Source of the DNA: Kiritimatiellia bacterium
GTDB taxonomy: Bacteria; Verrucomicrobiota; Kiritimatiellia; RFP12; UBA3636
Length of the DNA stretch: 64,000 nucleotides
Reading direction: 5' to 3'
Assembly: GCA_016295275.1 (NCBI GenBank)
Contig: JAEDLN010000001.1
Coordinates: 2,165-66,164 of the forward strand
The position numbers were made by a program, and so were the translations under genes. Each line of letters begins with the position of its first letter. The first letter of the stretch is position 1. Shown here one piece after another: positions 1-64,000 of the stretch. The notes beneath the pieces were generated by a model. That model searched no databases and was not told the origin of the DNA. It saw nothing but the letters and a program-made list of their open reading frames with translations.

Positions 1-1591
1 GTTTAATTTGATTGATACGCCAGGGCATGTCGACTTCACCTACGAAGTTTCCCGCTCCATGTCTGCCTGCGAGGCGGCAATCCTGCTCGTTGATGCCGCG
101 CAGGGCGTGCAGGCGCAAACCGTTGCCAACACCTATCTCGCCGTCGATGCCAATCTGGAAATCATCCCTTGCCTGAACAAGGTCGATCTTCCATCTGCCG
201 ATATTCCCGGGTGCAAACACCAGGTCGAGGAGGCTCTCGCAATTCCAATGGACGATTGCGCACTTGTTTCCTCCAAAACAGGCATGGGCGTTCCCGATCT
301 TCTCGAACGAATCGTGACACTCGTTCCGCCGCCCCGTTCCGAACATCCGGACGGCCCCCTTCGCGCCGTCATTTTCGATTCGCTTTACGACGCCTACCGC
401 GGTGTCATCCCATACGTCCGTATCGTGGACGGCACCGTGAAAGCCGGCGACAATATCCAGTTCATGGGAAGCGGTCTTTGGACGCAGGTCAAGGAGGTTG
501 GCATCTTTACGCCAAAAATGCGTCCCGTCTCTACGCTTTCCGCAGGTCAAGTCGGATATATCATCGGAACGATAAAGGATCCGCGCGAAATTCGGACGGG
601 TGACACGATTACGTTGCGCAATGCCCCTGCACCCGAGCCCCTACCCGGATTCCGGGAGGTTCGCCCCATGGTTTTTGCCGGTCTTTACCCCGTTTCGACC
701 GATGAATACGAAAAGCTTCGGACGTCCCTTGAAAAGCTTCAATTGAATGATGCCGCCTTCTCTTGGCACGCCGAATCGTCCGTAGCGCTCGGATTTGGAT
801 TCCGTTGCGGTTTCCTTGGCCTTCTGCACATGGAAATCGTTCAGGAACGCTTGCGCAGGGAGTTCAATTGCGATGTCATTTCAACGCATCCGGCCGTCGT
901 CTATTTGGTGCATACCAACGATGGCAAGGTAAAAGAAATCGACAATCCGATCCGAATGCCGGATCCCGCCGATATCGACTACATCGAGGAGCCGCTGATC
1001 CGCGCAACCATCATCACACCGACAGCCAGCATCGGCGATTTGATGCGTGTCGTCATGGATCACCGCGGAACCGTCGATAAAACCGATTCGCTCGACGGCA
1101 CCCGCGTCATCCTGACTTGCACGCTGCCCCTAAACGAAATTCTCGTCGACTTCAACGATACGCTGAAATCCGTTTCCCACGGATATGCTTCGATGGACTA
1201 TGTGCACTGCGGATACCAAGTCTCCCCGATCGTTCGGATGGATATTCTCTTGAACGGGGATCCCGTAGACGCATTTGCGTGCATGGTTCATCGAGATCGT
1301 GCCCGGGCCCGTGGAAAGGAAATCTGCGCCGCGCTCAAAGAGTCGATTCCGCCACACATGTTCAAGATTCCCATTCAGGCGGCGATTGGCGGAAATATCG
1401 TTGCGCGGGAAGATATTCGCCCCTTCCGCAAGGACGTCACGGCAAAGCTTTACGGTGGCGATGTAACCCGTAAACAGAAACTGCTCAAAAAGCAGGCGGA
1501 GGGCAAGAAACGAATGAAGCAATGCGGCACGGTCAATGTTCCGCAAGAAGCCTTCATCGCGGTTCTCCGTTCTTCCTCCGAGGAAAAGTAG
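1..1591 (+). CDS. lepA: Elongation factor 4 (LepA), 5'-truncated at window edge
   Basis: ORF 8..1591. G3 motif DTPGHVDF near the start, NKVD G4 motif, and the conserved LepA C-terminal domain. Frame continues off the left edge. Confidence 0.9.
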   Translation, partial: FNLIDTPGHVDFTYEVSRSMSACEAAILLVDAAQGVQAQTVANTYLAVDANLEIIPCLNKVDLPSADIPGCKHQVEEALAIPMDDCALVSSKTGMGVPDLLERIVTLVPPPRSEHPDGPLRAVIFDSLYDAYRGVIPYVRIVDGTVKAGDNIQFMGSGLWTQVKEVGIFTPKMRPVSTLSAGQVGYIIGTIKDPREIRTGDTITLRNAPAPEPLPGFREVRPMVFAGLYPVSTDEYEKLRTSLEKLQLNDAAFSWHAESSVALGFGFRCGFLGLLHMEIVQERLRREFNCDVISTHPAVVYLVHTNDGKVKEIDNPIRMPDPADIDYIEEPLIRATIITPTASIGDLMRVVMDHRGTVDKTDSLDGTRVILTCTLPLNEILVDFNDTLKSVSHGYASMDYVHCGYQVSPIVRMDILLNGDPVDAFACMVHRDRARARGKEICAALKESIPPHMFKIPIQAAIGGNIVAREDIRPFRKDVTAKLYGGDVTRKQKLLKKQAEGKKRMKQCGTVNVPQEAFIAVLRSSSEEK

Positions 1592-1597
1592 ACAACC

Positions 1598-2179
1598 GTG
1601 CAACCGATCGTACTCGCGTCCGCTTCGCCTCGCCGCTCCGCGATTCTTGCAAGGATCGGCGTACTTTTTGAGGTCTGCCCCGCCGATTGCTCCGAAGTCC
1701 GTCTCCCCGACCCCGTGGAAACATGCGCGACAAACGCGCAGCTGAAGTGGGATGCCGCCCGGGCACTGCGTCCCCGCAGATGGCTTCTTGCCGCCGATAC
1801 CGTTGTTTCGTGCGAGGGGAAGACCTTCGGCAAACCGTCCGGACGGGAAGAGGCGATTCAAATGCTTCTCGCTTTCTCCGGAAAACAGCAACATGTTTTT
1901 ACCGCTGTCTGCCTTTCAACGCCGGAGCAACCGAAACCGGATCTCTTTATCGAAACCTCCGCCCTCCTTTTCCGGCGGCTTTCTCGCGCGGATGCCGAAA
2001 CCTATCTCGATCTCGCAAAAACGCTCGGCTGCGCCGGCGCCTATGATATCGGCACCTATGGCGATCGCATTGTTTCCCGCGTCACAGGCTCGACAACCAA
2101 CATTGAGGGGCTTCCCGCCGGGATTGTCGAACAGTGGCTCCATTCGCGCCGATATCCGCTTTTCACGCCGCCCTCTTGA
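1598..2179 (+). CDS. maf: Maf-like nucleoside triphosphate pyrophosphatase (septum formation protein Maf)
   Basis: GTG start. N-terminus IVLASASPRRSAILARIG is the Maf family signature. About 193 aa. Confidence 0.8.
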   Translation: MQPIVLASASPRRSAILARIGVLFEVCPADCSEVRLPDPVETCATNAQLKWDAARALRPRRWLLAADTVVSCEGKTFGKPSGREEAIQMLLAFSGKQQHVFTAVCLSTPEQPKPDLFIETSALLFRRLSRADAETYLDLAKTLGCAGAYDIGTYGDRIVSRVTGSTTNIEGLPAGIVEQWLHSRRYPLFTPPS

Positions 2180-2302
2180 CTTGTCTTTTGCCATAGTCCG
2201 AATCGGTTCGGTTCCCGTGCCCCCCCTTCTCTGCCGCAATCGAACCGGAAAGCAAGCTCCAATCTCGCAGAAGAACGGTCCTTATGCTATCCTTTCCCCA
2301 TC

Positions 2303-2767
2303 ATGAGAGTTGTCACCCATTCCGCTTCCGAAACACAAGCCCTCGCCCGTTCGCTCGCGACGCAATTCGGCCCATCCCCCATTTTCGTTCTCAAAGGTGA
2401 TCTAGGGGCGGGCAAAACGTGTTTTGTGCAGGGACTTTGCACGGGCCTGGGAATCAAGGCGTTCGTTTCCTCGCCGACATTTGCCATTGCAAACGAGTAT
2501 CGCGTCCCGGGCAAACGCTTCTTGCATCTCGATCTCTATCGACTATCGGGTCCCGATGAACTCGACTCAATCGGTTGGGACGACTATCTTGAGTCGGGCG
2601 ATCCCATGGCAATCGAATGGCCGGAGCGCGCCGGCGATCGTATCCCGGACTCCCGCGCTGTTTTTCTGAAAATCTCCATTGGACCCGCGGAAAACGATCG
2701 CTCCTTCGAAATCGATTCCGGCGCCTTTCCGGCCCCCTCCATTCCATCGTCCTTGAACGAAGGCTGA
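2303..2767 (+). CDS. tsaE: tRNA threonylcarbamoyladenosine biosynthesis ATPase TsaE
   Basis: P-loop GDLGAGKT, 154 aa, TsaE/YjeE-like layout. Confidence 0.75.
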   Translation: MRVVTHSASETQALARSLATQFGPSPIFVLKGDLGAGKTCFVQGLCTGLGIKAFVSSPTFAIANEYRVPGKRFLHLDLYRLSGPDELDSIGWDDYLESGDPMAIEWPERAGDRIPDSRAVFLKISIGPAENDRSFEIDSGAFPAPSIPSSLNEG

Positions 2768-2771
2768 CAAC

Positions 2772-4892
2772 ATGATCGGACCGTCAAAACAGCTACTCTC
2801 CCTCGATCCGCATTCGCAAGAGGCCATCGTTCTGCAGCATGGACGAAATCTTTCCGTACGGATGCCATTCGATGGTGTGGATGCTGTCGTGAAGTGCTTT
2901 CCTCCACCATCCTTGCTCTCCCGGATCGGCGCGCGTTTGCTCCGGACTCATTCCAAGCCGCAACGGGCTTTCGAGGCCGCCGCATTCCTCCATTCCCGCG
3001 TTCCCGATTCGACCCCGGAACCACTTTCCTGGTGCGTAGCACCCGATGGGAGCGGACGCTTCGTCTCGCGATATGTCGACGGCATGAAATCCCTGACCGC
3101 CACATTGGTCGAACGCTACAACCAATATGGCCCGGGTCCCGTCATCATGGATCTCCTCGAACGAGTCGCAGCCGTCTGCCGGAAGATGCACGACGCAGGC
3201 TTTTTCCACGGCGATCTCGGCAATCAGAATATCATGATTTCCGATGACGGACGCATCCTCGTCATCGATCTGAACCGATGCAGGCTCTTTCCGGAAGGCG
3301 GGGTTCCCTTGCGCTTACGGGCGCGAGATCTTTCCCGGATTGCCCTTCCGTCCGATTTTCTCCGCTGCTTTTTCGAAATGTACTGGCAGGACTCTCCGCC
3401 ATCCGGATTCCTAAGAGCGGAACGCCGCTATCGCGCCCGCTTCGCCTTCCATTCCGCAACACGCCGCCTCCGCCACCCATTTCGACCGCGCCGGAAATCC
3501 CCCGAACCGGAATATCCATCTCCAAACAATCTTTGGATATGGGATCCGCGCTCGGAGCAGGCGCTTGTAACGCTCCTATCCCGCGATCGGCGACGCTACC
3601 AATCCATTTCGCGGGTTACGACGCCTCTGCTGGTCCTTCTCAAGTATTGGTTTCGGATTCTCTCGAATCTTCGCACCCTTCGTCACTGCGAATTCGCTTC
3701 CGGAATAACCGCTTTCGCCTCCCGGGTACGGATCTCTATCGCCGCAGATCCCGAGCGTTTCGGTCAGGAACTGGCGCTCTTGGATGAACTCCACTGCCCA
3801 AATGTCCACCTGCGCTTTTATGCCCACGAAACGCAATCTTCGATTGCATTCAAACTTCAGGCCGTGCAAAAGCTGCGCGAGCGCGGATTCAACGTTGCGA
3901 TCTCCCTCGTGCAATGCCGCGACTCTATTTTGCATCCGGATACCTGGGCGCAACACTGTACAACCATCCTCGACGCCGTCCATGAACAGGTCGAATGGGT
4001 CGAATACCTACACGCCGTCAACCGCGTGAAATGGGGAATCTGGAACTATCGCGAGCTCGCATCCCTGCTTGATTGCCTACCCGATTTCCAAAAGCGTTAT
4101 CCCGCAACGGCATTCCTGGTTCCGTCCGTCATCGATTTTGAATGGGACTACTTCGCGGGAGCCGTCCATAAGCTTCCAAAGTGCTTTGCCAAATCGCCGC
4201 TTGCCGGTGCTTCCGCAGAGTTGTATATCGATCGCCGTGGCGCGCCCGAGGCCTTCCAAGGACGCTACGATGCCGTCGGAAAACTTCGTCTCCTCCGTGC
4301 AATTCTGGAAACGACGCCTGCAATCGAAGACCGCCTCATCGTAACCGAATTCAACTGGCCTCTCGAACATACCGGCGTCTGGTCGCCCGTTGGCGCCCCT
4401 TACACTTCACCAGGTCCGCGCTTGAACGATCCGTCTGTTTCCCCGGCCGACTGCGCCGCGTATCTCATCCGCTATCTTCTGCTCGGTATCGCCTCGGGAA
4501 TGGCGCACGAAATGGTCTTCTGGTCCCTCGCCGCTCACGGTTTCGGTCTTGTCGACCCCGGCTCCGAACCTTCCACTGCATGGAAAAAACGACCCGGCTT
4601 TTTCGCGCTTGCCTGCTTCTTCGAAATCCTCGGGGACGCAACCTTCGAAAGGGCAATCTCATCTTCCGGACTCCAGCGACTACTTCTGTTCCGGAAATCG
4701 GACGGGAATCGGATCGCCGTTGCTTGGCAAGCCGATTTGACCGAAGCCCCTCTCTGCCCGAATCTCCCCTTCACACCAACAGAAACGCTCGATCTTTTCG
4801 GCGCTTCCATCGATTCCGCCACGCCGCTGTCGGGTAACCCAATCTATTTCTTCGAGTCCCACCCCCGCCATGTTCCCGTTTCTGGCCATTGA
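2772..4892 (+). CDS. Fusion protein: N-terminal lipopolysaccharide-kinase (Kdo/WaaP/RIO-like) domain plus large C-terminal domain of unknown function
   Basis: FHGDLGNQNIMISDDGRILVIDLNRC catalytic-loop/DFG-like region typical of the Kdo/WaaP kinase family. About 450 aa of C-terminal sequence with no recognised motif (contains VTEFNWP). Confidence 0.55.
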   Translation: MIGPSKQLLSLDPHSQEAIVLQHGRNLSVRMPFDGVDAVVKCFPPPSLLSRIGARLLRTHSKPQRAFEAAAFLHSRVPDSTPEPLSWCVAPDGSGRFVSRYVDGMKSLTATLVERYNQYGPGPVIMDLLERVAAVCRKMHDAGFFHGDLGNQNIMISDDGRILVIDLNRCRLFPEGGVPLRLRARDLSRIALPSDFLRCFFEMYWQDSPPSGFLRAERRYRARFAFHSATRRLRHPFRPRRKSPEPEYPSPNNLWIWDPRSEQALVTLLSRDRRRYQSISRVTTPLLVLLKYWFRILSNLRTLRHCEFASGITAFASRVRISIAADPERFGQELALLDELHCPNVHLRFYAHETQSSIAFKLQAVQKLRERGFNVAISLVQCRDSILHPDTWAQHCTTILDAVHEQVEWVEYLHAVNRVKWGIWNYRELASLLDCLPDFQKRYPATAFLVPSVIDFEWDYFAGAVHKLPKCFAKSPLAGASAELYIDRRGAPEAFQGRYDAVGKLRLLRAILETTPAIEDRLIVTEFNWPLEHTGVWSPVGAPYTSPGPRLNDPSVSPADCAAYLIRYLLLGIASGMAHEMVFWSLAAHGFGLVDPGSEPSTAWKKRPGFFALACFFEILGDATFERAISSSGLQRLLLFRKSDGNRIAVAWQADLTEAPLCPNLPFTPTETLDLFGASIDSATPLSGNPIYFFESHPRHVPVSGH

Positions 4893-5460
4893 TTTTGAAA
4901 CAACAGGGAGCGTCCCCGGCTTCCGGAACGAGCCTTGGCAGCTGGGAGCCATTCTCATGCCCGAAAGCGGCGGATTGCCTGCCGCCCAGATGTTCGAGTC
5001 TCTCTTGCGGATCAGCCCCGATCGGCCATTCAACCGCTACACCCCGGGGCGGCACGCACAGCTTCGCCGACAACTCGCTGTCGCGCCGACACTCGGCGAT
5101 CTTTGGCCGGTTCTCGCACCTCATCTCGGCTCTCTTCCCGTTGTTGCGCATAACATCGGGACGGAACGTACCCAGCTCCGTTCCGTTGCTCCTTTGCATA
5201 CAAAAATCCTTTGGATCGATACGCTTGCCTTGGCTCGTTCGGCGTGGCCGTCTCTTGCCTCCTATGCGCTAGAGGATCTGATCCCCGACCTGAGACTCCA
5301 ACCGATACTTGAAAGCATTTTCCCCGGGCGCGCTCCCCATGACGCACTGTATGACGCCGCCGCTTGCGCCCTTCTGTTCGAGCATCTGCTATCGCTCCCT
5401 TCTTGGTCACACCTTTCCGCGCAAGATTTGTCCTCCCTTAGCAGGAGGAATCACAGATGA
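4870..5460 (+). CDS. DnaQ-like 3'-5' exonuclease domain protein (DEDDh family)
   Basis: Exo I motif AIDFETTG and Exo III motif HDALYDAAACALLF. Exo II is degenerate (AHNIGTE). Overlaps the upstream gene by 23 nt. Confidence 0.6.
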   Translation: MFPFLAIDFETTGSVPGFRNEPWQLGAILMPESGGLPAAQMFESLLRISPDRPFNRYTPGRHAQLRRQLAVAPTLGDLWPVLAPHLGSLPVVAHNIGTERTQLRSVAPLHTKILWIDTLALARSAWPSLASYALEDLIPDLRLQPILESIFPGRAPHDALYDAAACALLFEHLLSLPSWSHLSAQDLSSLSRRNHR

Positions 5461-5961
5461 TCCTCTCTCTGTACATGGCTGCGACACGTCCGGAAAGATG
5501 AGCGCATCCGAACCGGACTTACCCCGGACGTCCGCATCACGCTAGGTCTGTACGTCCTGTCGGGGGTCGAGAATGTCGTGAATATTTCGGTCATATTGCC
5601 GCGAAATGGCGGGGCGGAGGCCCGATAGCCGGGACATCGCGCCGCACGAGTCGTGCGCGTGTGCCATGACATGCGCGCAATGGGGTACGTCGTCCGATCT
5701 CCGGTCACGGGGCGCCGGCGCGAGGATGTGGCAACGGAATACGTGCGGCGCTGAGGTCCGCACAAAAATAGTTGGAGGGATCAGCCGAACAATCGGATTG
5801 GTTGCGAAAATAGACCTTATTTAGTACGATTTCAGTACTTGGTAGATGGGATGGTTCCTCTGGAACAAGGAGGATATTTGTCCGTTCCAGTCTCGTTTAT
5901 CCCACGATCCGTTTCTTTTCTCTCTCGAACCCTATCCGTCGGTTTTTCCGACTTACTCGAT

Positions 5962-6990
5962 ATGGCAGTCTCCATTCAACTCGATTCTATCGTCAAGCGG
6001 TTTGAAACAACATTGGCTCTCGACCATATTACGCTCCATATTGAACCGGGAGAACTCTTCTTCCTTCTCGGTCCGTCAGGATGCGGAAAAACAACCCTTC
6101 TTCGCCATATTGCCGGCTTTTACACGCCCGATGAAGGAACGATTCGAATCGGCGAAGCGGATGTCACGAATGTCCCGCCCTACAAGCGCGATACGGGCAT
6201 GGTCTTCCAAAGCTACGCCCTTTGGCCGCACATGACCCTTGCCGAAAACGTCGCCTTCGGCTTGAAAATGCGAAATATTCCAAAACGGGAAATGGACGAC
6301 CGCGTGCACGAAGCGCTTGAAATGGTCAAAATGGGCGATCGCGCGGACGCCAAGCCGAACCAGCTCTCCGGCGGACAGCAACAGCGAATCGCACTGGCAC
6401 GCGCACTCGTCATCAAGCCTCGTTGCCTGCTCTTGGATGAACCGCTCTCCAATCTGGACGCCAAACTCCGCTTGGAAATGCGCATGGAAATCCGAAAAAT
6501 CTGCAAGCAGGCCGGCTTGACATCGGTCTATGTGACGCACGACCAAAAGGAAGCACTCTCGATTGCCGACCGCCTTGCCGTCCTCCGTGCCGGGCGAATC
6601 GAACAAATCGGGGCGCCATTGGAGATTTTCCGTCATCCCGCCAATTCCTTCGTTGCATCCTTTATTGGAGAAACCAACTTTCTCCCTCCTGATTTCTTCG
6701 GAGCGGCTTTCACGCCGCCCGCCGGCACCAAAACGCTCTCCATCCGCCCGGAAGCGATTTCCTTCGGCGAACCGCCCGCCGATTCCGGCGCGCTATGCTT
6801 CTCCGGCACAATCCATGGCACGGTTTACCTCGGGGAAACCGCTGAACATCTCATGGACGTCACCTTGCCTGATGGCTCGCCTCTTACGCTAAAGGTCTTC
6901 CAATTGAATCCGGAAGTCCTGGCTCGCGATGAAGCCCGTAAAATGAAGGCTTGGGTGCTTCCTGCCAATCTCGTTCCCCTCGCTGAATAA
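5962..6990 (+). CDS. ABC transporter ATP-binding protein, PotA/FbpC-like, with C-terminal TOBE domain
   Basis: Walker A GPSGCGKTT, LSGGQQQRIALARAL signature, Walker B LLLDEP. Start chosen at MAVSIQ (5962), since the ORF track extension from 5839 looks non-coding. Confidence 0.85.
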   Translation: MAVSIQLDSIVKRFETTLALDHITLHIEPGELFFLLGPSGCGKTTLLRHIAGFYTPDEGTIRIGEADVTNVPPYKRDTGMVFQSYALWPHMTLAENVAFGLKMRNIPKREMDDRVHEALEMVKMGDRADAKPNQLSGGQQQRIALARALVIKPRCLLLDEPLSNLDAKLRLEMRMEIRKICKQAGLTSVYVTHDQKEALSIADRLAVLRAGRIEQIGAPLEIFRHPANSFVASFIGETNFLPPDFFGAAFTPPAGTKTLSIRPEAISFGEPPADSGALCFSGTIHGTVYLGETAEHLMDVTLPDGSPLTLKVFQLNPEVLARDEARKMKAWVLPANLVPLAE

Positions 6991-7018
6991 CACGTCCTCG
7001 AAAGTACGGAAACGCTCT

Positions 7019-8779
7019 ATGATCCGCAATATCATCATCATTTGCGCGGCCGTCCTTGTCTGCGCGCTCCCTTTCGCGCTGCGCCCCGCTCCAGACGTTG
7101 GCGCATGGCACGAGGGCGATCCCGTCTTGGTGGCCGTCTCTCCGCATATCGCCGCCATTCGAGACGAATTCGCAAACGGTTTTTCGCACTGGCATCTCAA
7201 AAAATACGGTACGCCTGTACGCATCGATTGGCGCTCGATCGGCGGAACGACTGAAATCATGCGATACTTGAACGGCGAATATGCCGCATCTTACCGCGCA
7301 TATCGACGCCGTCAAGGGCTCGATCCCGGTCTGGCAAATGCCGCCCTCTCCAAGAATCGCCCCGAGGATAGCGAGGCTGCCGCAGCATGGGACGATTTTC
7401 GCGCTCATGATGATCCGGATGCCTATGGGTGCAAAATCGATATCTTCTTTGGAGGCGGCACCTACGATCACGGCTCCGCCGAACGTCAGGGAATTACGGT
7501 CGCTCCGTGGACTGCCGGAAATTGGCCAAAAGGAATTCTGGAGGATGACAACGGAATCGAAATGATTCCGCGTGAACTTGGTGGCGAAATCTGGAGGACC
7601 GATGTATACGTATCCGCCGTCCTTTCCGGCTTCGGTATCTGCTCCAATCCGGATCGCCTGCGCGAGCTCGGCATTGAAAAAATGCCATCTACTTGGAAAG
7701 ATCTCACCGATCCGCGTCTCTACGGCTTTGTCGGTGTGACAGATCCCACAAAATCCGGTTCGATCGCCAAGGCTTTCGAAATGATTTTGCACGCAACCTG
7801 CCGCGAACACGTCTTGGCGGCCGGGTGGACGCCGGAGCAGATCCAGACATTCGAAACCGCCGCGAAAAAGGGATTGCAAAACGATTTGCCCGATTTTCCG
7901 CGCTACCAGGCAGATGTCGAAGCTGGCTGGCTCTCCGGCATTCACTTGCTGCAGAGGGTCGGTGCCAACTCCCGCTATTTCACCGATGCCGCCGGAAAAG
8001 TGCCTGTCGATGTCTCTTCCGGAGACGCCGCTGCGGGAATCTGTATCGATTTCTACGGACGGGTCCAGGCTGAAACAACACGCGTCGGCAATCAAGATCG
8101 TCTCAACTACGTGACGCCCCATGGCGGCTCGACGATTTCCGGCGACCCGATATCCCTCTTGCGCGGTGCCGAACACCGCGAGCTCGCGCAGCACTTCATC
8201 GAATTCGTTTTGTGCGAGGACGGACAAAAACTCTGGAATGGACGTCCGGGCTCCGACGGCGGTCCCCAAAAACACGCACTTCGCCGCTTGCCCGTCCGCC
8301 GCGACTTCTATCCGGACGACCAAAATCCAACTGTCGACGCACGCGCCCGTGCCCGCAAGGGAACAACCTCCGACGATCTGCTCGACCCGACCGTCGATGC
8401 CTATATGCTTGCCAATGCATTCACCTACGAACCGCGCTGGACTGCCGCCCATTTCTCTTTTTTGCGCTCCTTCGTCCGAGCAATGTGCATGGACGCCGGA
8501 CGCGAATTGCGATCAGCCTGGAAAGCCATCTTGGAAGCAGGCGGCCCGGAGGCTGTCCCGGAGGCCGTTGCTCTTCTGGAGCGAATGCCGGTCGAGCCAT
8601 ATCCCATCGATTGGGCAACCGTTACGGAGGCCTCGCGCAACCGTTCCATGACCAAGGGACTTTCCGAAACCGATTTGACGTCGGCATGGACGTCCTTCTT
8701 CCGAAACTCCTACAGGGAAGCGGAAGCATGCGCCCGCAAGCTGGCTGCCGAACAAAAAAAGCCGGCCTCCGCCCCGTAA
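7019..8779 (+). CDS. Extracellular solute-binding protein (ABC-type iron/polyamine family 1), extended 586 aa
   Basis: N-terminal hydrophobic signal and family-1 SBP-like core (VAVSPH, KIDIFFGGG). No permease gene adjacent. Confidence 0.6.
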   Translation: MIRNIIIICAAVLVCALPFALRPAPDVGAWHEGDPVLVAVSPHIAAIRDEFANGFSHWHLKKYGTPVRIDWRSIGGTTEIMRYLNGEYAASYRAYRRRQGLDPGLANAALSKNRPEDSEAAAAWDDFRAHDDPDAYGCKIDIFFGGGTYDHGSAERQGITVAPWTAGNWPKGILEDDNGIEMIPRELGGEIWRTDVYVSAVLSGFGICSNPDRLRELGIEKMPSTWKDLTDPRLYGFVGVTDPTKSGSIAKAFEMILHATCREHVLAAGWTPEQIQTFETAAKKGLQNDLPDFPRYQADVEAGWLSGIHLLQRVGANSRYFTDAAGKVPVDVSSGDAAAGICIDFYGRVQAETTRVGNQDRLNYVTPHGGSTISGDPISLLRGAEHRELAQHFIEFVLCEDGQKLWNGRPGSDGGPQKHALRRLPVRRDFYPDDQNPTVDARARARKGTTSDDLLDPTVDAYMLANAFTYEPRWTAAHFSFLRSFVRAMCMDAGRELRSAWKAILEAGGPEAVPEAVALLERMPVEPYPIDWATVTEASRNRSMTKGLSETDLTSAWTSFFRNSYREAEACARKLAAEQKKPASAP

Positions 8780-8797
8780 AACTCCTTTTCCCCGTTT

Positions 8798-9286
8798 TTG
8801 ATATCCTTTTTCCTTACGATCATGAGCCAGAACGATTCCGGTTCGGACGATTCGGCTGAACCCTCCAATATCATCTATCGCCGACGCTCCTCGCATCACG
8901 TCCACCGCCACCATCGAACCCACTCCATGGGTGCGACAAAGCAGGAGGTTACCCGTTCGGAGGATAAGCGTGCCCTCGCTTTTATTCTCCCCGCTCTCGT
9001 CCTTGCGATTGGCGTTGCGCTCTGCTTTTACGCCAACAAAAACCATTTCTCCCACGCGGTTCCCCGGGAATTGGTTTCGCTCTCTTATTGGCTGATGGGC
9101 GGCGGCGGAATCGCCTTGCTGTCCGTCTTCATCTACGTTTCTTTCCTCTATGCGAAAAACGCACGGAAAGAGGACGATCAACGAATGGAAACGGATGATA
9201 TTCCCCCCGGAGTCGTCTACCGCCGCCGTTCTTCGCATCACGTCCATCGCCATCATCGTGACGAAAGCATGGATGAAGACAACTAA
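8798..9286 (+). CDS. Small membrane protein with duplicated His/Arg-rich motif (YRRRSSHHVHRHHR at both ends)
   Basis: Two ~50-60 bp direct repeats (8870-8935 and 9212-9275) encode IIYRRRSSHHVHRHHRTHSMG and VVYRRRSSHHVHRHHRDESMDE. Two central hydrophobic segments. Confidence 0.45.
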   Translation: MISFFLTIMSQNDSGSDDSAEPSNIIYRRRSSHHVHRHHRTHSMGATKQEVTRSEDKRALAFILPALVLAIGVALCFYANKNHFSHAVPRELVSLSYWLMGGGGIALLSVFIYVSFLYAKNARKEDDQRMETDDIPPGVVYRRRSSHHVHRHHRDESMDEDN

Positions 9287-9316
9287 TCCCTTTTTCAATC
9301 CTTCCCGCTCTTTCCT

Positions 9317-10486
9317 ATGATTCTGAAAACAGTAAACGTAAAGAAGTACGGAGCCATCGGCGATGGACTTGCCGATGATTCTTCCGCTATCCAAAAGGCC
9401 CTTGATTCCGGTGCGCGTTGCGTGAAAATTCCAGCCGGAAGGTACCGGATTGCAACAACCCTCCGGGTGAACTCCCGCACGGAGATTCTGGCAGATAAGG
9501 ATGCGGTGATCTTTTTATGCGGAAACACTCCGAAAAAACGAGGCGATTTTCTCCTGACAAACGCCAATCACGAAGATGGCAATGAGAAAATCCGTATCCG
9601 GGGCGGTGTCTGGGACGGAAACAACCAAGGCCCTTGCAACACAAAAGCCGAAGATCTGTTCGACCCAAACGCATGGAGCGGCGCCGTCCTCGATTTCTTT
9701 AAGGTCGATGGTCTCACGCTGCGTGATATCACCGTCGCCAATTCCGTGACCTACAACATCCGGATGTGCCATATCAATCACTTTGATTTCCGCGATATTC
9801 GTTTCCAAAGCGATCGAATCGCCTTCAACCAGGATGGACTTCATTTCGGAGGCTACTGCAGAAACGGACGCGTGCGAAACGTCGCCGCTATCTCCAAAGG
9901 TCAGACGAATGACGATCTGATTGCTCTCAATGCAGACGACTCTCTCGTGCGTCTCGAAAATCTCGATCTCGAATGCGGACCAATCGAAAACATTACCTTC
10001 GAAAACATCTCCGCTGAAGATTGCCATACCGGGGTGCGTATCCTATCCGTCGTATCCCCCATCCGACATATCCGCATCCGCAATTTCCAAGCCGGCTGCC
10101 GTTGCTATGCCGTCAATGCCGATGGCGCACGCTACTGCCGTACCCCCCTCTTTGCGGACGCCGATCGTCCGAACGGCGTCGGTTGCATCGAGGATGTTAT
10201 CCTGGATGGTTTTTCCTGCCATGCAACGCTCCCGCAAACATCTACGCTTCTGGCATTGGAAACCAATCCCTGGAAAAAGGGTCTTGTCATCCGGAATTTC
10301 TCCCGCAATATGGATAAGGATCAGGCGCCTTACGCCCCGACCCTCCTTCTCCGGAAGATCGGAAAGGCCCGCTTGACCCTTTGCGAAAACCGCAAAAAAG
10401 TCGCTTCCGTCGATGTCGGTTCGGACGCTACAGGATTCGACACCTTCTCAACGATACGCCGCTTCGATACGCTGACCCTCCGATAA
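9317..10486 (+). CDS. Right-handed beta-helix protein, pectate-lyase superfamily / GH28-like
   Basis: N-terminal KYGAIGDGLADDSSAIQKAL motif, characteristic of the pectate_lyase_3 / GH28 beta-helix family. Confidence 0.65.
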   Translation: MILKTVNVKKYGAIGDGLADDSSAIQKALDSGARCVKIPAGRYRIATTLRVNSRTEILADKDAVIFLCGNTPKKRGDFLLTNANHEDGNEKIRIRGGVWDGNNQGPCNTKAEDLFDPNAWSGAVLDFFKVDGLTLRDITVANSVTYNIRMCHINHFDFRDIRFQSDRIAFNQDGLHFGGYCRNGRVRNVAAISKGQTNDDLIALNADDSLVRLENLDLECGPIENITFENISAEDCHTGVRILSVVSPIRHIRIRNFQAGCRCYAVNADGARYCRTPLFADADRPNGVGCIEDVILDGFSCHATLPQTSTLLALETNPWKKGLVIRNFSRNMDKDQAPYAPTLLLRKIGKARLTLCENRKKVASVDVGSDATGFDTFSTIRRFDTLTLR

Positions 10487-10519
10487 CGGAATTTCCGCAC
10501 TCTTGCCCTATACCCGACC

Positions 10520-11668
10520 ATGCTCCTGCCTGAAGAAATCGAACCAACCTTGTCCCGCCTCCAAAAAGACCTTGAGGAGATGCGCGGATATCTTGATCTG
10601 GACAATCGGAGAAACATCGTTGCCGAACTGGAAAAACTCGCAGCGACACCCGATTTCTGGAACAACCAAAAGGAAGCCCAGAATGTGATTGCGAAAACCA
10701 ATGCACAGAAGGCGCTCCTCAAACCGTACGATGATATCGTCGCACTCTTCAGCGACGCCGAAACCATGTACGAATTGGCTAAGGAAGAGCCGGAAGGCGA
10801 TGCGCAAAATGCCGCTCTTGCCGAAGTTTCCGATATCCTCGAACGCGCCAATGCCGATTTCGAGGCGTTGCGCGTCCAGTCTTTGCTGACGGGACCTCTC
10901 GACCGTTGCAACGCCTTCTTGACCCTTCATGCCGGTGCCGGCGGGACCGAGGCATGCGATTGGACATCCATGTTGCAGCGGATGTACATGCGGTACTGCG
11001 AACGCGCCGGTTTTACGTTCGAATTGATGGAATCGACCCCGGGAGATGAGGCCGGAATCGCTACCTGCACATTTGCCGTCAAGGGACTTAACGCCTACGG
11101 CTATCTCAAGGCCGAACGCGGAATCCATCGCCTTGTGCGCATTTCACCCTTCGACTCCAACGCCCGCCGCCATACGTCTTTCGCATCGCTGGATGTCATC
11201 GCCGAGCTGGAGGATGATATCAAAGTCGATATCAAACCGGAAGATTTGGAAATCGACACATTCCGTTCCGGTGGCGCAGGCGGACAACATGTCAACAAAA
11301 CCGATTCCGCCATCCGGATTCGACATGTCCCGACCAATATCGTTGTGGCTTGCGATGCCGAACGCTCCCAACATGCCAACCGCCAAAAGGCGATGGCTAT
11401 GCTGAAAGCAAAGATCTACGAGTACGAACAGGATAAGCAACGCGCAGCCCTTGAGCGCTTCTACGGAGAAAAAGGCTCTATTTCCTGGGGAAATCAAATC
11501 CGTTCCTACGTCTTACAGCCCTATACCATGGCGAAAGATTTGCGTACCGGATGCCAGACGGCAAATGTCCAAATGGTCCTCGACGGCGATTTGGCCCCCT
11601 TTATTTCGGCCTATTTGAAGTGGAAGTCCGCAGGCGGCGTCGCCCGCAATATCCAAGACGAAGAGTAA
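10520..11668 (+). CDS. prfB: Peptide chain release factor 2
   Basis: GGQ motif (RSGGAGGQHVNKTDSAIRIRHVPTNIVV), SPF tripeptide region (RISPFDSNARRHTSFASLDV), N-terminal MRGYLDLD. Single continuous frame with no programmed +1 frameshift site. Confidence 0.92.
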   Translation: MLLPEEIEPTLSRLQKDLEEMRGYLDLDNRRNIVAELEKLAATPDFWNNQKEAQNVIAKTNAQKALLKPYDDIVALFSDAETMYELAKEEPEGDAQNAALAEVSDILERANADFEALRVQSLLTGPLDRCNAFLTLHAGAGGTEACDWTSMLQRMYMRYCERAGFTFELMESTPGDEAGIATCTFAVKGLNAYGYLKAERGIHRLVRISPFDSNARRHTSFASLDVIAELEDDIKVDIKPEDLEIDTFRSGGAGGQHVNKTDSAIRIRHVPTNIVVACDAERSQHANRQKAMAMLKAKIYEYEQDKQRAALERFYGEKGSISWGNQIRSYVLQPYTMAKDLRTGCQTANVQMVLDGDLAPFISAYLKWKSAGGVARNIQDEE

Positions 11669-11678
11669 ACTCGCCGAT

Positions 11679-12905
11679 ATGCTGAAAACGTTTCTTGATT
11701 ACGTCCGCTTGGAGACGACCTCCGACGAATCCTCCGAATCCACTCCCTCGACCGCTTCCCAATTCGCGCTCGCACATCGGGTGGCAGAGGACCTTCGCGC
11801 ATGCGGTATCGTTCGAGTCGTCGAAACCCCGGAGTGCTACGTCTACGCCACCATTCCCGCCTCCCCCGGACAGACGCAAGTCCCGCCGCTCGGCTTTATC
11901 GCTCATCTCGATACCTCCCCGGAAGTCTCCGGCAAAAACGTCCATCCCCGAATCGTCGAAGCCTACGACGGAAAACCGCTTGTTCTCGGTTCAAGCAACA
12001 TCGTCCTTGATCCTTCCCTCTGCCCAGAGCTTGCCGGCATGATCGGCAAAACGCTCGTTACAACGGATGGCACGACCCTTCTCGGGGGCGATGACAAAGC
12101 GGGTGTCGCCATCCTCGTCCAACTGGCCCGTACGCTCGCGGCTCCGGACGCTCCTTCCCATCCGGAACTCCATCTGGCGTTCACCCCCGATGAGGAAATC
12201 GGACGCGGTACGGTTGCGTTCGATCCGGATCTGTTCGCGGCAAAATATGCCTACACGGTCGATGGAAGCGCTCCCGATATCTTCGAATGCGCCAATTTCA
12301 ATGCGGCCGCCGCGACATTCTCCTTCACCGGCGTCAACACACACCCGGGGGCTGCTAAAAACATCATGCGAAATGCCATCAAAATGGCAAACCGCGTGCT
12401 TGATTCCCTTCCGGTTGATGAAGCCCCGGAGTCTACGGAAGGCCGCGAGGGATTTTTCCACCCGCTCGCCATTTCCGGTTCCGTGGCAAAGGCGTCCCTT
12501 TCAATCATCGTGCGCGATCATGACGCAAAAGCCTTTGACGATCGTAAAGCGTTTCTCTCGACTCTCGCCTCTCGGCTGAACAAGGAATTCGGCGACGGCT
12601 CCGTCCAACTAGAATTGCACGACCAATACCGCAATATGGAGGAAGCGCTTCAAGCCGCCCCCTTTCTCAAAGAAGCCGCCCTTTCGGCCATCCGGTCAGT
12701 CGGTCTCCAACCCGTCGTCAAGCCGATTCGTGGCGGCACAGATGGTGCAATCCTCTCCCAGCGCGGCATTCCATGCCCGAATCTCGGGAATGGCGGACAT
12801 CTTTTCCACAGTCTTTGCGAATTCGTCTGTCTTCAGGAAATGGAGCAGGCGCTTTCGATCGTTCTGCAGATTGCCCAAAACTGGCATTGCCGCTTTTCAC
12901 GATGA
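11679..12905 (+). CDS. pepT: Peptidase T (tripeptide aminopeptidase, M20B)
   Basis: N-terminal FLDYVRLETTSDESS, M20 metal-binding region GGDDKAG, about 408 aa. Confidence 0.85.
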   Translation: MLKTFLDYVRLETTSDESSESTPSTASQFALAHRVAEDLRACGIVRVVETPECYVYATIPASPGQTQVPPLGFIAHLDTSPEVSGKNVHPRIVEAYDGKPLVLGSSNIVLDPSLCPELAGMIGKTLVTTDGTTLLGGDDKAGVAILVQLARTLAAPDAPSHPELHLAFTPDEEIGRGTVAFDPDLFAAKYAYTVDGSAPDIFECANFNAAAATFSFTGVNTHPGAAKNIMRNAIKMANRVLDSLPVDEAPESTEGREGFFHPLAISGSVAKASLSIIVRDHDAKAFDDRKAFLSTLASRLNKEFGDGSVQLELHDQYRNMEEALQAAPFLKEAALSAIRSVGLQPVVKPIRGGTDGAILSQRGIPCPNLGNGGHLFHSLCEFVCLQEMEQALSIVLQIAQNWHCRFSR

Positions 12906-13828
12906 TTTCTAATACACTCTTGGCGGCACTGCCGCTCCGCGCAAAAATCCTGGCCGCCCTGCGATCTGCACTCGATGGCCAAGGGTTTGTGGAAGTGGAG
13001 ACGCCCGTGAGAATCCCGGCTCCCGCCAATGAGCCGCATATCCGGCCTCCGGCAAGCGGAAATGCCTTCCTGAGAGCCTCTCCCGAGCTGCAAATGAAAC
13101 AACTGCTTGCCGCCGGCATGGAGAAAATCTACTCCCTGGGTCCTTGCTTTCGCGAAGGAGAACGAGGCGATCACCACGCTCCGGAATTTACAATGCTGGA
13201 ATGGTATCGCGCACAAGCGGGATACCGTACCGTCCTCGACGATGCCAAACAGCTCGTCCAAAATGCCGCACGGATACTCCGGAATGGCGAAGAATCCATA
13301 TTCCGATTTCGCGGTGTTAAACTCGATCTCTTTGGCGAATGGATTGAAATCCCCGTGCGCGAAGCGTTTCGCCGATACGCCGGTTGGGATCCCGTCGAAG
13401 CCTTCGATCCGGACCGTTTCGATCTCGATATGGCCCTCGTCATCGAGCCGTCCCTCCCCCGAAACCGCCCCTGCGTCTTGATCGATTACCCCGCCCCCGC
13501 CGCCTCTCTTTCCCGACTCTCTCCCGCCGATTCCCGTATCGCCGAACGATGGGAACTGTACCTCGGCGGTCTGGAACTGGCTAATGCCTTCGGGGAATTG
13601 ACCGATCCCGCGGAACAACGCGCCCGCTTCCAACGGGCGAGACAAGAAAAAATCGCGCTCGGCGAACCCGCCTTCGATCTCGATGAAGCGTTCCTCTCGG
13701 CCCTTCCCAATATGCCGCCCTCCGGTGGCGCCGCAATGGGGGTCGATCGGCTCTGCATGGTTCTTCTCGAACTCGACGATATCGAAAATGTCCGCCCCTT
13801 TCTCCCGCCTATAGGATCTCTCTGGTGA
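12902..13828 (+). CDS. epmA: EF-P--(R)-beta-lysine ligase EpmA (PoxA/GenX), class II LysRS paralog
   Basis: Class II aaRS motifs FREGERGDHHAPEFTMLEWY and GGLELANAFGELTDP. About 308 aa with no anticodon-binding domain. ATGA start/stop overlap with pepT. Confidence 0.75.
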   Translation: MISNTLLAALPLRAKILAALRSALDGQGFVEVETPVRIPAPANEPHIRPPASGNAFLRASPELQMKQLLAAGMEKIYSLGPCFREGERGDHHAPEFTMLEWYRAQAGYRTVLDDAKQLVQNAARILRNGEESIFRFRGVKLDLFGEWIEIPVREAFRRYAGWDPVEAFDPDRFDLDMALVIEPSLPRNRPCVLIDYPAPAASLSRLSPADSRIAERWELYLGGLELANAFGELTDPAEQRARFQRARQEKIALGEPAFDLDEAFLSALPNMPPSGGAAMGVDRLCMVLLELDDIENVRPFLPPIGSLW

Positions 13829-13829
13829 C

Positions 13830-14774
13830 ATGAAAGCAATGGTTTTCCATCTTGGCTCCATCAATATAGACAGAGTCTATTCGCTCGATCATATCGTTGC
13901 CCCCGGTGAGACGGAGCGGGCTTCTAATCTTGCTTTTTTCCCAGGCGGAAAAGGTCTTAACCAAAGTATCGCACTCGCACGTGCCGGTGCCGCCGTGCGC
14001 CAAATCGGCGCGGTCGGAACATCCGACGGCGAGCCTCTCCGGATCCTGCTTTCCGAAAATGGCGTGCAGATCGATGCCATTCAGACCGTTCCGGGAGAAA
14101 CCGGCCATGCCGTCATCCTCGTTGATGCCGCGGGGATGAATTCCATCATCGTGACACCCGGCGCAAACGCCTGCGTTACAACCGCGCAAATCCAATCCGC
14201 AATCTCCACCGCAAAATCGGGCGATTTTTTCTTGGCGCAAAACGAAACCTCCTGCCTCCCGGACGCCATTCGCCTCGCACACCGCGCAAATTTGCGTATC
14301 TTCTTGAATCCTTCCCCGATCACACCCGAACTCGAGGTCTCTCCGCTCGAACTGGTTTCCGATTTCCTTCTCAACGAAACCGAGGCCGCCTTTCTCGCAA
14401 ATTGCCCCGTCTCTACAGACCCCGGAACCATCTTGAACCGTCTCCTTTTCCGGTTCCCGAACGCCCGTTTCGTCTTGACATGCGGAGCCGCCGGCGCTTG
14501 GTACGCCGACGCGCAGACGCCCCCGTTTCTCTCACCGTCTTTCCCCACCGATCCAATCGATACGACCGCCGCCGGTGACACGTTCGCCGGCTTCTATATC
14601 GCCGCCATCGCAGATTCGCTTCCGCCTCGCGAAGCAATGCGCCTCGCCAATGCCGCCGCTGCCATATCCATCACACGCCCCGGCGCCTCGCCTTCCATCC
14701 CGACGGCTCGCGAAGTCGCCCGTTTCCTCGCATCGAAATCCTGTGCTTCCCTATCCTCCCGCCATGAGTCCTGA
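13830..14774 (+). CDS. rbsK: Ribokinase / PfkB-family sugar kinase
   Basis: GGKGLNQSIALARAG and C-terminal DTTAAGDTFAGFYIAAI ribokinase signatures. Confidence 0.85.
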   Translation: MKAMVFHLGSINIDRVYSLDHIVAPGETERASNLAFFPGGKGLNQSIALARAGAAVRQIGAVGTSDGEPLRILLSENGVQIDAIQTVPGETGHAVILVDAAGMNSIIVTPGANACVTTAQIQSAISTAKSGDFFLAQNETSCLPDAIRLAHRANLRIFLNPSPITPELEVSPLELVSDFLLNETEAAFLANCPVSTDPGTILNRLLFRFPNARFVLTCGAAGAWYADAQTPPFLSPSFPTDPIDTTAAGDTFAGFYIAAIADSLPPREAMRLANAAAAISITRPGASPSIPTAREVARFLASKSCASLSSRHES

Positions 14775-15186
14775 AAAGAAAATCGCTCTCGAACTCCATC
14801 CCGCAAAGGCAAACTGCTCTCAGGCAATTGCCGCCGCATACGCCCCGCGATTCGGAATCCCTTCGGATACCGCTTCCCGTATGACAATGGGTCTCGGTCG
14901 CGGCGTTTCCGGATTGAACGAAATTTGTGGTACGATTGCCGGTGTCTCCGTCGTCCTCGGCATGGCATTCGGAAACGAACCCGGCGGCCAAAAACGGGTC
15001 TTCGCATTGACACGGGAATTTGCGGAACAATTCGCATCCGCAAATGGCTCGATCATTTGCGGACAACTCCTCGGACTCGTCCCGCCCCCTTCCGGAAAAC
15101 CCCTCACCAAACGCTCGTGCCACGATCTCGTCGCCGATGCATGCGATTTTCTCGATTCCGTCCTCCCATCCCCTTCCTCTCACTGA
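14764..15186 (+). CDS. C_GCAxxG_C_C family protein (putative redox-active)
   Basis: KANCSQAIAAAY motif matching the C_GCAxxG_C_C family, about 140 aa. Start set at the in-frame ATG at 14764, overlapping the ribokinase end by 11 nt. Confidence 0.6.
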   Translation: MSPEKKIALELHPAKANCSQAIAAAYAPRFGIPSDTASRMTMGLGRGVSGLNEICGTIAGVSVVLGMAFGNEPGGQKRVFALTREFAEQFASANGSIICGQLLGLVPPPSGKPLTKRSCHDLVADACDFLDSVLPSPSSH

Positions 15187-15207
15187 CGGCTTCGCGCCGG
15201 TTCGGTC

Positions 15208-15936
15208 ATGCTGATTGAAGTCAACCATCTCACCAAATGTTTCGGCCCGGACAAGGTCGTTTCCGATGCCACATTCTCCGTTGATGCCGGAGAACGTGTC
15301 GCAATCATCGGTCGGAACGGAGCCGGAAAAACAACCCTCCTTCGCTTGCTCTCGACTTTTTTGCCGCCTACCTCCGGCTATGCGAAGATCTCCGGATTCG
15401 ACCTTCTCTCCAAAGCAAACTCCATCCGTTCGATTGTCGGATACCTCCCGGAACAGGCTCCGTTGTACCCCGATATGACGGTCACGTCCTACCTGCGATA
15501 CCGCGGAAAATTGCGCCGCCTCCCACGCGAATACTTGATTCGCCGCCTCCACGAGGTGGTCGATTTCTGCAATCTCGCCGCCATTCGTGATGCCCGTATC
15601 CAAACCCTCTCCAACGGACGCCGCCACGCCGTCGCCCTCGCCGATGCCATCCTGCACGAACCCGATGTCCTGCTCTTTGACGATCCGCTGGTGGGAGCAG
15701 ACCCCGATCAAACGGAGAAACTCACCGAACTGATGACCTCCCCGGTCGTTTCCGACGGTCGCGCCATTCTCTTCGTTACGCATAATATCGATCTCGTCCG
15801 AACCGCCGCCACCCGGATGATTTGCTTGAACCACGGAAACATCATCGCCGATACTTCCGATCTCGACGTTCTTCAAAACAAAACGCTTGCCGAACTCTTT
15901 CGAATGTGGACGACCGCCGCCGAGCCACCTGTTTGA
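15208..15936 (+). CDS. ABC transporter ATP-binding protein (ABC-2 exporter type)
   Basis: Walker A GRNGAGKTTLLRLL, LSNGRRHAVALA signature, Walker B LLFDDP. Confidence 0.85.
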   Translation: MLIEVNHLTKCFGPDKVVSDATFSVDAGERVAIIGRNGAGKTTLLRLLSTFLPPTSGYAKISGFDLLSKANSIRSIVGYLPEQAPLYPDMTVTSYLRYRGKLRRLPREYLIRRLHEVVDFCNLAAIRDARIQTLSNGRRHAVALADAILHEPDVLLFDDPLVGADPDQTEKLTELMTSPVVSDGRAILFVTHNIDLVRTAATRMICLNHGNIIADTSDLDVLQNKTLAELFRMWTTAAEPPV

Positions 15937-15954
15937 TCCGTTCTTTTTCCCACC

Positions 15955-16683
15955 ATGTCACCTTCTCTTTTCATCTTTCGCAAGGAAACGCGAGGCGCTC
16001 TTCTGCGCCCTTCCACTTGGGGTGTACTCGCTTCTACAACCGCCGTTTTGGGAATCGTCTACTTTCTCGCTCTTCGCGATTTTCCCTCGCAAACGCTCGA
16101 AATCGCGCCCCTCTTTACCATGTGCCTGGTCATGACGGTCCCGATTCCCGTCTCCTTCTTTACGATGTCCCTTTTCCCTCGCGAACGAACCGCCGGAACC
16201 CTCGAACTGCTTCTCACCGCCCCTGTTACCGATGCCGAGGTCGTTACGGGCAAATTTCTCTCCGCTCTCTTTCTTTCAATTTTCGCGCTCCTCCTTACCT
16301 ACATTGCCCTCGTGATCCATTTGAACCTGTCCGGGCAACCGATCCAACCGCACCTCCTTTCGCTTGCAATCGGTTTTGCAGGAACGTTCCTGTTGACCGC
16401 TGCACTCTGCTCGTTTGGCACCTTGATCAGTCTCTCGACACACTACGAGGCCGCCGCAGGCGCCGTTACGATGTTTTTTTCGATTTTGACGGTCTCCATG
16501 GTTGTCGAAAGCGAAAACGGAACGGGCGTCGCTGCAGTTTCCAATAGCGTCAATATCCTGAACTTCGCACATGGAATATTGGATTCCCGACCGGTCGTCA
16601 CATTCCTGAGCGCAACCTTCTTTTTCCTATTTTCAGCCGTTCGATTCTTGGAATCGCGTCGCTGGGCATCCGTTTCCCGTTAG
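15955..16683 (+). CDS. ABC-2 type transporter permease
   Basis: Six predicted TM segments, ABC-2 family-like, immediately downstream of the ATPase. Confidence 0.7.
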   Translation: MSPSLFIFRKETRGALLRPSTWGVLASTTAVLGIVYFLALRDFPSQTLEIAPLFTMCLVMTVPIPVSFFTMSLFPRERTAGTLELLLTAPVTDAEVVTGKFLSALFLSIFALLLTYIALVIHLNLSGQPIQPHLLSLAIGFAGTFLLTAALCSFGTLISLSTHYEAAAGAVTMFFSILTVSMVVESENGTGVAAVSNSVNILNFAHGILDSRPVVTFLSATFFFLFSAVRFLESRRWASVSR

Positions 16684-16693
16684 TTTCTTCCGC

Positions 16694-17683
16694 ATGAAAC
16701 CGTATTTCAGCTTGTTTCTTCTCGCCGGAGTTTCCATTGCGATTTCCCTCGCTCTGACAACCTCGTGCCGAAAATCCTCCGACCCGATCGTTGGCAAGAA
16801 CGTTTCCGATCAAGATCCCGCCATCGAATCTGTCGCCCATGTCACTTCTCCGCGCCTGATTTCCCTTTCGCCGGCTATCACCGAAATCCTCTGTATGATC
16901 GGTCTCGGTCCTCATCTTGTTGGTCGTACCCCTGCCTGCGATTTCCCAAACGAAGTCTCTTCCGTCCCTTCCGTCATGGACGAAAAAGGCAATCTCTCCT
17001 TGGAGACAGTTTCCGCTCTCAAACCGGATTTCATCTTGATGCCCGATCAGCTCGCGGCCTCGCCGCTGCACACCGAATTGTCCAAACGGAAGCTGAACCA
17101 TATCGGAATCCGTCTCGATTCGCTGGATGATATCTATCAATCCGTTTTCTCGATTGGCGATCGCTACAACGCTGAAAGCGTTGCGTCCGATTGGCTGGCA
17201 GGCATGGATGAACTCACCTCCGGTCTCCGCAACGAATGCGCCGAGGCAATCGCCGCCGCAGGTGGAATCTCTCCCGGAATCCTCATCGTTCTGGGACGCA
17301 TTCCCGCCAATGGAAACCAGCCCGCCCGACTCATTGTCGCCGGCCGGAATTGCTTCCAACAAGGAATTTTGGAAACCCTCGGGGCCCGTAACGTCATCAC
17401 CTCTTCCGTTCCATACGAAACCGTTTCCATGGCGCAAGTCACAGAACTCGCCCCCGCCATTGTTCTGGAAATCGTCCCAGCCTCCCTTTCCGCCGATCGC
17501 CAATCCGCACTCCTCCTTTCATGGGCCCGATACGGCTCCTGCCCCGCCGTTGCCACCGGAAAGGTTACTATTCTCGCGGAAACCTACGCCCTCCGCCCCG
17601 GTCCTCGAATCGGACTTCTGTTCAGAGATGTCGCGCGCTGCATCATCGACTGGGCGAAAGATGCTCAAAAACAAAGCACTTGA
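16694..17683 (+). CDS. Periplasmic binding lipoprotein, class III (BtuF/FecB-like, iron-siderophore/cobalamin type)
   Basis: Signal peptide ending LALTTSC (putative lipobox). LISLSPAITEILCMIGL and KPDFILMPD motifs typical of helical-backbone SBPs. Confidence 0.65.
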   Translation: MKPYFSLFLLAGVSIAISLALTTSCRKSSDPIVGKNVSDQDPAIESVAHVTSPRLISLSPAITEILCMIGLGPHLVGRTPACDFPNEVSSVPSVMDEKGNLSLETVSALKPDFILMPDQLAASPLHTELSKRKLNHIGIRLDSLDDIYQSVFSIGDRYNAESVASDWLAGMDELTSGLRNECAEAIAAAGGISPGILIVLGRIPANGNQPARLIVAGRNCFQQGILETLGARNVITSSVPYETVSMAQVTELAPAIVLEIVPASLSADRQSALLLSWARYGSCPAVATGKVTILAETYALRPGPRIGLLFRDVARCIIDWAKDAQKQST

Positions 17684-17889
17684 GCCCCTTCTTCGCCATC
17701 CGCCACGCCCTCATACCCGCATACCATCGCCCCCCCTTTCCGTAACAAAATCGACGCGCTTGAGGGCAACCTTGACAGGTCCGCGGCTTTCCCCTAGATT
17801 CCACTCACCAAACTGCCGACCTCGAACCGGACGTGCACCGCGGCGTCTTTACTCTTCGATCAACCTCTCGCCAAGATATTTCCCGCCTC

Positions 17890-18585
17890 ATGTATACGCT
17901 CAGTCCGCAAACTAAAGCCGTTATTTTCGATCTGGACGACACGTTGTACGATTTCAAGCATTGCCACAATCGCGTCATGCCGCTTCTGGAAAACTATGCC
18001 CGGGAAAAACTGGGGATGGAACCGGTACTGTTTCGGACGGAACATAAGAAAATGCTGGAATGGCAGTTCGATGCCCTGCCAAAACAAGCGGGCTGCCATA
18101 GCCGGGCCATGCGCTTCCAACTTTTGCTGGAATCGCACGGGTTGCCGTTGCGCCATGCGAACGCGCTCGCCGAGCTCTACTGGAACTCGATGCTTGACAT
18201 CATGACCCCGTTTCCGGGCTGCGTCGCTCTCTTTCAAAATCTTCGCAACCGGGGGATTTCCATCGGTATCGGTACCGATATGACGGCCGATTGGCAGCTC
18301 AAGAAACTGGAGCGGCTTGGGCTCCTCGATTACGTCTCCTTCTTTGTTTCCAGCGAAGAAACGGAAGAAAAGCCCGGAAGCGGCATGTTTTTGAGATGCG
18401 CCTCGAAAGCGGCTGTTCCAATCGATTGCTGTCTGTTTGTCGGAGATAACCCAAAGCGCGACATCAAAGGCGCCATTGACGTAGGCATGCCATTCCTCTG
18501 GATACAGCCGGATCCCGAAAAACGGGCGCTCCATCCGGATTATCCGTCGGTTGCTTCCATTGCTGAAATTCAATTTCCGTCATGA
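17890..18585 (+). CDS. HAD-superfamily hydrolase
   Basis: Motif I VIFDLDDTLYD and motif IV region LFVGDNPKRD. Start at MYTLSPQ. Confidence 0.75.
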   Translation: MYTLSPQTKAVIFDLDDTLYDFKHCHNRVMPLLENYAREKLGMEPVLFRTEHKKMLEWQFDALPKQAGCHSRAMRFQLLLESHGLPLRHANALAELYWNSMLDIMTPFPGCVALFQNLRNRGISIGIGTDMTADWQLKKLERLGLLDYVSFFVSSEETEEKPGSGMFLRCASKAAVPIDCCLFVGDNPKRDIKGAIDVGMPFLWIQPDPEKRALHPDYPSVASIAEIQFPS

Positions 18586-19589
18586 CGACCGAACTAAACG
18601 ATTTCGACGAAGAACTTGAAAGCGAGACGTACCTCCCTTCCGCTTCCCCGATTGCAAACGGCGCAAAAACCTTCCCCGCACCGAGCGATCCGGCAACGTG
18701 CGCATCCTGCCGCTTGGATACGTGGCTCGCCAACGTCTCCGGTATCTCCCGCTCCCGTATCCAATCCATGCTGAAGGAGGGGCTCGTCACCACGCGAAAC
18801 GGTTCCGTTCCCGCCTCCCGAAAGGTCTCCGCCGGTGAATCGTACACAATCGCAATTCCCGAACCGAAACCGACCGAAATCCGCCCGGAAGACATTCCGC
18901 TCGATATCGTTTACGAGGATGAATCGATCCTCGTCGTCAACAAACAGGCAGATCTCGTCGTGCATCCCGCCGCCGGACACGAGAGCGGGACGCTCGTCAA
19001 CGCTCTTCTTCACCACTGCCCCGCTGTTTTCTCCGTTGGAGGGGAAACCCGTCCCGGTATCGTCCATCGACTCGACAAGGATACGACCGGACTCCTTGTC
19101 GTCGCCAAAAACGATACTGCGTTTCAAGGTCTTGTCGAATCCTTTCAAACCGGCAAGGTCCATAAAATCTATGCCGCCGTCTGCTGCGGTGTCCCCGATC
19201 CCTCGGCAGGACATGTGGAAGGACTGATCGGACGCTCGCCGGTCGACCGGAAAAAGATGGCCGTCGTGCTACAAAACGGACGCTTTGCATCGACCGATTA
19301 CGAGGTCGAACGAGATTTTGGCGGGTGCGCCCTCTTGCGCATTCGGATTCATACCGGACGGACCCATCAAATCCGCGTCCATCTCAAGTCGATTGGCTGT
19401 CCGATCGCAGGGGACCGTCTCTACGGAAACGCTTCGCAAGATTCGGTGCTTCCGTTTCGTCCGCCCCGTCAGATGCTCCACGCAAGGGTCCTCCGTCTCC
19501 CCCACCCCGTCACCCGCGAAATCCTGACCTTTGAGGCGCCTCTCGCCCCAGACATGCAAGAACTCCTTGATGCCTTGAACCATCGGTGA
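18582..19589 (+). CDS. rluD: 23S rRNA pseudouridine synthase, RluD/RluA family, with S4 domain
   Basis: Catalytic HRLDKDTTGLLVVAKND and LDIVYEDESILVVNKQADLVVHP motifs. ATGA overlap with the upstream gene. Confidence 0.85.
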   Translation: MTTELNDFDEELESETYLPSASPIANGAKTFPAPSDPATCASCRLDTWLANVSGISRSRIQSMLKEGLVTTRNGSVPASRKVSAGESYTIAIPEPKPTEIRPEDIPLDIVYEDESILVVNKQADLVVHPAAGHESGTLVNALLHHCPAVFSVGGETRPGIVHRLDKDTTGLLVVAKNDTAFQGLVESFQTGKVHKIYAAVCCGVPDPSAGHVEGLIGRSPVDRKKMAVVLQNGRFASTDYEVERDFGGCALLRIRIHTGRTHQIRVHLKSIGCPIAGDRLYGNASQDSVLPFRPPRQMLHARVLRLPHPVTREILTFEAPLAPDMQELLDALNHR

Positions 19590-19783
19590 TCGCATGCTTT
19601 CAATCGTCTCTTTTGCGAAATCAAGGACGAAAGACAAGGGAAAACCGGTTATACGAAAAAAAAGTTGCTTTTCGTACAATCTTGCAGATAATACCAGCCC
19701 ATGTTTGCAAGACTTTTCCATCTCCATCCCAGGGATGGCATTAGCGAAGTGAATTCTTCTGTCAGCTTGAATTAGGATTTCAT

Positions 19784-22129
19784 ATGCGTTTCAGCCATTT
19801 TTTCATGGCCGCGTTTGCGGGTATATCCATGTGTTGCATTGCCTTTTCCGCCCAAACGGTCGAAACGGAAGGGCAAACCGTTCTTGTCGCGGACTTGCAA
19901 ACGGACGGCGTAGCCGCTATCGGCGAAGGTGCAAGGCTTGACGCGGAAACCCCTTCCCATACTGAAACAAAGTCGTCCGAAGAGACACCCGCACCCGCAG
20001 AAGGCGAAAATGATATCGAAACGCAGATGATGTACCTTGTCCTCCAGCTCGGCGTGATTTTGTTCGCCGCAAAGCTCGGCGGTACGATTGCAACGCTTTG
20101 CAGACTTCCAAGCGTGATCGGAGAACTGGGAATCGGAATCATTATCGGACCGCACTTGCTTGGCTCGTTCCCGATTGGAACCATCTTTCCACAGGGAATT
20201 TTCCCCCTTAACCCGGACAGTTTCATCCCCGTTTCCAATGCGTTGTACGGGTTCTGCACATTGGCATCTATCATCCTGCTCTTCCTTTCCGGACTGGAAA
20301 CGAACTTCAAGATGTTCCTCCGATACGCATTTTCCGGCTCCATTGTCGGAATCGGAGGTGTCATTATCTCCTTCCTGGCCGGAGACCTCTGCGCTGTCTA
20401 CTTGTTGCCGAAGCTCATTTCCGCCTATCAGGGCGTAACACTTACCGTCGGCCACCCCGCGGCGCTGTTCATGGGCATTATCAGCACGGCTACGTCCGTC
20501 GGCATCACAGCGCGTATCCTTTCCGAACGAAAAGTCATCGATTCGCCGGAAGGAACGACAACCATGTCGGCTGCCGTCATCGATGACGTTCTCGGCATCA
20601 TCATTCTCGCCGTCGGCATGAGTGTCATCGCAGCCGAGAAAAACGGGAGCGGCGCCTCCGGAATCTCTTGGACGCATATCGGCGGCATTGCCCTCAAAGC
20701 CATTTGCATTTGGATTGGCGGTACGGCCGTCGGTCTCCTCGCCGCACGCAAGATTTCATTCCTTCTCAAATTCCTCAAAACCCCCGTTGCCATCGCAACG
20801 CTCGCGTTCGCGCTCGCCATCGCCGTATCCGGCATTTTCCAGATGATGGGTCTTTCCTTGATTATCGGCGCGTACGTCATGGGACTTGCGCTTTCCCGCA
20901 CCGATATCCGCTATCTGATCCAGGACAATCTCCAGCCGATCTATACGTTTCTCGTTCCGATCTTTTTCTGCGTCATGGGTATGATGGTGGATGTGCACGC
21001 CATTTCCAGCAAGCCCATCCTCATTTTCGGCTCCATCTATACGCTCCTGGCGATTCTTGCCAAGATCGTCGGCTGTGCAACCCCCGCCGCATTCTGCGGA
21101 TTCAATCTGCGCGGTTCCCTGCGCGTCGGCGTCGGAATGATTCCCCGTGGAGAGGTCGCCCTTATCATTGCCAGCATCGGTCTTTCCTCCGGCGTTCTGC
21201 AATCGGATATTTTCTCGATCTGCATCCTGATGACACTCGTCACGACGGTCGTCGCCCCTCCGGGCTTGATCGCCCTCTTTTCTTCTCCCAAGACCGGCCG
21301 CCGCCATCAGCCTACCGAAGAAAATACGTCCAAACCGTTTTCCTATCCGCTGCCAAATGCCGATACCGCATCTCTGCTGCTCGACAAACTGATTGATGTT
21401 TTCCGCAAAGAAGGATTCCAGACGGCGAATCTCAATCCGACCGAAAACATCTGGCAAATTATGCGGGAGGATGACGATATCATGGTTTCGTTGCACGACA
21501 ACGAACTTCGCTTCGAATGCAGCGATCGCGAAAAGCCTTTTTTGGTCGCAGCCCTTCGCGAGGTGACCCAAGATCTCCAAAATCTCGCGTCTTCGCTGAG
21601 TATCCCTTCCGCAGATTTGAACAAAATGATGCGGAACGTTTTCACGGCCGATCGTTCGACCCCAATCGAAACGACCGCCGACAACGATCTGCGCCGCTAC
21701 TTGAAAAACTTCCTCTATCTGCCCAATGAACACGCCGGAAGCAAAGAGGAGGCAATCCGGAGAATTGTCCGGATTTTTTCGGAAAAGAATCTCTTGCAAG
21801 ATACGGATACCGCGGTTGATTTGATTCTCAAACGGGAAACCTCCATGTCCTCCGGCATCGAGCACGGAATCGCCATCCCGCACGCCCGTACCGATTTTGT
21901 CGAAGGCCTTATCGGCGCCGTAGCCGTGTTCCCCGACGGAATTCCGGAATACGAAACGCTCGATCATTCGAAGGTACGTATTGTCATCGTTTCGCTTACC
22001 TCGCGCTCGACCCATTCGCCGCAAATCCGTCTCCTCTCCTTCATTAGCCAGCTACTGAACGAGGAAGGACGCAAGCGACTTCTTGATGCAAAGTCCGAGG
22101 AGGAAATGCGGAAAATCTTTCTTTCCTAG
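19784..22129 (+). CDS. Cation:proton antiporter (CPA2/Kef-type Na+/H+ exchanger) fused to C-terminal PTS EIIA type-2 (PtsN-like) domain
   Basis: N-terminal signal-like segment plus acidic linker. About 400-aa multi-TM Na_H_Exchanger core. C-terminal GIEHGIAIPHARTDFVEGLIGAVAVFPDGI is a PTS_EIIA_2 signature with the phosphorylatable His. Confidence 0.75.
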   Translation: MRFSHFFMAAFAGISMCCIAFSAQTVETEGQTVLVADLQTDGVAAIGEGARLDAETPSHTETKSSEETPAPAEGENDIETQMMYLVLQLGVILFAAKLGGTIATLCRLPSVIGELGIGIIIGPHLLGSFPIGTIFPQGIFPLNPDSFIPVSNALYGFCTLASIILLFLSGLETNFKMFLRYAFSGSIVGIGGVIISFLAGDLCAVYLLPKLISAYQGVTLTVGHPAALFMGIISTATSVGITARILSERKVIDSPEGTTTMSAAVIDDVLGIIILAVGMSVIAAEKNGSGASGISWTHIGGIALKAICIWIGGTAVGLLAARKISFLLKFLKTPVAIATLAFALAIAVSGIFQMMGLSLIIGAYVMGLALSRTDIRYLIQDNLQPIYTFLVPIFFCVMGMMVDVHAISSKPILIFGSIYTLLAILAKIVGCATPAAFCGFNLRGSLRVGVGMIPRGEVALIIASIGLSSGVLQSDIFSICILMTLVTTVVAPPGLIALFSSPKTGRRHQPTEENTSKPFSYPLPNADTASLLLDKLIDVFRKEGFQTANLNPTENIWQIMREDDDIMVSLHDNELRFECSDREKPFLVAALREVTQDLQNLASSLSIPSADLNKMMRNVFTADRSTPIETTADNDLRRYLKNFLYLPNEHAGSKEEAIRRIVRIFSEKNLLQDTDTAVDLILKRETSMSSGIEHGIAIPHARTDFVEGLIGAVAVFPDGIPEYETLDHSKVRIVIVSLTSRSTHSPQIRLLSFISQLLNEEGRKRLLDAKSEEEMRKIFLS

Positions 22130-22162
22130 GAAATGTCGCATCGCAGTACGTTCTCTTCCCTG

Positions 22163-22191
22163 TTGACAAATTCCGTTTTTTCGCCTACAAT
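22163..22191 (+). promoter_or_regulatory. Consensus sigma70 promoter (TTGACA, 17-nt spacer, TACAAT) upstream of the SNF2 helicase gene
   Basis: ttgaca at 22163-22168, 17-nt spacer aattccgttttttcgcc, tacaat at 22186-22191, about 54 nt upstream of the ATG at 22245. Confidence 0.7.
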
Positions 22192-22244
22192 CCGTGAAGT
22201 TTTTGTCGTTTCAATTTGGCAAATAGGGCTTCTTTTCAAACTCC

Positions 22245-25200
22245 ATGATGTTTTGGTTCCGTAATCCGCTTTTGCAGAAATTTGATTTCACGCTCGAGAA
22301 TATCCGTTCTTGGGGTGGTGAACGTCAGTATCTGGAAGCGCTCAATCAGGTGACCAAAAAGAAGTCGGTACTCAATCCAACCTACAACGACAATATCGGA
22401 GAAGCCGATATCGAGCACGCAGGACATACGATCCATACACGCTTCCGCACATTTCCGGGACGTCGTTCGGTCGTGGAAAACCTCTGCCCGTGCGCCGCTT
22501 CCCAACGAGATGGACGAATCTGCGTCCACATGCTCGCCGCTGCAATCGCCCTGGAAGCCGCAGAACGAGAGCAACGTAAGGCAAAAACAATCGAAAACGC
22601 ACAGCGCGCCCTTGAAAAAATGGGCGTCCTTCCCAAGAGCCCGAAACCCGTTTCAAAGCAGGCTCCCTCCGCATCGGCCGGAATCCCCCCCGTTTCCGTC
22701 CGCACCGCCTCCCCTTCACCCGCCCCTTCCCAGAAAGCTCCACGATTGCGCTTCTATGTTCCGGATGACTGGGTAACGCGTTTCGACGCCGGAAAAATCC
22801 CTGTCGCACTTTCCATTAGTGCCGATAATACGCCGCACGTCTTTTCACTTAGCGATATTTCAAGCGGAAAACTGATTGACTCGAATACCGGACTTCCCGT
22901 TCCCTTCAATCCGTCCGATTCCGAAAGGAAACTCCTCTTTACGCTCGAACATATCCTCTATATTCCGCCGGATGCTGCAACGGGAAAAAATCTGAGCCTC
23001 GACTGCGGACAGTTTTTCAGTCTCCTGGAACGGCTTAGCGAAGTAAATGAGCCTTTCTACCCCGTCCATGCCGAAAAACCGGTCTATATCCGGACCAAGG
23101 AAAACGCCGTTCACAACATCCTGTATGTTTCCCTCCAGGAAGCAACCGGGCGGATCGAACTGGCGCTTCATATCCGTTTTCCCGGATTCCCGGAAGATAT
23201 TTTTCCTCGCTATCTCGTCTACCGGAATGCCAAAAACTGGAGAAACGATTGCGTCTACGCCTTTTTCAACGGGGTCCTTTGGCCAATCCACACGCCGATC
23301 CCTTTTACATACGGAGAAGTGTACCGAAACCGTACGTACCTTCTCCGGCGCGATGAGACAATCGATTTCATCCAGCGGGAAATTCGCGGAAAATTGCCTT
23401 GCTCTGGAAATCTGATCCCCTTGCGGGATATTCTCCGGGAGGATTTCAATTCAACCGTCGATTTCTCCCTCTTTACCACAAAGCCCGGAAGACCCCGCTT
23501 CTCTCTTGATGTTAACGGTTCGAGAGCCTCCTTGTCGATCTCCCTGAAAGCAAGCTACTCCGATATTGCCGTGAATTTCGGAAACGGGGACTTCAATGGC
23601 AAGTCGAACGGGCTGGAAACAAAAACCTGTATCACCATCGAAGTCGTCGGAACGGAGTCGGGGCAGAACTTCACCATTCCCGATCCGAATGACAACTATA
23701 TCTACTACACCCGAAACCACGAAGCCGAACAAAAGGCGCTCAAACATCTTCGGGAAAAGATTTCCGCTCTTCTGCACATTCCTCAGAATGCGGAGACGTT
23801 GGATAATCGGGCCCTCAAGACGCTGACCATTGTCGGAGATGAAAATGTCTTGAATTTCCTCGCGACGACCGTTCCGACGCTTCGCAACAACGGATGGGAC
23901 GTTACGCTCTCGCAAGGTTTGACGGACTACCTCTCCTCTCTTGTGACCGTCGCGCCACGCGTGAAAATCGTTACCTTCCCGCGGCGGCATGGGTTCGAAA
24001 TCAGCTACACCCTGGCTTCATCCGACGGAAAGGTGGTTCTCCCCCCGGAAGTGTTCGCCAAAATCGATCCCGACAAATCCTACACCGAATTCAACGGACA
24101 TCAGATCGTGTTCGATCGGGAGGCCGTCCGCAATTTGGAAGAAATCATTCAAGAATGCGTCTCTTCCCGTAAAAAATCGGCAACCTGCGGCGAAGCGAGA
24201 TTCCTTCCGGATACGTATACCCATTTCATCAAGTCCACAATCGACGATCTCAGCGTCTCCGGCATTACGCTTGAATCGGCGCCCGAAAGCTGGTTGAAGG
24301 AAGCGGATATCTCGACGATTCGCAGCAATCTGGAACCGGTTCAGCTTGCGGAACCGGCACGATCCCTGTTGCGCCCCTATCAGGCAACCGGTGTGGCATG
24401 GCTTCGCTATTTGGAATCGAAGCATCAAGGCGGTTTGCTCGCCGATGAAATGGGTCTCGGCAAGACGTTTCAGACACTTAGCTGGCTTTCGATGCCACGT
24501 GTCTCCGGCAGTAAGGCTCCGGCACTCGTCATCTGCCCGACATCTATCGTCGACAACTGGAAACACGAATGCAACCACTACATCCCGGGTATGCGAGTCA
24601 TGACCATGACCGGAACCAAGCGACACGAGGATTTCGCAAAGATTCCCGATTGCAATCTGGTCATCACATCCTATGCCCTGATCCGTCGAGATGTCGAGGA
24701 ATACAAAAAATTCAACTTCTCCGCAATCGTGTTGGATGAAGCGCAAAATATCAAAAACCAAAACACACTGAACGCACGCTCCGTCAAACAACTCGATTCC
24801 AATGCCGCACGTCTCGTCTTGACCGGTACCCCCATCGAAAACTCCGTGGCGGATATCTGGTCGATTATGGATTTTCTGATGCCAGGTTATCTCGGACCCT
24901 ACGAGACTTTCCGCAGAACCTATGTCGAGCCCCTTCAAGGCGAAGAATCGGAATCCGAGTTGTTGCAGGAGCTTTGCCACCGGTTGCGCGAAAAAGTCGA
25001 TCCCTTTATGCTGCGGCGACTCAAAACGCTCGTTGCAAAGGATTTGCCGCCCGTTATCGAAAAAACCTCTTACTGCAAACTTTCGCCCGAACAGCGCATC
25101 GTCTACAACCGAATCCTGGAGGAGACGCGCTCCGCTGTTACAGGTTCCGTGCGAGAGGTCGGTTTCGAACGCTCGCGCATGATTATTCTGACCGCCCTCT

Positions 25201-25790
25201 TGCGCTTGCGTCAGCTTTGCTGCCATTTGGCTCTCATCGATCCCGAAGAGGCCGATAAGGCCACTACGCCTTCCGACAAAATGGAGCATCTGTTCCAGAT
25301 CCTGGATGATGCGCTCTCGGAAAACCATCGTGTGCTGATCTTCTCGCAATTCACCAAAATGCTCTCTATTTTGCGCGAAGAGTTCATCAAACGAAAAATC
25401 CGTTTCTGCTATCTCGACGGGACGATGCGCTCCGTCGAACGAAACGAACAGGTCGAACAGTTCAACTCCGACTCTTCCATCCCAATTTTTCTGATTTCCA
25501 TCAAGGCCGGTGGAACAGGTCTCAATTTGACCGGGGCAGATGAAGTCATTCTCTACGACCCATGGTGGACCCCTGCGGTTGAAGAACAGGCAATCGCCCG
25601 TGCCCATCGTATCGGACAGCAAAATACCGTATACTCCGTACGGGTCATCGCGCAAGACACAATCGAGGAACGCGTTCTTCACCTGCAACGGCGAAAACGC
25701 GCAATCATCAATGCGACCATCAAGAGCGATGACGAAATGATGTCCAAGCTGACTTGGGCCGATGTCAAGAAGTTGCTGGATATTGAGTAA
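22245..25790 (+). CDS. SNF2-family helicase/ATPase with N-terminal SWIM zinc finger (paralog 1)
   Basis: SWIM CPCAASQRDGRICVHMLAAAIAL. SNF2 motifs LLADEMGLGKTFQ, VLDEAQNIKN, LTGTPIENSVADIWSIMDFLMPGYLG, and helicase C motifs LISIKAGGTGLNLTGADEVILYDPWWTPAVEEQAIARAHRIGQ. Confidence 0.9.
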   Translation: MMFWFRNPLLQKFDFTLENIRSWGGERQYLEALNQVTKKKSVLNPTYNDNIGEADIEHAGHTIHTRFRTFPGRRSVVENLCPCAASQRDGRICVHMLAAAIALEAAEREQRKAKTIENAQRALEKMGVLPKSPKPVSKQAPSASAGIPPVSVRTASPSPAPSQKAPRLRFYVPDDWVTRFDAGKIPVALSISADNTPHVFSLSDISSGKLIDSNTGLPVPFNPSDSERKLLFTLEHILYIPPDAATGKNLSLDCGQFFSLLERLSEVNEPFYPVHAEKPVYIRTKENAVHNILYVSLQEATGRIELALHIRFPGFPEDIFPRYLVYRNAKNWRNDCVYAFFNGVLWPIHTPIPFTYGEVYRNRTYLLRRDETIDFIQREIRGKLPCSGNLIPLRDILREDFNSTVDFSLFTTKPGRPRFSLDVNGSRASLSISLKASYSDIAVNFGNGDFNGKSNGLETKTCITIEVVGTESGQNFTIPDPNDNYIYYTRNHEAEQKALKHLREKISALLHIPQNAETLDNRALKTLTIVGDENVLNFLATTVPTLRNNGWDVTLSQGLTDYLSSLVTVAPRVKIVTFPRRHGFEISYTLASSDGKVVLPPEVFAKIDPDKSYTEFNGHQIVFDREAVRNLEEIIQECVSSRKKSATCGEARFLPDTYTHFIKSTIDDLSVSGITLESAPESWLKEADISTIRSNLEPVQLAEPARSLLRPYQATGVAWLRYLESKHQGGLLADEMGLGKTFQTLSWLSMPRVSGSKAPALVICPTSIVDNWKHECNHYIPGMRVMTMTGTKRHEDFAKIPDCNLVITSYALIRRDVEEYKKFNFSAIVLDEAQNIKNQNTLNARSVKQLDSNAARLVLTGTPIENSVADIWSIMDFLMPGYLGPYETFRRTYVEPLQGEESESELLQELCHRLREKVDPFMLRRLKTLVAKDLPPVIEKTSYCKLSPEQRIVYNRILEETRSAVTGSVREVGFERSRMIILTALLRLRQLCCHLALIDPEEADKATTPSDKMEHLFQILDDALSENHRVLIFSQFTKMLSILREEFIKRKIRFCYLDGTMRSVERNEQVEQFNSDSSIPIFLISIKAGGTGLNLTGADEVILYDPWWTPAVEEQAIARAHRIGQQNTVYSVRVIAQDTIEERVLHLQRRKRAIINATIKSDDEMMSKLTWADVKKLLDIE

Positions 25791-26091
25791 GGGGTTGCCG
25801 CTTTGACGATCCGTCTCACTCGGTTGTTCCCCGGAACAATCTTGACTGCTTGATGTGGAAAGGACGATCCGCTTGATGACCGGTACTTTTCAAAAAAGGC
25901 TCCTTTCCAAATCCATTCGACCGTTCCTCGGTTGCAAAACATGGTTTCCCAATTTCCGTGTGGGCTGCAAATCCTTTCGACGCACGGTTTCTCCTTCGGA
26001 ATCCCTTTTTCTTTCCTAGCTCCGTTTTCCGGTTCTCTTCTGTCCGTTTCTCCCGAACTGCCAGTACATCCGGTCGCGATACTCTTCTTCC

Positions 26092-29000
26092 ATGGACATT
26101 TCCCATTCCAATTCTCGCCCTTTGCGCGAAACGTCGATCCCCTTTTCGTATACGGTCAACGATATCCGTTCCTGGGGCGATCAGGCCTCCTTCAATGCCG
26201 CCTTGCGAGCCGTCAATCGTGGGGATGTTCTCAATGCCGATTACGATGCAAAAACGCAAATCGGGTCCGGCGTCGTCAGTGCAAACGGAAACCTCGTAAA
26301 CGCTTCCTTCCAGCTCTGCAACTGGAAATACTGCAATGCCGAAAACCGGTGTTCGTGCCAAATCGGACAGACCGGTTCCATGTGCTTTCACACCCTGGCA
26401 ATTGCCATCAAGCTCGCTCGCTTGTACGAGGCGAAGACGGGCGCCGACCGGAAATCGGCAGATTCGAATCTCCCCACCGAAATCGATCTCCCAAAGCAGA
26501 CCGTCCTTCGCGATGCGAAAAACGGCGAACCGGTTTCCCTCGTCTTTGTCCTTCCGAAAAATTGGACAGAGCTCATGAACCAGCACAAGAGCGTATTGCT
26601 GGGCATCTACCTGACCCCACGACTCGCCTCCCCGAAATCATCCCCCACCGCTATTATCCATATCGAAAAGGCTATCCTCCTGAAACGCTCCCTGAGCCTC
26701 GAACATGAGGACGATATGATGCTGATGCTGCTCGAGGAAATGGCGGAAGGATCCCTGACAGGGGAATGTCGCGTAAACCCGTCTTCCCTCCTTTGGCTTT
26801 TGGACTACCTCGGGAATCTCGGACGCCCTATTTATCAAAGCGATATCATCGATTCGCCGACCAAGAACAAGGAGCGTCATGTCGTGAAATCGATCCAAGA
26901 GACGCTCCCGATTCGGATTCGGACGGAGGCGGATGCCTGCGAAACCTTTATTCGCTGCTCCTTCAACCCGTGTCTTCGTTCGATTGACGCATCAATCCAT
27001 GCCGATATTCCAGGCGTAATCCCGCCTCAAGAGATAACCTATATCGTGCCGGGCGGCGAAAAGGGATATGCCATAATCAACTCGACGGTCGAAACATCCG
27101 GCTATGCTTTCGAATTGATTCCTCTCAAAAGCATCCTGCCGATCGTTTTCCGGCAATTTTACATCAAGCCGATCCGCATCGATCCGTTGCACGTATACCG
27201 CTTCCTCAAATACGAACGCAATACCTTGCAAAACAGCCTCCCCGTCAAAATCGATCCGGAGGTCGAGTCGCTTTCCTGGACGCCGCTTTCTCCGCAATTC
27301 CTTCTAGAGGTCTCCATTCCGGAGCAGGAAACGCCTCCCAAAAACGGATGGCGTCCCTCTCCGGGAAATTTGCCCAATCGACTGTCCATCTGTCTGAAGG
27401 CATGCTACGAACCGTTTCCCGGAAAACAGCCAGCGCAAACCGTTGTTGCAGGATTCCCCGGATGCTATTTCTCCATTCCCGATCTGAACGATTCCTACCA
27501 CTATTTCATTCGGGATCTGGCCGCAGAGCAAAAGGGTCTGGAAATGCTCCGTTCTTTCGAAATCCCGGGGCAAACGGAAGATCATGCGGCAACACTCCTT
27601 CTGGAAGGTCAAGACCAAGTCCTCCACTTCCTCTCGACAACCGCTCCTCAAATCGAAGCGCTTCTCGGTTGGTCTGTCGATTTCTCCCCTACCCCGGCTC
27701 TCCATAAACTCGTTCAATCGTTCGAACGAATCGGAATTGAAGTCAAAATCAACGAGAGCAACGGAGACCTGCCGTCCGTTTTCAGCTTGACGGTTGCCTA
27801 TAAAACCGTCGGGAGAAGGCATTACGTCCCTGAAAAGGAAATCTTGGAAGCCGCTGCGGAAAATCGAACCTACCTGATTGACTACGGGCCGCATAAAAAA
27901 GAGCCTCGGCAACGTCCGGTCCAACCTAAAATTCAAATTTTCAACTCCGGTATCATTCAAGCCTTTCGGGATCTGGAACAGGAATGCCACGCATTTCGAA
28001 ATCCCCTTGATAAAGCCCAGACCATGAGCAATGGTTTTGCGCCTTTTGTGGTCAATCGAATCCGTCGACTGAAAAGCTCCGGTGTAACATTCGACACAAA
28101 CGCCTCCGCTTGGGTGCAAAAATACCTTCGCCCGTTCGAAACCTCCGAATCCGCAAAGGATCGTCAGGAAATACGCCGTCTCCTCCCTCGTATCCTCCGT
28201 CCCTACCAGCTGGAAGGCGTCCTTTGGCTCCGTTGGCTTGAACGAAACAATTTCGGCGGTATTTTGGCAGACGAAATGGGGCTTGGAAAAACCCTGCAGG
28301 CGCTTGCATGGATTTCCATGCGGAGAATCTACGAACCGCAAACGAAACGTCCCGTTCTTGTCGTTTGCCCGACCTCTCTCGTTCGAAATTGGGAGAGCGA
28401 AGCGCATCGATTTGTACCCCAACTCAAAACCCTCGTCCTTTCCGGCACCGATCGACACGATGTTTTCCGGTTGATTCCGGAATGCGATCTCGTCATTACC
28501 TCCTATGCGCTTCTTCGCCGGGACGTCGAACTGTACAATACGGTCCTGTTCTCCGCCTGTCTGCTCGACGAAGCCCAGAATATCAAGAACCGAGATACCG
28601 ATAACGCCACGAGCGTAAAGCAAATTCGGGCCCGCACCCGTATCGCCATTACGGGTACGCCAATCGAAAATTCCCTTGCAGATCTTTGGTCCATCTTTGA
28701 TTTTCTCATGCCGGGATATCTCGGAACCTACGCCGAATTTCATACCCGCTTCGAAATTCCGATCGCTCTCCGCCATAGCGAGGCCGCAAATCCTACCGAT
28801 ATCCGGGAAGCCGATATTCTCCTTTCCAAACTTCGGGATAAAACCGCCCCCTTCCTTCTCCGCCGTCTCAAAACAACCGTCGCTCAAGACCTTCCGGAAA
28901 AACTGGAACAAATCGTGCCGACCGAAATGACCGCCGATCAGCAAAAGGTCTATCGTTCGCTACAGGAACAGATCGGACGCAAAATTTCCGACTCCGTTTC

Positions 29001-29733
29001 CGAAAACGGCTTCGAACGCTCTCGCATGCTCATCCTTTCCGGTCTCTTGCGCCTCCGTCAGGCTGCCTGCCATCTTTCGCTGCTCGGCAATCTCAATCCG
29101 TATCCGAATTCGGAACATCCGTCCGGAAAACTTTCCCAGATGCTCTCGATTTTGGAAAATACCATCGCAAGCGGCCATCGCGTGCTCATTTTCTCCCAAT
29201 TCGTCGAGATGCTGCATCTGATTCGAGACGCATTGGACAAACGCGCAATCAAATACTGCTATCTGGATGGAACTTCCAAGGAAGAGGAACGTCTGGAGAA
29301 TGTTCGCCAGTTCAACTTTAACCACAAAATTCCCGTCTTTCTGATCTCTTTGAAGGCCGGCGGAACGGGACTTACGCTTACCGGGGCCGATGAAGTCATT
29401 CTCTTCGATCCTTGGTGGAATCCCGCCGCCGAACAACAGGCGATCGATCGAACCCATCGTATCGGTCAAACCCGTACCGTCCACGCAATTCGCCTCATCA
29501 CTCCCGGTACGGTCGAAGAAAAGGTGCGTCTCATGCAACAACGGAAGAGCGAAATCATCGCAGCGTCCATCGGTACGCCGGACGAATCCGCTCCTTCCGA
29601 GTCGGAAGCCATCACGAAAACCGATACCGAGACCGTCAACTCCCTCACCTGGAGCGATGTCCAGACGCTCTTCGACCTCCCCGATGCCACGCCAAAACCG
29701 GCTCCCGAATCCCACGCCGATCCGCACGCCTGA
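26092..29733 (+). CDS. SNF2-family helicase/ATPase with N-terminal SWIM zinc finger (paralog 2)
   Basis: SWIM CSCQIGQTGSMCFHTLAIAIKL. SNF2 motifs ILADEMGLGKTLQ, LLDEAQNIKN, ITGTPIENSLADLWSIFDFLMPGYLG, LISLKAGGTGLTLTGADEVILFDPWWNPAAEQQAIDRTHRIGQ. Confidence 0.9.
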   Translation: MDISHSNSRPLRETSIPFSYTVNDIRSWGDQASFNAALRAVNRGDVLNADYDAKTQIGSGVVSANGNLVNASFQLCNWKYCNAENRCSCQIGQTGSMCFHTLAIAIKLARLYEAKTGADRKSADSNLPTEIDLPKQTVLRDAKNGEPVSLVFVLPKNWTELMNQHKSVLLGIYLTPRLASPKSSPTAIIHIEKAILLKRSLSLEHEDDMMLMLLEEMAEGSLTGECRVNPSSLLWLLDYLGNLGRPIYQSDIIDSPTKNKERHVVKSIQETLPIRIRTEADACETFIRCSFNPCLRSIDASIHADIPGVIPPQEITYIVPGGEKGYAIINSTVETSGYAFELIPLKSILPIVFRQFYIKPIRIDPLHVYRFLKYERNTLQNSLPVKIDPEVESLSWTPLSPQFLLEVSIPEQETPPKNGWRPSPGNLPNRLSICLKACYEPFPGKQPAQTVVAGFPGCYFSIPDLNDSYHYFIRDLAAEQKGLEMLRSFEIPGQTEDHAATLLLEGQDQVLHFLSTTAPQIEALLGWSVDFSPTPALHKLVQSFERIGIEVKINESNGDLPSVFSLTVAYKTVGRRHYVPEKEILEAAAENRTYLIDYGPHKKEPRQRPVQPKIQIFNSGIIQAFRDLEQECHAFRNPLDKAQTMSNGFAPFVVNRIRRLKSSGVTFDTNASAWVQKYLRPFETSESAKDRQEIRRLLPRILRPYQLEGVLWLRWLERNNFGGILADEMGLGKTLQALAWISMRRIYEPQTKRPVLVVCPTSLVRNWESEAHRFVPQLKTLVLSGTDRHDVFRLIPECDLVITSYALLRRDVELYNTVLFSACLLDEAQNIKNRDTDNATSVKQIRARTRIAITGTPIENSLADLWSIFDFLMPGYLGTYAEFHTRFEIPIALRHSEAANPTDIREADILLSKLRDKTAPFLLRRLKTTVAQDLPEKLEQIVPTEMTADQQKVYRSLQEQIGRKISDSVSENGFERSRMLILSGLLRLRQAACHLSLLGNLNPYPNSEHPSGKLSQMLSILENTIASGHRVLIFSQFVEMLHLIRDALDKRAIKYCYLDGTSKEEERLENVRQFNFNHKIPVFLISLKAGGTGLTLTGADEVILFDPWWNPAAEQQAIDRTHRIGQTRTVHAIRLITPGTVEEKVRLMQQRKSEIIAASIGTPDESAPSESEAITKTDTETVNSLTWSDVQTLFDLPDATPKPAPESHADPHA

Positions 29734-30113
29734 AAACATCCGTTTTTGGCAAATCCGTTCTGGCGAAACCCCGTCGCAAACGCCCTCATTCGTCAGAGGC
29801 GGCGACATCAGTCGGTTGCGGCGCTTCGAAGCAACGTCAAGTATTCGCAGTCGTCAATACCATCGCGAATCGGCTTCGGACGGCGCAACGTCCTCGAAAC
29901 ACCTGCCCCTGCCGCCTCCTGAGCAAATAGCGCGCAAAAGCGATGATGCCATTTATTGCCCCCCGCATCGGTACCGCGCAAGATGGCATGGGCGACGGCA
30001 GAGCGTGAGAGTCCCGCTTCCCCAGCCACGCCGGAAAGCCCGGCGCGAACGCGAGCGGGCTTCCCTAGTGTGGCTATTGTCGGGTTGGCTCATGAGGCCC
30101 TTTGCTCATGGCA

Positions 30114-32276
30114 TCATGCCATTTCCTGACCGCCCGGGGGCAGGGAAACGTTTCGTTCGGTACCGTCGGGCAATGTGATGGTTCCGGATTGCGTGTCGTT
30201 GGAGGAGTTTACGGCAATCATGCGCCCTGTCGTCGGGAAAAAGGCAACATCAATTGCAGGGTTGTCGGCCATCCACGGAATGCGTTCGCTCTCCCGCCCC
30301 GCCGCCCAAACGAGCGATTGCAGCAGGAGACGCGAATTTGAGCACGAATAGGGCAAGGAAGCAAAATAGACGGAACGCCCCTCCCCGTATACGTTCGCGG
30401 AACAGAGGATGTGTTTTCCCGCCGAAGCAAGCACGGTCGTAGCCGACGTACGCGGAAAGACGAAGGATTCGACGATTCCGAAATTCGCCGAATTCGCGGA
30501 CGCCGCCAACGAATGCGTTCGATCAATGGAAAACGACACCGGCACATTTTGGATACCGCGACCATCTTCATAGTCGACGCCAAGCACGTCGGCAAGGCGG
30601 AAGAAACGATCCGATGTGGGGTCGGCGGTGGGTCCGCGGCATCCGATGAAACCGCCTCCCTTTGCGACGAACGAGCGGACAGCCGAGGCAATTCTCTCAT
30701 CTCCCCACAGGTCGCCGCCGCTCCATGCGGTAAAGGCATCGCCATCGTTGATCAGAACATCGATGTCTGAAGGAACGCCATCGCGAATCTCCTCCATAGC
30801 GATAAAACGAACGGAAACTGGAAGCCCGGCGAGACACTCGAGGAGATTCGAACCGGCGACCTCCACGACATCCGTCCGCTTCTCAAAGAATTTCTGATCG
30901 CGACCGAAGCTGTTGATCCAGGCACGGGGCGTTCCCCATGCGTTGAGAACGCCGACACGAACCGGAATGTCGAGCGCCGGCGTACCTCCCGAGGTGTCGA
31001 GGATTTCACGGAATTGATCGCAAAGCGTCGCTACCCAATCGCAAAACGCTGGAAACTTCAGCGCTAACGAGGGATAGCCGCCCCAGCCAATGCGATCGAT
31101 CGGACGACGCAAAAGTGCACGACGAATCTTGAGCCAGTCGCCGCGCGACTCCGTCAACGGATCGCCGCCTTCCCGGAAGACGTCCGGAAAGAAGTAGGGG
31201 TACAGCCGGAGTTCCTTCGCCATGGTGCCCGGCGTATCCGACACCCGGCGCAACGCCACGCCATCCTCCGCCGCGCCGATATGAAGATCGATCCCCATTT
31301 TGGTGGGATTATCCGTGAAGGGTTCCAGACCGACCCAGTGATCGCCATGGAATACTGCCGCACGCTTCCCTGCCCGATGCACGCGCTGGCAGAGCTCACG
31401 GCCAAACCGCAACACGAATCGCTGGACGAACGACATCCAGTCACGCCAACGCGCTGAAGGTACGCCTCCGGTAGCATTGTTGCGGCCGGCATCCACAAAG
31501 TCCTCCGGCGTCAGACGATATCCGAATTGCGCCTCGAAATCATCCAACGCCTTCAGACTCACACATTCCTGATAGCCTGTCCAGTCTCGAAAAACATCCC
31601 GGCAATCGTGATCGAAGTCCACATTGAAGTGGTAGGCAAGAGACGTGAGTCGCACAATGGTCGTCTGAGGATGATCAGCCAACCAATTGTCGAAATATTC
31701 GAATAGGTAGTTCCAAACTTCCGGATAGTAGGGATCTACAGACCGGACGCGCTCGCGTGTCCATCCGTTGGTGAGGTGATTGTACATGCTTGTCGTGTCC
31801 CAGGCAACGGTGGCAAGGAAGGACACGGAATAGAGGTGCCCCGGACAGGCTCCAAGGACGCGAACCGCCTTTTTTGCGGGGTCGTAGACCCATTTCCCAT
31901 GTGGAACGGGAAGCTCCCCCGTCCGATCCATGACTTGCCAGAGGCTCGGTGTCGCGAGATCCTCGCGAATTTCGTACTTGAGCGGATGCAGACGTTCTAG
32001 AAGGGGAATTTCAAGCGTTTCCCCAAAGGCGGGCGCAGGGGTCGTCGACAGATACTTCATTGGCCAATATTCCGGATGGGCGCGCGTCCATTCCTCGTCG
32101 GCACGAACCAGACAAATTGTCGAATACACATCCAGTCCAAGCTCCAGCAGTTCGCTCGGCAGCGCGGTTCCATCGCAGTCGCGAACCGCATCCGCACCCC
32201 AGCGGCGAATCAGTTCGAGAGCAGATGCGCCCCCCCCCTTTTCAGTGGGCAAAGTAATGTGTCCTTTATGTTTCAC
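30114..32276 (-). CDS. 1,3-beta-galactosyl-N-acetylhexosamine phosphorylase (GH112 lacto-N-biose / galacto-N-biose phosphorylase)
   Basis: About 720 aa with colinear similarity to characterised GH112 LNBP: N-terminal KGHITLPTE, MYNHLTNGW, ALDDFEAQFGYRLTPEDFVDAG, FHGDHWVGLEPF, C-terminal TITLPDGTE. Confidence 0.8.
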   Translation of the reverse strand: MKHKGHITLPTEKGGGASALELIRRWGADAVRDCDGTALPSELLELGLDVYSTICLVRADEEWTRAHPEYWPMKYLSTTPAPAFGETLEIPLLERLHPLKYEIREDLATPSLWQVMDRTGELPVPHGKWVYDPAKKAVRVLGACPGHLYSVSFLATVAWDTTSMYNHLTNGWTRERVRSVDPYYPEVWNYLFEYFDNWLADHPQTTIVRLTSLAYHFNVDFDHDCRDVFRDWTGYQECVSLKALDDFEAQFGYRLTPEDFVDAGRNNATGGVPSARWRDWMSFVQRFVLRFGRELCQRVHRAGKRAAVFHGDHWVGLEPFTDNPTKMGIDLHIGAAEDGVALRRVSDTPGTMAKELRLYPYFFPDVFREGGDPLTESRGDWLKIRRALLRRPIDRIGWGGYPSLALKFPAFCDWVATLCDQFREILDTSGGTPALDIPVRVGVLNAWGTPRAWINSFGRDQKFFEKRTDVVEVAGSNLLECLAGLPVSVRFIAMEEIRDGVPSDIDVLINDGDAFTAWSGGDLWGDERIASAVRSFVAKGGGFIGCRGPTADPTSDRFFRLADVLGVDYEDGRGIQNVPVSFSIDRTHSLAASANSANFGIVESFVFPRTSATTVLASAGKHILCSANVYGEGRSVYFASLPYSCSNSRLLLQSLVWAAGRESERIPWMADNPAIDVAFFPTTGRMIAVNSSNDTQSGTITLPDGTERNVSLPPGGQEMA

Positions 32277-33740
32277 GTTTGTTTTTCTTCAAGTTTTTAC
32301 GGTTCGAAATGGAAAAGGGTCGTAGGATCATGCCATTCGCCGATTCGAATATCGCCGAATTCAACGATTTCGGCAAGGCGGAACGCAGTTTCTTCACGAC
32401 TGTCCATGTTGAACTGTTCGTTAGGCTTACAGGTTCCGGATGTGTAGTGGAACGGCTTGCCCGAGTTCTCCAAAAGAACCTTCCTCTCCCAAGGTCGGAA
32501 TGTGCGAGCATCTCGCCAATCCCCGTCATGTGAAGGAAACCTTGATCGAAGAAGAATGGAACCAAGTATACCGAAGATAGCCTTCGGTTCATAGCCTATT
32601 TTTCGATGTAGTGCCGAGAAGAGCCGAACGGTCAGCCTTCGGAAAGAAACTGACGCATCGGGATTGACGAAAACGGCGCTCGTGACTTTGTGATAACGAA
32701 GGCAAAATAGTGTGGGACGATTGTAACCTTGTTTTGGCAATGGAAAAGAAGCAGCCGAAAGTCCCCTGCTTGTTTTCCCCTCTCGCAGGAGACCCCTGCC
32801 GACATTGCTCGAAGAGGGGCTTTACGCTCTGATAGAGGCGCAAAGGAATGCATTTTCATCGGCTTACGGACATGAAAACAAAGTGAAACTCGTCCTGCCG
32901 ATTCTAATGGTCGGGAGAATTTGAAGCGTTGGCAAATGCGCACAGAACCGAATCATGACTGCGTATGAATAGATGCCCGCGGGCGAAAAGAATGACTGGC
33001 AACCATGTATCCGCCATTTGCAAAAACGCGCTAAAGAAGACGACGGTGAGATTCATTGGTCGGACGAAACCGCCGTCATGAATGCAGACGGTTGCGGCAG
33101 ATCGTACGCGCCCTCGCGACAAGTCTCCGCCGACCAAGACTCGTCGGCTTTATCTATGAATCTCTCCGTCGACAATCAGATGGAATGCTGTTGGATGATC
33201 GTCACCGAGACCTTTATTGCGAACGGACTGATCGAGTGCATGGGAAGCATCGAGAAGGACGTCGAGCGCAAGATTTTCCTTGTGATGGATAACCTCAAGG
33301 TTCATCATAGCAAACCGATAAACGAATGGTTCGAAACCCATGAACGGAGCCGGACGAGCGTCTATGCCAAATCTCACGCTCGCGATAACGACGACTGTTC
33401 CAAAGCGTGCGCAAAAAAGCACGCAAAGAAAAAGGAACGTCCGGCTACGGTGAAAGCTCCGCCAGACGGATAAAGTCAGTTTTCCAAAGACAGGCATGTT
33501 CGCCATGCCGCAGAATCAATGGGACTTATTGCCGGAGCAATATTGCATGGTTCTCATCCCGACTCGCGCCCGACCGTCATCCCATATGATGATACCGCAC
33601 GGCAGCTCGTGCCACCGCAGGTTACGCCCTTTTCCCTTTGACGCGTTTTCTGCGAAAAGACCTTGCGTGGACGAATGGAAAGGAGTATACTTAATGGCAC
33701 TAAAGTATTTTCGATCCTGACTGGGTCGTTTGGGAGTTTT
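32277..33740. other. Low-GC (AT-enriched) non-coding / decayed segment between GH112 and atpB
   Basis: Visibly lower GC than the flanks. Contains only unrecognisable ORFs and a transposase fragment. Confidence 0.5.
32973..33473 (+). mobile_element. IS630/Tc1-mariner family transposase remnant (C-terminal DDE domain fragment, no N-terminal HTH)
   Basis: IHWSDETAVMNADGCGRS ... FLVMDNLKVHHSKPINEWFETHE matches the IS630 DDE-domain pattern (I.F.DE...; ..DN...HKS..v.eWle). Only 166 aa with no HTH region, so likely a pseudogene. Confidence 0.5.
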
Positions 33741-33743
33741 TCT

Positions 33744-35045
33744 ATGACGAATACCGTTTACCATCGCATTGACGCTAGCTCCGGAAGTGTCGTAAGCCTT
33801 CGCGCCGAAGGTGTCAAATATCACGAATTGGCCGAAATCTCCTCTCGCGGAATCACTTCGTTGGCGCAGGTCATCAAGGTGGACGGCGACCATGTTTCCT
33901 TGCAAGTCTTCGCCGGTGCCCGCGGTATCGCAACCGACGCCCGTGTCCGTTTTCTCGGGCATTCCATGCAGGTTTCGGCAACCGACAACTTGCTCGGCCG
34001 CGTTTTCGACGGCGGCGGAAATCCCCGCGACAAAGGGCCTGCCCTTCAGGAAAATCTCATCGAAATCGGCGGTCCCTCCGTCAACCCCGCTAAGCGCATC
34101 ATTCCTCGTAACATGGTGCGTACGGGTATCCCGATGATCGATGTCTTCAACTCGCTGGTCGAAAGCCAAAAGCTCCCGATCTTCGCAAAGTCCGGCGAAC
34201 CCTACAACGAACTGCTTGCCCGAATCGCCCTCCAAGCGGAAACCGATGTCATCATCCTAGGCGGAATGGGGCTCAAGAATGATGACTACCTCTACTTCCG
34301 CGATACGCTCGACGCCTCCGGCGCCCTTTCCCGTACCGTCATGTTCGTCCATACGGCCGCCGATCCCGTCGTCGAATGCATGCTCGTTCCCGATCTGTCG
34401 CTCGCCGTCGCCGAACAATTCGCACTCAAAGGAAAGAAGGTGCTCGTCCTCCTGACCGATATGACGTCTTTCGCAGACGCTCTCAAGGAGGTCGCAATCA
34501 CCATGGAGCAAATCCCATCCAACCGCGGATACCCGGGAGACCTTTACTCGCAGCTCGCTGCCCGCTACGAAAAGGCGGTCGACTTCGAAGGTGCCGGTTC
34601 CATTACCATTCTTGCCGTCACGACAATGCCCGGCGGCGATGTCACCCACCCCGTGCCCGACAACACCGGCTATATTACGGAAGGCCAGTTCTACCTCTCC
34701 TCCGGTCATATCGAGCCCTTCGGATCCCTTTCCCGTCTCAAACAGCAGGTCAACAAAACGTCCCGCGCGGACCATCGCACGATCATGGATACCATGATCC
34801 AGCTCTTTGCCCAATATCGCTCCACCCTCGAAAAACAGTCGATGGGCTTCCGCATGACGACATGGGATGAAAAGCTTCTCAAGTACGGTCACCGGTTCGA
34901 AACCGAAATGATGGATATCTCCGTCAATATTCCCCTCGAAAAAGCCCTTGATCTCGGATGGGAAATCCTCGCAGACTGTTTCGATCCTTCCGAAACCGGC
35001 ATCCGCTCCGAAATGATTGAAAAGTACTGGCCGAAAAAGGCGTAA
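33744..35045 (+). CDS. atpB: V-type ATP synthase subunit B
   Basis: Motifs of the A/V-type non-catalytic B subunit ([63 protein letters not shown]). GGGAG RBS 8 nt upstream of the ATG at 33744. Confidence 0.9.
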
Positions 35046-35093
35046 ACCCGCTTCTCGACTCGACGCGCATCCTGTTAAGAGAGGAGTCCGCCA

Positions 35094-35729
35094 ATGGCAA
35101 AAGTAAAACTGACAAAAACGGAGTTGAAGGCCCAGAAAGATGCATTGGCCCGTTACCAGCGATTCCTGCCCATGCTCCAACTCAAGAAATCCCAGCTTCA
35201 GATGGAACTGCAGGGGATGCGTGCCCGCGCCGATGAAATCACCCGGCAACAGGAGGCTCTCCGAAAGGAAATGAATGCTTGGATCGGTCTTTTTGCAGAC
35301 GAATCCGCCAAAATCCCCCTGACCGTCGAAAAGGTCCGCCTTCACAGCGGTAATATCGCCGGTGTCGTTATCCCGATCTTCGATGGTATTGACGTGCATC
35401 GGGAGGAAATCGATTTGTTTGAAACCCCCGCCTGGATCGATGACGCTGCAGATGCCGCAGAACGCTTGATTGCGTTGCGCGCCGAACGGGACGTCGCTCT
35501 CCGCCAGGTCGAATTGATCGCCGAGGAACTCCGTACCACGTCCCAGCGCGTGAATCTCTTCGAAAAAGTGAAAATTCCGGAGTGCAAGGAAAACATCCGA
35601 GTGATCAATGTCGCAATCGGAGATGAACAAACCTCCGCCGTCGCCCGCGGTAAAATCGCAAAGGGACGTGGAAAAACCTCTCCCGAAACAGACGCGCCGT
35701 CGTCTCTAGAAAAGGAGGTCTCCAAATGA
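35094..35729 (+). CDS. atpD: V-type ATP synthase subunit D
   Basis: MAKVKLTKTELKAQKDALARYQRFLPMLQLKKSQLQ is the canonical V-ATPase D N-terminus. About 211 aa. Confidence 0.85.
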   Translation: MAKVKLTKTELKAQKDALARYQRFLPMLQLKKSQLQMELQGMRARADEITRQQEALRKEMNAWIGLFADESAKIPLTVEKVRLHSGNIAGVVIPIFDGIDVHREEIDLFETPAWIDDAADAAERLIALRAERDVALRQVELIAEELRTTSQRVNLFEKVKIPECKENIRVINVAIGDEQTSAVARGKIAKGRGKTSPETDAPSSLEKEVSK

Positions 35730-37609
35730 TCGTCCCATTGAAACAAGTAACGCTTTTCTGCCTGGAAAAGGATAAAAACGAAACGCTCGCACGGCTCGCA
35801 GATTTGGGAATGATTCACATCCTGACCGACGCCGCTGCCCCCGAGAGCCCCGGACGGACTCGCGCACATGATGATGCCGCAGCCGCCGAACGCGCCGTAA
35901 ATGCCATCCGGAGCGCCGCAGCCTTGAAGCCCGGACAAAGCCACACGCTCGCCCTTCGAAAGATTTCCGTTCGCTTGAATGGCACTACACCGGAACCGGT
36001 TCGCCGCGCGAATGCGCTCGCCGATGCCTGTTGCGAAGCGTCCGAAGAAGCCGATGCTCTCGACAAAACAATTGCCCGATACGCCCCGTTCGGTTCCTTC
36101 GATCCCTCTCTCGCACAAAACATCAAAAAACAAATCGGCCGATCCGTCTTTCTCTTTTCCGCTCCGGAAAAAATGGTGATGCCGACAGTCGAAGACGGAT
36201 GGGTCGATATTCTCTCCGCCAATGATTCCGAAAAGACCGTTTATGGTGTTTTCATCGGAAAATCACTCCCCGAGGGACTCGATCCAATCGCTCTTCCCGT
36301 CGAACCGCTCGACCGGACTCGCTCCCGGTTCAAAGAGGCAATGTGCCGCAAAATCAAGGCCGTGGAAGCACTCGCCGCCATGAAAAGCGAGCTTCCCGTA
36401 ATTGAAGAGGCCGCCAAATCCGCCGCCGAGGCAAATTCATTTGCACTCGCGCTTGAGGCCATGAAGGACGTCGGACCTATCGCTCATATCACCGGATATG
36501 TGGATGCCCGTAAGTGCGAAAAACTGCTTGAAGAAGCACGGGAACAAGGATGGGGTATCTTTCTCCGCGATCCGCTTCCCGAAGAAAATCCGCCGACCCT
36601 GCTCGAACCGCCGAAAGTTTTTCGTCCGGTTCTGGCAATCTTCAAGGGGCTTGGAATCTTGCCTTGCTACACGGAAACCGATATTTCCGTTCCCTTTTAC
36701 GCGTTTTTCACCATCTTCTTCGCTATGCTGATCGGCGATGCCGGGTACGGGGCAATCATCTTGGCGCTTACGTTTTTCGGCCACCGCTCTCTTAAAAAGA
36801 AGTTCGGCGTTAATATCCCGGAACTCGCCAAAGGCGCACTTACGCTTTTCTATGTCTTCAGCTTCGCGACGATCGCCTACGGACTCCTTACCGCTACCAT
36901 CTTCGGCATGCCGCAGACATGGCTCCCTGCCTCCTATGCGGCTCTTCCCGTCGTGCAGTGGTTCGCCGATATGAACAATGTGATGTTGCTCTGCTTCCTG
37001 CTTGGTGCCATCCATTTGTCGATTGCGCGTCTCTGGAATGCGGTCTCGCTCTTTCCCGATACGAAATTTCTCGCCGAAATCGGTTGGACCGGAATCGTTT
37101 GGAGCATGTTCTTTATCATCTCTTCTCTCGTTGTCAAAGGATTCCAACAACCGGCCTGCACCATCCCGTTGCTGGTTGTTTCAATCCTCCTGACAGCCCT
37201 GTTCATGCTCCACAGGAATGAGCTCAAGTCAAACGGGGTCAGCCTGGGGATGCTGCCGCTCAATATCATCTCTTCCATGGGCGATATCATTTCCTATCTG
37301 CGCCTCTACGCCGTTGGTCTCGCTTCCGTCAAAGTCGCGGAAAACTTCGATACTATGGCCGCAGGTATCGAGCTTCCGATCTATGCAAAAATTCCCGTCA
37401 TGATCCTCATTCTTGCCGCCGGCCACGCCATCAACTTCGCAATGGGCGGACTTTCCATCCTCGTCCATGCCGTGCGATTGAATACGTTGGAATTCTCGGG
37501 CGCAAAAGGGGTAACATGGGGCGGATATGAATTCCAATCCTTTACGGCCAAGAAACCGGACTCCCTGCCGGAGCTGGAAAACGCTCTTCCGAACGGAAGC
37601 AAAGCATAA
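35726..37609 (+). CDS. atpI: V-type ATP synthase subunit I (a-subunit, 116 kDa type)
   Basis: ATGA overlap with atpD. N-terminal cytoplasmic domain plus C-terminal multi-TM domain, 627 aa, consistent with V-ATPase I. Confidence 0.8.
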   Translation: MIVPLKQVTLFCLEKDKNETLARLADLGMIHILTDAAAPESPGRTRAHDDAAAAERAVNAIRSAAALKPGQSHTLALRKISVRLNGTTPEPVRRANALADACCEASEEADALDKTIARYAPFGSFDPSLAQNIKKQIGRSVFLFSAPEKMVMPTVEDGWVDILSANDSEKTVYGVFIGKSLPEGLDPIALPVEPLDRTRSRFKEAMCRKIKAVEALAAMKSELPVIEEAAKSAAEANSFALALEAMKDVGPIAHITGYVDARKCEKLLEEAREQGWGIFLRDPLPEENPPTLLEPPKVFRPVLAIFKGLGILPCYTETDISVPFYAFFTIFFAMLIGDAGYGAIILALTFFGHRSLKKKFGVNIPELAKGALTLFYVFSFATIAYGLLTATIFGMPQTWLPASYAALPVVQWFADMNNVMLLCFLLGAIHLSIARLWNAVSLFPDTKFLAEIGWTGIVWSMFFIISSLVVKGFQQPACTIPLLVVSILLTALFMLHRNELKSNGVSLGMLPLNIISSMGDIISYLRLYAVGLASVKVAENFDTMAAGIELPIYAKIPVMILILAAGHAINFAMGGLSILVHAVRLNTLEFSGAKGVTWGGYEFQSFTAKKPDSLPELENALPNGSKA

Positions 37610-37655
37610 CCATTTCACTCTTTCATAAACAAATTCCACTAAGGAGTAACTAATC

Positions 37656-38138
37656 ATGAGTCCCGAAATCAACACCGCACTGGGTATCGCCGGTGCCGTT
37701 ATCGCCCTTGGTCTGAGTGCTTTCGGTTCCGCACTCGGAACCGGAAAAGCCGCAGCATCCGCTATCGGTGCGTGGAAAAAGTGCTTTGCACAAGGAAAGC
37801 AGGCCCCCTTCGTTTTGCTTTCCTATGTCGGCGCCCCCATTACCCAAACCCTCTACGGCATGATCCTCATGTTCAAGATGGTCGGTACCGCCCAGGATCC
37901 GAATGCGCTTCCCGGAACCGGTATCGCACTCGTCATCCTCGGACTCTTTGCCGGCATCGCCATCGGAACCTCGGCTTTCTTGCAGGGGCTCGCCGCCGCA
38001 GGTGCCGCCGATTCCCAGGCGGAAACTGGCAACGGTCTCGCCAACAACATGTCCGCCCTCGGCATCGTCGAAACGACTGCGATCTTCGCCATGGTCTTTA
38101 CCTATTTGGCCGTTGGCAATCTCGTTGCCGACGCATAA
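37656..38138 (+). CDS. atpK: V-type ATP synthase subunit K (proteolipid c-ring)
   Basis: 160 aa, four hydrophobic helices, Gly/Ala-rich ALGIAGAVIALGLSAFGSALGTG pattern. Confidence 0.8.
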   Translation: MSPEINTALGIAGAVIALGLSAFGSALGTGKAAASAIGAWKKCFAQGKQAPFVLLSYVGAPITQTLYGMILMFKMVGTAQDPNALPGTGIALVILGLFAGIAIGTSAFLQGLAAAGAADSQAETGNGLANNMSALGIVETTAIFAMVFTYLAVGNLVADA

Positions 38139-38170
38139 TCATCGAAGCCGGAAACGATCGTTTCCGAATC

Positions 38171-38389
38171 ATGTCCATGCAGTTGAAAAAACGACTCTAC
38201 CGGACAGAAGGTCCTGATGCCATGATCGCCGGCGTATGCGGCGGTCTGGCAGAGTATTGGAATATCGATCCGGTTTTCGTTCGATTCGCTACTTTGGTTC
38301 TCGTTCTGTGCGCCAGTGTCGGGGTCTGGATTTACCTTGCCGGAATCTTGATTATTCCCAGAAAAAGCAATCTGAATTCCCGATTCTGA
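38171..38389 (+). CDS. PspC-domain small membrane protein
   Basis: MSMQLKKRLYRTEGPDAMIAGVCGGLAEYWNIDPVFVRFATLVLVL matches the PspC N-terminal domain. About 72 aa. Confidence 0.65.
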   Translation: MSMQLKKRLYRTEGPDAMIAGVCGGLAEYWNIDPVFVRFATLVLVLCASVGVWIYLAGILIIPRKSNLNSRF

Positions 38390-38746
38390 TAGCCCGGACA
38401 TGTAGAGTGCCTGACGGTTTCTCCGGCATTTCGTTTCGTTTGCCATCGTACGTTTGGATTTTCCTCCTTTCGTGCGGTGGTGTTTCCTTTTCGGCGATTC
38501 TTCCTTGCCCCTAGCGTCTGTTCCGGAAAATCGCAAATGCAATGCACCTTGCAACAAAGGGAAAACGAACCGTTTACGGACTTTCCCAAAACCATCGGCC
38601 CCGCTTGTGTAGCAATCCCAATGCCCGTTTTATCTCCTTTTCAGCCCTACCAAGCGTTACGATTTCGGGTTCATTGCATTGTACCCGGCTCTCGCGATAA
38701 TCGCCGTATTATGGTAGAATGAGACCAACCGATACCGTTTGCTCAT

Positions 38747-39271
38747 ATGAATCTTCCCAACAAACTAACGCTCCTTCGAATTCTCCTGATTCCTCTCTTT
38801 TTGGGCGTCCTATATGCGGATATTTCACATGCCAAACCGCTTGCATTGGCCATCTTCTTGCTCGCAAGCGCAACCGATTGGCTGGATGGGTTTCTCGCTA
38901 GAAGACTCCGGCTTATTACCGATTTCGGAAAATTCGCGGATCCTTTGGCGGATAAAATGCTCGTGACGGCGGCCATGCTCTGGAATGTCCAAACCGGGCT
39001 GATGCCCGCATGGATCGTCCTTGTGGTGATCTGCCGCGAATTCGCCGTATCCGGACTGCGAATGATGGCTGCCTCGAAAGGCATCGTTCTCGCTGCCGCC
39101 TTCTCCGGGAAAATCAAAACGGCGGCAACCATGCTCTGCCTCTGTCTGTATTTCCTGCCGGAATTCTTCAATGGCGAATGGATCGTCTGCAACTGGATTA
39201 TTCTCCTGACAACGCTTTACTCTGGCGTTGAATACTTTACGAAAAACAGGAAGCTCATCGCCTCCTGCTAA
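38747..39271 (+). CDS. pgsA: CDP-diacylglycerol--glycerol-3-phosphate 3-phosphatidyltransferase
   Basis: MNLPNKLTLLRILLIPLF and CDP-alcohol phosphatidyltransferase motif ATDWLDGFLARR...DPLADKML. Confidence 0.9.
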   Translation: MNLPNKLTLLRILLIPLFLGVLYADISHAKPLALAIFLLASATDWLDGFLARRLRLITDFGKFADPLADKMLVTAAMLWNVQTGLMPAWIVLVVICREFAVSGLRMMAASKGIVLAAAFSGKIKTAATMLCLCLYFLPEFFNGEWIVCNWIILLTTLYSGVEYFTKNRKLIASC

Positions 39272-39290
39272 CTTAAAACGAGACCCCGCA

Positions 39291-40094
39291 ATGCCCCGTT
39301 TTCGCGCAACAATCGCTTACGATGGAACCGATTTCCACGGTTGGCAAAAACAGCCCGGCTTCCGCACCGTCCAAGAAGAAATCGAAACAGCTCTCCTGCC
39401 CCTCTCTCCAAACGCGGCGCCTGTCCATGTTCATGGCTCTGGTCGTACCGATGCAGGCGTTCACGCCCGCGGCCAAGTTGCTCATTTCGATCTCGATCGG
39501 AATATCCCCGTAAACTCCCTGCGTCGCGCTCTCAACGATAAACTCACACCCGATGTGCGAATCCTGGAAGCCGCCCCCTGCGACCCCCTCTTCGATGCGC
39601 AACGCTCCGCACACGCCAAAGAATATCGCTATCGAATCTGGAATGCCGAAGTCGTCGATCCATCGCTTCGACGTCATCGCGGCCATGTCGGACGTGCCCT
39701 CGATGTGGATGCCATGCGCCGCGCGGCACGTGACTTCGTAGGCGAACATGACTTTGCCGCTTTCTCCGCAAACCCGCAACGCGAAATCGAATCGACCGTG
39801 CGCCACATCTTTTCTCTGGAGGTGCATGCGGATTTGCCGGAAATTGAAATCCGTGTCATCGGAAACGGATTCCTGTATAAAATGGTTCGCTCCATCTCCG
39901 GTTATTTGATCTCAGTCGGTATGCACCGAGCCCCGGCCGACTCCGTCCCTGCCGTTATTCAATCAAAAATCCGTACGGCTCGCGTCGAAACCGCCCCCGC
40001 TCAAGGCCTCTTCCTTTGGCAAGTCTGGTACGATCAAGGTGAACGGTTGCGAATGGAAAGAGACCTTTTTCCAACCTATTCGGCACTGCGCTGA
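39291..40094 (+). CDS. truA: tRNA pseudouridine(38-40) synthase
   Basis: RFRATIAYDGTDFHGWQKQPG and catalytic GSGRTDAGVHARGQVAHFD. Confidence 0.9.
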   Translation: MPRFRATIAYDGTDFHGWQKQPGFRTVQEEIETALLPLSPNAAPVHVHGSGRTDAGVHARGQVAHFDLDRNIPVNSLRRALNDKLTPDVRILEAAPCDPLFDAQRSAHAKEYRYRIWNAEVVDPSLRRHRGHVGRALDVDAMRRAARDFVGEHDFAAFSANPQREIESTVRHIFSLEVHADLPEIEIRVIGNGFLYKMVRSISGYLISVGMHRAPADSVPAVIQSKIRTARVETAPAQGLFLWQVWYDQGERLRMERDLFPTYSALR

Positions 40095-40208
40095 AAATAA
40101 AATGAACCTCCATAAAAAATAGTGAATAAAGATTCAAACTTCCACGTCTATTCCTACGTAGCGAAATCGCAATCCTGTTATTCACCAATAGTTCAAAAGG
40201 AGTCTGCT

Positions 40209-40802
40209 ATGAAAAATCCGTTCCGGAAAATGTCTCTTTGTATGCTGATAGGGGGCCTGATCTTCTCCACCCCATCCGTCGTTCTCGCCGCCAGAGAACC
40301 AAACCCCCGTTTTGCACCACCGCCACCACATGCGGTTTCTGCAAGACCTATGCCGCGGAACCGTCCAGCCCCGCAACGCTTCAATGGCGCGCATCGCCCT
40401 GCACCGCCGCCGCCAGTCGTCTATAGAAGCGATCGCCACCACAAACACAACCCGTCGATTTGGCCCGCCGTTGGTGTGGGACTCGGAATCGGAGTGGTCA
40501 ATGCCCTCCTCACGCCGCAGCCGTCCACGGTCCAACAAACCGTCTCTACGACCTATGTCGTACCAAGCGCTACGGTCTCGACGACACCGCAATCAGTTGT
40601 CTATACGCCCCCCGCGCCAACCACCGTTGTCGCACAACCGGCTTCAACGGTCGTTTATGAACAAACGACAGCACCAATCGTCGTGCAGCCGGTATCGACG
40701 GTCGTTTATGAACAAACGACGACAACAACACTCCCGGCACCGGCTCCTATCCGTCTTCCGGCCCCGCCGCCACCGCCAGTCGTGTTTTCATTCCAGTTTT
40801 AG
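40209..40802 (+). CDS. Secreted proline-rich protein with internal tandem repeat
   Basis: Signal peptide, PPPP runs, repeated STVVYEQTT units. Confidence 0.5.
   Translation: MKNPFRKMSLCMLIGGLIFSTPSVVLAAREPNPRFAPPPPHAVSARPMPRNRPAPQRFNGAHRPAPPPPVVYRSDRHHKHNPSIWPAVGVGLGIGVVNALLTPQPSTVQQTVSTTYVVPSATVSTTPQSVVYTPPAPTTVVAQPASTVVYEQTTAPIVVQPVSTVVYEQTTTTTLPAPAPIRLPAPPPPPVVFSFQF
40632..40735 (+). repeat. ~51-bp tandem direct repeat (2 copies) inside the proline-rich gene
   Basis: ccggcttcaacggtcgtttatgaacaaacgac... followed by ccggtatcgacggtcgtttatgaacaaacgac... Confidence 0.6.
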
Positions 40803-40920
40803 ATCCGAATCCGTTTTTGAGCGGCCTAAAGCGGTCTTTTGACCTTGTTCGAATTTCTCTGGAGAACGAATCAGAACCGGCTGGAATGTGCGGTCATACT
40901 GGCGGTTGGGCGCGATGCCT

Positions 40921-40975
40921 GGCCGCCATAGCCCGTGGGGGCTCCCCACCCTCACGACTCGCACCGCCCGAGCGG
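40921..40975. repeat. GC-rich dispersed intergenic repeat, copy 1 (core cccgtgggggctccccaccctc with GTGGGG/CCCCAC hairpin)
   Basis: 22-nt identical core at 40932-40953 and 56858-56879, with extended flanking similarity (~40 bp). Confidence 0.6.
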
Positions 40976-41183
40976 TGGCGAGCCACCCCTATCAGAGAAA
41001 ATACCCCCGGAGTAGAGATATTTCGGATTGCAAACGAGACCTTTACGCGGACGCTATTATTTGCGAGACGCATCCTCGTTCTTGTGATACAATCGAACAA
41101 ACGGAATACGCCTTCAGATCGTTTTCATCTCAATACGAATCCGATGCGTTTTTCTCGAAAACAGACTGTCTTTTCTTCCATTC

Positions 41184-42017
41184 ATGAACGATCAACTTTT
41201 CCAAGAAGCCCTAGACGCTTTGCCCGACATCCTTCGCGAAAAGCCCCCAATCCTTGCGATTCAACTCGGTTCCGGCTGGAATAAAGCCGTGGACAATCTG
41301 AGCGTCCTATGCGAAGTTCCATACGCGCAAATCCCCCATCTTGGCGGCGCAACCGTCATCGGTCATAGCGGAAGCCTTCTTCTTTGCGAAAAGGGAAACG
41401 GACACCGAATCCTCTGTTGGAGCGGACGCCGACACTGGTATGAAGGATGCGAATGGGAAGCCGTCGTGATGTCCGCCGTCCTTTCACACCGCCTTGGATG
41501 CCCGTCCTTCCTCGTCACAAATGCCTCCGGCGCAATCCGAACCGATCTCAATCCCGGCGATCTCGTCATCTTGCGCGATCATATCCGCCTTTCGCCGCTA
41601 TCTCCGCTTCGCGGCGAACACAACCCGCTCTTCGGACCGCGGTTTCCCGACCAGACCGAGGTCTACTCCGCCCCCCTTCGTGCCCGCTTGAAAGAGGCCG
41701 GGCTCCGGCAAGGTCTTCACCTTACCGAAGGCGTTTTCGCACTTGCTTCCGGACCTGCCTATGAAACCCCAGCCGAAATCCGAGCATACGGGATCCTCGG
41801 CGCCGATCTTGTTGGAATGTCAACCGTTCCGGAAGTCATGGTCGCATCCTCCCAAGGCATGTCCGTTGCCGGAATTTCCTTCGTTGCCAATATGGCCGCC
41901 GGAATCTCCGGTAAGCACTTGGACGGCGAAGAGGTCGTCGAATGCGCTCGACAGCATACCGGCAGACTTTCCCAAATCATCTTGGATTATATCGATTTGA
42001 CCATCGATCATCTCTAG
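41184..42017 (+). CDS. Purine nucleoside phosphorylase, PNP-I / MTAP family
   Basis: 277 aa. Motifs GSGW (phosphate binding), VGMSTVPEV and FVANMAAG typical of trimeric PNP/MTAP. Confidence 0.75.
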   Translation: MNDQLFQEALDALPDILREKPPILAIQLGSGWNKAVDNLSVLCEVPYAQIPHLGGATVIGHSGSLLLCEKGNGHRILCWSGRRHWYEGCEWEAVVMSAVLSHRLGCPSFLVTNASGAIRTDLNPGDLVILRDHIRLSPLSPLRGEHNPLFGPRFPDQTEVYSAPLRARLKEAGLRQGLHLTEGVFALASGPAYETPAEIRAYGILGADLVGMSTVPEVMVASSQGMSVAGISFVANMAAGISGKHLDGEEVVECARQHTGRLSQIILDYIDLTIDHL

Positions 42018-42077
42018 CCGAACACCCTACCACAAAATCGACGTATTTTCTCCTCCTCTCTCAACCTGAACGCTGCT

Positions 42078-42851
42078 ATGCTCTTTGGTATCTACACAGC
42101 CCCCGATCATGCGCAACTTGTTGCAAATGCCGGATTTGACTTTCTGGAAATTTCGGTCAATCACGCCACTTTTCCTTCAGAATCAACCGACGTTTTCGAA
42201 GCGCGAATCCCCGAAATCCGGTCCTTGCCACTGCCCGTTTGGAACCTTGTCGAACTCCTTCCGAAAACGTTGCCGCTCTTCGGCTCGGACGCAAATATGG
42301 AAGCGGCCGTTCAGCGAACGGCTACGGTTCTTCAACGCGCCAGCCGGCTGAACATCAAATCCGTCTGCTTCGGTAGCGGAGGGGCACGCATGGCTCCGCC
42401 GAATATGCCGCTCGATCGCGCATTCGACCAAATTGCCGAGTTTGTCTCGGCCATTGCCCCGATTGCAGAAAAGACCGGCGTGACCTTTGTCGTCGAAAAT
42501 CTCAACAAAAACGAAACCAATCTGCTCAATTCCGTAGAAGATTGTGCTCGTATCGTCCGAAAAGTCGGCTCCGATGCCGTCCGCTTGAATGTCGACGCAT
42601 TCCACTGGGCACGTGAACAGGAGTCGCCCGATGCGATTATCCGAAATGCAGACTTGATCGCTCACTGCCATATCGCAACAACGGCAAACCGAAAGGCCCC
42701 CGGCGATGAACCTTGCGATTTCCTTCCTTTCGCAAAAGCTCTCCAATCCGCCGGATACGACAAGACGCTCTCCGTGGAAGCCATCGTCGACAACCAGACG
42801 GAAGCCGGGTTCTCTCAAATCCTCAAAACCCTTCGCTCGATTTTCTCCTGA
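42078..42851 (+). CDS. Sugar phosphate isomerase/epimerase (xylose-isomerase-like TIM barrel)
   Basis: 257 aa. AGFDFLEIS, FVVENL and HCHIATTANRKAPG patterns resemble the AP_endonuc_2 TIM-barrel family. Confidence 0.55.
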   Translation: MLFGIYTAPDHAQLVANAGFDFLEISVNHATFPSESTDVFEARIPEIRSLPLPVWNLVELLPKTLPLFGSDANMEAAVQRTATVLQRASRLNIKSVCFGSGGARMAPPNMPLDRAFDQIAEFVSAIAPIAEKTGVTFVVENLNKNETNLLNSVEDCARIVRKVGSDAVRLNVDAFHWAREQESPDAIIRNADLIAHCHIATTANRKAPGDEPCDFLPFAKALQSAGYDKTLSVEAIVDNQTEAGFSQILKTLRSIFS

Positions 42852-42906
42852 ACATCCCCCTCCTAAAAAAGCTAAGCCCTACCGGCCGTTCTCTCCTCGA
42901 AAAACA

Positions 42907-42939
42907 CCTTCCGGATACGCATCCGGAGGGTGTTTTTCT
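42907..42939 (+). terminator. Rho-independent terminator
   Basis: ccttccggat-acgc-atccggaggg: 10-bp stem including one G-U pair, followed by TGTTTTTCTT. Confidence 0.65.
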
Positions 42940-43293
42940 TGCAAAATCACTGCATACAATCGAACACACTTGGTTGCTGTCCGAACTTTTTCTCGCTGTT
43001 CCCACACGCCTTTTTCCCTTGCTTTCGCCACTTCCCTTCTTCTGTTCGTCACGACCCAAATTCGGAAATGCCAAGACTTAAAAGACTCGGAAAATCAAAT
43101 CGAGTAATTTTGAGCCGTCCGGTGTCTTTCAGAAGCGCCCGTAAATGCATAGAAAGGCTTGCTGTGTCCTTTGAAATGCACCCTTGTATCTTCTACTTTT
43201 TTTACGCCTTTTCCTTGCTAGAAAAGGCTGTTTTTGATAGACTGGACCAAAAGAAGCAAATCGCGCAAACACAAGACCTATTCTGATTTTCAA

Positions 43294-45498
43294 ATGACAG
43301 ACTCGGCAACTGTTTTACACGCCCAAAAGCGATCGAAATTCATTACGATCCGATCCCTCTTTTTCGGATTTTTGGGGATCTTTTTCATTGCGGGAACTGC
43401 CAAGTTCCACGACAATGTCTTGATGGGAACCTACCTGATCGGCAATCAGCTTCCGCCGGCGGCGTTTTTCTATCTGTGCCTCATTGGACTCGGATGGAAC
43501 GGTATGTGGATTTTGCTCGATCGCCTGTTTAAGGCTGAACATCGGCTTTCCGATGCGCTCGCGCTTTCGGCCAAGGAAATCGCAGTTGCATTTGCCATGA
43601 CGCTCGTCGCCTGCTGGGCTCCGACCTCTGGTCTCTGCCGCTATTTCCATACCCAAATCATGATGCCTTGGTACTTCCTCAGCAACCACCAAAGCTGGGA
43701 GGTTCATGGCTTGTTGACCGAATATCTGCGTCCGGAACTCTTCCCTTCCCCTTGGCCCGGAAACCCCGACGTCCTTTCGGATCCCGCCTACGAACGGGTC
43801 TATCGCGGCTTTTTCACGGGATTGGCAAAGGGCACCGAGACGCTCTCCATCCTTCAGCTTCCCCTTCGCGCTTGGATTGCTCCCATGCTGATTTGGGGGC
43901 CGTTCCTGACTTTGTTTGCCTTGACCTTGATTTCCATCCAATTCCTGGTGCACCGCCAGTGGGCCTCCCATGAACAAATCGCCTACCCGATTGCACAGGT
44001 GACCGGTCAACTCTTTCAGATGAGCGACGAGCGCAAGCATGTTCCCGGCATTTTCCGCAATCGGCTTTTCTGGTGGGGCGTCCTTCCGATTTTCGTCTTG
44101 TTGATGATCGAGTATCTCGCCAAATGGTTCCCGGAAACAGTCCCCGCCCTCTCCACGTTCCTTCCCAACCTAAAGGGCTGGTGGGTGCCCCTGTACACGC
44201 ACATGCCCATCATCAAAAAGGTCTATAACTACGGGGCGCTTCAGGGGCAAACCATCTTCTTCACATTCGTCGGCATTGCCTACTTCGTGAGCTCCGAAGT
44301 CTCCCTCTCCGTCGGTCTCTCCTACTTCCTGCTTGCCATCTTCTCCATCGGCTACTGGCAGACGACGGGAACCATCATCGACGGATCGGTCATGGAAAGC
44401 CTTCGCGGCGGCGCCTTTACCGGCTTCTTCTTCATTCTGGTCTTTACCGGCCGTTCGTATTTCAAGGCCGTCTTTGCTACTGCGTTTGGCATCCGAATCA
44501 GGAAACGAGCGAAAGCGGATGCGGATGCCTCGCAAGAAGAAAAAGACTTGGCGACTCCCGATGAAGTCTCCGTTCTTGCCGCCCGCGTTATGATCGTCAC
44601 GTTCATCGGGTTTGTGATCCTCTTTTCTTGGATGTGCCAATCTTGGCTCATTGCACTCGTTTTCTCCCTGCTGCTGTTTATGCTCTATACGGTGTTTTCC
44701 CGTATGGTCAGCGAAACGGGCATTCCCTTCCTCCAATCCGGTTGGACACCCGGATCGTTGCTGGTCTATTTGCTGGGCCCCGCCGCAATCGGACCGCACG
44801 CCTTGACCTATATCCTCTGGGCCGGAAACAACATCTTGACGCCCGACCCGCGCGAGGCGCTGATCGGGTACGTCTCCACCGGTGTCAAGATTGCCGATGA
44901 CAACCGCCTGAATCTCAAAAAAATCTTTCTCTGGATCTGCATCGCCGCTCTGGTCGCCATGGTCATCGGTTGGTTCGCCGCTTCTTGGGTTATCTACAAC
45001 TACAACCCGACGGGCGACGCTTGGGCACACGCATATCCGCCCGTCACTCCATTCGATTATTCCGCTCGCCTTTTCGCGGATATGAAAGCGGCCGGCACCT
45101 TTGCCGCTTCCGAGGCGGCCTCCCCGATCGCCCGCTTGGGCATGATTTCCGGCTCTGCCTTGAAGACGCACTACTTCTTCTATGGCATTATCGCAATTAT
45201 CCTGCTTTCTACCATTCGTTTTCGCTTCGCCAAATTCCCCCTCCATCCGATTCTGATCCTGATGGCCGGCACCTATCCCGCTGCGGCCGCATGGTCCTCC
45301 TTCTTGATCGGTTGGTTCATCAAACAGCTGATCGTACGTTTCGGCGGAGGCGGCGTCTATCAACGGTTCAAGCCCCTCTTCATCGGCATCATCGCCGGTG
45401 AAATTCTAACCATCGGGTTGACCATCGTCGTCGATTTTGCCTACTACATCATCGTAGGTTCGCCATCGCCTGTCCGCGTCAACTTTATGCCAGGCTAA
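43294..45498 (+). CDS. Large polytopic membrane protein of unknown function (paralog A, ~735 aa)
   Basis: At least 12 hydrophobic segments and a charged loop RIRKRAKADADASQEEK. C-terminal region FLIGWFIKQLIVRFGGGGVYQRFKPLFIGIIAGEIL resembles the C-terminus of the 53076..55082 product. Confidence 0.6.
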   Translation: MTDSATVLHAQKRSKFITIRSLFFGFLGIFFIAGTAKFHDNVLMGTYLIGNQLPPAAFFYLCLIGLGWNGMWILLDRLFKAEHRLSDALALSAKEIAVAFAMTLVACWAPTSGLCRYFHTQIMMPWYFLSNHQSWEVHGLLTEYLRPELFPSPWPGNPDVLSDPAYERVYRGFFTGLAKGTETLSILQLPLRAWIAPMLIWGPFLTLFALTLISIQFLVHRQWASHEQIAYPIAQVTGQLFQMSDERKHVPGIFRNRLFWWGVLPIFVLLMIEYLAKWFPETVPALSTFLPNLKGWWVPLYTHMPIIKKVYNYGALQGQTIFFTFVGIAYFVSSEVSLSVGLSYFLLAIFSIGYWQTTGTIIDGSVMESLRGGAFTGFFFILVFTGRSYFKAVFATAFGIRIRKRAKADADASQEEKDLATPDEVSVLAARVMIVTFIGFVILFSWMCQSWLIALVFSLLLFMLYTVFSRMVSETGIPFLQSGWTPGSLLVYLLGPAAIGPHALTYILWAGNNILTPDPREALIGYVSTGVKIADDNRLNLKKIFLWICIAALVAMVIGWFAASWVIYNYNPTGDAWAHAYPPVTPFDYSARLFADMKAAGTFAASEAASPIARLGMISGSALKTHYFFYGIIAIILLSTIRFRFAKFPLHPILILMAGTYPAAAAWSSFLIGWFIKQLIVRFGGGGVYQRFKPLFIGIIAGEILTIGLTIVVDFAYYIIVGSPSPVRVNFMPG

Positions 45499-45532
45499 GT
45501 CCCTTCCCTTTTTTCAACTCCCCCTTCGTTCC

Positions 45533-47062
45533 ATGAGCACTACTTCCGTCTACCGCGAGATTGACGTCAAGACGCAGCATGCCATGTCCCTACGGGAAAC
45601 ATGGATTCTGTGCATCCGAAGCGTAAAACATCGACTCTTCCGCTCGATGCTGACCCTCGCCGTCGTCGTCCTTGCCGTCGCATTCTTCATGTTCCTCCTC
45701 TCGGAGAGCCTTTTCCAACGCTCCATCGCAAACGGCGTGTTGGAGGAAGAATCTTTCAACCGGCTCTCGCAGACCACCCTGACGCGGATGCTGTCCAATG
45801 CACCGGAATTGACAATGGTTCACCGACTGTCCAATACCGCCAACCTCCTTCAGTCCAAAAACGCGGAAAAGGTCGCCCAAGGGAAAATACAACTGGAAGA
45901 ATATGCCCGCGTCTCCGGTCTCGATGTCGCCACAATCGAGCAACTCGCGCAGACCGCCAGCCGGGAAGTGATGTATACCACTTGGTTGGCCGATCTTCCG
46001 ACCGGGCACCGCCTCAACCTCATCGGAAAACGATCCGGCCGGCAAGCCATCGAATACATTCTCGCCAACTCGCAGGATTTCCACGATCAGCTGAAGATCA
46101 AAATCGAAATCCGCATTCCCGGAAAAATTGATACCCTTGATGCTTTCCTTGCCGCATATCCGACATACAAATCGCAACTTGGCGAATTCAATAAACGCTG
46201 GAACAACGGTGTCTCAAAGGCCGTCGAACGCACGCTCGAACGTAAGGGCGACCAGAAGAACGTACCCGACAATCGCTGGATCGCTGCAGCCGATGCGCAG
46301 ACGATTGAGGCATGGCGTAAAGACCTTGCCGATATCGGCTTTCAGCTTACGCCGGAACTCGTGGCGACCATCCAATCGCAATTGAAAGACGCGAATATGT
46401 TCGCGGATCTCGTGGAAGCGCTCAACCGGAATACGTTCCGTGTCGAATGGGCCCGCGAGTTCAACGAAACCAAACGCTCCTCCGCCGAAGAGAAAATGCC
46501 GTTCCTGACCGATAAGCGGGCAATCAAACTGCTGAAGGATCAATTCACTCCGGAGGTGCTTGAAAACATGAAAACGCGTTATGAACGCGTGAGGCGACTT
46601 TCCCTTCTCAATAACCGCCTCGCAATCGTCACAAAGGCAACTCCGTCCTTTCTCGGACTTACCGGTCGGCAACTCTTTCTGCTCTTTATCTCCTTCCTCG
46701 TTTGCATGGTCGGCATCACCAATGCAATGCTTATGTCGATTACCGAACGGTATCGCGAAATTGCAACGATGAAATGTCTCGGCGCGACCGATTCCTATAT
46801 CCTTTCCCAATTCATGATGGAGGCTGCCTTGCAAGGTACCGCCGGCGGTATCATCGGCGTTGTGGTCGGTTTCATCATTTCAACCGTCCGTTGCACCATT
46901 CTCTATGGATCCTACCTTTGGACCTATTTCCCGGCGGTCGATTTGCTGTTTTCCGCAATCTTCTCCTTGGTTGCCGGCATCCTCCTTTCCGCCTTGGCTT
47001 CCGTCCAACCGTCCTGGTCCGCCTCTCGTATGGCGCCCATGGAAGCAATGAGGGTCGAATAA
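45533..47062 (+). CDS. MacB/FtsX-type ABC permease (N-terminal TM, ~330-aa extracytoplasmic domain, C-terminal FtsX 3-TM domain)
   Basis: C-terminal FtsX domain GITNAMLMSITERYREIATMKCLGATDSYILSQFMMEA...LASVQPSWSASRMAPMEAMRVE. Confidence 0.8.
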   Translation: MSTTSVYREIDVKTQHAMSLRETWILCIRSVKHRLFRSMLTLAVVVLAVAFFMFLLSESLFQRSIANGVLEEESFNRLSQTTLTRMLSNAPELTMVHRLSNTANLLQSKNAEKVAQGKIQLEEYARVSGLDVATIEQLAQTASREVMYTTWLADLPTGHRLNLIGKRSGRQAIEYILANSQDFHDQLKIKIEIRIPGKIDTLDAFLAAYPTYKSQLGEFNKRWNNGVSKAVERTLERKGDQKNVPDNRWIAAADAQTIEAWRKDLADIGFQLTPELVATIQSQLKDANMFADLVEALNRNTFRVEWAREFNETKRSSAEEKMPFLTDKRAIKLLKDQFTPEVLENMKTRYERVRRLSLLNNRLAIVTKATPSFLGLTGRQLFLLFISFLVCMVGITNAMLMSITERYREIATMKCLGATDSYILSQFMMEAALQGTAGGIIGVVVGFIISTVRCTILYGSYLWTYFPAVDLLFSAIFSLVAGILLSALASVQPSWSASRMAPMEAMRVE

Positions 47063-47065
47063 TTT

Positions 47066-47839
47066 ATGATTACGTTCAACGAAGAAGAATACGCCGTCGG
47101 AAAGGAAGTGCTGGTGTCGGTCCACGACATCAAACGCGTCTTTTGGCGTGGCACGGAACCCGTTCATGCGCTCGATGGCATTTCGCTCAATATCTACCGC
47201 GGCGAATATATCTGCGTCATGGGTCCTTCCGGCTCCGGAAAATCGACCTTTTTCAATATGGTGGGCGGCTTGGATACCCCGACAGCCGGACGGGTATTCA
47301 TCGATGGCGTCGATATGGCGCAGCTCAACGCCGAGGAACTGGCATTCCTCCGTTGCCGCAAGATCGGGTACGTCTTTCAGCAGTTCAACCTCAATACGGT
47401 GATGACGGCCCTCGAAAACGTGACCCTTCCAATGGTCTTCGCCGGTGTCTCCGCAGATGAAGCCCGTGCCCGCGGAATGGCTCTCTTGGATCGCGTCGGA
47501 CTCGGTTCCCGCTGGAACCATCGTCCAAAGGAAATGTCCGGCGGCCAAATGCAACGCGTCGCAATCGCACGCTCGCTCGCCAACAATCCATCTATTCTCC
47601 TGTGCGACGAACCGACCGGAAACCTGGACTTGAAAACCGGCAAGGAAATCCATTTGCTCCTGCACGATTTGAACAAAAACGACGGTGTAACCGTCATCTG
47701 CGCAACACACGACCCGAATATGCTCTCCGTGTCGTCTCGCATGGTCTGGATCTGCGATGGAAAAATCGACCGAATCGCCGAATCCAAACACGTTAAGATT
47801 GAAAAAGACTCTTTGGGCATCGAGGAAGAAGATGAATAA
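47066..47839 (+). CDS. ABC transporter ATP-binding protein (MacB/LolD/FtsE type)
   Basis: Walker A GPSGSGKST, signature MSGGQMQRVAIARSL, Walker B LLCDEPTGNLD. Confidence 0.9.
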   Translation: MITFNEEEYAVGKEVLVSVHDIKRVFWRGTEPVHALDGISLNIYRGEYICVMGPSGSGKSTFFNMVGGLDTPTAGRVFIDGVDMAQLNAEELAFLRCRKIGYVFQQFNLNTVMTALENVTLPMVFAGVSADEARARGMALLDRVGLGSRWNHRPKEMSGGQMQRVAIARSLANNPSILLCDEPTGNLDLKTGKEIHLLLHDLNKNDGVTVICATHDPNMLSVSSRMVWICDGKIDRIAESKHVKIEKDSLGIEEEDE

Positions 47840-50800
47840 CAGAATCGCCTCCCGTCATATCGCCGCCTCCTTGTTCGCAACACTGCTCCTCGGAGTGTCC
47901 GCTACCTCTCTCGCCGCTCAGGACGCTACTGCGCCCGCGCCCGCCGCTCAGGACGCTGCTGCGCCCGTAAAAACGGCGCGTGAACAGGCTCGCGACTCCA
48001 TCCCCCTCCTTTCGACCGATACCGTTTACGGTCGTGTCTGGAATGCTTTGGCGCCAATGGACAACCGGCGCGTCGGAACGGAAAACCTCGAAACGGCATT
48101 CGCCGTTGTCAGCAACGAATTGGCAAAGGCCGGTCTCCAACCGCAAATCCAGACTTTCGATTCTCTTAGCCAGATCACAGAGCGACTCTCCTTGACCTAT
48201 GGAGGACAGGAGGTCAAAGGCGCATTGATGATCGATAACGGTCCCGCAACGTTCGTGCGGGACGAGCCGATTGCCGGAAACGCCATCTATGTCGGCAATG
48301 GACGACTCCAAGATTTCGAAGGAAAGAATCTTAAGGATTGTATCGCCATTCTGGATGCGAATCTTCCGAGAGCCGCAATCGCCGATGTCATGACACACGG
48401 CGCAAAAGCAATCGTTCTGGTCGGCGATTCTTCGCTTTCAAACTGGGATCTCAGCGATGTCGGTTTTACGGCAGTTACCTTGATTCCAAGAGTTTTCATC
48501 GACCGAATCGACGCAGAACGGGCGGGTCTTCTTCAGGCGGACGGCACCAAGAAAATGGTGCTCGATGCGCGCGCCGTCATTCGCGATGTACCCGGCAAAA
48601 ACCTCTGGGTCGAACTGCCGCACAAGAAAGGATGGACCGGAAATCTCGAGGCCGAAGAAATCCTTCTCCTCTCCGCAACAATCGACACATACGGCTTCAC
48701 CCCGGACTACTCGCCGGATCTTCGCCGCGCCGCCAATGTCGCCTTGCTGACCGATGTCGCGGCCTCTCTTGCCAATTCCGGCGAATTGAATCGCCGTGTG
48801 ATCGTCGTCTTCTTCGGCTCGTGCTACGCCGGCCAAGAGGGTGCTCGGTTCTTTTACCATGCCATTGATATGGCAGATAAGAACATCAATAACCTCGATC
48901 TCGAAAAACGCGGCTTGGATTACGATGCGGAACTCGCCGAAGTCCGCGAACTCATCGCGTTCGCAAAGCAGAACAATATCATCGATGCACAGGGCCCTCT
49001 TGCGCGTACGCTCCAAATTCGCCTGAAGCGGGAATTGGTTTCCTTCAGCAACGCCCTCCGTACGCCAATCGGAAATCTTCGCGAACGAATCAACGCTCTT
49101 AAAAACGAACTCTCGGACGCCAATGACGAAACCGAAAAGGAGCGTATCCGGAAACAAATCGCCGATACCGACGCGCAACTGAAAAACGCCGAAGCCGAAC
49201 GCGAAGCAACCAATCTCCTGCGCGAACAACTCGTCAAAAAACACTACGATCCGGAAGCCGGCGCAAATGGCAATCCGCAGACCGATGTCGCCGCCATGTA
49301 CGACCGGATGACGACACTCGCACTCGATCGCTTGTATACGCGCCAGACGGAACTGGAAAACATGGTCGCCAACAATAAGACCTGGATGAAGCTATCCAAG
49401 CTTTTCGAAGGAGCCTATGTAACCGGACATTTCGATTTCGACTTCGCCGACGCCCATGCGCCTTGGATGCTTTCCATGATCAATGCCGGCGGTCTCTATC
49501 GTCAGGGTACGCCCAGCATCGGTGCCTATGGTCGCCATATATCCGCCATCCGCAACATCTACTTCGGAGCCTCCGGCCATGGCGGCATCTCGAAAGACCA
49601 TTTCCCGGGCCCCAATGGAGAACCGCCTTCCGCCGAACCATGGACATCCATGCTCTACGAACCGGCCCTTTCCGCGACTTACAAGCCCTATTCGCTCTCT
49701 TCTCGCTATCAACGCCTCGTTCCGTCCGCACTCTCGCAGTGCCTAGGTATCGCAGGCTTCCAGATGATGACGGCCGGAAAAGAGACCTCCCACGACAATC
49801 TTCCCTTCGCCGACTCCGTCGACCTCTCCCCGCTTCGCAACCAAATGGTTGCTTTCTGCAAGGAACTCGGCAATTCCATTGAATTCTCCCTTCGTAGCGT
49901 TTTTACCCCTCAACGGCTCGAACCCCGCCTGATCTACTACAAGGAAACGGGCGTCCGATTCCTCAACTACGCCGCCGGTTCGACCGACAACGAGGGAATC
50001 CCCCAGCGCGCCATCGTCTATTATACCGCATTCCCAAGACCCGAAGCTTGGGTCGGCCAAGGCGCACAGCCCCGTTCGCGAATCCTTGCCAATGGACGTA
50101 TTTATATGCCGTTTATCGGCCGTAACGTCGCCTCAACCTCTTGGCTGTTCACAACGGTCGCCCTTGGATATGACGCCAATGGAAAACTGGACCGTGTGAC
50201 AACCTCCGCCGATGCCTATGGCATCAAGGCAACTCCCGTCCACCTCTTCTACGCATACGGCGGCCTCGCATTCGGCGATGGCTATAAGCCCGATCCCGTT
50301 GGCGGCGATCTCTACGAACCGAAGACACTTGTCGCTTCAAAGGACGCTCCGCACAAAACATCGAATACCATCCTCTTGGAAGCCGGACGCTTCAAGGAAT
50401 TCTTCGCCGATCGAAACGACCCGATCAAAATTATCGGCGGAAACGGCGATATGCTCCTCGGTTCCGTCACAAATGCTCCCGGCATCGATCGATTGAAAGG
50501 TGCTATGGGAATCGGCGTGAAACTGGATGCCGATGCCCGCCTCCATGCAAACAATATCGAACAGGGTGCAAACGATGCATACTTGCTGAATGAGGCTCGC
50601 CTCGCGATTCTTCGCGAACGCAATATCGTACGCGACGATCTCGAAAAGTTCCATGCCGATTCGAAAGATCATATCGAAGCCGCCGCCCAAGCAACCCGCG
50701 AAAAACATTGGGCCTTGGCCGAAGCACACCAGATCTTCGCAAACTGCATCGAAAATCGTATCTATCGCCCGCTTCGCGGCGTCACCGAAGATCTCGTTCA

Positions 50801-52967
50801 AGCCGTTGTCGTACTGCTGCTACTGAATATCCCGTTCGCTTTTGCGATGGAACGCTTGATTTTCGGCTTTCCCTCCATCTACAAACAGCTGATCGGTTTC
50901 GCAGGTTTCTTCCTGGCGACATTCGGCATCCTGTTCCTTACCCATCCCGCCTTCTCGCTGGCTTCTGCGCCGATCATCATCTTCCTCGCATTTGTCATTA
51001 TTATGCTGGCCTGCATCACGTCGGCTATCATGATGGGTAAAATTCGCTCCGAAATCCGGGCGATGCAAGGTCTTTCCTCAACCGTTCACGGTGTCGAAAG
51101 CGACTCCTCTACAACCCTCTCCGCAATTCTCATCGGTATCGCCGGTATGCGGAATCGCCCTCTGAAGACATTCTTGACCTGCATCACGGTCGTGCTTCTT
51201 ACCTTTACGATCTTGGTATTCGCCTCCTTCACGGCACAACAGGGCGTGGTCGACTCCTATATCGGACGCGGAACCGATGAAAACCGGATCGAACTACACC
51301 GTCTCTCGTTCCTTCATATCGATGGTGATTTTATCGACTCCTTGCAAAGCCTGTACGGCGATCGTTTCGATATCGTCCGCCGTGGCGGCCTCTTCCGCGT
51401 ACCTACCCGTTCCAACGATACGGGCGATACGCCCGTCAACCCCGAACGCGTCCTCTTCCTGCCGAAATCCGGCGAGGCAATCCAGATGGCCGCTGTCATG
51501 GGACTCGATCCAAAAGAGATTCAACACGCTTCCGGTTTCCGGAAAGTCTGCCCGGAATTGGCCGACGCCGAAACGCCCCTACCCCCGATTTTCCTTCCGC
51601 CTGTTGTCACCAATAAGCTGACACAACTCGTGAAAGGCGATGAAATCCGCTTGAACGGCGTTCCGTTTACCTTTGCAGGATTCTTCGATACGCAAGCCCT
51701 TCAGCAGGTCTCCACGATCGATGAACTCCGTGGCGTTCCTCCCGACTTCCAGTCGACCCTTTCCAACTCCGGTTCCTCCGCAACCAGCGGCTCTTCGATT
51801 GAATTCCTCGAAGATATGCCGACCGGAACCTTCGAGTGGTTCGCTCCCGAAGTCTGCGCCATCGCACGGATGGACGATTTGAAGAGCCGGTTCGATCAGC
51901 ATAACATGTGTAACTTCCTCGTGCTCTATCCAAAAGAAGGTCAAGATGATCTCGACCTCTTTGAAATCGCAAAGGAACTTGCCCCGGCTTTTCAAGGTAC
52001 CGTTCACGTCAAAACCGCCGAAGGCGCCCATAGCCTCTTCTTTACCCAAGCGGTTCAAGGATCCGGCTTCTCCGATGTCGTCGTTCCGCTCCTCCTCGGC
52101 GGTCTGATCATCTTCTCTTCGCTGATGGGTTCCATTGTCGCCCGCGAAAAAGAAATCTTTACCTACTCGGCCTTGGGACTCGCTCCCGTTGATGTCGGAG
52201 CACTCTTCTTTGCCGAGTCCGCAGTCTACTCCGTGATCGGCGGCATGGGCGGCTACCTCGTCAGCCAGTTGGTTGCGAAACTGTTCAAGTTCCTCGGATC
52301 GCACGGTTTCATTACACCGCCTGAAATGAACTTCTCATCGCTGACGTCCGTCTGCACGATCCTGATCGTGATGGCTGTCGTCATGCTCTCGACAATCTTC
52401 CCCGCTTTGCGTGCGTCCAAGTCCGCAAACCCCGGCGTTGCCCGCAAATGGAAAATGCCCTCGCCCAAAGGCAATAAACTCGAATTCGTTTTCCCGTTCA
52501 CCGTTTCCTCGGTCGATTTCGCCGGCATCCTCTCCTTTATCCGCGAACACTTCAACAACCACGGCGATGCAACCCTCGGATCCTTCGCCGCCCGGGATGT
52601 CCGACTTTTCAAAGAAACCGGAAAGGACGGAAAGGAACATATCGGTATCGAGGCGAATATCTCGCTCGCTCCTTTCGATCTCGGCATCTTCCAGCGCTTC
52701 CGCATGTATTCGCAGGAATTTGAAATCAAGGGAATCGATGAAGTGGTCGTGGATTTGACCCGCATTGGAGGCACGCCCGATTCTTGGGTGCGCTCAAACC
52801 GCGATTTCGCAGCCGAACTCCGTGAACAATTCCTTCTTTGGCGCTCGCTTCCGATCTCGACCATCGAACACTACCGCAGTGCTACGATGAGCGATTTGAA
52901 TGCAGAGGATCAAACGCCCCCGACGCCGGATCCCGCTTCTTCCAAGAAGCCGAAGGGAACGAAATAA
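47832..52967 (+). CDS. Giant (~1710 aa) secreted/membrane fusion protein: signal peptide, ~900-aa extracytoplasmic region (PA/M28-peptidase-like segment plus coiled coil), then duplicated FtsX-type permease domains
   Basis: Ala/Pro-rich signal region. Segment EEILLLSATIDTYGF...RRVIVVFFGSCYAGQEGARFF resembles the M28/PA-domain fold. Coiled coil ERINALKNELSDANDETEKERIRKQIADTDAQLKNAEAERE. Two FtsX-like TM clusters, the second containing MGSIVAREKEIFTYSALGLAP. Start overlaps the ATPase stop by 8 nt. Confidence 0.7.
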   Translation: MNNRIASRHIAASLFATLLLGVSATSLAAQDATAPAPAAQDAAAPVKTAREQARDSIPLLSTDTVYGRVWNALAPMDNRRVGTENLETAFAVVSNELAKAGLQPQIQTFDSLSQITERLSLTYGGQEVKGALMIDNGPATFVRDEPIAGNAIYVGNGRLQDFEGKNLKDCIAILDANLPRAAIADVMTHGAKAIVLVGDSSLSNWDLSDVGFTAVTLIPRVFIDRIDAERAGLLQADGTKKMVLDARAVIRDVPGKNLWVELPHKKGWTGNLEAEEILLLSATIDTYGFTPDYSPDLRRAANVALLTDVAASLANSGELNRRVIVVFFGSCYAGQEGARFFYHAIDMADKNINNLDLEKRGLDYDAELAEVRELIAFAKQNNIIDAQGPLARTLQIRLKRELVSFSNALRTPIGNLRERINALKNELSDANDETEKERIRKQIADTDAQLKNAEAEREATNLLREQLVKKHYDPEAGANGNPQTDVAAMYDRMTTLALDRLYTRQTELENMVANNKTWMKLSKLFEGAYVTGHFDFDFADAHAPWMLSMINAGGLYRQGTPSIGAYGRHISAIRNIYFGASGHGGISKDHFPGPNGEPPSAEPWTSMLYEPALSATYKPYSLSSRYQRLVPSALSQCLGIAGFQMMTAGKETSHDNLPFADSVDLSPLRNQMVAFCKELGNSIEFSLRSVFTPQRLEPRLIYYKETGVRFLNYAAGSTDNEGIPQRAIVYYTAFPRPEAWVGQGAQPRSRILANGRIYMPFIGRNVASTSWLFTTVALGYDANGKLDRVTTSADAYGIKATPVHLFYAYGGLAFGDGYKPDPVGGDLYEPKTLVASKDAPHKTSNTILLEAGRFKEFFADRNDPIKIIGGNGDMLLGSVTNAPGIDRLKGAMGIGVKLDADARLHANNIEQGANDAYLLNEARLAILRERNIVRDDLEKFHADSKDHIEAAAQATREKHWALAEAHQIFANCIENRIYRPLRGVTEDLVQAVVVLLLLNIPFAFAMERLIFGFPSIYKQLIGFAGFFLATFGILFLTHPAFSLASAPIIIFLAFVIIMLACITSAIMMGKIRSEIRAMQGLSSTVHGVESDSSTTLSAILIGIAGMRNRPLKTFLTCITVVLLTFTILVFASFTAQQGVVDSYIGRGTDENRIELHRLSFLHIDGDFIDSLQSLYGDRFDIVRRGGLFRVPTRSNDTGDTPVNPERVLFLPKSGEAIQMAAVMGLDPKEIQHASGFRKVCPELADAETPLPPIFLPPVVTNKLTQLVKGDEIRLNGVPFTFAGFFDTQALQQVSTIDELRGVPPDFQSTLSNSGSSATSGSSIEFLEDMPTGTFEWFAPEVCAIARMDDLKSRFDQHNMCNFLVLYPKEGQDDLDLFEIAKELAPAFQGTVHVKTAEGAHSLFFTQAVQGSGFSDVVVPLLLGGLIIFSSLMGSIVAREKEIFTYSALGLAPVDVGALFFAESAVYSVIGGMGGYLVSQLVAKLFKFLGSHGFITPPEMNFSSLTSVCTILIVMAVVMLSTIFPALRASKSANPGVARKWKMPSPKGNKLEFVFPFTVSSVDFAGILSFIREHFNNHGDATLGSFAARDVRLFKETGKDGKEHIGIEANISLAPFDLGIFQRFRMYSQEFEIKGIDEVVVDLTRIGGTPDSWVRSNRDFAAELREQFLLWRSLPISTIEHYRSATMSDLNAEDQTPPTPDPASSKKPKGTK

Positions 52968-53075
52968 TACCTCCGCTCCGGAACAAAATGGGGTTCCGTC
53001 CCTATGTTCCGGTATGTGACGGCGCACTTTTCCCTCTTTTCGTCTTTTCCATTTTCCCTACAGATATTCTTGACA

Positions 53076-55082
53076 ATGAGTTTTCTGAGTAAACTGCTCC
53101 ACCGCCGAGTAAAGACCACAGATGCCGAATTGGAAGAGTTTCGGGCTCTCCTGACCGTCCCCGATTCTTTCGAGGAAGGTTTCAATGTCACATCCTTGCT
53201 TGGCACTCTCTTTGTGGCCCTCATCATGGTCCCGGGTGCCCTCTACATGGAACTCGTTGCCGGTGCCGGTCTTGGCGGTGCCGCACAATGGGTGACCGTC
53301 TTGCTCTTCGTAGAAGTCGCCAAACGGGCAAATGCCAAACTGTCGCGTGCCCAGCTCTTCATCCTCTTCTACATGGCCGGTATGGTCATGGCAACCAATG
53401 TTTGGAATACGCCGCTCTTCACGCAGTTCCTCGTACGTTCCGATGCGGCTGTCGCAACCGGCGTTGCCGCCGATATCCCCGTCTGGGTCGCACCGAAAAA
53501 TCTGGATACGCTCCCGCGTACGTTCCTCTCCAAAGCATGGTTGCCTTTTATCGGTTTGATGCTGTTCCGCGAAATCATGGGACGCTTGAACTCGGCAATC
53601 CTGGGATACGGCCTCTTCCGCTTGACTTCCGATATCGAGCAACTCCCCTTCCCGATGGCTCCCGTCGGCGCACAGGGTATCGTTGCAATCGCCGAACAGG
53701 TGGAAGGCTCTGTCAAAGCAGCAGGTGCGTCCGTCCGCTGGAGAATGTTCTGCGTCGGATGCGGAATCGGTATGATTTTCGGCTTGGTTTACATGGCATT
53801 GCCGACGATTACCGGCGCCCTCTTCGGCAAACCGCTGATGGCGTTCCAAATCCCCTTCGCCGATTTCACGCCGTACACGCAGTCGTTCTTGCCGGCAACC
53901 GCTACCGGTCTCTCCTTCGACCTTGGCAATATCATCCTTGGCATGGTGCTTCCGTTCTGGTCGATGGTCGGCTCCTTTGTCGGTTTGATTTTTACCTTCG
54001 TATTGAACCCCATCCTGTATACCCTCGGAATGATGCCGACTTGGGAACAGGGCGATACGACTGTGCGGACGCTCTTTGCAAACAATGTCGATTTCTACTT
54101 CTCTTTCCAAATCGGCATCTCCCTTGCAATCGCGTTCTTCGGTATCTGGGTTGCCCTCAAGACGCTGCGGCGCGGCAAACGCGACAAGGTCGAACACGAT
54201 CACGCCGAACGGATTCTCCGCCTCTCCAAAATGCGCGGTCATATCCCCGTTCCGCTCGTATTCGCAACCTATGCCATTTCCTGCGTCCTCTATATCCTCG
54301 TCTGCGGTTGGCTGATCGATTGGCACCCGGGTGTCATGTTCGTCCTTTTCTTCTTCGCCTTCATCTATACCCCGCTGATTTCTTATGTGACGGCACGTCT
54401 CGAAGGTCTCGCCGGACAGGTTATCGAAATTCCCTTCATCACGGAAATTTCATTCATCCTCTCCGGCTATACCGGTGTCCGGATTTGGTTTATCCCCATT
54501 CCAAAATCGAACTACGGCGTACAGGTGGTGAGCTACAAACAGGCCGAACTCCTCGGTTGCAAGTTTGGCTCAATCTGGAAAGCCCAATTGATCCTCTTCC
54601 CGATTATTATCGTTTCCTCTTTGCTCTTCTCGTCCTTCATCTGGTCCTTGGCTGAAATTCCCTCCGCCGTTTACCCCTTTACAGAACAAATCTGGGACTT
54701 GACTGCAAAGAATACGTGCTTGATCTACTCCTCGACAATCGGCGAATACAGCCAGTTCAAAGAGGCTCTCAGTTGGGGGCGCTTCCTCGCAGGCTTGGGA
54801 TCCGCTGGTGCTTTGATGGGTGTGCTAGGATGGTTCGGAGCTCCGACCATGCTTTTCTTCGGCGTCGTCCGTGGTCTTGGGCAAACCGCGCCTCACTCCG
54901 TGATTCCAAACTTTATCGGCGCTTTGATCGGAAAATTCTATTTCGAGCGTAAATTCGGTCGCGAATGGCGTAAAATGATTCCCGTCGTTTCCTCCGGATT
55001 CTTCGTCGGAACCGGTCTCGTCTCGATCCTTTCCGTCGGCATCGTGTTTCTCTGCAAGGCCGTCTCTACTGCCGCATACTGA
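53076..55082 (+). CDS. Large polytopic membrane protein of unknown function (paralog B, ~668 aa)
   Basis: More than 12 hydrophobic segments, charged loop LRRGKRDKVEHDHAERILR, C-terminal NFIGALIGKFYFERKFGREWRKMIPVVSSGFFVGTGL resembling paralog A. Confidence 0.6.
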   Translation: MSFLSKLLHRRVKTTDAELEEFRALLTVPDSFEEGFNVTSLLGTLFVALIMVPGALYMELVAGAGLGGAAQWVTVLLFVEVAKRANAKLSRAQLFILFYMAGMVMATNVWNTPLFTQFLVRSDAAVATGVAADIPVWVAPKNLDTLPRTFLSKAWLPFIGLMLFREIMGRLNSAILGYGLFRLTSDIEQLPFPMAPVGAQGIVAIAEQVEGSVKAAGASVRWRMFCVGCGIGMIFGLVYMALPTITGALFGKPLMAFQIPFADFTPYTQSFLPATATGLSFDLGNIILGMVLPFWSMVGSFVGLIFTFVLNPILYTLGMMPTWEQGDTTVRTLFANNVDFYFSFQIGISLAIAFFGIWVALKTLRRGKRDKVEHDHAERILRLSKMRGHIPVPLVFATYAISCVLYILVCGWLIDWHPGVMFVLFFFAFIYTPLISYVTARLEGLAGQVIEIPFITEISFILSGYTGVRIWFIPIPKSNYGVQVVSYKQAELLGCKFGSIWKAQLILFPIIIVSSLLFSSFIWSLAEIPSAVYPFTEQIWDLTAKNTCLIYSSTIGEYSQFKEALSWGRFLAGLGSAGALMGVLGWFGAPTMLFFGVVRGLGQTAPHSVIPNFIGALIGKFYFERKFGREWRKMIPVVSSGFFVGTGLVSILSVGIVFLCKAVSTAAY

Positions 55083-55087
55083 TCGGA

Positions 55088-55597
55088 ATGCCGGAACAAA
55101 CCGATTTTTCCCAGGAGGAAATTCACTCCGCCGATCTCGCGGAACAGCTCTTCCGCTCGGGAGCAGCATGCTCCCAAGCGGTTGTGCTCTCTCAAGCCGA
55201 GCGACTCGGTCTGCCCGAAGCCCTCTGTGCAGATCTGACGCTCGGTCTCGGTGGCGGCGTCGCCCGTTCGCGCCAAATCTGCGGTTGCGTTTCAGGATAC
55301 GCTTTGCTCGCCGGAATCTGCCACGGATCCGGCTTGGCTTTTTCTCCGGAGGCAAAAGCGGAGACCTATGCGTGCGTTCAGTCCTTTCTTGACCAATTCA
55401 AAGCTGCATTCAAAAGCACGACATGCGGAGAGCTTCTCGCCCTTCGAGCCGAGTCTGCAAAGGCCGCAGCCGATGACGCCGCAACCCCTTCCGAACGGAC
55501 ACAGACATACTATCATCACCGTGCTGGGTGCATCCAATGCATCCGTTTTGCCGCAAGTATGGCGGCACGCCTTCCCGTCCCCCGGAAACAAAGCTAG
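55088..55597 (+). CDS. C_GCAxxG_C_C family protein (second copy in window)
   Basis: SGAACSQAVVLS motif plus C-terminal Cys pairs. Confidence 0.55.
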   Translation: MPEQTDFSQEEIHSADLAEQLFRSGAACSQAVVLSQAERLGLPEALCADLTLGLGGGVARSRQICGCVSGYALLAGICHGSGLAFSPEAKAETYACVQSFLDQFKAAFKSTTCGELLALRAESAKAAADDAATPSERTQTYYHHRAGCIQCIRFAASMAARLPVPRKQS

Positions 55598-55769
55598 ACC
55601 ATTCGATCCTGACGAATCGGTCCGGGCGATTTAGGAATCTTTCGCTCACAATACGGGAACGCGACAATTGATATCGGGGATTTTCGCCCCCAGCACACGC
55701 ATGCACGCCAAGCTCCCCGCCGCCCCGGAAAATCCGGAGCGGTTTCTTTGAGAAGTATCGATCCGTTCT

Positions 55770-56591
55770 CTACAGCTTGAACTGCGCTTCCAGAATCCGA
55801 AACGCACGGACTCCGGAAAATCCAAAGGGCATCACCTTTACACTGCGAAGATTCGTCGAATCAAACGAAAACAACGCCGCTTCATGTACCGATGGAAACT
55901 GAATTTCCTTTCGGTACGGATACGAACGCAACGGAAGCGTATGCGTGCAAAAACGCGCTTCGTACAAATCACGCGTAAAGTCTTGTTTGCAATACTGCTG
56001 ATTCCACTGCTCCTGTACCATGCGGCACAAACGTTTCGACCGAAGGGAGAAGGAGCCAAGCATCTCGTGGCAATTGAAAAAATGCGCGCGTAACCGGGAA
56101 ATCCAATTGTCGCCGCCAACCGGAGATCCCCAGAAATCAATGCCGTCCATATACCGGCCAATGCCGGGACGAATCGGAAAGCCATCCTCTGTAATCAGCA
56201 AAACATAACGCGTATGAAAGCGATCCGCCAAGCGAGCATTGCAATCAATGCTCATGGTATTCAACCTTCCGGGAATCAGACTTTTCTCTTCCTGCAACTC
56301 GACCAGTCGTCCAAACGGCTCCGCGAACGCACGCATGGCATCCGTAATCTCGTTTGTGACAATAACCGTCGTCAATAATCCACACTGACGCCACGTTTCA
56401 CGAATGGCCCCTTCCAAATACAGAAAATGCTCATCGGAAAGGTTTTTGGGAAGAAAAAAATAGGTTAGAAGGGTTACTTCCGTGGGCCCCGGAGCAGGCA
56501 ACTCAATCGAACGATTCTGTTCTAATCGGGTCAACAACCACTCGTGAAACCGTGCGACAGCCGCGACCTTCTTACGATGTGATAAGCTCAT
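55770..56591 (-). CDS. Hypothetical protein (273 aa), possibly glycosyltransferase-like
   Basis: Long ORF with coding-like composition. No motif recognised. Confidence 0.4.
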   Translation of the reverse strand: MSLSHRKKVAAVARFHEWLLTRLEQNRSIELPAPGPTEVTLLTYFFLPKNLSDEHFLYLEGAIRETWRQCGLLTTVIVTNEITDAMRAFAEPFGRLVELQEEKSLIPGRLNTMSIDCNARLADRFHTRYVLLITEDGFPIRPGIGRYMDGIDFWGSPVGGDNWISRLRAHFFNCHEMLGSFSLRSKRLCRMVQEQWNQQYCKQDFTRDLYEARFCTHTLPLRSYPYRKEIQFPSVHEAALFSFDSTNLRSVKVMPFGFSGVRAFRILEAQFKL

Positions 56592-56689
56592 AAGCGGAAA
56601 ATATCATTTTTTTGACTTTCTCACAACCGAATAGTAGCTCAGTCTCATCCTCCCCGTTATTTTTGTGATCCTCGTCGCTGCACACCTCC

Positions 56690-56930
56690 CTATCGTCGCC
56701 GCGCCCCCGTTCCGCCCCCGTGCTGCGGTCCCGTTGCGGTAGGGTGCGATGTCCTTATCGCGCCGCCGCGCCCCGTGGTACGCCCCCGTTCCGCCCAATC
56801 GCCGCGCGTGTCCCTCGTGTGGGCAGGGAGGTAAGGCGCGACGCTTGGCAGCCACCGCCCGTGGGGGCTCCCCACCCTCCCGGCTCGCGCCGTTGCGCCC
56901 CCGTGCTGCGTAATTTCGCCCTAGCAAAAT
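56690..56930. repeat. GC-rich repetitive intergenic block carrying copies of two dispersed repeat families and internal short direct repeats
   Basis: cgcccccgttccgccc appears twice and cccccgtgctgcg twice. 56730-56777 matches 60818-60856 (cccgttgcggYagggYg..atnTCCnTATCG.GCGCC). 56858-56879 is identical to 40932-40953. Confidence 0.6.
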
Positions 56931-57287
56931 TTGACTGCCGATTCGGGCAATGATACAAATCCAAATGCAGACGCTATCGTTCTTTCCGCAAACAAGTACG
57001 CGACAATGCCGTGACGACTACAAGAAAGGCAGACTCTTTGCATTCGGCAAGTAGTGCCATCCTGATAGAGGGAGTAGAAATATAATCCCCCCCGAAAGAC
57101 ATCGTCCCCAGATGCGATTCAAGGGAAAATGGCGTGGCCTTGTAGCTGGAAGAATAAGAAATTTCAGGGCAATCCGTGCGCGGTTGACACGTTCGACGAT
57201 GATACGAACAAGACGCGAAATAACCATGTTTTCTCGGACATTTTCCGTTACGCCGTTTTTTTGGTAGTGTTGTGCGCCATGAATATC

Positions 57288-59087
57288 ATGAGTCTTCAAA
57301 AGATTGCCATCGCATTTGGCGGACCGCCTGTTCTCGACGACGTCACCTTTTCCGTTGAAAAGGGGGATCGGGCCTGTATCACAGGCAGAAACGGAGAAGG
57401 AAAATCGACCCTTTTGAAGATCATGGCGGGTATTCTCGAACCGGATCATGGAGAAATCGCAACCGCTCCCAATCTCCGGATCGCCTATCTGAGCCAAGAC
57501 GTACCCGGAGATCGCCAAGGCTCTGCGGAAACCGCTTGCGAGCACGAACTGCACAACGCTCGGAATGTTTCGCGGGTTCGTGAATTCCTAACTCGACTCG
57601 GCATCAATCCGGAACAGCCGTTCAATTCCCTTTCAGGCGGTCAACGCCGTCGCGCGCTCCTTGCCGCCGAATTGGCTGCAGAACCAGATCTGCTGCTCCT
57701 CGATGAACCGACAAACCACCTCGATATCGAAACAATCGAATGGCTGGAGGAGTACCTCGCGAAATCTTTGCTGACATGCGTGTTCATTACGCACGACCGC
57801 GCCTTTTTGCGCCGGACGGCTCGACGCGTTTTCGATCTGGATCGCGGACGGCTTTCCGGTTGGAACTGCGATTACGAAACCTTCCTTCGGAGGAAGGCCG
57901 ATCTGCTCGCGGAAGAAGAAGTGGCGAATCGACGAAAAGAAAAAAGGCTTGCCGCAGAAGAATCTTGGCTTGTCCATGGCGTTACCGCCCGTCGTTCCCG
58001 AAATATGGGGCGCGTCGCCGGTCTGAAAGCACTCCGTCAGGAACTCGCAGAACGCCGCCAAAGCATCGGTACTGCCAAAATGTCGTTGAATACCGTATTG
58101 GTTGGCGGTGAAATCGTCGCAAAAGCAAAGGATGTCACCTTCCAATACCCCGGAGCGGAAAGACCGATCGTCAAGGATTTCAATGCAATTGTTCTTCGAA
58201 AAGACCGCATCGGAATCATCGGCCCGAATGGCTCCGGAAAAACAACTCTTCTCCGGATTCTTCTGCAACAACTTCAGCCGCAGTCAGGCTCTGTCGAACT
58301 GGGCGCTCGTGCTTCCGTTTCGTTTCTGGACCAACTTCGCACAACGTTGGATCCGGATAAAAGCGTTGCGGAAAATGTGGCGGATGGACACGATCAAGTC
58401 GTCATCAACGGCGTTACGCGGCATGTCCTTGGATATTTGCAGGATTTCCTATTCTCGCCCGATCGCGCCCGGACCCCCGTTCGAGCACTCTCCGGCGGCG
58501 AACGCGCCCGACTGTTGCTCGCAAAGCTCTTCCTCTCTCCCGGCAATATTCTCGTAATGGACGAGCCGACAAACGACCTCGATATGGAGACGCTCGAAAT
58601 TCTAGAGGACCTTTTGCTGAACTATCCGGGAACCCTCCTTCTCGTCAGTCATGATCGCGCGTTTCTCGATCAAGTCGTAACCTCCTCGTTTGTCCTTCTA
58701 GGAGATGGCTCCGTCTATACCTGCCCGGGAGGATATGCCGATTGGCAACGCGAAAAACCGAATGTCCTTGCCGCTCTCGGAAAGGTACAATCTTCGGCTC
58801 CGAAAGACGCCTCGGCTCCCGTTTCCAAAGCAAGCCCCCAAAACCAGACAAAGGTCTCGCAACGCAAACTCGGCTTCAACGAAAAACGGGAACTCGAACG
58901 CTTGCCTGCTGAAATCGAACGTCTCGAAAAGCAAATCGCCGATCTCGAACAACGCCTTTCGGACGGACGTTACTTCGTAACCAATCCAACCGAGGCACAG
59001 ACCGATGCGGCACTGCTCCCGCAACAAAAGGCGGAACTGGAACAAAAACTGGAACGATGGATGATGCTGGAGGAGCTGAAGGGATAA
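57288..59087 (+). CDS. uup: ABC-F family ATPase (Uup/EttA-like, two ABC domains plus C-terminal coiled coil)
   Basis: Two Walker A motifs (GRNGEGKST, GPNGSGKTT), two signature motifs (LSGGQRRRALLAAEL, LSGGERARLLLAKL), C-terminal coiled coil. Start at MSLQK (57288) by analogy to Uup, with an alternative ATG at 57279. Confidence 0.85.
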   Translation: MSLQKIAIAFGGPPVLDDVTFSVEKGDRACITGRNGEGKSTLLKIMAGILEPDHGEIATAPNLRIAYLSQDVPGDRQGSAETACEHELHNARNVSRVREFLTRLGINPEQPFNSLSGGQRRRALLAAELAAEPDLLLLDEPTNHLDIETIEWLEEYLAKSLLTCVFITHDRAFLRRTARRVFDLDRGRLSGWNCDYETFLRRKADLLAEEEVANRRKEKRLAAEESWLVHGVTARRSRNMGRVAGLKALRQELAERRQSIGTAKMSLNTVLVGGEIVAKAKDVTFQYPGAERPIVKDFNAIVLRKDRIGIIGPNGSGKTTLLRILLQQLQPQSGSVELGARASVSFLDQLRTTLDPDKSVAENVADGHDQVVINGVTRHVLGYLQDFLFSPDRARTPVRALSGGERARLLLAKLFLSPGNILVMDEPTNDLDMETLEILEDLLLNYPGTLLLVSHDRAFLDQVVTSSFVLLGDGSVYTCPGGYADWQREKPNVLAALGKVQSSAPKDASAPVSKASPQNQTKVSQRKLGFNEKRELERLPAEIERLEKQIADLEQRLSDGRYFVTNPTEAQTDAALLPQQKAELEQKLERWMMLEELKG

Positions 59088-59090
59088 CAA

Positions 59091-59987
59091 ATGGATATCT
59101 GGATCCTTATTGCACTCTCCGCCCTGACGCTCGGACTGTACGATATCGCACGAAAGGACGCCGTCCGAAACAATGACGTTGTCCGCGTCCTGTTCCTGTC
59201 GACGCTTTCCGGAGCAATCGCACTTCTCGCCATATCCATTCTTCTAAAGGGTGAAATCGCTCCGTTATGGAGACTTTCATTCCGTTCGGCCGCCCTGCTT
59301 GGTGTAAAGGTCCTGCTCGTGGGCACATCCTGGGGAGCCGTCTTTTTCGCCATGCGACGCTTGCCGATTTCGCTGGCTTCCCCGATTCGCGCTACGTCCC
59401 CGTTTTGGACGCTCCTGGGTGCCATTCTTCTCTTTGGCGAATGGCCGACTCCACTCCGAGCCAGCGGAATGCTCCTGATGCCAATCGGCTATATGATGCT
59501 CTCCTCTACCGGTCGACGCGAAGGCTTTTCCTGGAAAAGCCGTGAAATGCTCTTGATTGTTCTCGGAACGCTTTTCGGTTCCGCATCCGCCCTCTACGAT
59601 AAACACCTCCTCGCACGGCTTCAACTCCCGCCCGATACCGTTCAAACCTTTTTCGCAGCCGGTCTCTGCATCTTGTACGGCGTCATTCTTCTTGTCCGAA
59701 CGATCTCCACCCGCTCTTCGGGAAAAGCTTCTTCCCCCTTCCGATTCCGCTGGACCATCATCGCCGCCGGCATCCTCCTGATCGTTTCCGATTATTTCTA
59801 CTTTCGCGCCGTCGCCGTCCCCGGTGCCGCCATCTCCGTCGTCTCGATCTTGCGGCGCAGCAGCTCGGTCATCTCCTTTGTTGCCGGAGGATTGCTGTTC
59901 CGGGAACGGTTCCTCCGGAAGAAGTCCGTCGCGCTCCTTTTCGTACTGGTGGGTGCCCTTCTGGTCGCACTCGGTTCTTCCCGATAG
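59091..59987 (+). CDS. EamA/DMT-family transporter
   Basis: About 10 TM segments, duplicated EamA-like halves, 298 aa. Confidence 0.7.
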   Translation: MDIWILIALSALTLGLYDIARKDAVRNNDVVRVLFLSTLSGAIALLAISILLKGEIAPLWRLSFRSAALLGVKVLLVGTSWGAVFFAMRRLPISLASPIRATSPFWTLLGAILLFGEWPTPLRASGMLLMPIGYMMLSSTGRREGFSWKSREMLLIVLGTLFGSASALYDKHLLARLQLPPDTVQTFFAAGLCILYGVILLVRTISTRSSGKASSPFRFRWTIIAAGILLIVSDYFYFRAVAVPGAAISVVSILRRSSSVISFVAGGLLFRERFLRKKSVALLFVLVGALLVALGSSR

Positions 59988-60121
59988 CCAGTCCAAAAAA
60001 TCGTCGCCAGGAAAAGACGCTCTCCCTCGGAAAACGGCAATCCGAAAACAAGGTGCGGGAGTCCGCAAAAAGGGAATATTGAGATACCGACCGATTCCCT
60101 ACCCCGTTCTCGATCACAGTC

Positions 60122-60670
60122 TCAATCGGCTGATTCTTGAATCGAATCAAGAATCCGTTTGGCTTCGCGCAAAACCGGAATCTCCCGATTGGCAATCAAA
60201 CGGCCGATTTTCGTGTTTCGCCCCTCTTCATAGGAACGGAGGGCATCCGTATAGTTCGTCTTCACAACCGTTAGCCGAAAATAATGCTTTTCGTCTTCCG
60301 TAAGATGTTGACGCCCCCAAGAAACCGCCTTGCAGAGATAATAGTGATTGCGGTTGTGCCTTCGGATAACATTGTAATAATCGTCGACAACTCCGAGCTT
60401 GCAGAGAATCTCAACCGTTGCGCCCAACTCTTCTTTGAGTTCCCTATGAATCGCGGTCGTCAAATCCTCTCCCGCCTCGACTCCCCCACCGGATGTCTCG
60501 AGAAACGACGCCTTTCCAAATACGTCATCCCGATTGGCACGGACAAAATAGAGAGCCCCGGCATCATCCACGACGATCGCCCGGACAACCTCCCGTTCCT
60601 GTTCGACTCCTTCAAACGGCCATTCTTCGTCCTTCAACTCGAGGTAAAGCGTATGATTGTTTGTATCCAT
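60122..60670 (-). CDS. NUDIX hydrolase
   Basis: Nudix box GGGVEAGEDLTTAIHRELKEELGA. Confidence 0.85.
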   Translation of the reverse strand: MDTNNHTLYLELKDEEWPFEGVEQEREVVRAIVVDDAGALYFVRANRDDVFGKASFLETSGGGVEAGEDLTTAIHRELKEELGATVEILCKLGVVDDYYNVIRRHNRNHYYLCKAVSWGRQHLTEDEKHYFRLTVVKTNYTDALRSYEEGRNTKIGRLIANREIPVLREAKRILDSIQESAD

Positions 60671-60780
60671 GATACTCCTCATTTCGAAAACCCCGAAAAC
60701 TGTAGCAAAAAGAGCGTAGATAAAAAAGCGCGCAACAAGGACAGTCTTATCCCCCCTGTTTTCCGGAACGCCTCATCTCC

Positions 60781-60856
60781 GCGCACGCCCCGTGATCGTG
60801 CGCACCGTTTCGCTCCATCCCGTTGCGGCAGGGCGGTGATATCCCTATCGAGCGCC
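60781..60856. repeat. GC-rich dispersed intergenic repeat (copy related to 56730-56777)
   Basis: cccgttgcggcagggcggtgatatccctatcgagcgcc versus cccgttgcggtagggtgcgatgtccttatcgcgccg. Confidence 0.5.
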
Positions 60857-61108
60857 CTCAAAACATAAAAATCTTTGTGTTCCGGTACATCCCGTCCATT
60901 CGCTCTTTGTTCTCTTTTGTGGTAATACGACCATGCCCGAAAAGAAAATCACCTGCGGCTCCCCCCCTTCCCGCGCGCCCTCGCTACGCGCCTCATCGGT
61001 CGCCGGGTCTACCGGCTCCGGTTGCCTTTCAGGGGGCAAAAAAACGCCGGAAAACCCTTTCAGGCTTCCCGGCGGTCATCGGAAAAGTGCAATCTTTCGC
61101 GCAGACGT

Positions 61109-63370
61109 TTAGTAAATCGAAAATTGCGTCGCAACACGCCGCCGCAGATAGCCTTCGCTATCCAAATATGCAGTGTTGAATGTCACGCCGCCATCAAACG
61201 AAATCTTCTTCAATTGAGATTCCGTCAGACCAAGCGAGCTCGTGCCGAACCGCAGATTCCGCGCACGCCCGGCAGACAGATTCTCCACTATCAGATAGCC
61301 GCCGTCCGCCCAACTCTGCACCGAAGAATCGGCAAAGGCAATTGCGCCATTGGCAACATTGATCGTTGCCGTACCGGACACCGTCAAAGCACCGGCATTG
61401 ATGGTCGAAACCATCGGCTTGAGTACGCCGCCTTCCAGCGTAATGGCATTGTTCTTCGGAATCGAGCCGGTCCGCGCAACAAGCAGACTTCCTTCCCGCA
61501 CGACAATCGGTCCCTTGAAGGAATTGTCCGCAGCGAACGTCAACGACGCGGGTCCTTGTTTGATGATGCCGGCTCCGGAGTAGGATGTATCATCTAAGAG
61601 ACTTCCCAACAACGTGGTGTCTGTCTGGGTTTTGAAATTCAAATACTTCTGCCCGTTGTTGAACAGATAAACGCCCGTGGTCAGCGTGACGGGTTCTCCA
61701 CCGGAAATGCTCCAGACCGCATCCTTTGCATATCCGGCACGCGGCTTCAGTCCGCAAATCACACTTCCGGACAAAATGTTCAAATCGTTTAGGTAGACAA
61801 TTGAATTGGCCAACGACGCAAATGTTCCGCCCGGCAAACAATTGACGACATCGCCGGAAGCGATCGCCAACCATACATTTGCTTGCAGAAAGCCGCCCTG
61901 TTCGATCGTGTATGTCCGGGTGCCGCCACCCGTATACGAGCCGCCCACAACCTCTACCAAAAGACGTCCACCGTCGCCAATCGTCGTTTCCGAACCTTTT
62001 GGAACGCCATTCGAAGAAACACGCAAGGTTCCCTTTTCGACCGTCGTGCCACCTGTCCAGGTTTTGGCACCGGTGAGATGGACCGTGTGAGCGCCTTCTT
62101 CCAAAAGCGTGATTTCCGCACATCCATAGCCGCCGTCCGTATAGGACTTCGCAATCAATGCCGCCGAACCCGTTCCCGAAAAATCAATGCCGACAGCCGG
62201 ACTCGGATTGCCGGCCGTTACGTACTTGGACCACAAGATACGAGCCCCTACGTCATCGCCAATTTGCTCGAGTTGGACGCAAATCGCTTTGATATAGCCG
62301 TCATTCAACAGCTGCGCCTGGACAATACGCGTCTGCTTCTCGGCATCGTACGTTTCATGGTACAGCTCTGTCGCATAGGGCTCTCTGGTGGAACTGACAG
62401 CACTGCCTCCCATGCGAATATCCTCTATGGTGACCTTTTCCACGGACGCATTCTTCAGCAAAACCGTAGGTTCCGTTCCCAAAAAGAGTCCGTACTTGCG
62501 AACGCGTCCGCTCCCGGAAACGCAGAGCCGCCCCGATCCCGTAATGGCATTGGGTATCGTCATGTCTGCCATCGGCGAAATCTTCAACGAACCGCCCGAA
62601 AAGGAAATGTCGCCTGCAATCTGAGGTTCCGCCGCAAGCGTTACCGCGCTATCGGCAAAGTTGGCTTGTATCTGATAGGCGCCATAGGCGCCATTGCCCG
62701 TTGCCGTCGAAACCTGCAGATTAAAGGTTGTGACAAGCGGCTCTCCCAGCGAAGCGCTGGAAGTGGAAAGATATCCGGAATTGTCTCCGTATGCATAGAT
62801 GTCGTTATCCACCTGCGAAAAATAATACCGCGTTGCCTTCACAAGACCACCGTCTATGCACTGAAACTGACACGTAAAGCCGGTCTCCGTCCGGTCGTAA
62901 ATGACGCAAACCGCATCAATGGTTTTCCCTCCAAGCCAGCCTCCGCTCATCAAACCGGTCATGCTGACCAAATCCGAAATCCTGCGGTTGGCAAAAACAC
63001 GCTTGGCCGTAGACGCCGGCAAGAATGCTTCGTACGGCGTAGCCATGGAAAATGCCACGCCCTTCTCACTGATGAGCTGGTTCTCGAACCGAATTCTGTC
63101 CCCCTGAATCGAGACATTGTCCGTATCGCTTGTCAATGTGATGGGGCCGCCCTGCACCGTGATCGTCCCACCGGCAGCATCAACCGAAATTCCCTTCGTC
63201 GTGACACCTTCGGACGGAACCTCGACAATCTGCGCCGTTCCATCTCCGGCGATTTGCGTAACCCCATCCGGCAGCCATTCGACAACAGCTCCAAACGATG
63301 ACGCGATAGTCCCGGCAAAAAAGACGGCAGTCGTCAATGCCTCGGCTCCAAACGATTTTACCTTGCTCAT
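61109..63370 (-). CDS. Large secreted beta-helix protein with passenger-associated (PATR-type) repeats
   Basis: N-terminal signal peptide MSKVKSFGAEALTTAVFFAGTIASSFG. Repeats such as LTGAKTWTGGTTVEKGTLRV. No C-terminal beta-barrel recognisable. Confidence 0.6.
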   Translation of the reverse strand: MSKVKSFGAEALTTAVFFAGTIASSFGAVVEWLPDGVTQIAGDGTAQIVEVPSEGVTTKGISVDAAGGTITVQGGPITLTSDTDNVSIQGDRIRFENQLISEKGVAFSMATPYEAFLPASTAKRVFANRRISDLVSMTGLMSGGWLGGKTIDAVCVIYDRTETGFTCQFQCIDGGLVKATRYYFSQVDNDIYAYGDNSGYLSTSSASLGEPLVTTFNLQVSTATGNGAYGAYQIQANFADSAVTLAAEPQIAGDISFSGGSLKISPMADMTIPNAITGSGRLCVSGSGRVRKYGLFLGTEPTVLLKNASVEKVTIEDIRMGGSAVSSTREPYATELYHETYDAEKQTRIVQAQLLNDGYIKAICVQLEQIGDDVGARILWSKYVTAGNPSPAVGIDFSGTGSAALIAKSYTDGGYGCAEITLLEEGAHTVHLTGAKTWTGGTTVEKGTLRVSSNGVPKGSETTIGDGGRLLVEVVGGSYTGGGTRTYTIEQGGFLQANVWLAIASGDVVNCLPGGTFASLANSIVYLNDLNILSGSVICGLKPRAGYAKDAVWSISGGEPVTLTTGVYLFNNGQKYLNFKTQTDTTLLGSLLDDTSYSGAGIIKQGPASLTFAADNSFKGPIVVREGSLLVARTGSIPKNNAITLEGGVLKPMVSTINAGALTVSGTATINVANGAIAFADSSVQSWADGGYLIVENLSAGRARNLRFGTSSLGLTESQLKKISFDGGVTFNTAYLDSEGYLRRRVATQFSIY

Positions 63371-63719
63371 GAATATCTCTTTTTGGTGATTGTATGGGCA
63401 GAAATAAAACACAATCCGGCTCTCGTTACGAAAGCGCAGGAATGCGTATCGCCGCAATTCTACTCCTTTCCCACGCCTGATTCAACTTTTCCCCAAAATC
63501 TGGATTTTACCCGGTTTTTGGGTAGTTTGCAAAAGTAAACGCACCAAATCCGATGTGTTTACTTTTGCAAACTACCTTTTTTTCGTTTTAGCATTCCGAA
63601 GCCCGTATTTGACGGTCTATTTTTTGTTTGCTATGCTCAATCCGTAAATTGCGCACGCCGAAAACGGTGTTGCAGGTTTCATTTTTCAATCGTTTCTTTA
63701 GGGAAAAACGGAGCCAATC

Positions 63720-64000
63720 ATGTCCTCTTATCTTGATCAAATACTTGCCTCTATCCGAGAACGCAATGAGGCGATGAAGGTTGCTCTCGGCCCCAATGAT
63801 ACGAGCCGCCTCGTCGCCCAACGCGGCGATTCGCCCCGTGGATTTGCCGCTGCTGTCAGCCCATCGACCGATCGGATTCTGATCGTCGGCGAAATCAAAA
63901 ACGCAACCCCGGACGGCGGAATCATCCGTGACGATTTTGACGCCGGGAGCATCGCACGCGACCTTCAGGCTTCCGGTGCCGTTGCCCTTTCCGTTGCAAC
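63720..64000 (+). CDS. trpC: Indole-3-glycerol phosphate synthase, 3'-truncated at window edge
   Basis: YLDQILASIRE ... ILIVGEIKNATPDGGIIRDDFDAGSIARDLQASGAVALSV matches the TrpC N-terminus (EIKRASPSKG-like). Runs off the right edge. Confidence 0.7.
   Translation, partial: MSSYLDQILASIRERNEAMKVALGPNDTSRLVAQRGDSPRGFAAAVSPSTDRILIVGEIKNATPDGGIIRDDFDAGSIARDLQASGAVALSVA

Follow-up and report, generated by a model that had tools for sequence, protein, structure and literature searches.

What do two large, adjacent genes for SNF2-type ATPases do in a bacterial chromosome? The genes, here called A and B, lie in a stretch of 64,000 nucleotides from a Kiritimatiellia bacterium (GCA_016295275.1, JAEDLN010000001.1:2165-66164), and this whole stretch is referred to below as the window. 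An initial annotation of the DNA had put forward the idea that the products act as a heterodimeric translocase, possibly in defense, by analogy to DrmD of DISARM. Bacterial SNF2 ATPases beyond RapA and the defense systems are almost unstudied, and the SWIM + SNF2_assoc architecture considered here has been catalogued for two decades. The reading preferred here, at a probability of roughly 55%, is that A and B are anciently duplicated, subfunctionalized SWIM + SNF2_assoc + SNF2 ATPases that serve as housekeeping double-stranded DNA translocases and are encoded in the chromosome of a Kiritimatiellia bacterium. The locus is fairly ordinary and not a new defense system: it holds a known, functionally unstudied SNF2 family among housekeeping genes. 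The general picture is unchanged on present evidence, and nothing marks the A/B pair as a novel machine.

Architecture of the two genes

Both open reading frames were located exactly as first described, as neighbors encoding 1181 and 1213 amino acids, and the common SWIM/SNF2 plan claimed for them is borne out by intact SWIM residues and ATPase motifs, and by Pfam motor domains, in each product (Table 1). Alignment of the two proteins, which had been suggested, extends from end to end at 34% identity (BLASTP) and confirms that they are paralogs.

Table 1. Features of the A/B locus, in window coordinates
Feature	Position	Strand	Description and basis
Upstream neighbor	19784-22129	+	Na+/H+ exchanger fused to PTS EIIA_2 domain, 781 aa; Pfam
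Sigma70-type promoter-like site	22163-22191	+	-35 TTGACA (22163-22168), 17-nt spacer, -10 TACAAT (22186-22191); sequence
Gene A	22245-25790	+	SWIM + SNF2_assoc-like + SNF2 ATPase, 1181 aa; ORF, Pfam
SWIM zinc-finger core of A (predicted)	22485-22529	+	C81-x-C83-x9-C93-x-H95; residue conservation, Pfam, Foldseek
Middle region of A	22740-24344	+	aa 166-700; three predicted alpha/beta domains, divergent SNF2_assoc (PF08455) at profile level
SNF2 ATPase core of A	24345-25724	+	aa 701-1160, motifs all intact; SNF2-rel_dom + Helicase_C
A-B spacer	25791-26091	+	301 nt, intergenic
Gene B	26092-29733	+	Paralogous SWIM + SNF2_assoc-like + SNF2 ATPase, 1213 aa; ORF, Pfam
SWIM core of B (predicted)	26350-26391	+	C87-x-C89-x8-C98-x-H100; aligns with SWIM core of A
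SNF2 ATPase core of B	28195-29571	+	about aa 702-1160, motifs all intact; SNF2-rel_dom 705-996, Helicase_C 1016-1125

The C-terminal motors are recognized with ease by the Pfam models SNF2-rel_dom (E 1.6e-69 for A and 2.7e-69 for B) and Helicase_C (E 3.5e-26 and 4.6e-25, respectively). In all 32 aligned family members, G737, K740 and T741 of the A Walker A motif are invariant, as are motif II (DEAQ, 831-834), motif III (TGTP, 860-863) and the motif VI residues Q1115...R1119, H1121, R1122, G1124 and Q1125; GLGKT, DEAQ, TGTP and QAIDRTHRIGQ are all found in B. With both domains present and motifs I, II (DExx), III and VI intact, the two proteins can be placed by sequence in the SNF2 family of superfamily 2.

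The residues of the SWIM signature are as strictly kept. C81, C83, C93 and H95 of A, spaced CxCx9CxH, are invariant among the 32 aligned members, and C87, C89, C98 and H100 of B are invariant in the four B-clade sequences. The Pfam SWIM model gives 15.9 bits on A (E 0.0098), below its gathering cut-off of 19.6, and does not match B. In the AlphaFold2 model of the A product (mean pLDDT 80.9), strands at residues 42-79 followed by a helix at 94-126 are predicted in this region, which Foldseek relates weakly to ZSWIM8 (probability 0.87, E not reaching 1e-3) and, also weakly, to viral proteins that include SWIM-type ones (probability 0.84-0.98). The CxCxnCxH pattern and the modeled fold point to a SWIM zinc finger, a beta-beta-beta-alpha unit, in both A and B, and zinc binding is predicted.

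The long middle region had been called uncharacterized, a description that holds for its structure and fails for its classification. Searches with an N-terminus-only model (Foldseek) and with PDB sequence profiles found no solved structural relative of the N-terminal 700 amino acids; the middle of A itself, modeled at a pLDDT of mostly 80-93, has no PDB match by fold (Foldseek) or by sequence profile, and the viral structures in BFVD that match the N-terminus do so weakly, are mostly of SWIM type, and none reaches E 1e-3. Profile comparison was more informative. When the N-terminus alone was aligned by hhalign with SWIM/SNF2_assoc proteins, a probability of 98.9% was obtained (E 1.2e-17, 531 columns, about 12% identity), and at full length 1025 columns aligned. 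Pfam itself picks up SNF2_assoc weakly in B (E 0.0094) and not in A; of 32 family members, 3 give a direct match, the best at E 9e-10. The middle is thus best regarded as a divergent SNF2_assoc region (PF08455), an assignment that applies at profile level only.

Because the middle is a divergent SNF2_assoc region, A and B fall within the known bacterial SWIM + SNF2_assoc + SNF2 architecture; the bacterial joining of SWIM to SNF2 is reportedly what gave the SWIM domain its name, in the 2002 work of Makarova, Aravind and Koonin. With ATPases of this type A and B share the domain order over their full length (SWIM, SNF2_assoc, SNF2-rel_dom, Helicase_C), the CxCxnCxH signature and every motor motif. 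They differ from them in a very divergent N-terminus and in an old duplication of the gene, whose two copies lie side by side in some lineages. The profile of the A/B-type N-terminus matches only 655 clusters among 1.84 billion representatives. A literature search on characterized SWIM-SNF2 proteins, PF08455 or the "pilus-regulating Snf2" family yielded nothing specific.

Related SNF2 motors and a possible mode of action

The named bacterial families that score best are those of the NCBIfam models helic_SCO1167 (SCO1167/SCO6262 family helicase; 397 bits for A and 369 for B, cut-off 1200) and pilus_reg_Snf2 (385 bits for each, cut-off 1100), with alignments that reach somewhat upstream of the A motor, from aa 532-668. 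Since the scores are about one third of these equivalog cut-offs, A and B are not members of either family; no literature on the two families was found in the collection searched.

Among PDB sequences, 1z63, the SWI2/SNF2 core from Sulfolobus, comes closest to the A motor (E 4.3e-94), and the top structural matches of the full-length model are ZorD, Mot1, CSB and SsoRad54 (Foldseek). The core of Sulfolobus solfataricus SSO1653/SsoRad54 (1z63, 1z6a; 35% identity in Foldseek) is a dsDNA-stimulated ATPase and translocase (PMC1616948); as the solved fragment is motor only, these structures are silent on a SWIM/SNF2_assoc N-terminus. A plausible functional analog of A and B is the housekeeping SNF2 ATPase RapA (HepA) of E. 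coli, which serves in RNA polymerase recycling; its N-terminal domain autoinhibits the motor (PMC8501970). RapA is a peripheral member of the Snf2 family; the A/B motor, in contrast, groups with canonical Snf2 proteins and SSO1653. The possibility, raised at the outset, that the middle regions match RapA/HepA is ruled out: NCBIfam RapA (NF003426) scores 45 bits on A and 31 on B against a cut-off of 576, in the core only; the Foldseek matches listed for residues 1-700 of A include no RapA structure; and the PDB sequence-profile search likewise gave no match to a RapA-like N-terminus. Two Swi2/Snf2 ATPases of B. subtilis, HepA and YwqA, are described as interacting with RNA polymerase and as poorly characterized (PMC7385302); the likeness of YwqA to A and B was considered at the shared SNF2 core only.

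From these comparisons, A and B are each predicted to be an ATP-driven double-stranded DNA translocase, in which the conserved motor would be steered, and probably autoinhibited, by the protein's own N-terminal SWIM/SNF2_assoc module. By analogy, the motor may push or strip proteins off DNA, such as stalled RNA polymerase or nucleoid proteins, and to name RNA polymerase, a nucleoid protein or any other target is at this stage a guess.

An old duplication and diverged N-terminal modules

The suggestion that the two genes might be a recent strain-specific duplication can be set aside. In a neighbor-joining tree A and B form two separate clades, each with support in 200 of 200 bootstrap replicates, from which it follows that the duplication is old; the clades are sisters in 197 of 200 replicates, and the tandem pair is found even where the A ortholog shares only 53-56% identity with that of the window. 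Few B-clade proteins were recovered, word-based homolog searches with B-type queries being swamped by SNF2 cores. Orthologs of gene A overall show 50-64% identity. Both genes are under strong purifying selection, with dN/dS values of 0.058 for A (against locus L011) and 0.084 for B, in the same range as that of the neighboring transporter (0.085).

Region by region, A and B are 18-36% identical in their N-terminal parts and 52-54% identical in the motor, and it is because of this difference that the two most likely act on different targets or partners. Outside a poorly aligned linker, divergence is consistently faster among B orthologs than among A orthologs; overall identity between the window and L002, for example, is 44% for B and 56% for A. 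The pair amounts to a natural experiment, with nearly the same motors joined to strongly diverged, putative targeting modules and both genes held by purifying selection, and comparison of A with B could reveal what the SWIM/SNF2_assoc module recognizes.

A different possibility, which we consider unlikely, is that the paralogs bind each other, perhaps via their SWIM/SNF2_assoc regions, as a heteromeric two-motor translocase that is active only as a pair. SWIM domains can mediate protein-protein contacts, and both motors are intact and under selection. Two highly diverged relatives (L002 and L007) carry the A-then-B tandem too; the order is kept there despite identities to the window's genes of 53-56% for A and 42-44% for B, and the two genes lie 0-6 nt apart, suggesting an operon. 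Adjacency alone is nevertheless weak evidence for a heteromer, since tandem duplicates stay adjacent by inertia, and it is not obligatory. A-type genes are found without an adjacent B in L003, L004/5 and L008, and L009 has an A-type gene with no B downstream; conversely, L012 has a B-type gene and no A within 6 kb of it, and in L093 a B-type gene lacks an adjacent A. Two SNF2 open reading frames at one locus were seen in 0 of 80 further metagenome loci, and in the outgroup C clade (L010) the gene is present in one copy. A contig scan with a single protein as query recovered one close locus. Conservation of the pair in relatives, which the initial annotation had proposed to survey, is therefore real in the deep relatives L002 and L007 and gives way elsewhere to A-type or B-type genes alone, and because adjacency is not obligatory the heterodimer idea is somewhat weakened.

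In its strictest form the idea is quite improbable: a two-motor DNA translocase, obligately heteromeric and confined to a Kiritimatiellia lineage, in which the diverged SWIM/SNF2_assoc modules would pair the motors on DNA. Such a machine would, for example, pull DNA from two sides or clear a roadblock cooperatively, and might be co-regulated with the EIIA-domain transporter that precedes the pair in every tandem locus; if it exists, it would be without a described bacterial precedent as a paired SNF2 machine. As for separate, subfunctionalized translocases, retention of the [EIIA-transporter]-A-B block in several deep lineages could reflect a tighter functional link than simple subfunctionalization.

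Transcription, neighboring genes and the question of defense

The promoter-like site 54 nt upstream of the gene A ATG had been described as perfect; it is near-perfect, because 11 of 12 consensus positions match (TACAAT for TATAAT). It still fits the sigma70 consensus better than any other site in the 64 kb and is the only one in the window with one mismatch or fewer, 0.06 being expected by chance; just one other site reaches 10 of 12. L011 and L001 keep the two hexamers and their 17-nt spacing unchanged, while the spacer sequence and flanks vary; the site is predicted to act as a promoter for A. The A-B spacer is of similar length in L011 and L001, with about 79% column identity, and in the window it contains no promoter-like or terminator-like site on the + strand; a structured RNA or riboswitch was considered there and rejected (no Rfam match; no stable fold, z +0.75). 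A and B are probably transcribed together from the sigma70-type site upstream of A, although the 301-nt spacer in the window's lineage could hold an unrecognized promoter.

The gene immediately upstream of the site (Na_H_Exchanger E 2.9e-52, PTS_EIIA_2 E 6.7e-24; Pfam) is found directly upstream of A in L011, L002 and L006 as well, and in L007 an EIIA_2-CBS protein and a CitMHS transporter occupy this position. The exchanger-EIIA_2 gene is given as genomic context, and no functional tie to A and B is implied. The other neighbors are housekeeping genes too, both here and at 12 related loci.

This setting bears on the proposed defense role, in which A and B would stand at the center of a system against phages or plasmids, their SNF2 motor resembling those of DISARM DrmD, Zorya ZorD or Dpd DpdE. 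That reading is very hard to sustain. PADLOC models for DpdE (best E 6e-128) and ZorD (best E 2e-130) do match each of the two proteins, but the alignments begin at about aa 610-700 and are confined to the ATPase core; in the case of DpdE model PDLC02842 only profile positions 692-1156 of 1176 align. Type I ZorD (8qy7) is the top Foldseek match of the full-length model (E 1e-35), and the motor carries that match. In ZorD a C-terminal SNF2 motor follows an autoinhibitory N-terminal domain some 500 aa long (PMC11946911); a ZorD-like N-terminus in A, hinted at by the 975 columns of the full-model Foldseek alignment, was absent when the N-terminus alone was searched. The NCBIfam scores fall far below their cut-offs for ZorD (221 bits against 1500), DrmD (105 against 950, and 57 against 610) and DpdE (64 against 500). 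For DrmD, too, the similarity stays within the ATPase core.

Partner genes are likewise missing from the places searched. The 48 other window open reading frames scanned with Pfam include no methyltransferase or restriction nuclease, genes of the kind that the initial annotation had proposed to look for outside the window, and no ZorABC, DrmABC or Dpd gene; none of these was seen in related loci either. Membership in each system was thus rejected: DISARM for want of a full-length DrmD match and of drmA, drmB, drmC or a methyltransferase among the frames scanned; Zorya, whose ZorD comes with zorABC, with no 8qy7 match to the N-terminus and no MotAB-like genes nearby; and Dpd on a partial profile alignment and no dpd genes. 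The G+C content of the A/B region (0.52-0.54) lies within that of the window (0.52-0.58), and stable synteny and strongly purifying selection also speak against a defense role. Least credible of all is that one of the two proteins, more likely the faster-evolving B, has decayed or become solely regulatory and lost its motor function, for although the quicker divergence of B orthologs would fit, no B-clade sequence has lost an ATPase motif or a SWIM residue, the dN/dS of B is low at 0.084, and B-type genes persist on their own in L012 and L093.

Architecture and family of the A and B proteins

The best-supported reading of A and B, the adjacent paralogous genes of the window, is that their products are housekeeping dsDNA translocases from the SWIM/SNF2_assoc family that have subfunctionalised. 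Both open reading frames are present just as initially annotated (coordinates, strand and lengths in the table), and their products align over the whole length at 34% identity (BLASTP). Each carries C-terminal SNF2-rel_dom and Helicase_C domains with very strong Pfam scores; the motor motifs, described as intact from the sequence alone, prove to be invariant in 32 homologs, as is the SWIM signature. The nearest sequence to the motor is the dsDNA translocase core of Sulfolobus SSO1653/SsoRad54 (1z63, E 4.3e-94). The Pfam SWIM model scores slightly under its cut-off. In Foldseek the SWIM part weakly matches ZSWIM8 (probability 0.87) as well as viral proteins that include SWIM-type ones (0.84-0.98), in no case reaching E 1e-3.

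The long middle region, initially called uncharacterised, is present but can be classified as SNF2_assoc (PF08455). A Pfam scan of all 32 family members found this domain in three (best E 9e-10), and B gives a weak match. Profile-profile comparison with SWIM + SNF2_assoc proteins aligned 1025 columns; the N-terminal 690 residues, compared alone to keep the motor from carrying the result, matched over 531 columns with a probability of 98.9% (E 1.2e-17). Together these matches place A and B, by sequence comparison, in the long-catalogued bacterial SWIM + SNF2_assoc + SNF2 architecture, of which they are a divergent branch: the N-terminal profile finds only 655 clusters at E <=1e-3 among 1.84 billion representatives. 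It was from this bacterial architecture that Makarova, Aravind and Koonin reportedly named the SWIM domain in 2002. The pair is a new, duplicated member of a known family that is itself functionally unstudied.

The AlphaFold2 model of A, built from a 32-sequence alignment, is confident (mean pLDDT 80.9), and the Foldseek matches of the full model are SNF2 motors, namely ZorD, Mot1, CSB, SsoRad54 and ISWI. Residues 1-700, modelled separately (pLDDT 78.2), had no Foldseek match at E <=1e-3 among PDB or viral structures, and their sequence profile found nothing meaningful in PDB; the N-terminal module is therefore without a solved relative. A RapA-like module, which the initial annotation had raised for the middle region, was ruled out by these same structure and profile searches. 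Nor is the module demonstrably ZorD-like.

Features of the window and of related loci (window positions unless a locus on another contig is named; motor motifs in A numbering)
Feature	Position	Strand	Detail
Promoter-like site	22163-22191	+	TTGACA, 17-nt spacer, TACAAT; 54 nt 5' of gene A ATG
Second sigma70-like site	17772-17800	+	TTGACA-17-TAGATT
HAD-hydrolase gene	17833-18585
EIIA_2-transporter region	19784-22129		L011 1683-4031; L002 7760-9982; L006 2667-5120; L007 2039-4585
Gene A	22245-25790	+	1181 aa
A-B spacer	25791-26091		301 nt, pyrimidine-rich
Gene B	26092-29733	+	1213 aa
SWIM unit, A	residues ~17-125		AlphaFold2 model
SWIM CxCx9CxH, A	C81, C83, C93, H95
SWIM, B	C87, C89, C98, H100
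Pro/Ser-rich linker, A	residues 125-161		disordered; AlphaFold2 model
Three alpha/beta domains, A	residues ~166-400, 401-525, 526-700		AlphaFold2 model
Two-lobed motor, A	C-terminal to alpha/beta domains		AlphaFold2 model
Walker A	G737, K740, T741		GK[T]
Motif II	831-834		DEAQ
Motif III	860-863		TGTP
Motif VI	Q1115, R1119, H1121, R1122, G1124, Q1125
DDE_3 transposase fragment	32973-33473		166 aa
V-type ATPase run	33663-38138
Membrane protein cluster	43294-55082
DUF6922/AbiEii-like pair	L003 2157-3046

Age of the duplication and linkage of the paralogs

A neighbour-joining tree was computed from Kimura distances over 1058 columns with 200 bootstrap replicates; it is distance-based and has a small B clade. 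In it, window A groups with 14 orthologs (200/200) and window B with the homologous protein P0108, L002_B and L007_B (200/200). The two clades are sisters (197/200), with an outgroup C clade of 1063-1071-aa proteins (200/200); L010, the one C-clade locus examined, is single copy. The duplication therefore predates the A-clade radiation. A recent, strain-specific origin is contradicted both by this tree and by the pairs of two deep relatives, so that the paralogs are old and conserved.

Tandem A-then-B is found in the window, in the close relatives L011 and L001 (incomplete in L001, whose copy of A is 93% identical to that of the window), and in the deep relatives L002 (A 55-56%, B 41-44% identical to the window) and L007 (53-54% and 39-42%). 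In L003, L004/5 and L008 the A-type gene stands alone at its locus with housekeeping neighbours, and no B follows the A-type gene of L009, whose contig begins just upstream. B-type genes are alone in L093 and in L012; in the latter, a 127-kb contig, no second SNF2 ORF lies within 6 kb, and the genes around the B-type gene encode an amidase, a glycosyltransferase and MnmE. L012, L013, L092 and L093 were called B-type outside the tree, by BLAST scores and identity to the family protein P0109. Of at least 549 metagenome matches, the best 80 were kept as further loci, and none of these has two SNF2 ORFs; when B-type proteins were the queries, SNF2 cores saturated the homolog searches. From the lone loci of both types it follows that adjacency is not obligatory. 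Association of A and B in a heteromer, suggested initially from their pairing, gains no support from these unlinked occurrences and is rather unlikely.

For the window compared with L011, dN/dS is 0.058 (A) and 0.084 (B), with 0.085 for the neighbouring transporter gene; these values indicate that both paralogs are functional, strongly constrained genes. A and B share 18-36% identity in the N-terminal modules (four well-aligned regions) and 52-54% in the motor lobes, and B orthologs have diverged faster than A orthologs in all regions but the poorly aligned linker. Such a pattern is consistent with one engine common to both and targeting modules that have diverged. Judged by analogy with RapA, Mot1, CSB and the B. 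subtilis Swi2/Snf2 ATPases HepA and YwqA, which interact with RNA polymerase and are poorly characterised (PMC7385302), A and B as translocases would most likely act by removing proteins from DNA or repositioning them on it. The N-terminal module would target the motor and probably autoinhibit it, if RapA and ZorD are a guide; N-terminal autoinhibition is shown for ZorD (PMC11946911) and for RapA (PMC8501970).

Putative promoter and co-transcription

The TTGACA-17-TACAAT site, described as a perfect promoter, is present 5' of A but is only near-perfect, matching 11 of 12 consensus positions. It is the sole site of this grade in the window (0.06 expected by chance), and every other sigma70-type match in the 64 kb is poorer. 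The only other site with at least 10 of 12 positions sits in the gap 5' of the HAD-hydrolase gene. In L011 and L001, where synonymous divergence of the coding regions is ~0.7-0.8, both hexamers and their spacing are unchanged while the spacer sequence and flanks vary, a comparison that supports a real promoter.

The A-B gap holds no + strand terminator-like site and no further promoter-like site; it has no Rfam match and no unusual fold (z +0.75), and is of similar length in L011 and L001 (~79% column identity). The pairs of L002 and L007 abut, with 0-6 nt between them. Co-transcription of A and B from the 22163 promoter, although putative, is the simplest reading. In the distant relatives L002, L006 and L007, gene A begins 18-22 nt after the preceding transporter gene. 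This leaves a promoter no space, so that the dedicated promoter is particular to the lineage of the window.

Genomic context

Among the 48 other window ORFs scanned against Pfam, those that match a family are housekeeping or transport genes, including LepA, TsaE, a release factor, pseudouridine synthases and ABC transporters, with a lacto-N-biose phosphorylase gene downstream on the opposite strand. The G+C of A and B (0.52-0.54) lies inside the window range (0.52-0.58). The link to defence proposed at first is left unsupported, as Pfam identifies among the 48 ORFs no gene for a DNA methyltransferase or a restriction nuclease and nothing else of a defence kind. A defence role for the pair is very improbable, because the DpdE, ZorD and DrmD models, which A and B resemble in the motor only, match far under their curated cut-offs, no partner genes are present, and the surroundings are stable and of housekeeping type. 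The sole defence-like or toxin-antitoxin element seen near any family member is the DUF6922/AbiEii-like pair of L003, which lies two genes 5' of the A-type gene standing alone there and shows no conservation elsewhere.

Directly upstream of A in the window is a Na+/H+ exchanger-EIIA fusion gene. A PTS EIIA_2-domain transporter holds this position at every tandem A-B locus and in L006, whose contig stops after A; it is mostly the same fusion, and in L007 a separate EIIA_2-CBS protein with a CitMHS transporter. Lone-A loci are without this neighbour, which could reflect inherited synteny or a regulatory link.

The transposase fragment lies between the lacto-N-biose phosphorylase and V-type ATPase genes. 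Among the latter a 460-aa ATP-synt_ab subunit comes first, then D, I-like and c-like subunits; since no ~580-aa catalytic subunit adjoins, a rearranged or split operon is possible. The membrane protein cluster includes a DUF6785/DUF6784 protein (734 aa), an FtsX-domain protein (509 aa), an OPT-family transporter and a 1736-aa protein whose one FtsX domain is close to the C-terminus. When the window is divided into 32 bins of 2 kb, 31 have a negative GC skew (to -0.24; the remaining bin is +0.003), and nearly all genes lie on the + strand, which makes the coding strand consistently C-rich.

Follow-up and report, generated by a model that had tools for sequence, protein, structure and literature searches.

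Gene content and layout of the locus

The genes of the chlamydia/spirochaete-type V/A-ATPase are organized as a single operon, atpE-hyp-atpA-atpB-atpD-atpI-atpK, in Chlamydia trachomatis (CT304-310), Borrelia (BB0090-0096), and Treponema pallidum. This contiguous E-x-A-B-D-I-K order is not found in the window, by which we mean the whole stretch of 64,000 nucleotides analyzed here; the locus begins with atpB, next to the remnant of an insertion element. How the gene for the catalytic A subunit came to be missing is the question that this arrangement raises, and the comparisons described below indicate that its absence is due to an old operon split common to related species, and not to recent transposon damage.

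Gene content and coordinates confirm the predicted order atpB-atpD-atpI-atpK (Table 1), and profile matches confirm that an IS630-type transposase fragment and an opposite-strand GH112 gene lie upstream of atpB. The GH112 gene, which also matches the Pfam families Lact_bio_phlase, LBP_M, and LBP_C, is an unrelated upstream neighbor transcribed divergently from atpB. The GC content of the intervening segment is only mildly low (50.1% for positions 32277-33743); the window as a whole has 54.7%, and the regions next to the spacer have 55-58%. Searches with tblastn, using as queries the AtpB of the window and the E, DUF2764, and A proteins of two canonical relatives, detect neither genes nor remnants of atpA, atpE, or DUF2764 in the 64 kb. 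The absence of A and E that had been noted is therefore borne out, but that of C and F is not a loss, given that canonical relatives, in which E and DUF2764 lie 5' of A, have no C or F genes either. As a result, only E, DUF2764, and A count as missing.

Table 1. Features of the atpB-atpD-atpI-atpK locus and its upstream region (window coordinates)
Feature	Position	Strand	Basis or remark
GH112 1,3-beta-galactosyl-N-acetylhexosamine phosphorylase (galacto-N-biose/lacto-N-biose phosphorylase)	30114..32276	-	TIGR02336, 807 bits
Spacer, non-coding, 1.47 kb	32277..33743	.	Between GH112 and atpB; holds transposase fragment
IS630-family (DDE_3) transposase fragment, pseudogene	32973..33473	+	166-aa ORF; recognizable part ~33021-33347
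Candidate sigma-70-type promoter, TTGCGT-17 nt-TATACT	33663..33691	+	Read from sequence, inferred
Shine-Dalgarno-like GGGAG	33732..33736	+	7 nt 5' of atpB ATG
atpB, non-catalytic B subunit of V1, 433 aa	33744..35045	+	NF002555 equivalog
atpD, central-stalk D subunit, 211 aa	35094..35729	+	NF002565; Pfam ATP-synt_D
atpI, Vo stator a/I subunit, 627 aa	35726..37609	+	NF004429 full-length; Pfam V_ATPase_I C-terminus
atpK, c-ring proteolipid, 160 aa	37656..38138	+	NF005174

Integrity of the ATPase genes

Three of the four predicted subunits pass the equivalog cut-offs of their families, as expected for a chlamydia/spirochaete-type enzyme: AtpB scores 739 bits against NF002555 (cut-off 431), with residues 3-432 aligned to positions 2-433 of 436, AtpD scores 227 bits against NF002565 (cut-off 189), and AtpK scores 152.8 bits against NF005174 (cut-off 127). 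AtpI aligns with NF004429 from end to end (residues 1-610 on positions 1-607 of 608), yet reaches only 303 bits relative to a cut-off of 799, and its match to Pfam V_ATPase_I (33.4 versus a threshold of 30.7) is confined to the C-terminus. On this basis the four genes are predicted to encode subunits B and D of V1 and subunits I and K of Vo. The locus differs from the chlamydial and spirochaetal operons in having no E-DUF2764-A upstream; the ATPase proteins themselves are ordinary. The conserved, catalytically essential arginine in SY[LV]RL[YF]AVG and the VRLNTLEF motif of AtpI are intact, as is the equally essential ion-binding glutamate of AtpK, located within G[IV][IV]ET in the last helix and likewise conserved. 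The start of atpI overlaps the stop of atpD by 4 nt. The listed atpB reading frame opens at an upstream TTG (33663), and the length of 433 residues is counted from the ATG. A public contig collection lists the identical AtpB protein in 53 blocks, and the named homologues belong to Kiritimatiellia, Lentisphaerae, or Ca. Spyradenecus.

All four genes are intact and under strong purifying selection. Within the species, atpB has a dN of 0 at a dS of 0.06-0.09, dN/dS is 0.03-0.10 for atpD and atpI, and atpK gives 0.17-0.35, a value derived from a handful of substitutions. Between species, dN/dS for atpB is about 0.05, with dS saturated, and B-D-I-K contains zero frameshifts or stops across more than 10 strain contigs. 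These data bear on the possibility that the ATPase is being lost, atpA having already gone from the genome and B-D-I-K being remnants that are turning into pseudogenes. Such a process would account for the lack of A in the 64 kb, and for the progressive scattering of the genes in related species, some of which have B alone, or B-D-I without K, at the locus. It is nevertheless very unlikely in light of the low dN/dS values, the undamaged reading frames and functional residues, and the presence of intact B-less E-x-A modules in related gut contigs. The V-type ATP synthase of Kiritimatiella glycovorans has been described as forming, together with Rnf, the chemiosmotic system for ATP synthesis (PMC5148204), a role that would make loss of A costly.

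The junction in other strains

Ten or more independent contigs from ENA and Logan, with about 98% nucleotide identity, have the order SNF2-SNF2-GH112(-)-spacer-B-D-I-K, although the contig of one strain (L009) has lost GH112 through a 2.76 kb deletion. An apparent 240 bp deletion in a second strain (L006) proved to be an N-gap in the scaffold. IS remnants are classic points at which assemblies break or are joined, and this N-gap falls within the spacer, so that the junction might be thought to be a metagenomic misassembly in which a repeated IS element fused unrelated regions. That explanation is exceedingly improbable, however, because the same junction recurs in the 10 or more contigs, which come from different samples, assemblers, and sources and carry strain-level SNPs spanning the junction; the same junction in so many independent metagenome assemblies excludes an assembly artifact. 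In addition, the IS fragment is single-copy in the window and, in the fetched loci, is found only at the locus of this species.

The break between atpA and atpB is shared by related species

Distant Kiritimatiellia with AtpB 80-82% identical to that of the window (L011 and L012) have the canonical E-DUF2764-A-B-D-I-K arrangement, as do most of 80 JGI metagenome loci, and the B-D-I-K order and tight spacing seen in the window match those of the canonical loci. In contrast, no atpA is present upstream of atpB in any of the closer relatives examined (86-90% identity in AtpB; six lineages with upstream sequence). The upstream neighbor is different in each of these relatives, and the remaining genes occur as B-D-I-K, B-D-I, or B alone: B-D-I lies between rpsL(-) and RdgC in L014, B alone lies between GlcNAc-2-epimerase and DAGK in L013 and between PRTase and NYN in L016, and B-D-I-K is found in L017, L124, and L121, the last with only 49 bp of upstream sequence. 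L124 and L121 correspond to the GTDB representatives CASEAR01 and CAMVRE01, respectively. The atpB clade of the window (P0001-P0035) is monophyletic. Because the break is common to all sampled close relatives, the split is ancestral to the clade, and the saturated synonymous divergence among the species with this break indicates that it predates the species studied here. Comparison of synteny with close relatives, which the original prediction had proposed as a check, reveals the A|B break in all those sampled and the canonical order in more distant Kiritimatiellia.

The IS630 fragment

Only the central DDE_3 region of an IS630/Tc1-mariner transposase is recognizable in the fragment. Residues 27-127 of its reading frame match Pfam DDE_3 (E=4.5e-10), and the match to NCBIfam transpos_IS630, which extends from position 136 to 249 of the 299 in the profile, scores 48.5 bits (cut-off 100); at about 38% of the transposase, the fragment is far from full length. 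Joining adjacent reading-frame fragments gave no longer match, which leaves the presence of N- and C-terminal parts of the transposase unsupported. Unlike intact members of the family, the fragment has no detectable inverted repeats, the search for terminal repeats returning only short imperfect pairs of 12-19 nt, none of which convincingly brackets it, and its frame is broken by frameshifts that differ from strain to strain. Copies are found only at the loci of this species among those fetched. The rest of the spacer has no protein family match, scans of the region give no Rfam match and no tRNA, and alignment between strains requires 1-55 gap positions in the spacer compared to zero in the flanking genes. 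Judging from its sequence, the fragment is a decaying relic and not a mobile element.

The original prediction was that insertion or rearrangement had split the operon. A split between A and B is indeed what we observe, but disruption by IS630 is not supported, since the break predates the species while the fragment is specific to it and already decaying. For a recent, species-level IS630 insertion or IS-mediated rearrangement to have cut A from B and stranded B-D-I-K, perhaps without a promoter, one could cite the position of the fragment 270 bp 5' of atpB, the slightly lower GC content of the spacer, and the presence of an unrelated, opposite-strand GH112 neighbor that is missing from one strain contig. 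Against these stand the six other lineages, which are separated by saturated synonymous divergence and also have no A upstream, and the fetched flanks of all six, which contain no IS630 fragment. The degenerate and polymorphic state of the fragment and the unrelaxed constraint on B-D-I-K argue in the same direction. Such a recent event is consequently very improbable, being largely refuted by the shared break.

Candidate promoter and translation start of atpB

It had also been suggested that B-D-I-K might be without a local promoter. This now seems doubtful given the -35/-10-like pair and the Shine-Dalgarno motif that lie between the IS630 remnant and atpB. Both hexamers are invariant in the eight strain sequences, the variable positions here being confined to their 17-nt spacer, and the Shine-Dalgarno motif reads GGGAG in six of the eight and AGGAG in the other two. 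A consensus scan for promoters and terminators gave match counts no higher than shuffled expectation, and passed over the TTGCGT/TATACT pair because the -35 hexamer matches the consensus at only 3 of 6 positions. Most likely, B-D-I-K is driven by its own candidate promoter, situated in the ~80 nt of spacer just before atpB. In the canonical loci L011 and L012, atpB overlaps the stop of atpA by 8 nt, whereas in the window atpB appears to head the transcription unit and has a putative Shine-Dalgarno sequence of its own, from which it is most likely translated in place of coupling to atpA.

The E-DUF2764-A half of the operon

E-DUF2764-A modules that are not followed by B occur in many gut and rumen contigs, including pig-gut loci, and fall into two atpA lineages in which no B is present within 1-6 kb downstream. 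In the lineage with AtpA of 573-576 residues, all five sampled species have E-x-A without a downstream B (L047, L082, L183, L192, and L194); L195, from a pig metagenome, represents the same locus as L194. The tetranucleotide composition of L183 and L194 shows the highest correlation with that of the window (0.91-0.92), compared to 0.75 or less for loci of similar GC content from the other atpA clade. Their GC content (0.58 versus 0.55 for the window) and GC3 are both higher, however, and they probably belong to a sister species, for which the P0019 lineage is a candidate, and not to the species of the window. Correlation of mirror-tree distance vectors does not discriminate between the two B-less lineages as partner of the window's atpB clade. 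The best 120 matches to a consensus of the clade with AtpA of 586-598 residues belong mostly to one abundant lineage, and comparison of samples and assembly accessions gave no overlap linking A and B loci among those compared. A chimeric-alignment scan of a genome collection with an atpA fragment joined to the window's atpB had the useful loci L121 and L124 among the matches listed, which were dominated by canonical A-B loci. The AtpA pattern [TG]SRWAQAM is specific among the Kiritimatiellia sequences compared and common in spirochaetes. GC contents are 64.5% for P0208, which is from pig gut, and 41% for P0393.

The alternative raised in the original prediction, with A and E encoded elsewhere in this lineage, is consistent with both the shared break and the B-less E-DUF2764-A loci, and atpA is probably located elsewhere in the window's own genome. 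A variant of this arrangement would have E-x-A-B1 at one locus and B2-D-I-K at the present one, with the two B copies diverged in role. This idea draws on a long-branch atpB clade (L037, L061, L070, L076, L094, and L178), the members of which are 76% identical to the window's AtpB and lie directly 3' of atpA at loci without D, and on the intermixing of A-only and A-B1 loci in the atpA tree. B1-type proteins, however, co-vary strongly with the 586-598-residue AtpA clade, their co-variation with the other B-less lineage is poor, the pig-gut B1 locus L178 belongs to another organism as judged by its GC content (64.5%, compared to 54.7% for the window), and no contig or genome among those seen has both types of B. 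Duplication of B is therefore unlikely.

Probable history of the locus

The explanation that we consider probable is that of an ancestral split, followed by retention of the ATPase with E-DUF2764-A encoded elsewhere and by later arrival of IS630. The host is an uncultured pig-gut member of the class Kiritimatiellia (PVC group), in which positions 33744-38138 would represent the intact, expressed half of a V/A-ATPase. The physical atpA-atpB link would have been lost from E-DUF2764-A-B-D-I-K in an ancestor that this species has in common with several related ones, and repeated reshuffling would then have generated the B-D-I-K, B-D-I, and B-only forms with their different neighbors. Throughout, the complex itself would have been kept, with the E-DUF2764-A module transcribed separately from another locus. 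The IS630 fragment would derive from a later, species-specific insertion upstream of atpB that is now a decaying pseudogene. This insertion was not the cause of the A|B break, but may have contributed to the most recent rearrangement at the locus. We infer this order of events, as we do the position of the promoter.

Relation to other split ATPase operons

Rotary ATPase genes are split into two atp operons in cyanobacteria and chloroplasts, and A-type genes are scattered in Nanoarchaeum. As in those systems, a multi-subunit rotary ATPase would remain functional despite separate transcription units, but the enzyme here is of the bacterial V/A type, and the break points vary among close species (A|B, B|D, and I|K). 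A literature search found no paper on such split ATPase gene sets in Kiritimatiellia. For annotation, the consequence is that a "missing atpA" beside an IS relic in these genomes should not be taken as evidence of a defective ATPase or of gaps in a pathway, and completeness or metabolic calls that depend on gene order would erroneously list these gut Kiritimatiellia as having no ATP synthase. The clade arranges the genes of one essential complex in several independent ways, and could serve to study how subunit stoichiometry is maintained in the absence of co-transcription or translational coupling.

More tentatively, gut and rumen Kiritimatiellia might be dismantling the V/A-ATPase operon stepwise, with cassettes entering at A|B and B|D, rearrangements scattering the pieces, and all subunits remaining under purifying selection; we regard this as a real possibility. 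If true, these species would form a natural series for studying the assembly of a stoichiometric rotary machine in which neither a common operon nor translation couples the subunits. As many as three or four loci would then hold the pieces (E-x-A | B | D-I | K). The cassettes in question are small, selfish or defense-like, and comprise an AAA_21 ATPase with DUF3226, ORF6N with a DNA methylase, YhcG nuclease, and 23S_rRNA_IVP genes.

Gene content of the window

The ORF list, profile searches and tblastn confirmed, coordinates included, that an atpB-atpD-atpI-atpK block (B-D-I-K) begins at B beside an IS630 remnant. There is nothing unusual about the window ATPase proteins themselves, whose type is already known, with NF002555, NF002565 and NF005174 being NCBIfam equivalogs for the chlamydia/spirochaete-type V/A-ATPase. 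No E, DUF2764 or A gene was found within the 64 kb by tblastn with queries from two canonical relatives, and tblastn with atpB gave no second copy over the same 64 kb, the sole extra signal being the expected weak A-to-B cross-match. The segment upstream of atpB, predicted to be low in GC, is indeed lower, but only mildly so (50.1% for the spacer versus 54.7% for the window), and the spacer region contains no Rfam family and no tRNA. A small PspC-like ORF follows atpK, and then pgsA, truA and a purine-nucleoside phosphorylase gene.

The tandem SNF2-family helicases are full-length paralogues (1181 and 1213 aa), parts of whose 3' regions still share ~65-70% DNA identity. Elsewhere, the window encodes a 781-aa protein in which a Na+/H+ exchanger domain is fused to a C-terminal PTS EIIA-2 domain (19784-22129), a 754-aa DUF6785/DUF6784 protein whose position is conserved across all strain contigs (43234-45498), and a 1736-aa ORF whose sole Pfam match is one FtsX-like permease domain near the C-terminus (47757-52967).

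Features of the window, and cassettes at ATPase gene junctions in other fetched contig loci (L-numbers)
Feature	Coordinates	Strand	Basis or description
SNF2 helicase gene 1	22245-25790	+	ORF list and profile searches
SNF2 helicase gene 2, in tandem with gene 1	26092-29733	+	ORF list and profile searches
GH112 galacto-N-biose/lacto-N-biose phosphorylase	30114-32276	-	ORF list and profile searches
Spacer, GH112 to atpB	32277-33743		1,467 bp
IS630 transposase fragment	32973-33473		166-codon ORF; model positions 136-249 of 299; 48.5 bits, under the cut-off (100)
-35-like TTGCGT	33663-33668		between IS630 fragment and atpB; read from sequence
-10-like TATACT	33686-33691		17 nt after TTGCGT; read from sequence
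Shine-Dalgarno motif GGGAG			7 nt before atpB ATG
atpB	33744-35045	+	NF002555, 739 bits, above curated cut-off
atpD	35094-35729	+	NF002565, 227 bits, above curated cut-off
atpI	35726-37609	+	NF004429 aligned end to end, score under cut-off
atpK	37656-38138	+	NF005174, 153 bits, above curated cut-off
AAA_21/AAA_15 ATPase + DUF3226	L025:3948-5599		A/B junction
ORF6N + N6_N4 DNA methylase	L028:5575-7384		A/B junction
YhcG/DUF1016 PDDEXK nuclease	L059:7786-8871		A/B junction
23S_rRNA_IVP	L059:10221-10607		B/D junction
23S_rRNA_IVP	L011:11401-11733		B/D junction

The A/B break in relatives

Two loci with atpB 80-82% identical to that of the window, L011 (Ca. Spyradenecus) and L012, have the order E-DUF2764-A-B-D-I-K (E, 191-208 aa; DUF2764, 174-180 aa; A, 577-580 aa), with the atpB start overlapping the atpA stop by 8 nt. 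Of 80 atpA loci retrieved from JGI metagenomes, most also have this order. Named atpB homologues belong to MAGs of Kiritimatiellia, Kiritimatiellae, Lentisphaerae or Ca. Spyradenecus. In L012, rnf genes lie directly 3' of atpK; V-type ATP synthase and Rnf have been described as a chemiosmotic ATP-synthesising system in the cultured Kiritimatiella glycovorans (PMC5148204).

Every closer relative examined lacks atpA 5' of atpB, and the upstream neighbour differs in each. The atpB sequences of the window and these relatives (proteins P0001-P0035) fall in one clade of a neighbour-joining tree, and synonymous sites are saturated between the window and the closer-relative species. Because this clade shares the A/B break at such divergence, the break is old and lineage-wide, and the ATPase gene pieces have been relocated repeatedly since. 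Such fragmented, variable V/A-ATPase gene organisation appears to be undescribed in the literature for this lineage, though variation of this kind is known.

Gene context of atpB in closer relatives
Locus	atpB identity to window	Upstream	ATPase genes	Downstream
L014/L015	90%	rpsL (-)	B-D-I; no K	RdgC
L013	87%	GlcNAc-2-epimerase	B alone	DAGK
L016	88%	phosphoribosyltransferase	B alone	NYN, DAGK
L017, L188-L191	87%	hypothetical	B-D-I-K	
L124 (GTDB representative)	87%	no A in 10 kb	B-D-I-K	
L121 (GTDB representative)	90%	49 bp of sequence only	B-D-I-K	

The junction across strains and the IS630 fragment

The index of a public contig collection lists the exact window atpB protein in 53 blocks, and ten of these places, drawn from different ENA and Logan samples, were read. 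Their DNA is ~98% identical, and the order SNF2-SNF2-GH112(-)-spacer-B-D-I-K is kept throughout, with GH112 mostly deleted in one contig (L009). The recurrence of this order in ten contigs rules out misassembly; the GH112-spacer-atpB junction is real and fixed in the species. L009 lacks window positions 30327-33088, a 2.76 kb deletion that takes most of GH112 together with the 5' portion of the IS630 fragment, with its junction at a short GCAGCAG microhomology; this may reflect either genuine strain variation or a collapse during assembly. Record names for two loci related to that of the window read 'pig gut metagenome' or 'pig metagenome', and the study tags XIAO16 and GAIO21 on samples of the window species denote pig-gut studies.

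The IS630 ORF, the sole recognisable feature of the spacer, corresponds to ~38% of a transposase, and no convincing terminal repeats were found for it. The window has one copy of it, and of all loci fetched only those of this species carry it; its reading frame is disrupted differently by strain (called ORFs of 92-187 aa, or none). To judge from this pattern, the fragment is a decaying relic younger than the A/B break, although it may have contributed to the most recent rearrangement here. The original prediction favoured disruption of the operon by insertion or rearrangement; as a recent IS-linked event this reading is not supported, the break being shared with relatives and the relic being younger, and its own alternative, a lineage-typical split, is supported instead.

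Constraint on atpBDIK and a candidate promoter

Between strains of the window species, atpB has 0 non-synonymous changes at a dS of 0.06-0.09, and dN/dS is 0.03-0.10 for atpD and atpI and 0.17-0.35 for atpK, the last resting on very few substitutions; in comparisons between species, atpB gives a dN/dS of ~0.05. There are no indels in the atpBDIK block among strains, compared with 1-55 gap positions in the spacer. The proteolipid glutamate in G[IV][IV]ET and the stator arginine in SY[LV]RL[YF]AVG are conserved. On these patterns, all four genes appear to be in use. Within the A3B3 head of V/A-ATPases, B partners A but is itself non-catalytic, and given the purifying constraint on atpB we therefore infer that atpA is encoded elsewhere in the window's own genome.

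The TTGCGT and TATACT boxes form a candidate promoter of B-D-I-K. Both are invariant across eight strain sequences; from the promoter to the Shine-Dalgarno motif, variation among these is confined to the 17 nt between the boxes and to the first base of the motif. TATAAT-like boxes are also found 40-90 nt upstream of atpB in relatives whose neighbouring genes differ. The promoter assignment is hypothetical, because a consensus promoter scan did not report the pair and found sites no more numerous than in shuffled sequence.

E-DUF2764-A loci without atpB

Two atpA lineages among the JGI loci show E-DUF2764-A with atpB absent from both strands within 1-6 kb downstream: a large clade (586-598 aa), some members of which instead have E-DUF2764-A-B without D, and a second lineage of 573-576 aa (L047, L082). 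Profile search and contig look-ups added three further species to the latter, all without B downstream of E-DUF2764-A. Downstream of atpA, L183/L184 have, in order, a 126-aa ORF, a XerD-like recombinase gene and lnt(-), a synteny shared by L194/L195 (L195 being from a pig metagenome); in L192/L193, the gene after atpA encodes an ABC substrate-binding protein. Of the small ORF and XerD-like tyrosine recombinase gene directly 3' of atpA (L183:9120-10079; L194:11764-13036), the latter may be the housekeeping xerD or be linked to the rearrangement.

Tetranucleotide correlation with the window is highest in L183 and L194 (0.91-0.92), compared with 0.96-0.98 for chunks inside the window, 0.59-0.79 for other atpB loci of its clade, and at most 0.75 for loci from the other atpA clade with comparable GC. 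Their GC of 0.58 and atpA GC3 of 0.72-0.74 are, however, closer to the P0019/L017 species (GC 0.58, atpB GC3 0.75) than to the window (0.55 and 0.68), and we take these loci to be the partner locus of a sister species, rather than the window's own. In a mirror-tree test, atpB genes adjoining atpA co-vary with the large 586-598 aa clade; the window's atpB clade gave no discriminating match to either B-less lineage.

Other rearranged operons

The cassettes in L025, L028, L059 and L011 sit exactly at gene junctions of otherwise canonical Kiritimatiellia V-ATPase operons, and in L031 (581-7687) the order is A-B-D-I-K-E-DUF2764, E and DUF2764 having moved to the operon end. These arrangements suggest that break-up may begin with cassette insertion at a gene junction, separation following afterwards. 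A second type of split, in which E-DUF2764-A-B lacks a downstream atpD, occurs in L037, L061, L070, L076, L094 and L178 (e.g. L178:1504-5729), and the atpB of such loci forms a separate long-branch clade, 76% identical to that of the window. The atpA tree does not separate A-only from A-B loci, which mix even at ~90% atpA identity; this may reflect paralogy or repeated breaks. Adjacent A-B pairs with an SRWAQAM motif are also present in MAGs labelled Eggerthellaceae, Lachnospiraceae, Bacteroidaceae and Clostridium sp. CAG:452 (L101, L108, L130, L147), and could be due to binning contamination or horizontal transfer.

Follow-up and report, generated by a model that had tools for sequence, protein, structure and literature searches.

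Five co-directional open reading frames, A-B-C-D-E, occupy positions 43294-55082 on the plus strand of the window, by which we mean the whole 64,000-nucleotide stretch of DNA that was analysed. We consider it quite possible, if somewhat short of probable, that they represent the reduced form of a widespread and undescribed envelope system, which would combine a Type VII (MacB/FtsX-fold) ABC motor with a dead-peptidase ectodomain, an OPT-type partner and a peptide-like ligand. Literature searches turned up no description of this system, in line with a first-pass annotation of the same DNA that had not recognised the architecture. The observations of that annotation stood for the genes, the type of C and the fold of the ectodomain, and fell for a double FtsX domain, paralogous flanking proteins and a canonical B. 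Of its interpretation, the Type VII ABC module, the fusion and the conserved gene order were supported and the hydrolase, the double FtsX and the duplicated partners were not.

All five genes were found where they had first been placed, with the 8-nt overlap between C and D that follows from the coordinates. A (43294..45498) encodes a polytopic membrane protein of 734 aa with DUF6785 and DUF6784, B (45533..47062) a 509-aa FtsX-type permease unit, C (47066..47839) a 257-aa ABC ATPase of LolD/MacB/FtsE type, D (47832..52967) a 1711-aa fusion protein that is the signature gene of the system, and E (53076..55082) a 668-aa polytopic membrane protein that is a divergent OPT/YSL member. Since many homologues exist for all five proteins, the genes are real and not chance reading frames. 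For D and E the starts match those of database proteins with full-length identity of 100% (P0001, 1711 aa, and P0338, respectively). Upstream of A, a terminator-like hairpin with an 8-bp stem and a T run was picked up at 43206..43228 on the plus strand by a consensus scan only, which is not evidence of function. The hairpin is probably the end of the upstream unit, so that the A-E cluster would start its own transcript.

D begins with a Sec-type signal peptide or signal anchor (aa 1-29, 47832..47918), read from the sequence as MNNRIASRHIAASLFATLLLGVSATSLAAQ, with a hydrophobic segment at aa 10-29. An ectodomain of ~950 aa follows, and its AF2 model had a pLDDT of 87.3 and a pTM of 0.87. The first half of an M28 fold, with a PA (apical) domain inserted, spans aa 45-346 (47964..48869). 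The fold is then split by a coiled-coil insertion of four long helices (aa 350-525, 48879..49406; AF2 helices 357-380, 389-429, 433-469 and 486-525, pLDDT mostly >90), which is the least conserved region of D (0.29). After the coiled coil, aa 529-690 (49416..49901) was assigned to the second half of the M28-like fold from AF2 secondary structure and from Foldseek alignments of ~670-770 columns to M28 enzymes, with high rmsd. The beta-rich periplasmic domain at aa 700-880 (49929..50471; AF2 strands with pLDDT ~70-93) had no separate Foldseek match among the top 50, all of which were M28-type proteins. Comparison of the D family profile with the PDB gave the aminopeptidase 2ek8 (3.6e-23), BSAP (3.4e-18), PaAP (5e-8), nicastrin (2.3e-5) and nicalin (5.9e-4), and Foldseek matched PA-M28 aminopeptidases, TfR and GCPII at 5e-16 to 1e-11. 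The secreted N-terminal region with a PA/M28-like segment and a coiled coil, as first described, was confirmed.

In the first half of this fold the catalytic motifs of D are degenerate: HxD reads TID, the GAxDD region reads DLRRAAN and Glu-Glu reads CY. Across 70 D-family sequences N, T, P, R, D or A stands in place of the HxD histidine, a conserved Arg adjoins the lost bridging Asp position, and Glu-Glu has given way to Q/H/C plus A/Y; conserved instead are R298 (66/70) and N302 (69/70). Candidate ligand positions in the second half, which were picked by motif resemblance and not by alignment, are not conserved (537 is D in 35/70; 654 is R/H/variable), and the conserved residues there are H533 (65/70), W545 (69/70) and P658 (70/70). 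The M28-like segment has thus not kept its metal ligands. This family-wide loss of metal-ligand and catalytic positions argues for a predicted pseudo-peptidase like the transferrin receptor or nicastrin, and not a hydrolase. D285 is conserved in the D family, as is H533, and a single-metal or non-canonical activity of the ectodomain would be a remote possibility.

The first-pass annotation had instead inferred an ATP-powered extracytoplasmic hydrolase or envelope-remodelling machine, read here as a catalytically active M28 enzyme under ATP control. The M28/PA fold of D fits that proposal, NCBI names the homologue P0025 'M28 family peptidase', and among distant homologues there are four matches above the Pfam M28 threshold, three of them spanning only about profile positions 1-81 of 193. 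D of the window, however, had no Pfam M28 match at E<0.1, and with the active-site positions lost across 70 sequences we regard an active hydrolase as highly improbable and already largely refuted by the sequence. Like D, the eukaryotic M28-fold pseudo-peptidases (transferrin receptor, nicastrin, nicalin) have a membrane-attached PA and M28 fold ectodomain, and TfR and nicastrin have likewise lost their catalytic residues, the fold presumably serving binding; GCPII, 2ek8, BSAP and PaAP are the active PA-M28 relatives. Unlike all of these, D is bacterial, is split by the 175-aa coiled coil, continues into further domains and is fused to an ABC permease, and its sequence identity to M28-fold relatives is only ~10-19%.

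A three-helix stalk (aa 884-989, 50481..50798; AF2 helices 908-929, 935-956 and 960-989) leads from the ectodomain into the membrane, where AF2 placed three extra TM helices and one MacB-type 4-helix unit. The extra helices (aa 990-1075, 50799..51056; AF2 and hydropathy) have a conservation of 0.68, with P1001, F1002, E1007, R1008, P1039, F1041 and F1054 invariant. As a candidate FtsX domain this block was rejected, since hhalign found no match to FtsX TM2-4: the E values were 0.17 and 0.35, whereas the positive control reached 4e-13. The MacB/LolC-type unit itself is single (aa 1110-1532, 51159..52427) and consists of TM1, a periplasmic core domain (~1136-1410) and TM2-4; Pfam also detected one FtsX stretch (1419-1530). 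D had been credited with two FtsX-type transmembrane domains and has one, and the covalent fusion of a peptidase-like extracytoplasmic domain to FtsX machinery was borne out. In YbbP and BceB the TM helices number ten and are made up of a pair of FtsX units plus two linkers (PMC5985334, PMC12646458). In contrast to these fused double-FtsX permeases of YbbAP-TesA and BceAB, D has one FtsX unit and three TM helices without detectable FtsX homology. At the C-terminus lies a conserved cytoplasmic alpha/beta domain (aa 1549-1692, 52476..52907), for which the tentative candidates are a Bet v 1/START/AHA1 (SRPBCC) helix-grip fold and a KA1 fold. Conservation within D is higher in the TM and cytoplasmic parts (0.61-0.79) than in the ectodomain (0.29-0.45).

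Hydropathy of B gave TM1 at ~aa 33-63, then a ~315-aa ectodomain and TM2-4 at aa 372-494. Pfam FtsX matched the C-terminal domain (4.7e-18, aa 382-501), PDB matches to MacB, LolC, LolF and FtsX were limited to aa ~372-509, and the ectodomain had no MacB_PCD match. With a match in the TM2-4 region only, the first designation of B as a canonical MacB-type permease was not confirmed. B is present in 30 of 32 loci. A four-helix FtsX-type unit with an NBD-coupling motif occurs once in B and once in the C-terminal half of D, the motif being TERYREIATMKCLG in B and REKEIFTYSALG within the TM2-4 part of D; both motifs were read from the sequence and were also used as search pattern for relatives. C scored against NCBIfam LolD (2.6e-65), MacB NBD (1.4e-63) and FtsE (1.3e-56), all below the equivalog cut-offs, in agreement with its first designation as an FtsE/LolD-type ATPase. 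Walker A, Q-loop, signature, Walker B and H-loop are intact and conserved among 57 orthologues, and C is predicted to be a catalytically intact ATPase of LolD/MacB type.

The flanking membrane proteins had been taken for duplicated, paralogous partners alike in their C-terminal thirds. A matched Pfam DUF6785 (3.2e-69) and DUF6784 (1.5e-20) and has at least 11 hydrophobic segments, and E matched Pfam OPT (5.5e-8; 32.4 bits, cut-off 25.8). BLASTP between A and E found no match (best E 1.6); the profile-profile comparison gave a borderline match (prob 35-68%, E 4e-4 to 5e-5) in the N-terminal third. What remained of the proposed duplication was a borderline remote similarity only. Pfam OPT matched 16 of 37 E orthologues (best 6e-11) and not the other 21, and NCBI labels E orthologues 'OPT/YSL family transporter' or 'peptide transporter'. 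By threshold and by naming E is like the OPT/YSL transporters (PF03169; TC 2.A.67), but its branch is divergent and shows strict linkage with a Type VII ABC system. The known role of OPT proteins is import, and we know of none reported as part of an ABC complex.

E lies directly 3' of D in 31 of 32 loci and is an obligatory neighbour of D; A, present in 21 of the 32 well-flanked loci, is a frequent accessory of the system and not obligatory. A and E might be independent DUF6785-type and OPT-type peptide importers merely beside an unrelated ABC system. DUF6785 genes do occur alone, the distant members being solo genes with peptidase genes adjoining, and about a third of the clusters lack A. The D-E adjacency, however, extends over several phyla, and the called-gene coordinates of D and E overlap or abut in two loci (L002 and L003). 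Without a shared function, an order kept this well at 30-40% identity would be difficult to account for, and we therefore judge independent neighbours to be very unlikely.

The giant protein D is encoded in at least 564 species-level genomes from PVC phyla, Myxococcota, Chitinivibrionales and Omnitrophota. At 50% clustering its homologues comprised 2082 representatives at E<=1e-3 and 1056 at E<=1e-30, the best 150 being mostly ~1500-1950 aa long. B-C-D-E is kept across phyla in ~30 of the 32 loci with enough flank; the related loci are all MAG contigs, on which genes were predicted with simple ORF rules. Three further genes occur in most relatives: a second ATPase, C2, whose motifs are intact and which is 51% identical to C; a PqqD-like peptide chaperone, with PF05402 at 1.1e-8 and weak matches in NCBIfam to RiPP chaperones; and a ~300-aa protein, X300. 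The conserved order is B-C-D-E(-C2), with A, X300 and PqqD, and no further conserved gene family was found in the loci. C2, X300 and PqqD were looked for in the window and are absent, as they are from L001 and L033, which also keep A-B-C-D-E. The window cluster is a reduced five-gene form of the larger eight-gene system.

Peptide (RiPP-like) export would give the additional genes a place: a peptide bound by the cytoplasmic PqqD-type chaperone and the ~300-aa protein would be passed outward by the OPT-like E, possibly together with C2, and then be expelled or delivered from the periplasm by the B/D Type VII unit and its receptor-like ectodomain. MacB expels small peptide toxins from the periplasm. 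PqqD-like and X300 genes lie in the cluster of most relatives and neither consensus has an N-terminal hydrophobic segment, which agrees with such export. It is nevertheless unlikely in our view: the surroundings of the clusters yielded no precursor peptide and no conserved small ORF (20-110 aa), no maturase is recognisable (Pfam, NCBIfam and PDB gave no match for X300), membrane-fusion and TolC-type genes are not conserved in the cluster, OPT proteins are known importers, and the window and two other loci do without PqqD, X300 and C2.

In the envelope system that we favour, B and D would pair as a LolCE-like heterodimer with C serving both, joined in most relatives by C2; B2C2 and D2(C2)2 could also be separate homodimeric machines. 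ATP binding and hydrolysis would act through the FtsX helices on the periplasmic side, and mechanotransmission, as first suggested, is a reasonable inference from the Type VII ABC fold. The motor would move the dead-peptidase ectodomain of D, a binding or gating module like the transferrin receptor or nicastrin and not an enzyme. The ligand is probably peptide-like, judging by family names and neighbours (OPT/YSL for E, the PqqD-like gene, DUF6785 beside peptidase genes), and would cross the inner membrane via the OPT-type E (and A), not the ABC unit. In relatives the cytoplasmic PqqD-like chaperone would have a feeding or regulatory part in the system, as would the ~300-aa protein, and the lineage of the window would have dispensed with both. 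The roles proposed for C2, X300 and PqqD cannot apply in the window, since all three are absent there. The work of Type VII ABC systems is done in the periplasm and involves no substrate transport across the membrane, and partner proteins play a role (PMC12646458, PMC5985334).

With LolCDE, the Type VII ABC lipoprotein extractor, the cluster shares two different FtsX-fold 4-TM permease units around a LolD-type ATPase; besides the LolD score of C, both fold and sequence match D and B to LolC/LolE. All scores stay well short of the Lol equivalog cut-offs, no Porter/Sabre ectodomain is recognisable in B, and D is longer by ~1100 residues before its FtsX unit (ectodomain, three TM helices, linker) and by the C-terminal cytoplasmic domain after it. 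The cluster includes an OPT-like partner and no LolA-like partner, and relatives add a second ATPase. Distinctly unlikely, we think, is that a lipid, lipoprotein or other hydrophobic molecule is pulled from the inner membrane as by LolCDE or YbbAP-TesA, with the ectodomain as receiving chaperone, the cytoplasmic SRPBCC-like domain as lipid sensor, and A and E accessory or unrelated.

FtsEX-EnvC, FtsEX-PcsB and FtsEX-RipC also couple a Type VII motor to a coiled-coil-bearing periplasmic module, and the LytM domain of EnvC is itself catalytically degenerate. The cluster conserves no amidase or peptidoglycan hydrolase, unlike these systems, for which mechanotransmission is the likely principle (PMC7668044, PMC12646458). 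The degenerate enzyme fold of D is M28/PA and not LytM, and its ectodomain is covalently fused to the permease instead of being bound to it.

The cluster comprises five genes on the + strand, here named A to E. A (43294-45498) and E (53076-55082) encode the flanking polytopic membrane proteins, B (45533-47062) a permease, C (47066-47839) an ATPase and D (47832-52967) a giant fusion protein. All five were called as open reading frames; the start of D matches that of the database protein P0001 (1711 aa, 100% identical, full length) and the start of E that of P0338 (668 aa, 100% identical, full length). A and B are separated by 34 nt, B and C by 3 nt and D and E by 108 nt, and C overlaps D by 8 nt. 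A terminator-like hairpin, a consensus match only, lies 5' of A at 43206-43228. The cluster is flanked by ordinary chromosomal genes for TruA, a PNP/UDP phosphorylase, a xylose-isomerase-like TIM barrel, a C_GCAxxG_C_C protein, an ABC-F protein, an EamA transporter, V-ATPase subunits, two SNF2 helicases and lacto-N-biose phosphorylase. The gene for the C_GCAxxG_C_C protein (55088-55597, +), putatively redox-active, begins 5 nt past E and may be co-transcribed with it; the same family was also found near the cluster in the related locus L001, and in other lineages it is not conserved there.

C was assigned to the LolD/MacB/FtsE-type ABC ATPases by its profile scores (LolD 2.6e-65, MacB NBD 1.4e-63), and its catalytic motifs GPSGSGKST, SGGQ, DEPT and ATHD are all intact. 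As it stayed under every equivalog cut-off, C is none of the named orthologues. B contains the FtsX C-terminal domain (4.7e-18) in a TM topology of 1 + 3. The solved MacB, LolC, LolF and FtsX chains matched B at aa ~372-509 only, and no MacB_PCD match was found in its ectodomain of ~315 aa. The system holds two distinct FtsX-fold units, one in B and one in D, with a coupling motif in each. In Type VII ABC systems a conformational change driven by ATP reaches the periplasmic side, and the substrate is not carried across the membrane (PMC12646458). Two features of this superfamily were present here: an FtsX-fold unit of four helices whose TM1 and TM2 enclose an extracytoplasmic domain, and an ATPase of the MacB/LolD/FtsE type, cognate to it, in which the catalytic motifs are intact. 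Judged from superfamily fold and ATPase, the system would operate as a Type VII ABC machine.

D was modelled in two pieces, residues 1-990 and 941-1711, both models resting on an alignment of 25 sequences. The model of residues 1-990 (pLDDT 87.3, pTM 0.87) starts with a signal peptide at the N-terminus, followed by an M28 aminopeptidase fold into which a PA domain is inserted (aa 45-346), then a coiled-coil insertion of four helices (aa 350-525) and an alpha/beta region which we assigned as the remainder of the M28 fold (aa 529-690). A beta-rich domain (aa 700-880) and a three-helix stalk (aa 884-989) complete this piece. Foldseek grouped this model with PA-domain M28 aminopeptidases (2ek8 at 5e-16, BSAP, PaAP), the transferrin receptor and GCPII. 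The profile of the D family matched 2ek8 (3.6e-23), BSAP (3.4e-18), nicastrin (2.3e-5) and nicalin (5.9e-4), and Pfam matches to PA, Peptidase_M28 and MacB_PCD were present in more distant homologues; a single-sequence PDB search with the ectodomain gave coiled-coil noise only. The PA/M28 segment and coiled coil in D had thus been correctly recognised in the first-pass annotation, which had also raised the question whether the metal ligands of M28 are retained.

M28 enzymes carry the motifs HxD, GAxDD and EE, with His, Asp, Glu, Asp/Glu and His as co-catalytic zinc ligands and the catalytic Glu in EE. The corresponding positions in D were located by alignment to 2ek8 and BSAP combined with these motifs. 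The HxD position is T283-I-D285 in D, the GAxDD region reads DLRRAAN and the Glu-Glu position is C331-Y332. Among 70 family members the column of the HxD His holds N/T/P/R/D/A, that of the bridging Asp G/A/S or variable residues next to a conserved Arg, and the Glu-Glu columns Q/H/R/C and A/Y/S. Candidate ligand positions in the second half, picked by motif resemblance, were likewise without conservation in the 70 members. The ligands are therefore not retained, as the co-catalytic ligand and EE positions are replaced across the family. With its catalytic residues lost, the D ectodomain is by sequence a pseudo-peptidase, M28 by fold and not in the enzymatic sense, as are the transferrin receptor, nicastrin and nicalin. 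An active hydrolase would accord with the fold and disagree with these replaced residues, and we regard it as very improbable.

In the bridging-Asp region of the D family R298 (66/70; 48723-48725 in the window) and N302 (69/70; 48735-48737) are near-invariant, which suggests a remodelled pocket, possibly anion-binding. At one related locus (L005, 10001-23902) the order D-E-X-P-B-C, where X is a protein of ~300 aa (X300) and P a PqqD-like protein, is followed by a separate Peptidase_M28 protein of 561 aa and a YfhO-like membrane protein. The D protein of this locus keeps the PA match and has no M28 match, which is a hint that the pseudo-enzyme may at times have an active M28 enzyme beside it.

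In the model of residues 941-1711 (pLDDT 78.7) three long TM helices at aa ~990-1075 are followed by a cytoplasmic linker and a single MacB/LolC-type unit, in which a periplasmic core domain lies between TM1 and TM2-4 and TM2-4 carry the coupling motif REKEIFTYSALG. Residues 1549-1692 form a conserved alpha/beta domain, weakly assigned as to fold. Past the signal peptide, the AF2 topology of D counts 3 + 4 TM helices. Since a signal anchor followed by an ectodomain and three TM helices mimics the FtsX topology, we tested the three-helix block as a degenerate second FtsX unit. No profile similarity of the hhalign type was detected between the block and FtsX TM2-4 of either D or B (E 0.17 and 0.35), whereas the positive control, TM2-4 of D against TM2-4 of B, gave a probability of 97.9% and E 4e-13. 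Homology was thus unsupported and the candidate was rejected; the block possibly mimics FtsX in topology. Pfam also found one FtsX stretch in D, and the "double FtsX" of the earlier reading was given up. The mean column majority was highest in the membrane and cytoplasmic parts of D (0.61-0.79) and lowest in the ectodomain (0.29-0.45).

The characterised Type VII set is known to include MacAB-TolC, LolCDE, FtsEX, BceAB, HrtBA, YbbAP-TesA and YtrEF. Because of sub-cut-off scores, different domain layouts and absent partners, we concluded that the system holds no orthologue of LolCDE, MacB, FtsEX, YbbAP or BceAB. YbbP and BceB have two FtsX units per chain and 10 TM helices, whereas D has one FtsX unit and the three-helix block. 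An MFP adaptor or outer-membrane duct as in MacAB-TolC was absent among the conserved neighbours and in the window flanks.

Of the two flanking membrane proteins, A matched the Pfam families DUF6785 (3.2e-69) and DUF6784 (1.5e-20); among 120 listed homologues all 120 had DUF6785 and 117 also DUF6784. E matched Pfam OPT (PF03169) with 32.4 bits at a cut-off of 25.8, over profile positions 133-620 of 623, and the OPT match was found in 16 of 37 E orthologues, for which NCBI uses the names "OPT/YSL family transporter" and "peptide transporter". On these matches E is a divergent member of the OPT/YSL transporter family, a family known for the proton-coupled uptake of oligopeptides or metal chelates. 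Profile searches of the PDB by sequence gave no match for A or E. The two proteins had been thought homologous in their C-terminal thirds, which found no support: BLASTP detected no similarity (best E 1.6), and the profile-profile comparison by hhalign was borderline (probability 35-68%, E 4e-4 to 5e-5) and confined to the N-terminal third. This match centres on HRQWxxHE-L-YP in A and FRLTSDIEKLPFP in E, a motif which we presume to resemble the PSGTATA-type motif of OPT/YSL proteins. A distant common origin of A and E is possible on this basis. In L001 (2807-7658), whose D protein is the closest long relative (78% identical), DUF6785 occurs as a tandem pair of genes (728 and 734 aa) in place of the single gene of the window. 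Distant stand-alone DUF6785 genes were seen beside Peptidase_M55, a D-aminopeptidase family, in L085 (8914-11929) and beside a trypsin-like protease in L086 (10001-13714), which gives a weak hint that DUF6785 proteins may handle peptides. A reading as iron uptake, by a transferrin-receptor-like domain and a YSL-like transporter, was rejected; it comes from the names only, and there are no iron-related neighbours.

A pattern scan for relatives of D, one genome per species, gave at least 564 loci. The best 80 came from Kiritimatiellia, Lentisphaeria/Victivallales, Verrucomicrobiota/Opitutales, Planctomycetota, Polyangiales/Myxococcales, Chitinivibrionales and Omnitrophota, the nearest relatives being gut and rumen Kiritimatiellia MAGs. 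These 80 closest relatives, all MAG contigs, were kept, and simple ORF rules served to call their genes. With D 941-1711 as query, an exhaustive HMMER search matched 1056 representatives of 50% identity clusters at E<=1e-30 and 2082 at E<=1e-3; most of the 150 best matches were ~1500-1950 aa long and matched in their C-terminal ~750 aa. Gene presence was counted in 32 loci with enough flank. C and E were present in 31 each, B in 30, a second intact ATPase (C2, with 51% identity to C) in 27, the PqqD-like protein in 23, A in 21 and X300 in 19. Family HMMs gave A-X-P-B-C-D-E-C2, X-P-B-C-D-E-C2 and A-B-C-D-E-C2-X-P as typical orders. Gene order is thus conserved in relatives, a point which the first-pass annotation had put up for checking, with B, C, D and E nearly constant; mere co-location of neighbours, as an account of the cluster, appears improbable to us. 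All-against-all clustering of the cluster loci gave no conserved family beyond the eight, two extra "families" being antisense ORFs. At one locus (L046, 1-17757) the system occurs twice in tandem on one contig (D-E-B-C-P-C-X-P-B-C-D-E-C2).

The window, L001 and L033 have A-B-C-D-E only. Family HMMs found no orthologue of C2, X300 or the PqqD-like protein in the whole 64-kb window, which therefore carries a reduced form of the eight-gene system. The gene at 57129-59087 (+) was rejected as C2; it encodes a 652-aa ABC-F protein (two ABC domains and ABC_tran_CTD) with a generic HMM match.

X300 had no Pfam, NCBIfam or PDB match. The PqqD-like protein of the relatives matched PF05402 (1.1e-8) and, weakly, RiPP chaperone models, which would suit a RiPP-like peptide export route. 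A search of 2756 small ORFs in the surroundings of the clusters gave no conserved cis-encoded precursor peptide, only antisense artefacts having clustered, and no recognisable maturase was found in the clusters of relatives. A RiPP cluster was thus recognised neither in the window, which has no PqqD-like gene, nor in the relatives, where this gene stands without a conserved small ORF or recognisable maturase, and we consider such an export route rather unlikely.

Partner proteins define the function of Type VII systems, which are classified, and their functions predicted, by partners (PMC12646458). Here the OPT/YSL gene E always lies downstream of D, C overlaps D, and D joins a non-catalytic PA/M28 ectodomain to an FtsX unit. 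Among Type VII systems the known layouts include homodimers, a heterodimer in LolCE and fused forms in BceB/YbbP (PMC5985334). B and D would form a LolCE-like heterodimer driven by C, and by C2 where present. Lipid or lipoprotein extraction is unlikely in our judgement. From the fold only, we infer mechanotransmission, an ATP-driven long-range conformational change as defined in PMC12646458: the motor would move the pseudo-peptidase ectodomain, which would bind or gate a ligand. This ligand is probably peptide-like, to judge by the partner of OPT/YSL type, the genes found around DUF6785 and the PqqD-like chaperone, and it would cross the membrane via E and/or A. We tentatively propose, as a possibility held with low confidence, a new pathway for handling peptides at the inner membrane in PVC bacteria, Myxococcota and allied groups, in which a Type VII motor is firmly joined to a pseudo-peptidase receptor resembling the transferrin receptor or nicastrin and forms one machine with an OPT-fold channel, joined in most lineages by a second ATPase and a cytoplasmic PqqD-type chaperone. 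If true, no earlier case would be known of an OPT-family protein working within an ABC-driven complex, or of a pseudo-M28 receptor in bacteria.

Literature searches by domain names and their combinations found no account of the system, and in public databases the proteins are annotated as "hypothetical protein", "M28 family peptidase", "FtsX-like permease family protein", "DUF6785 family protein" or "OPT/YSL family transporter". We rate the Type VII ABC architecture and its partner set as new; it adds an ectodomain of dead-peptidase type fused to the permease, three further TM helices that are conserved, a cytoplasmic domain weakly assigned as SRPBCC-like and an obligatory OPT/YSL partner. The system occurs in hundreds of species from phyla with poorly understood envelopes (Kiritimatiellia, Lentisphaeria, Verrucomicrobiota, Planctomycetota and Polyangia), and offers an entry point to the roles of bacterial OPT/YSL and DUF6785 proteins, to the reuse of a peptidase fold as a bacterial receptor and to the coupling of mechanotransmission to a separate transmembrane conduit.

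Elsewhere in the window, a regulatory-looking fusion of a Na+/H+ exchanger with a PTS EIIA-2 domain (781 aa) is encoded at 19784-22129 (+). Two SNF2-related helicase-domain genes follow in tandem at 22245-25790 and 26092-29733 (+); their products, ~1200 aa each, are paralogue-like in appearance, with N-terminal ~700 aa that have no domain assignment. V/A-type ATPase genes occupy 33663-37609 (+), with an A/B-type subunit from 33663 and a subunit-I-like gene at 35726-37609. The product of a gene at 61109-63457 (-), 782 aa long and autotransporter- or adhesin-like in appearance, carries passenger-associated-transport repeats (PATR).
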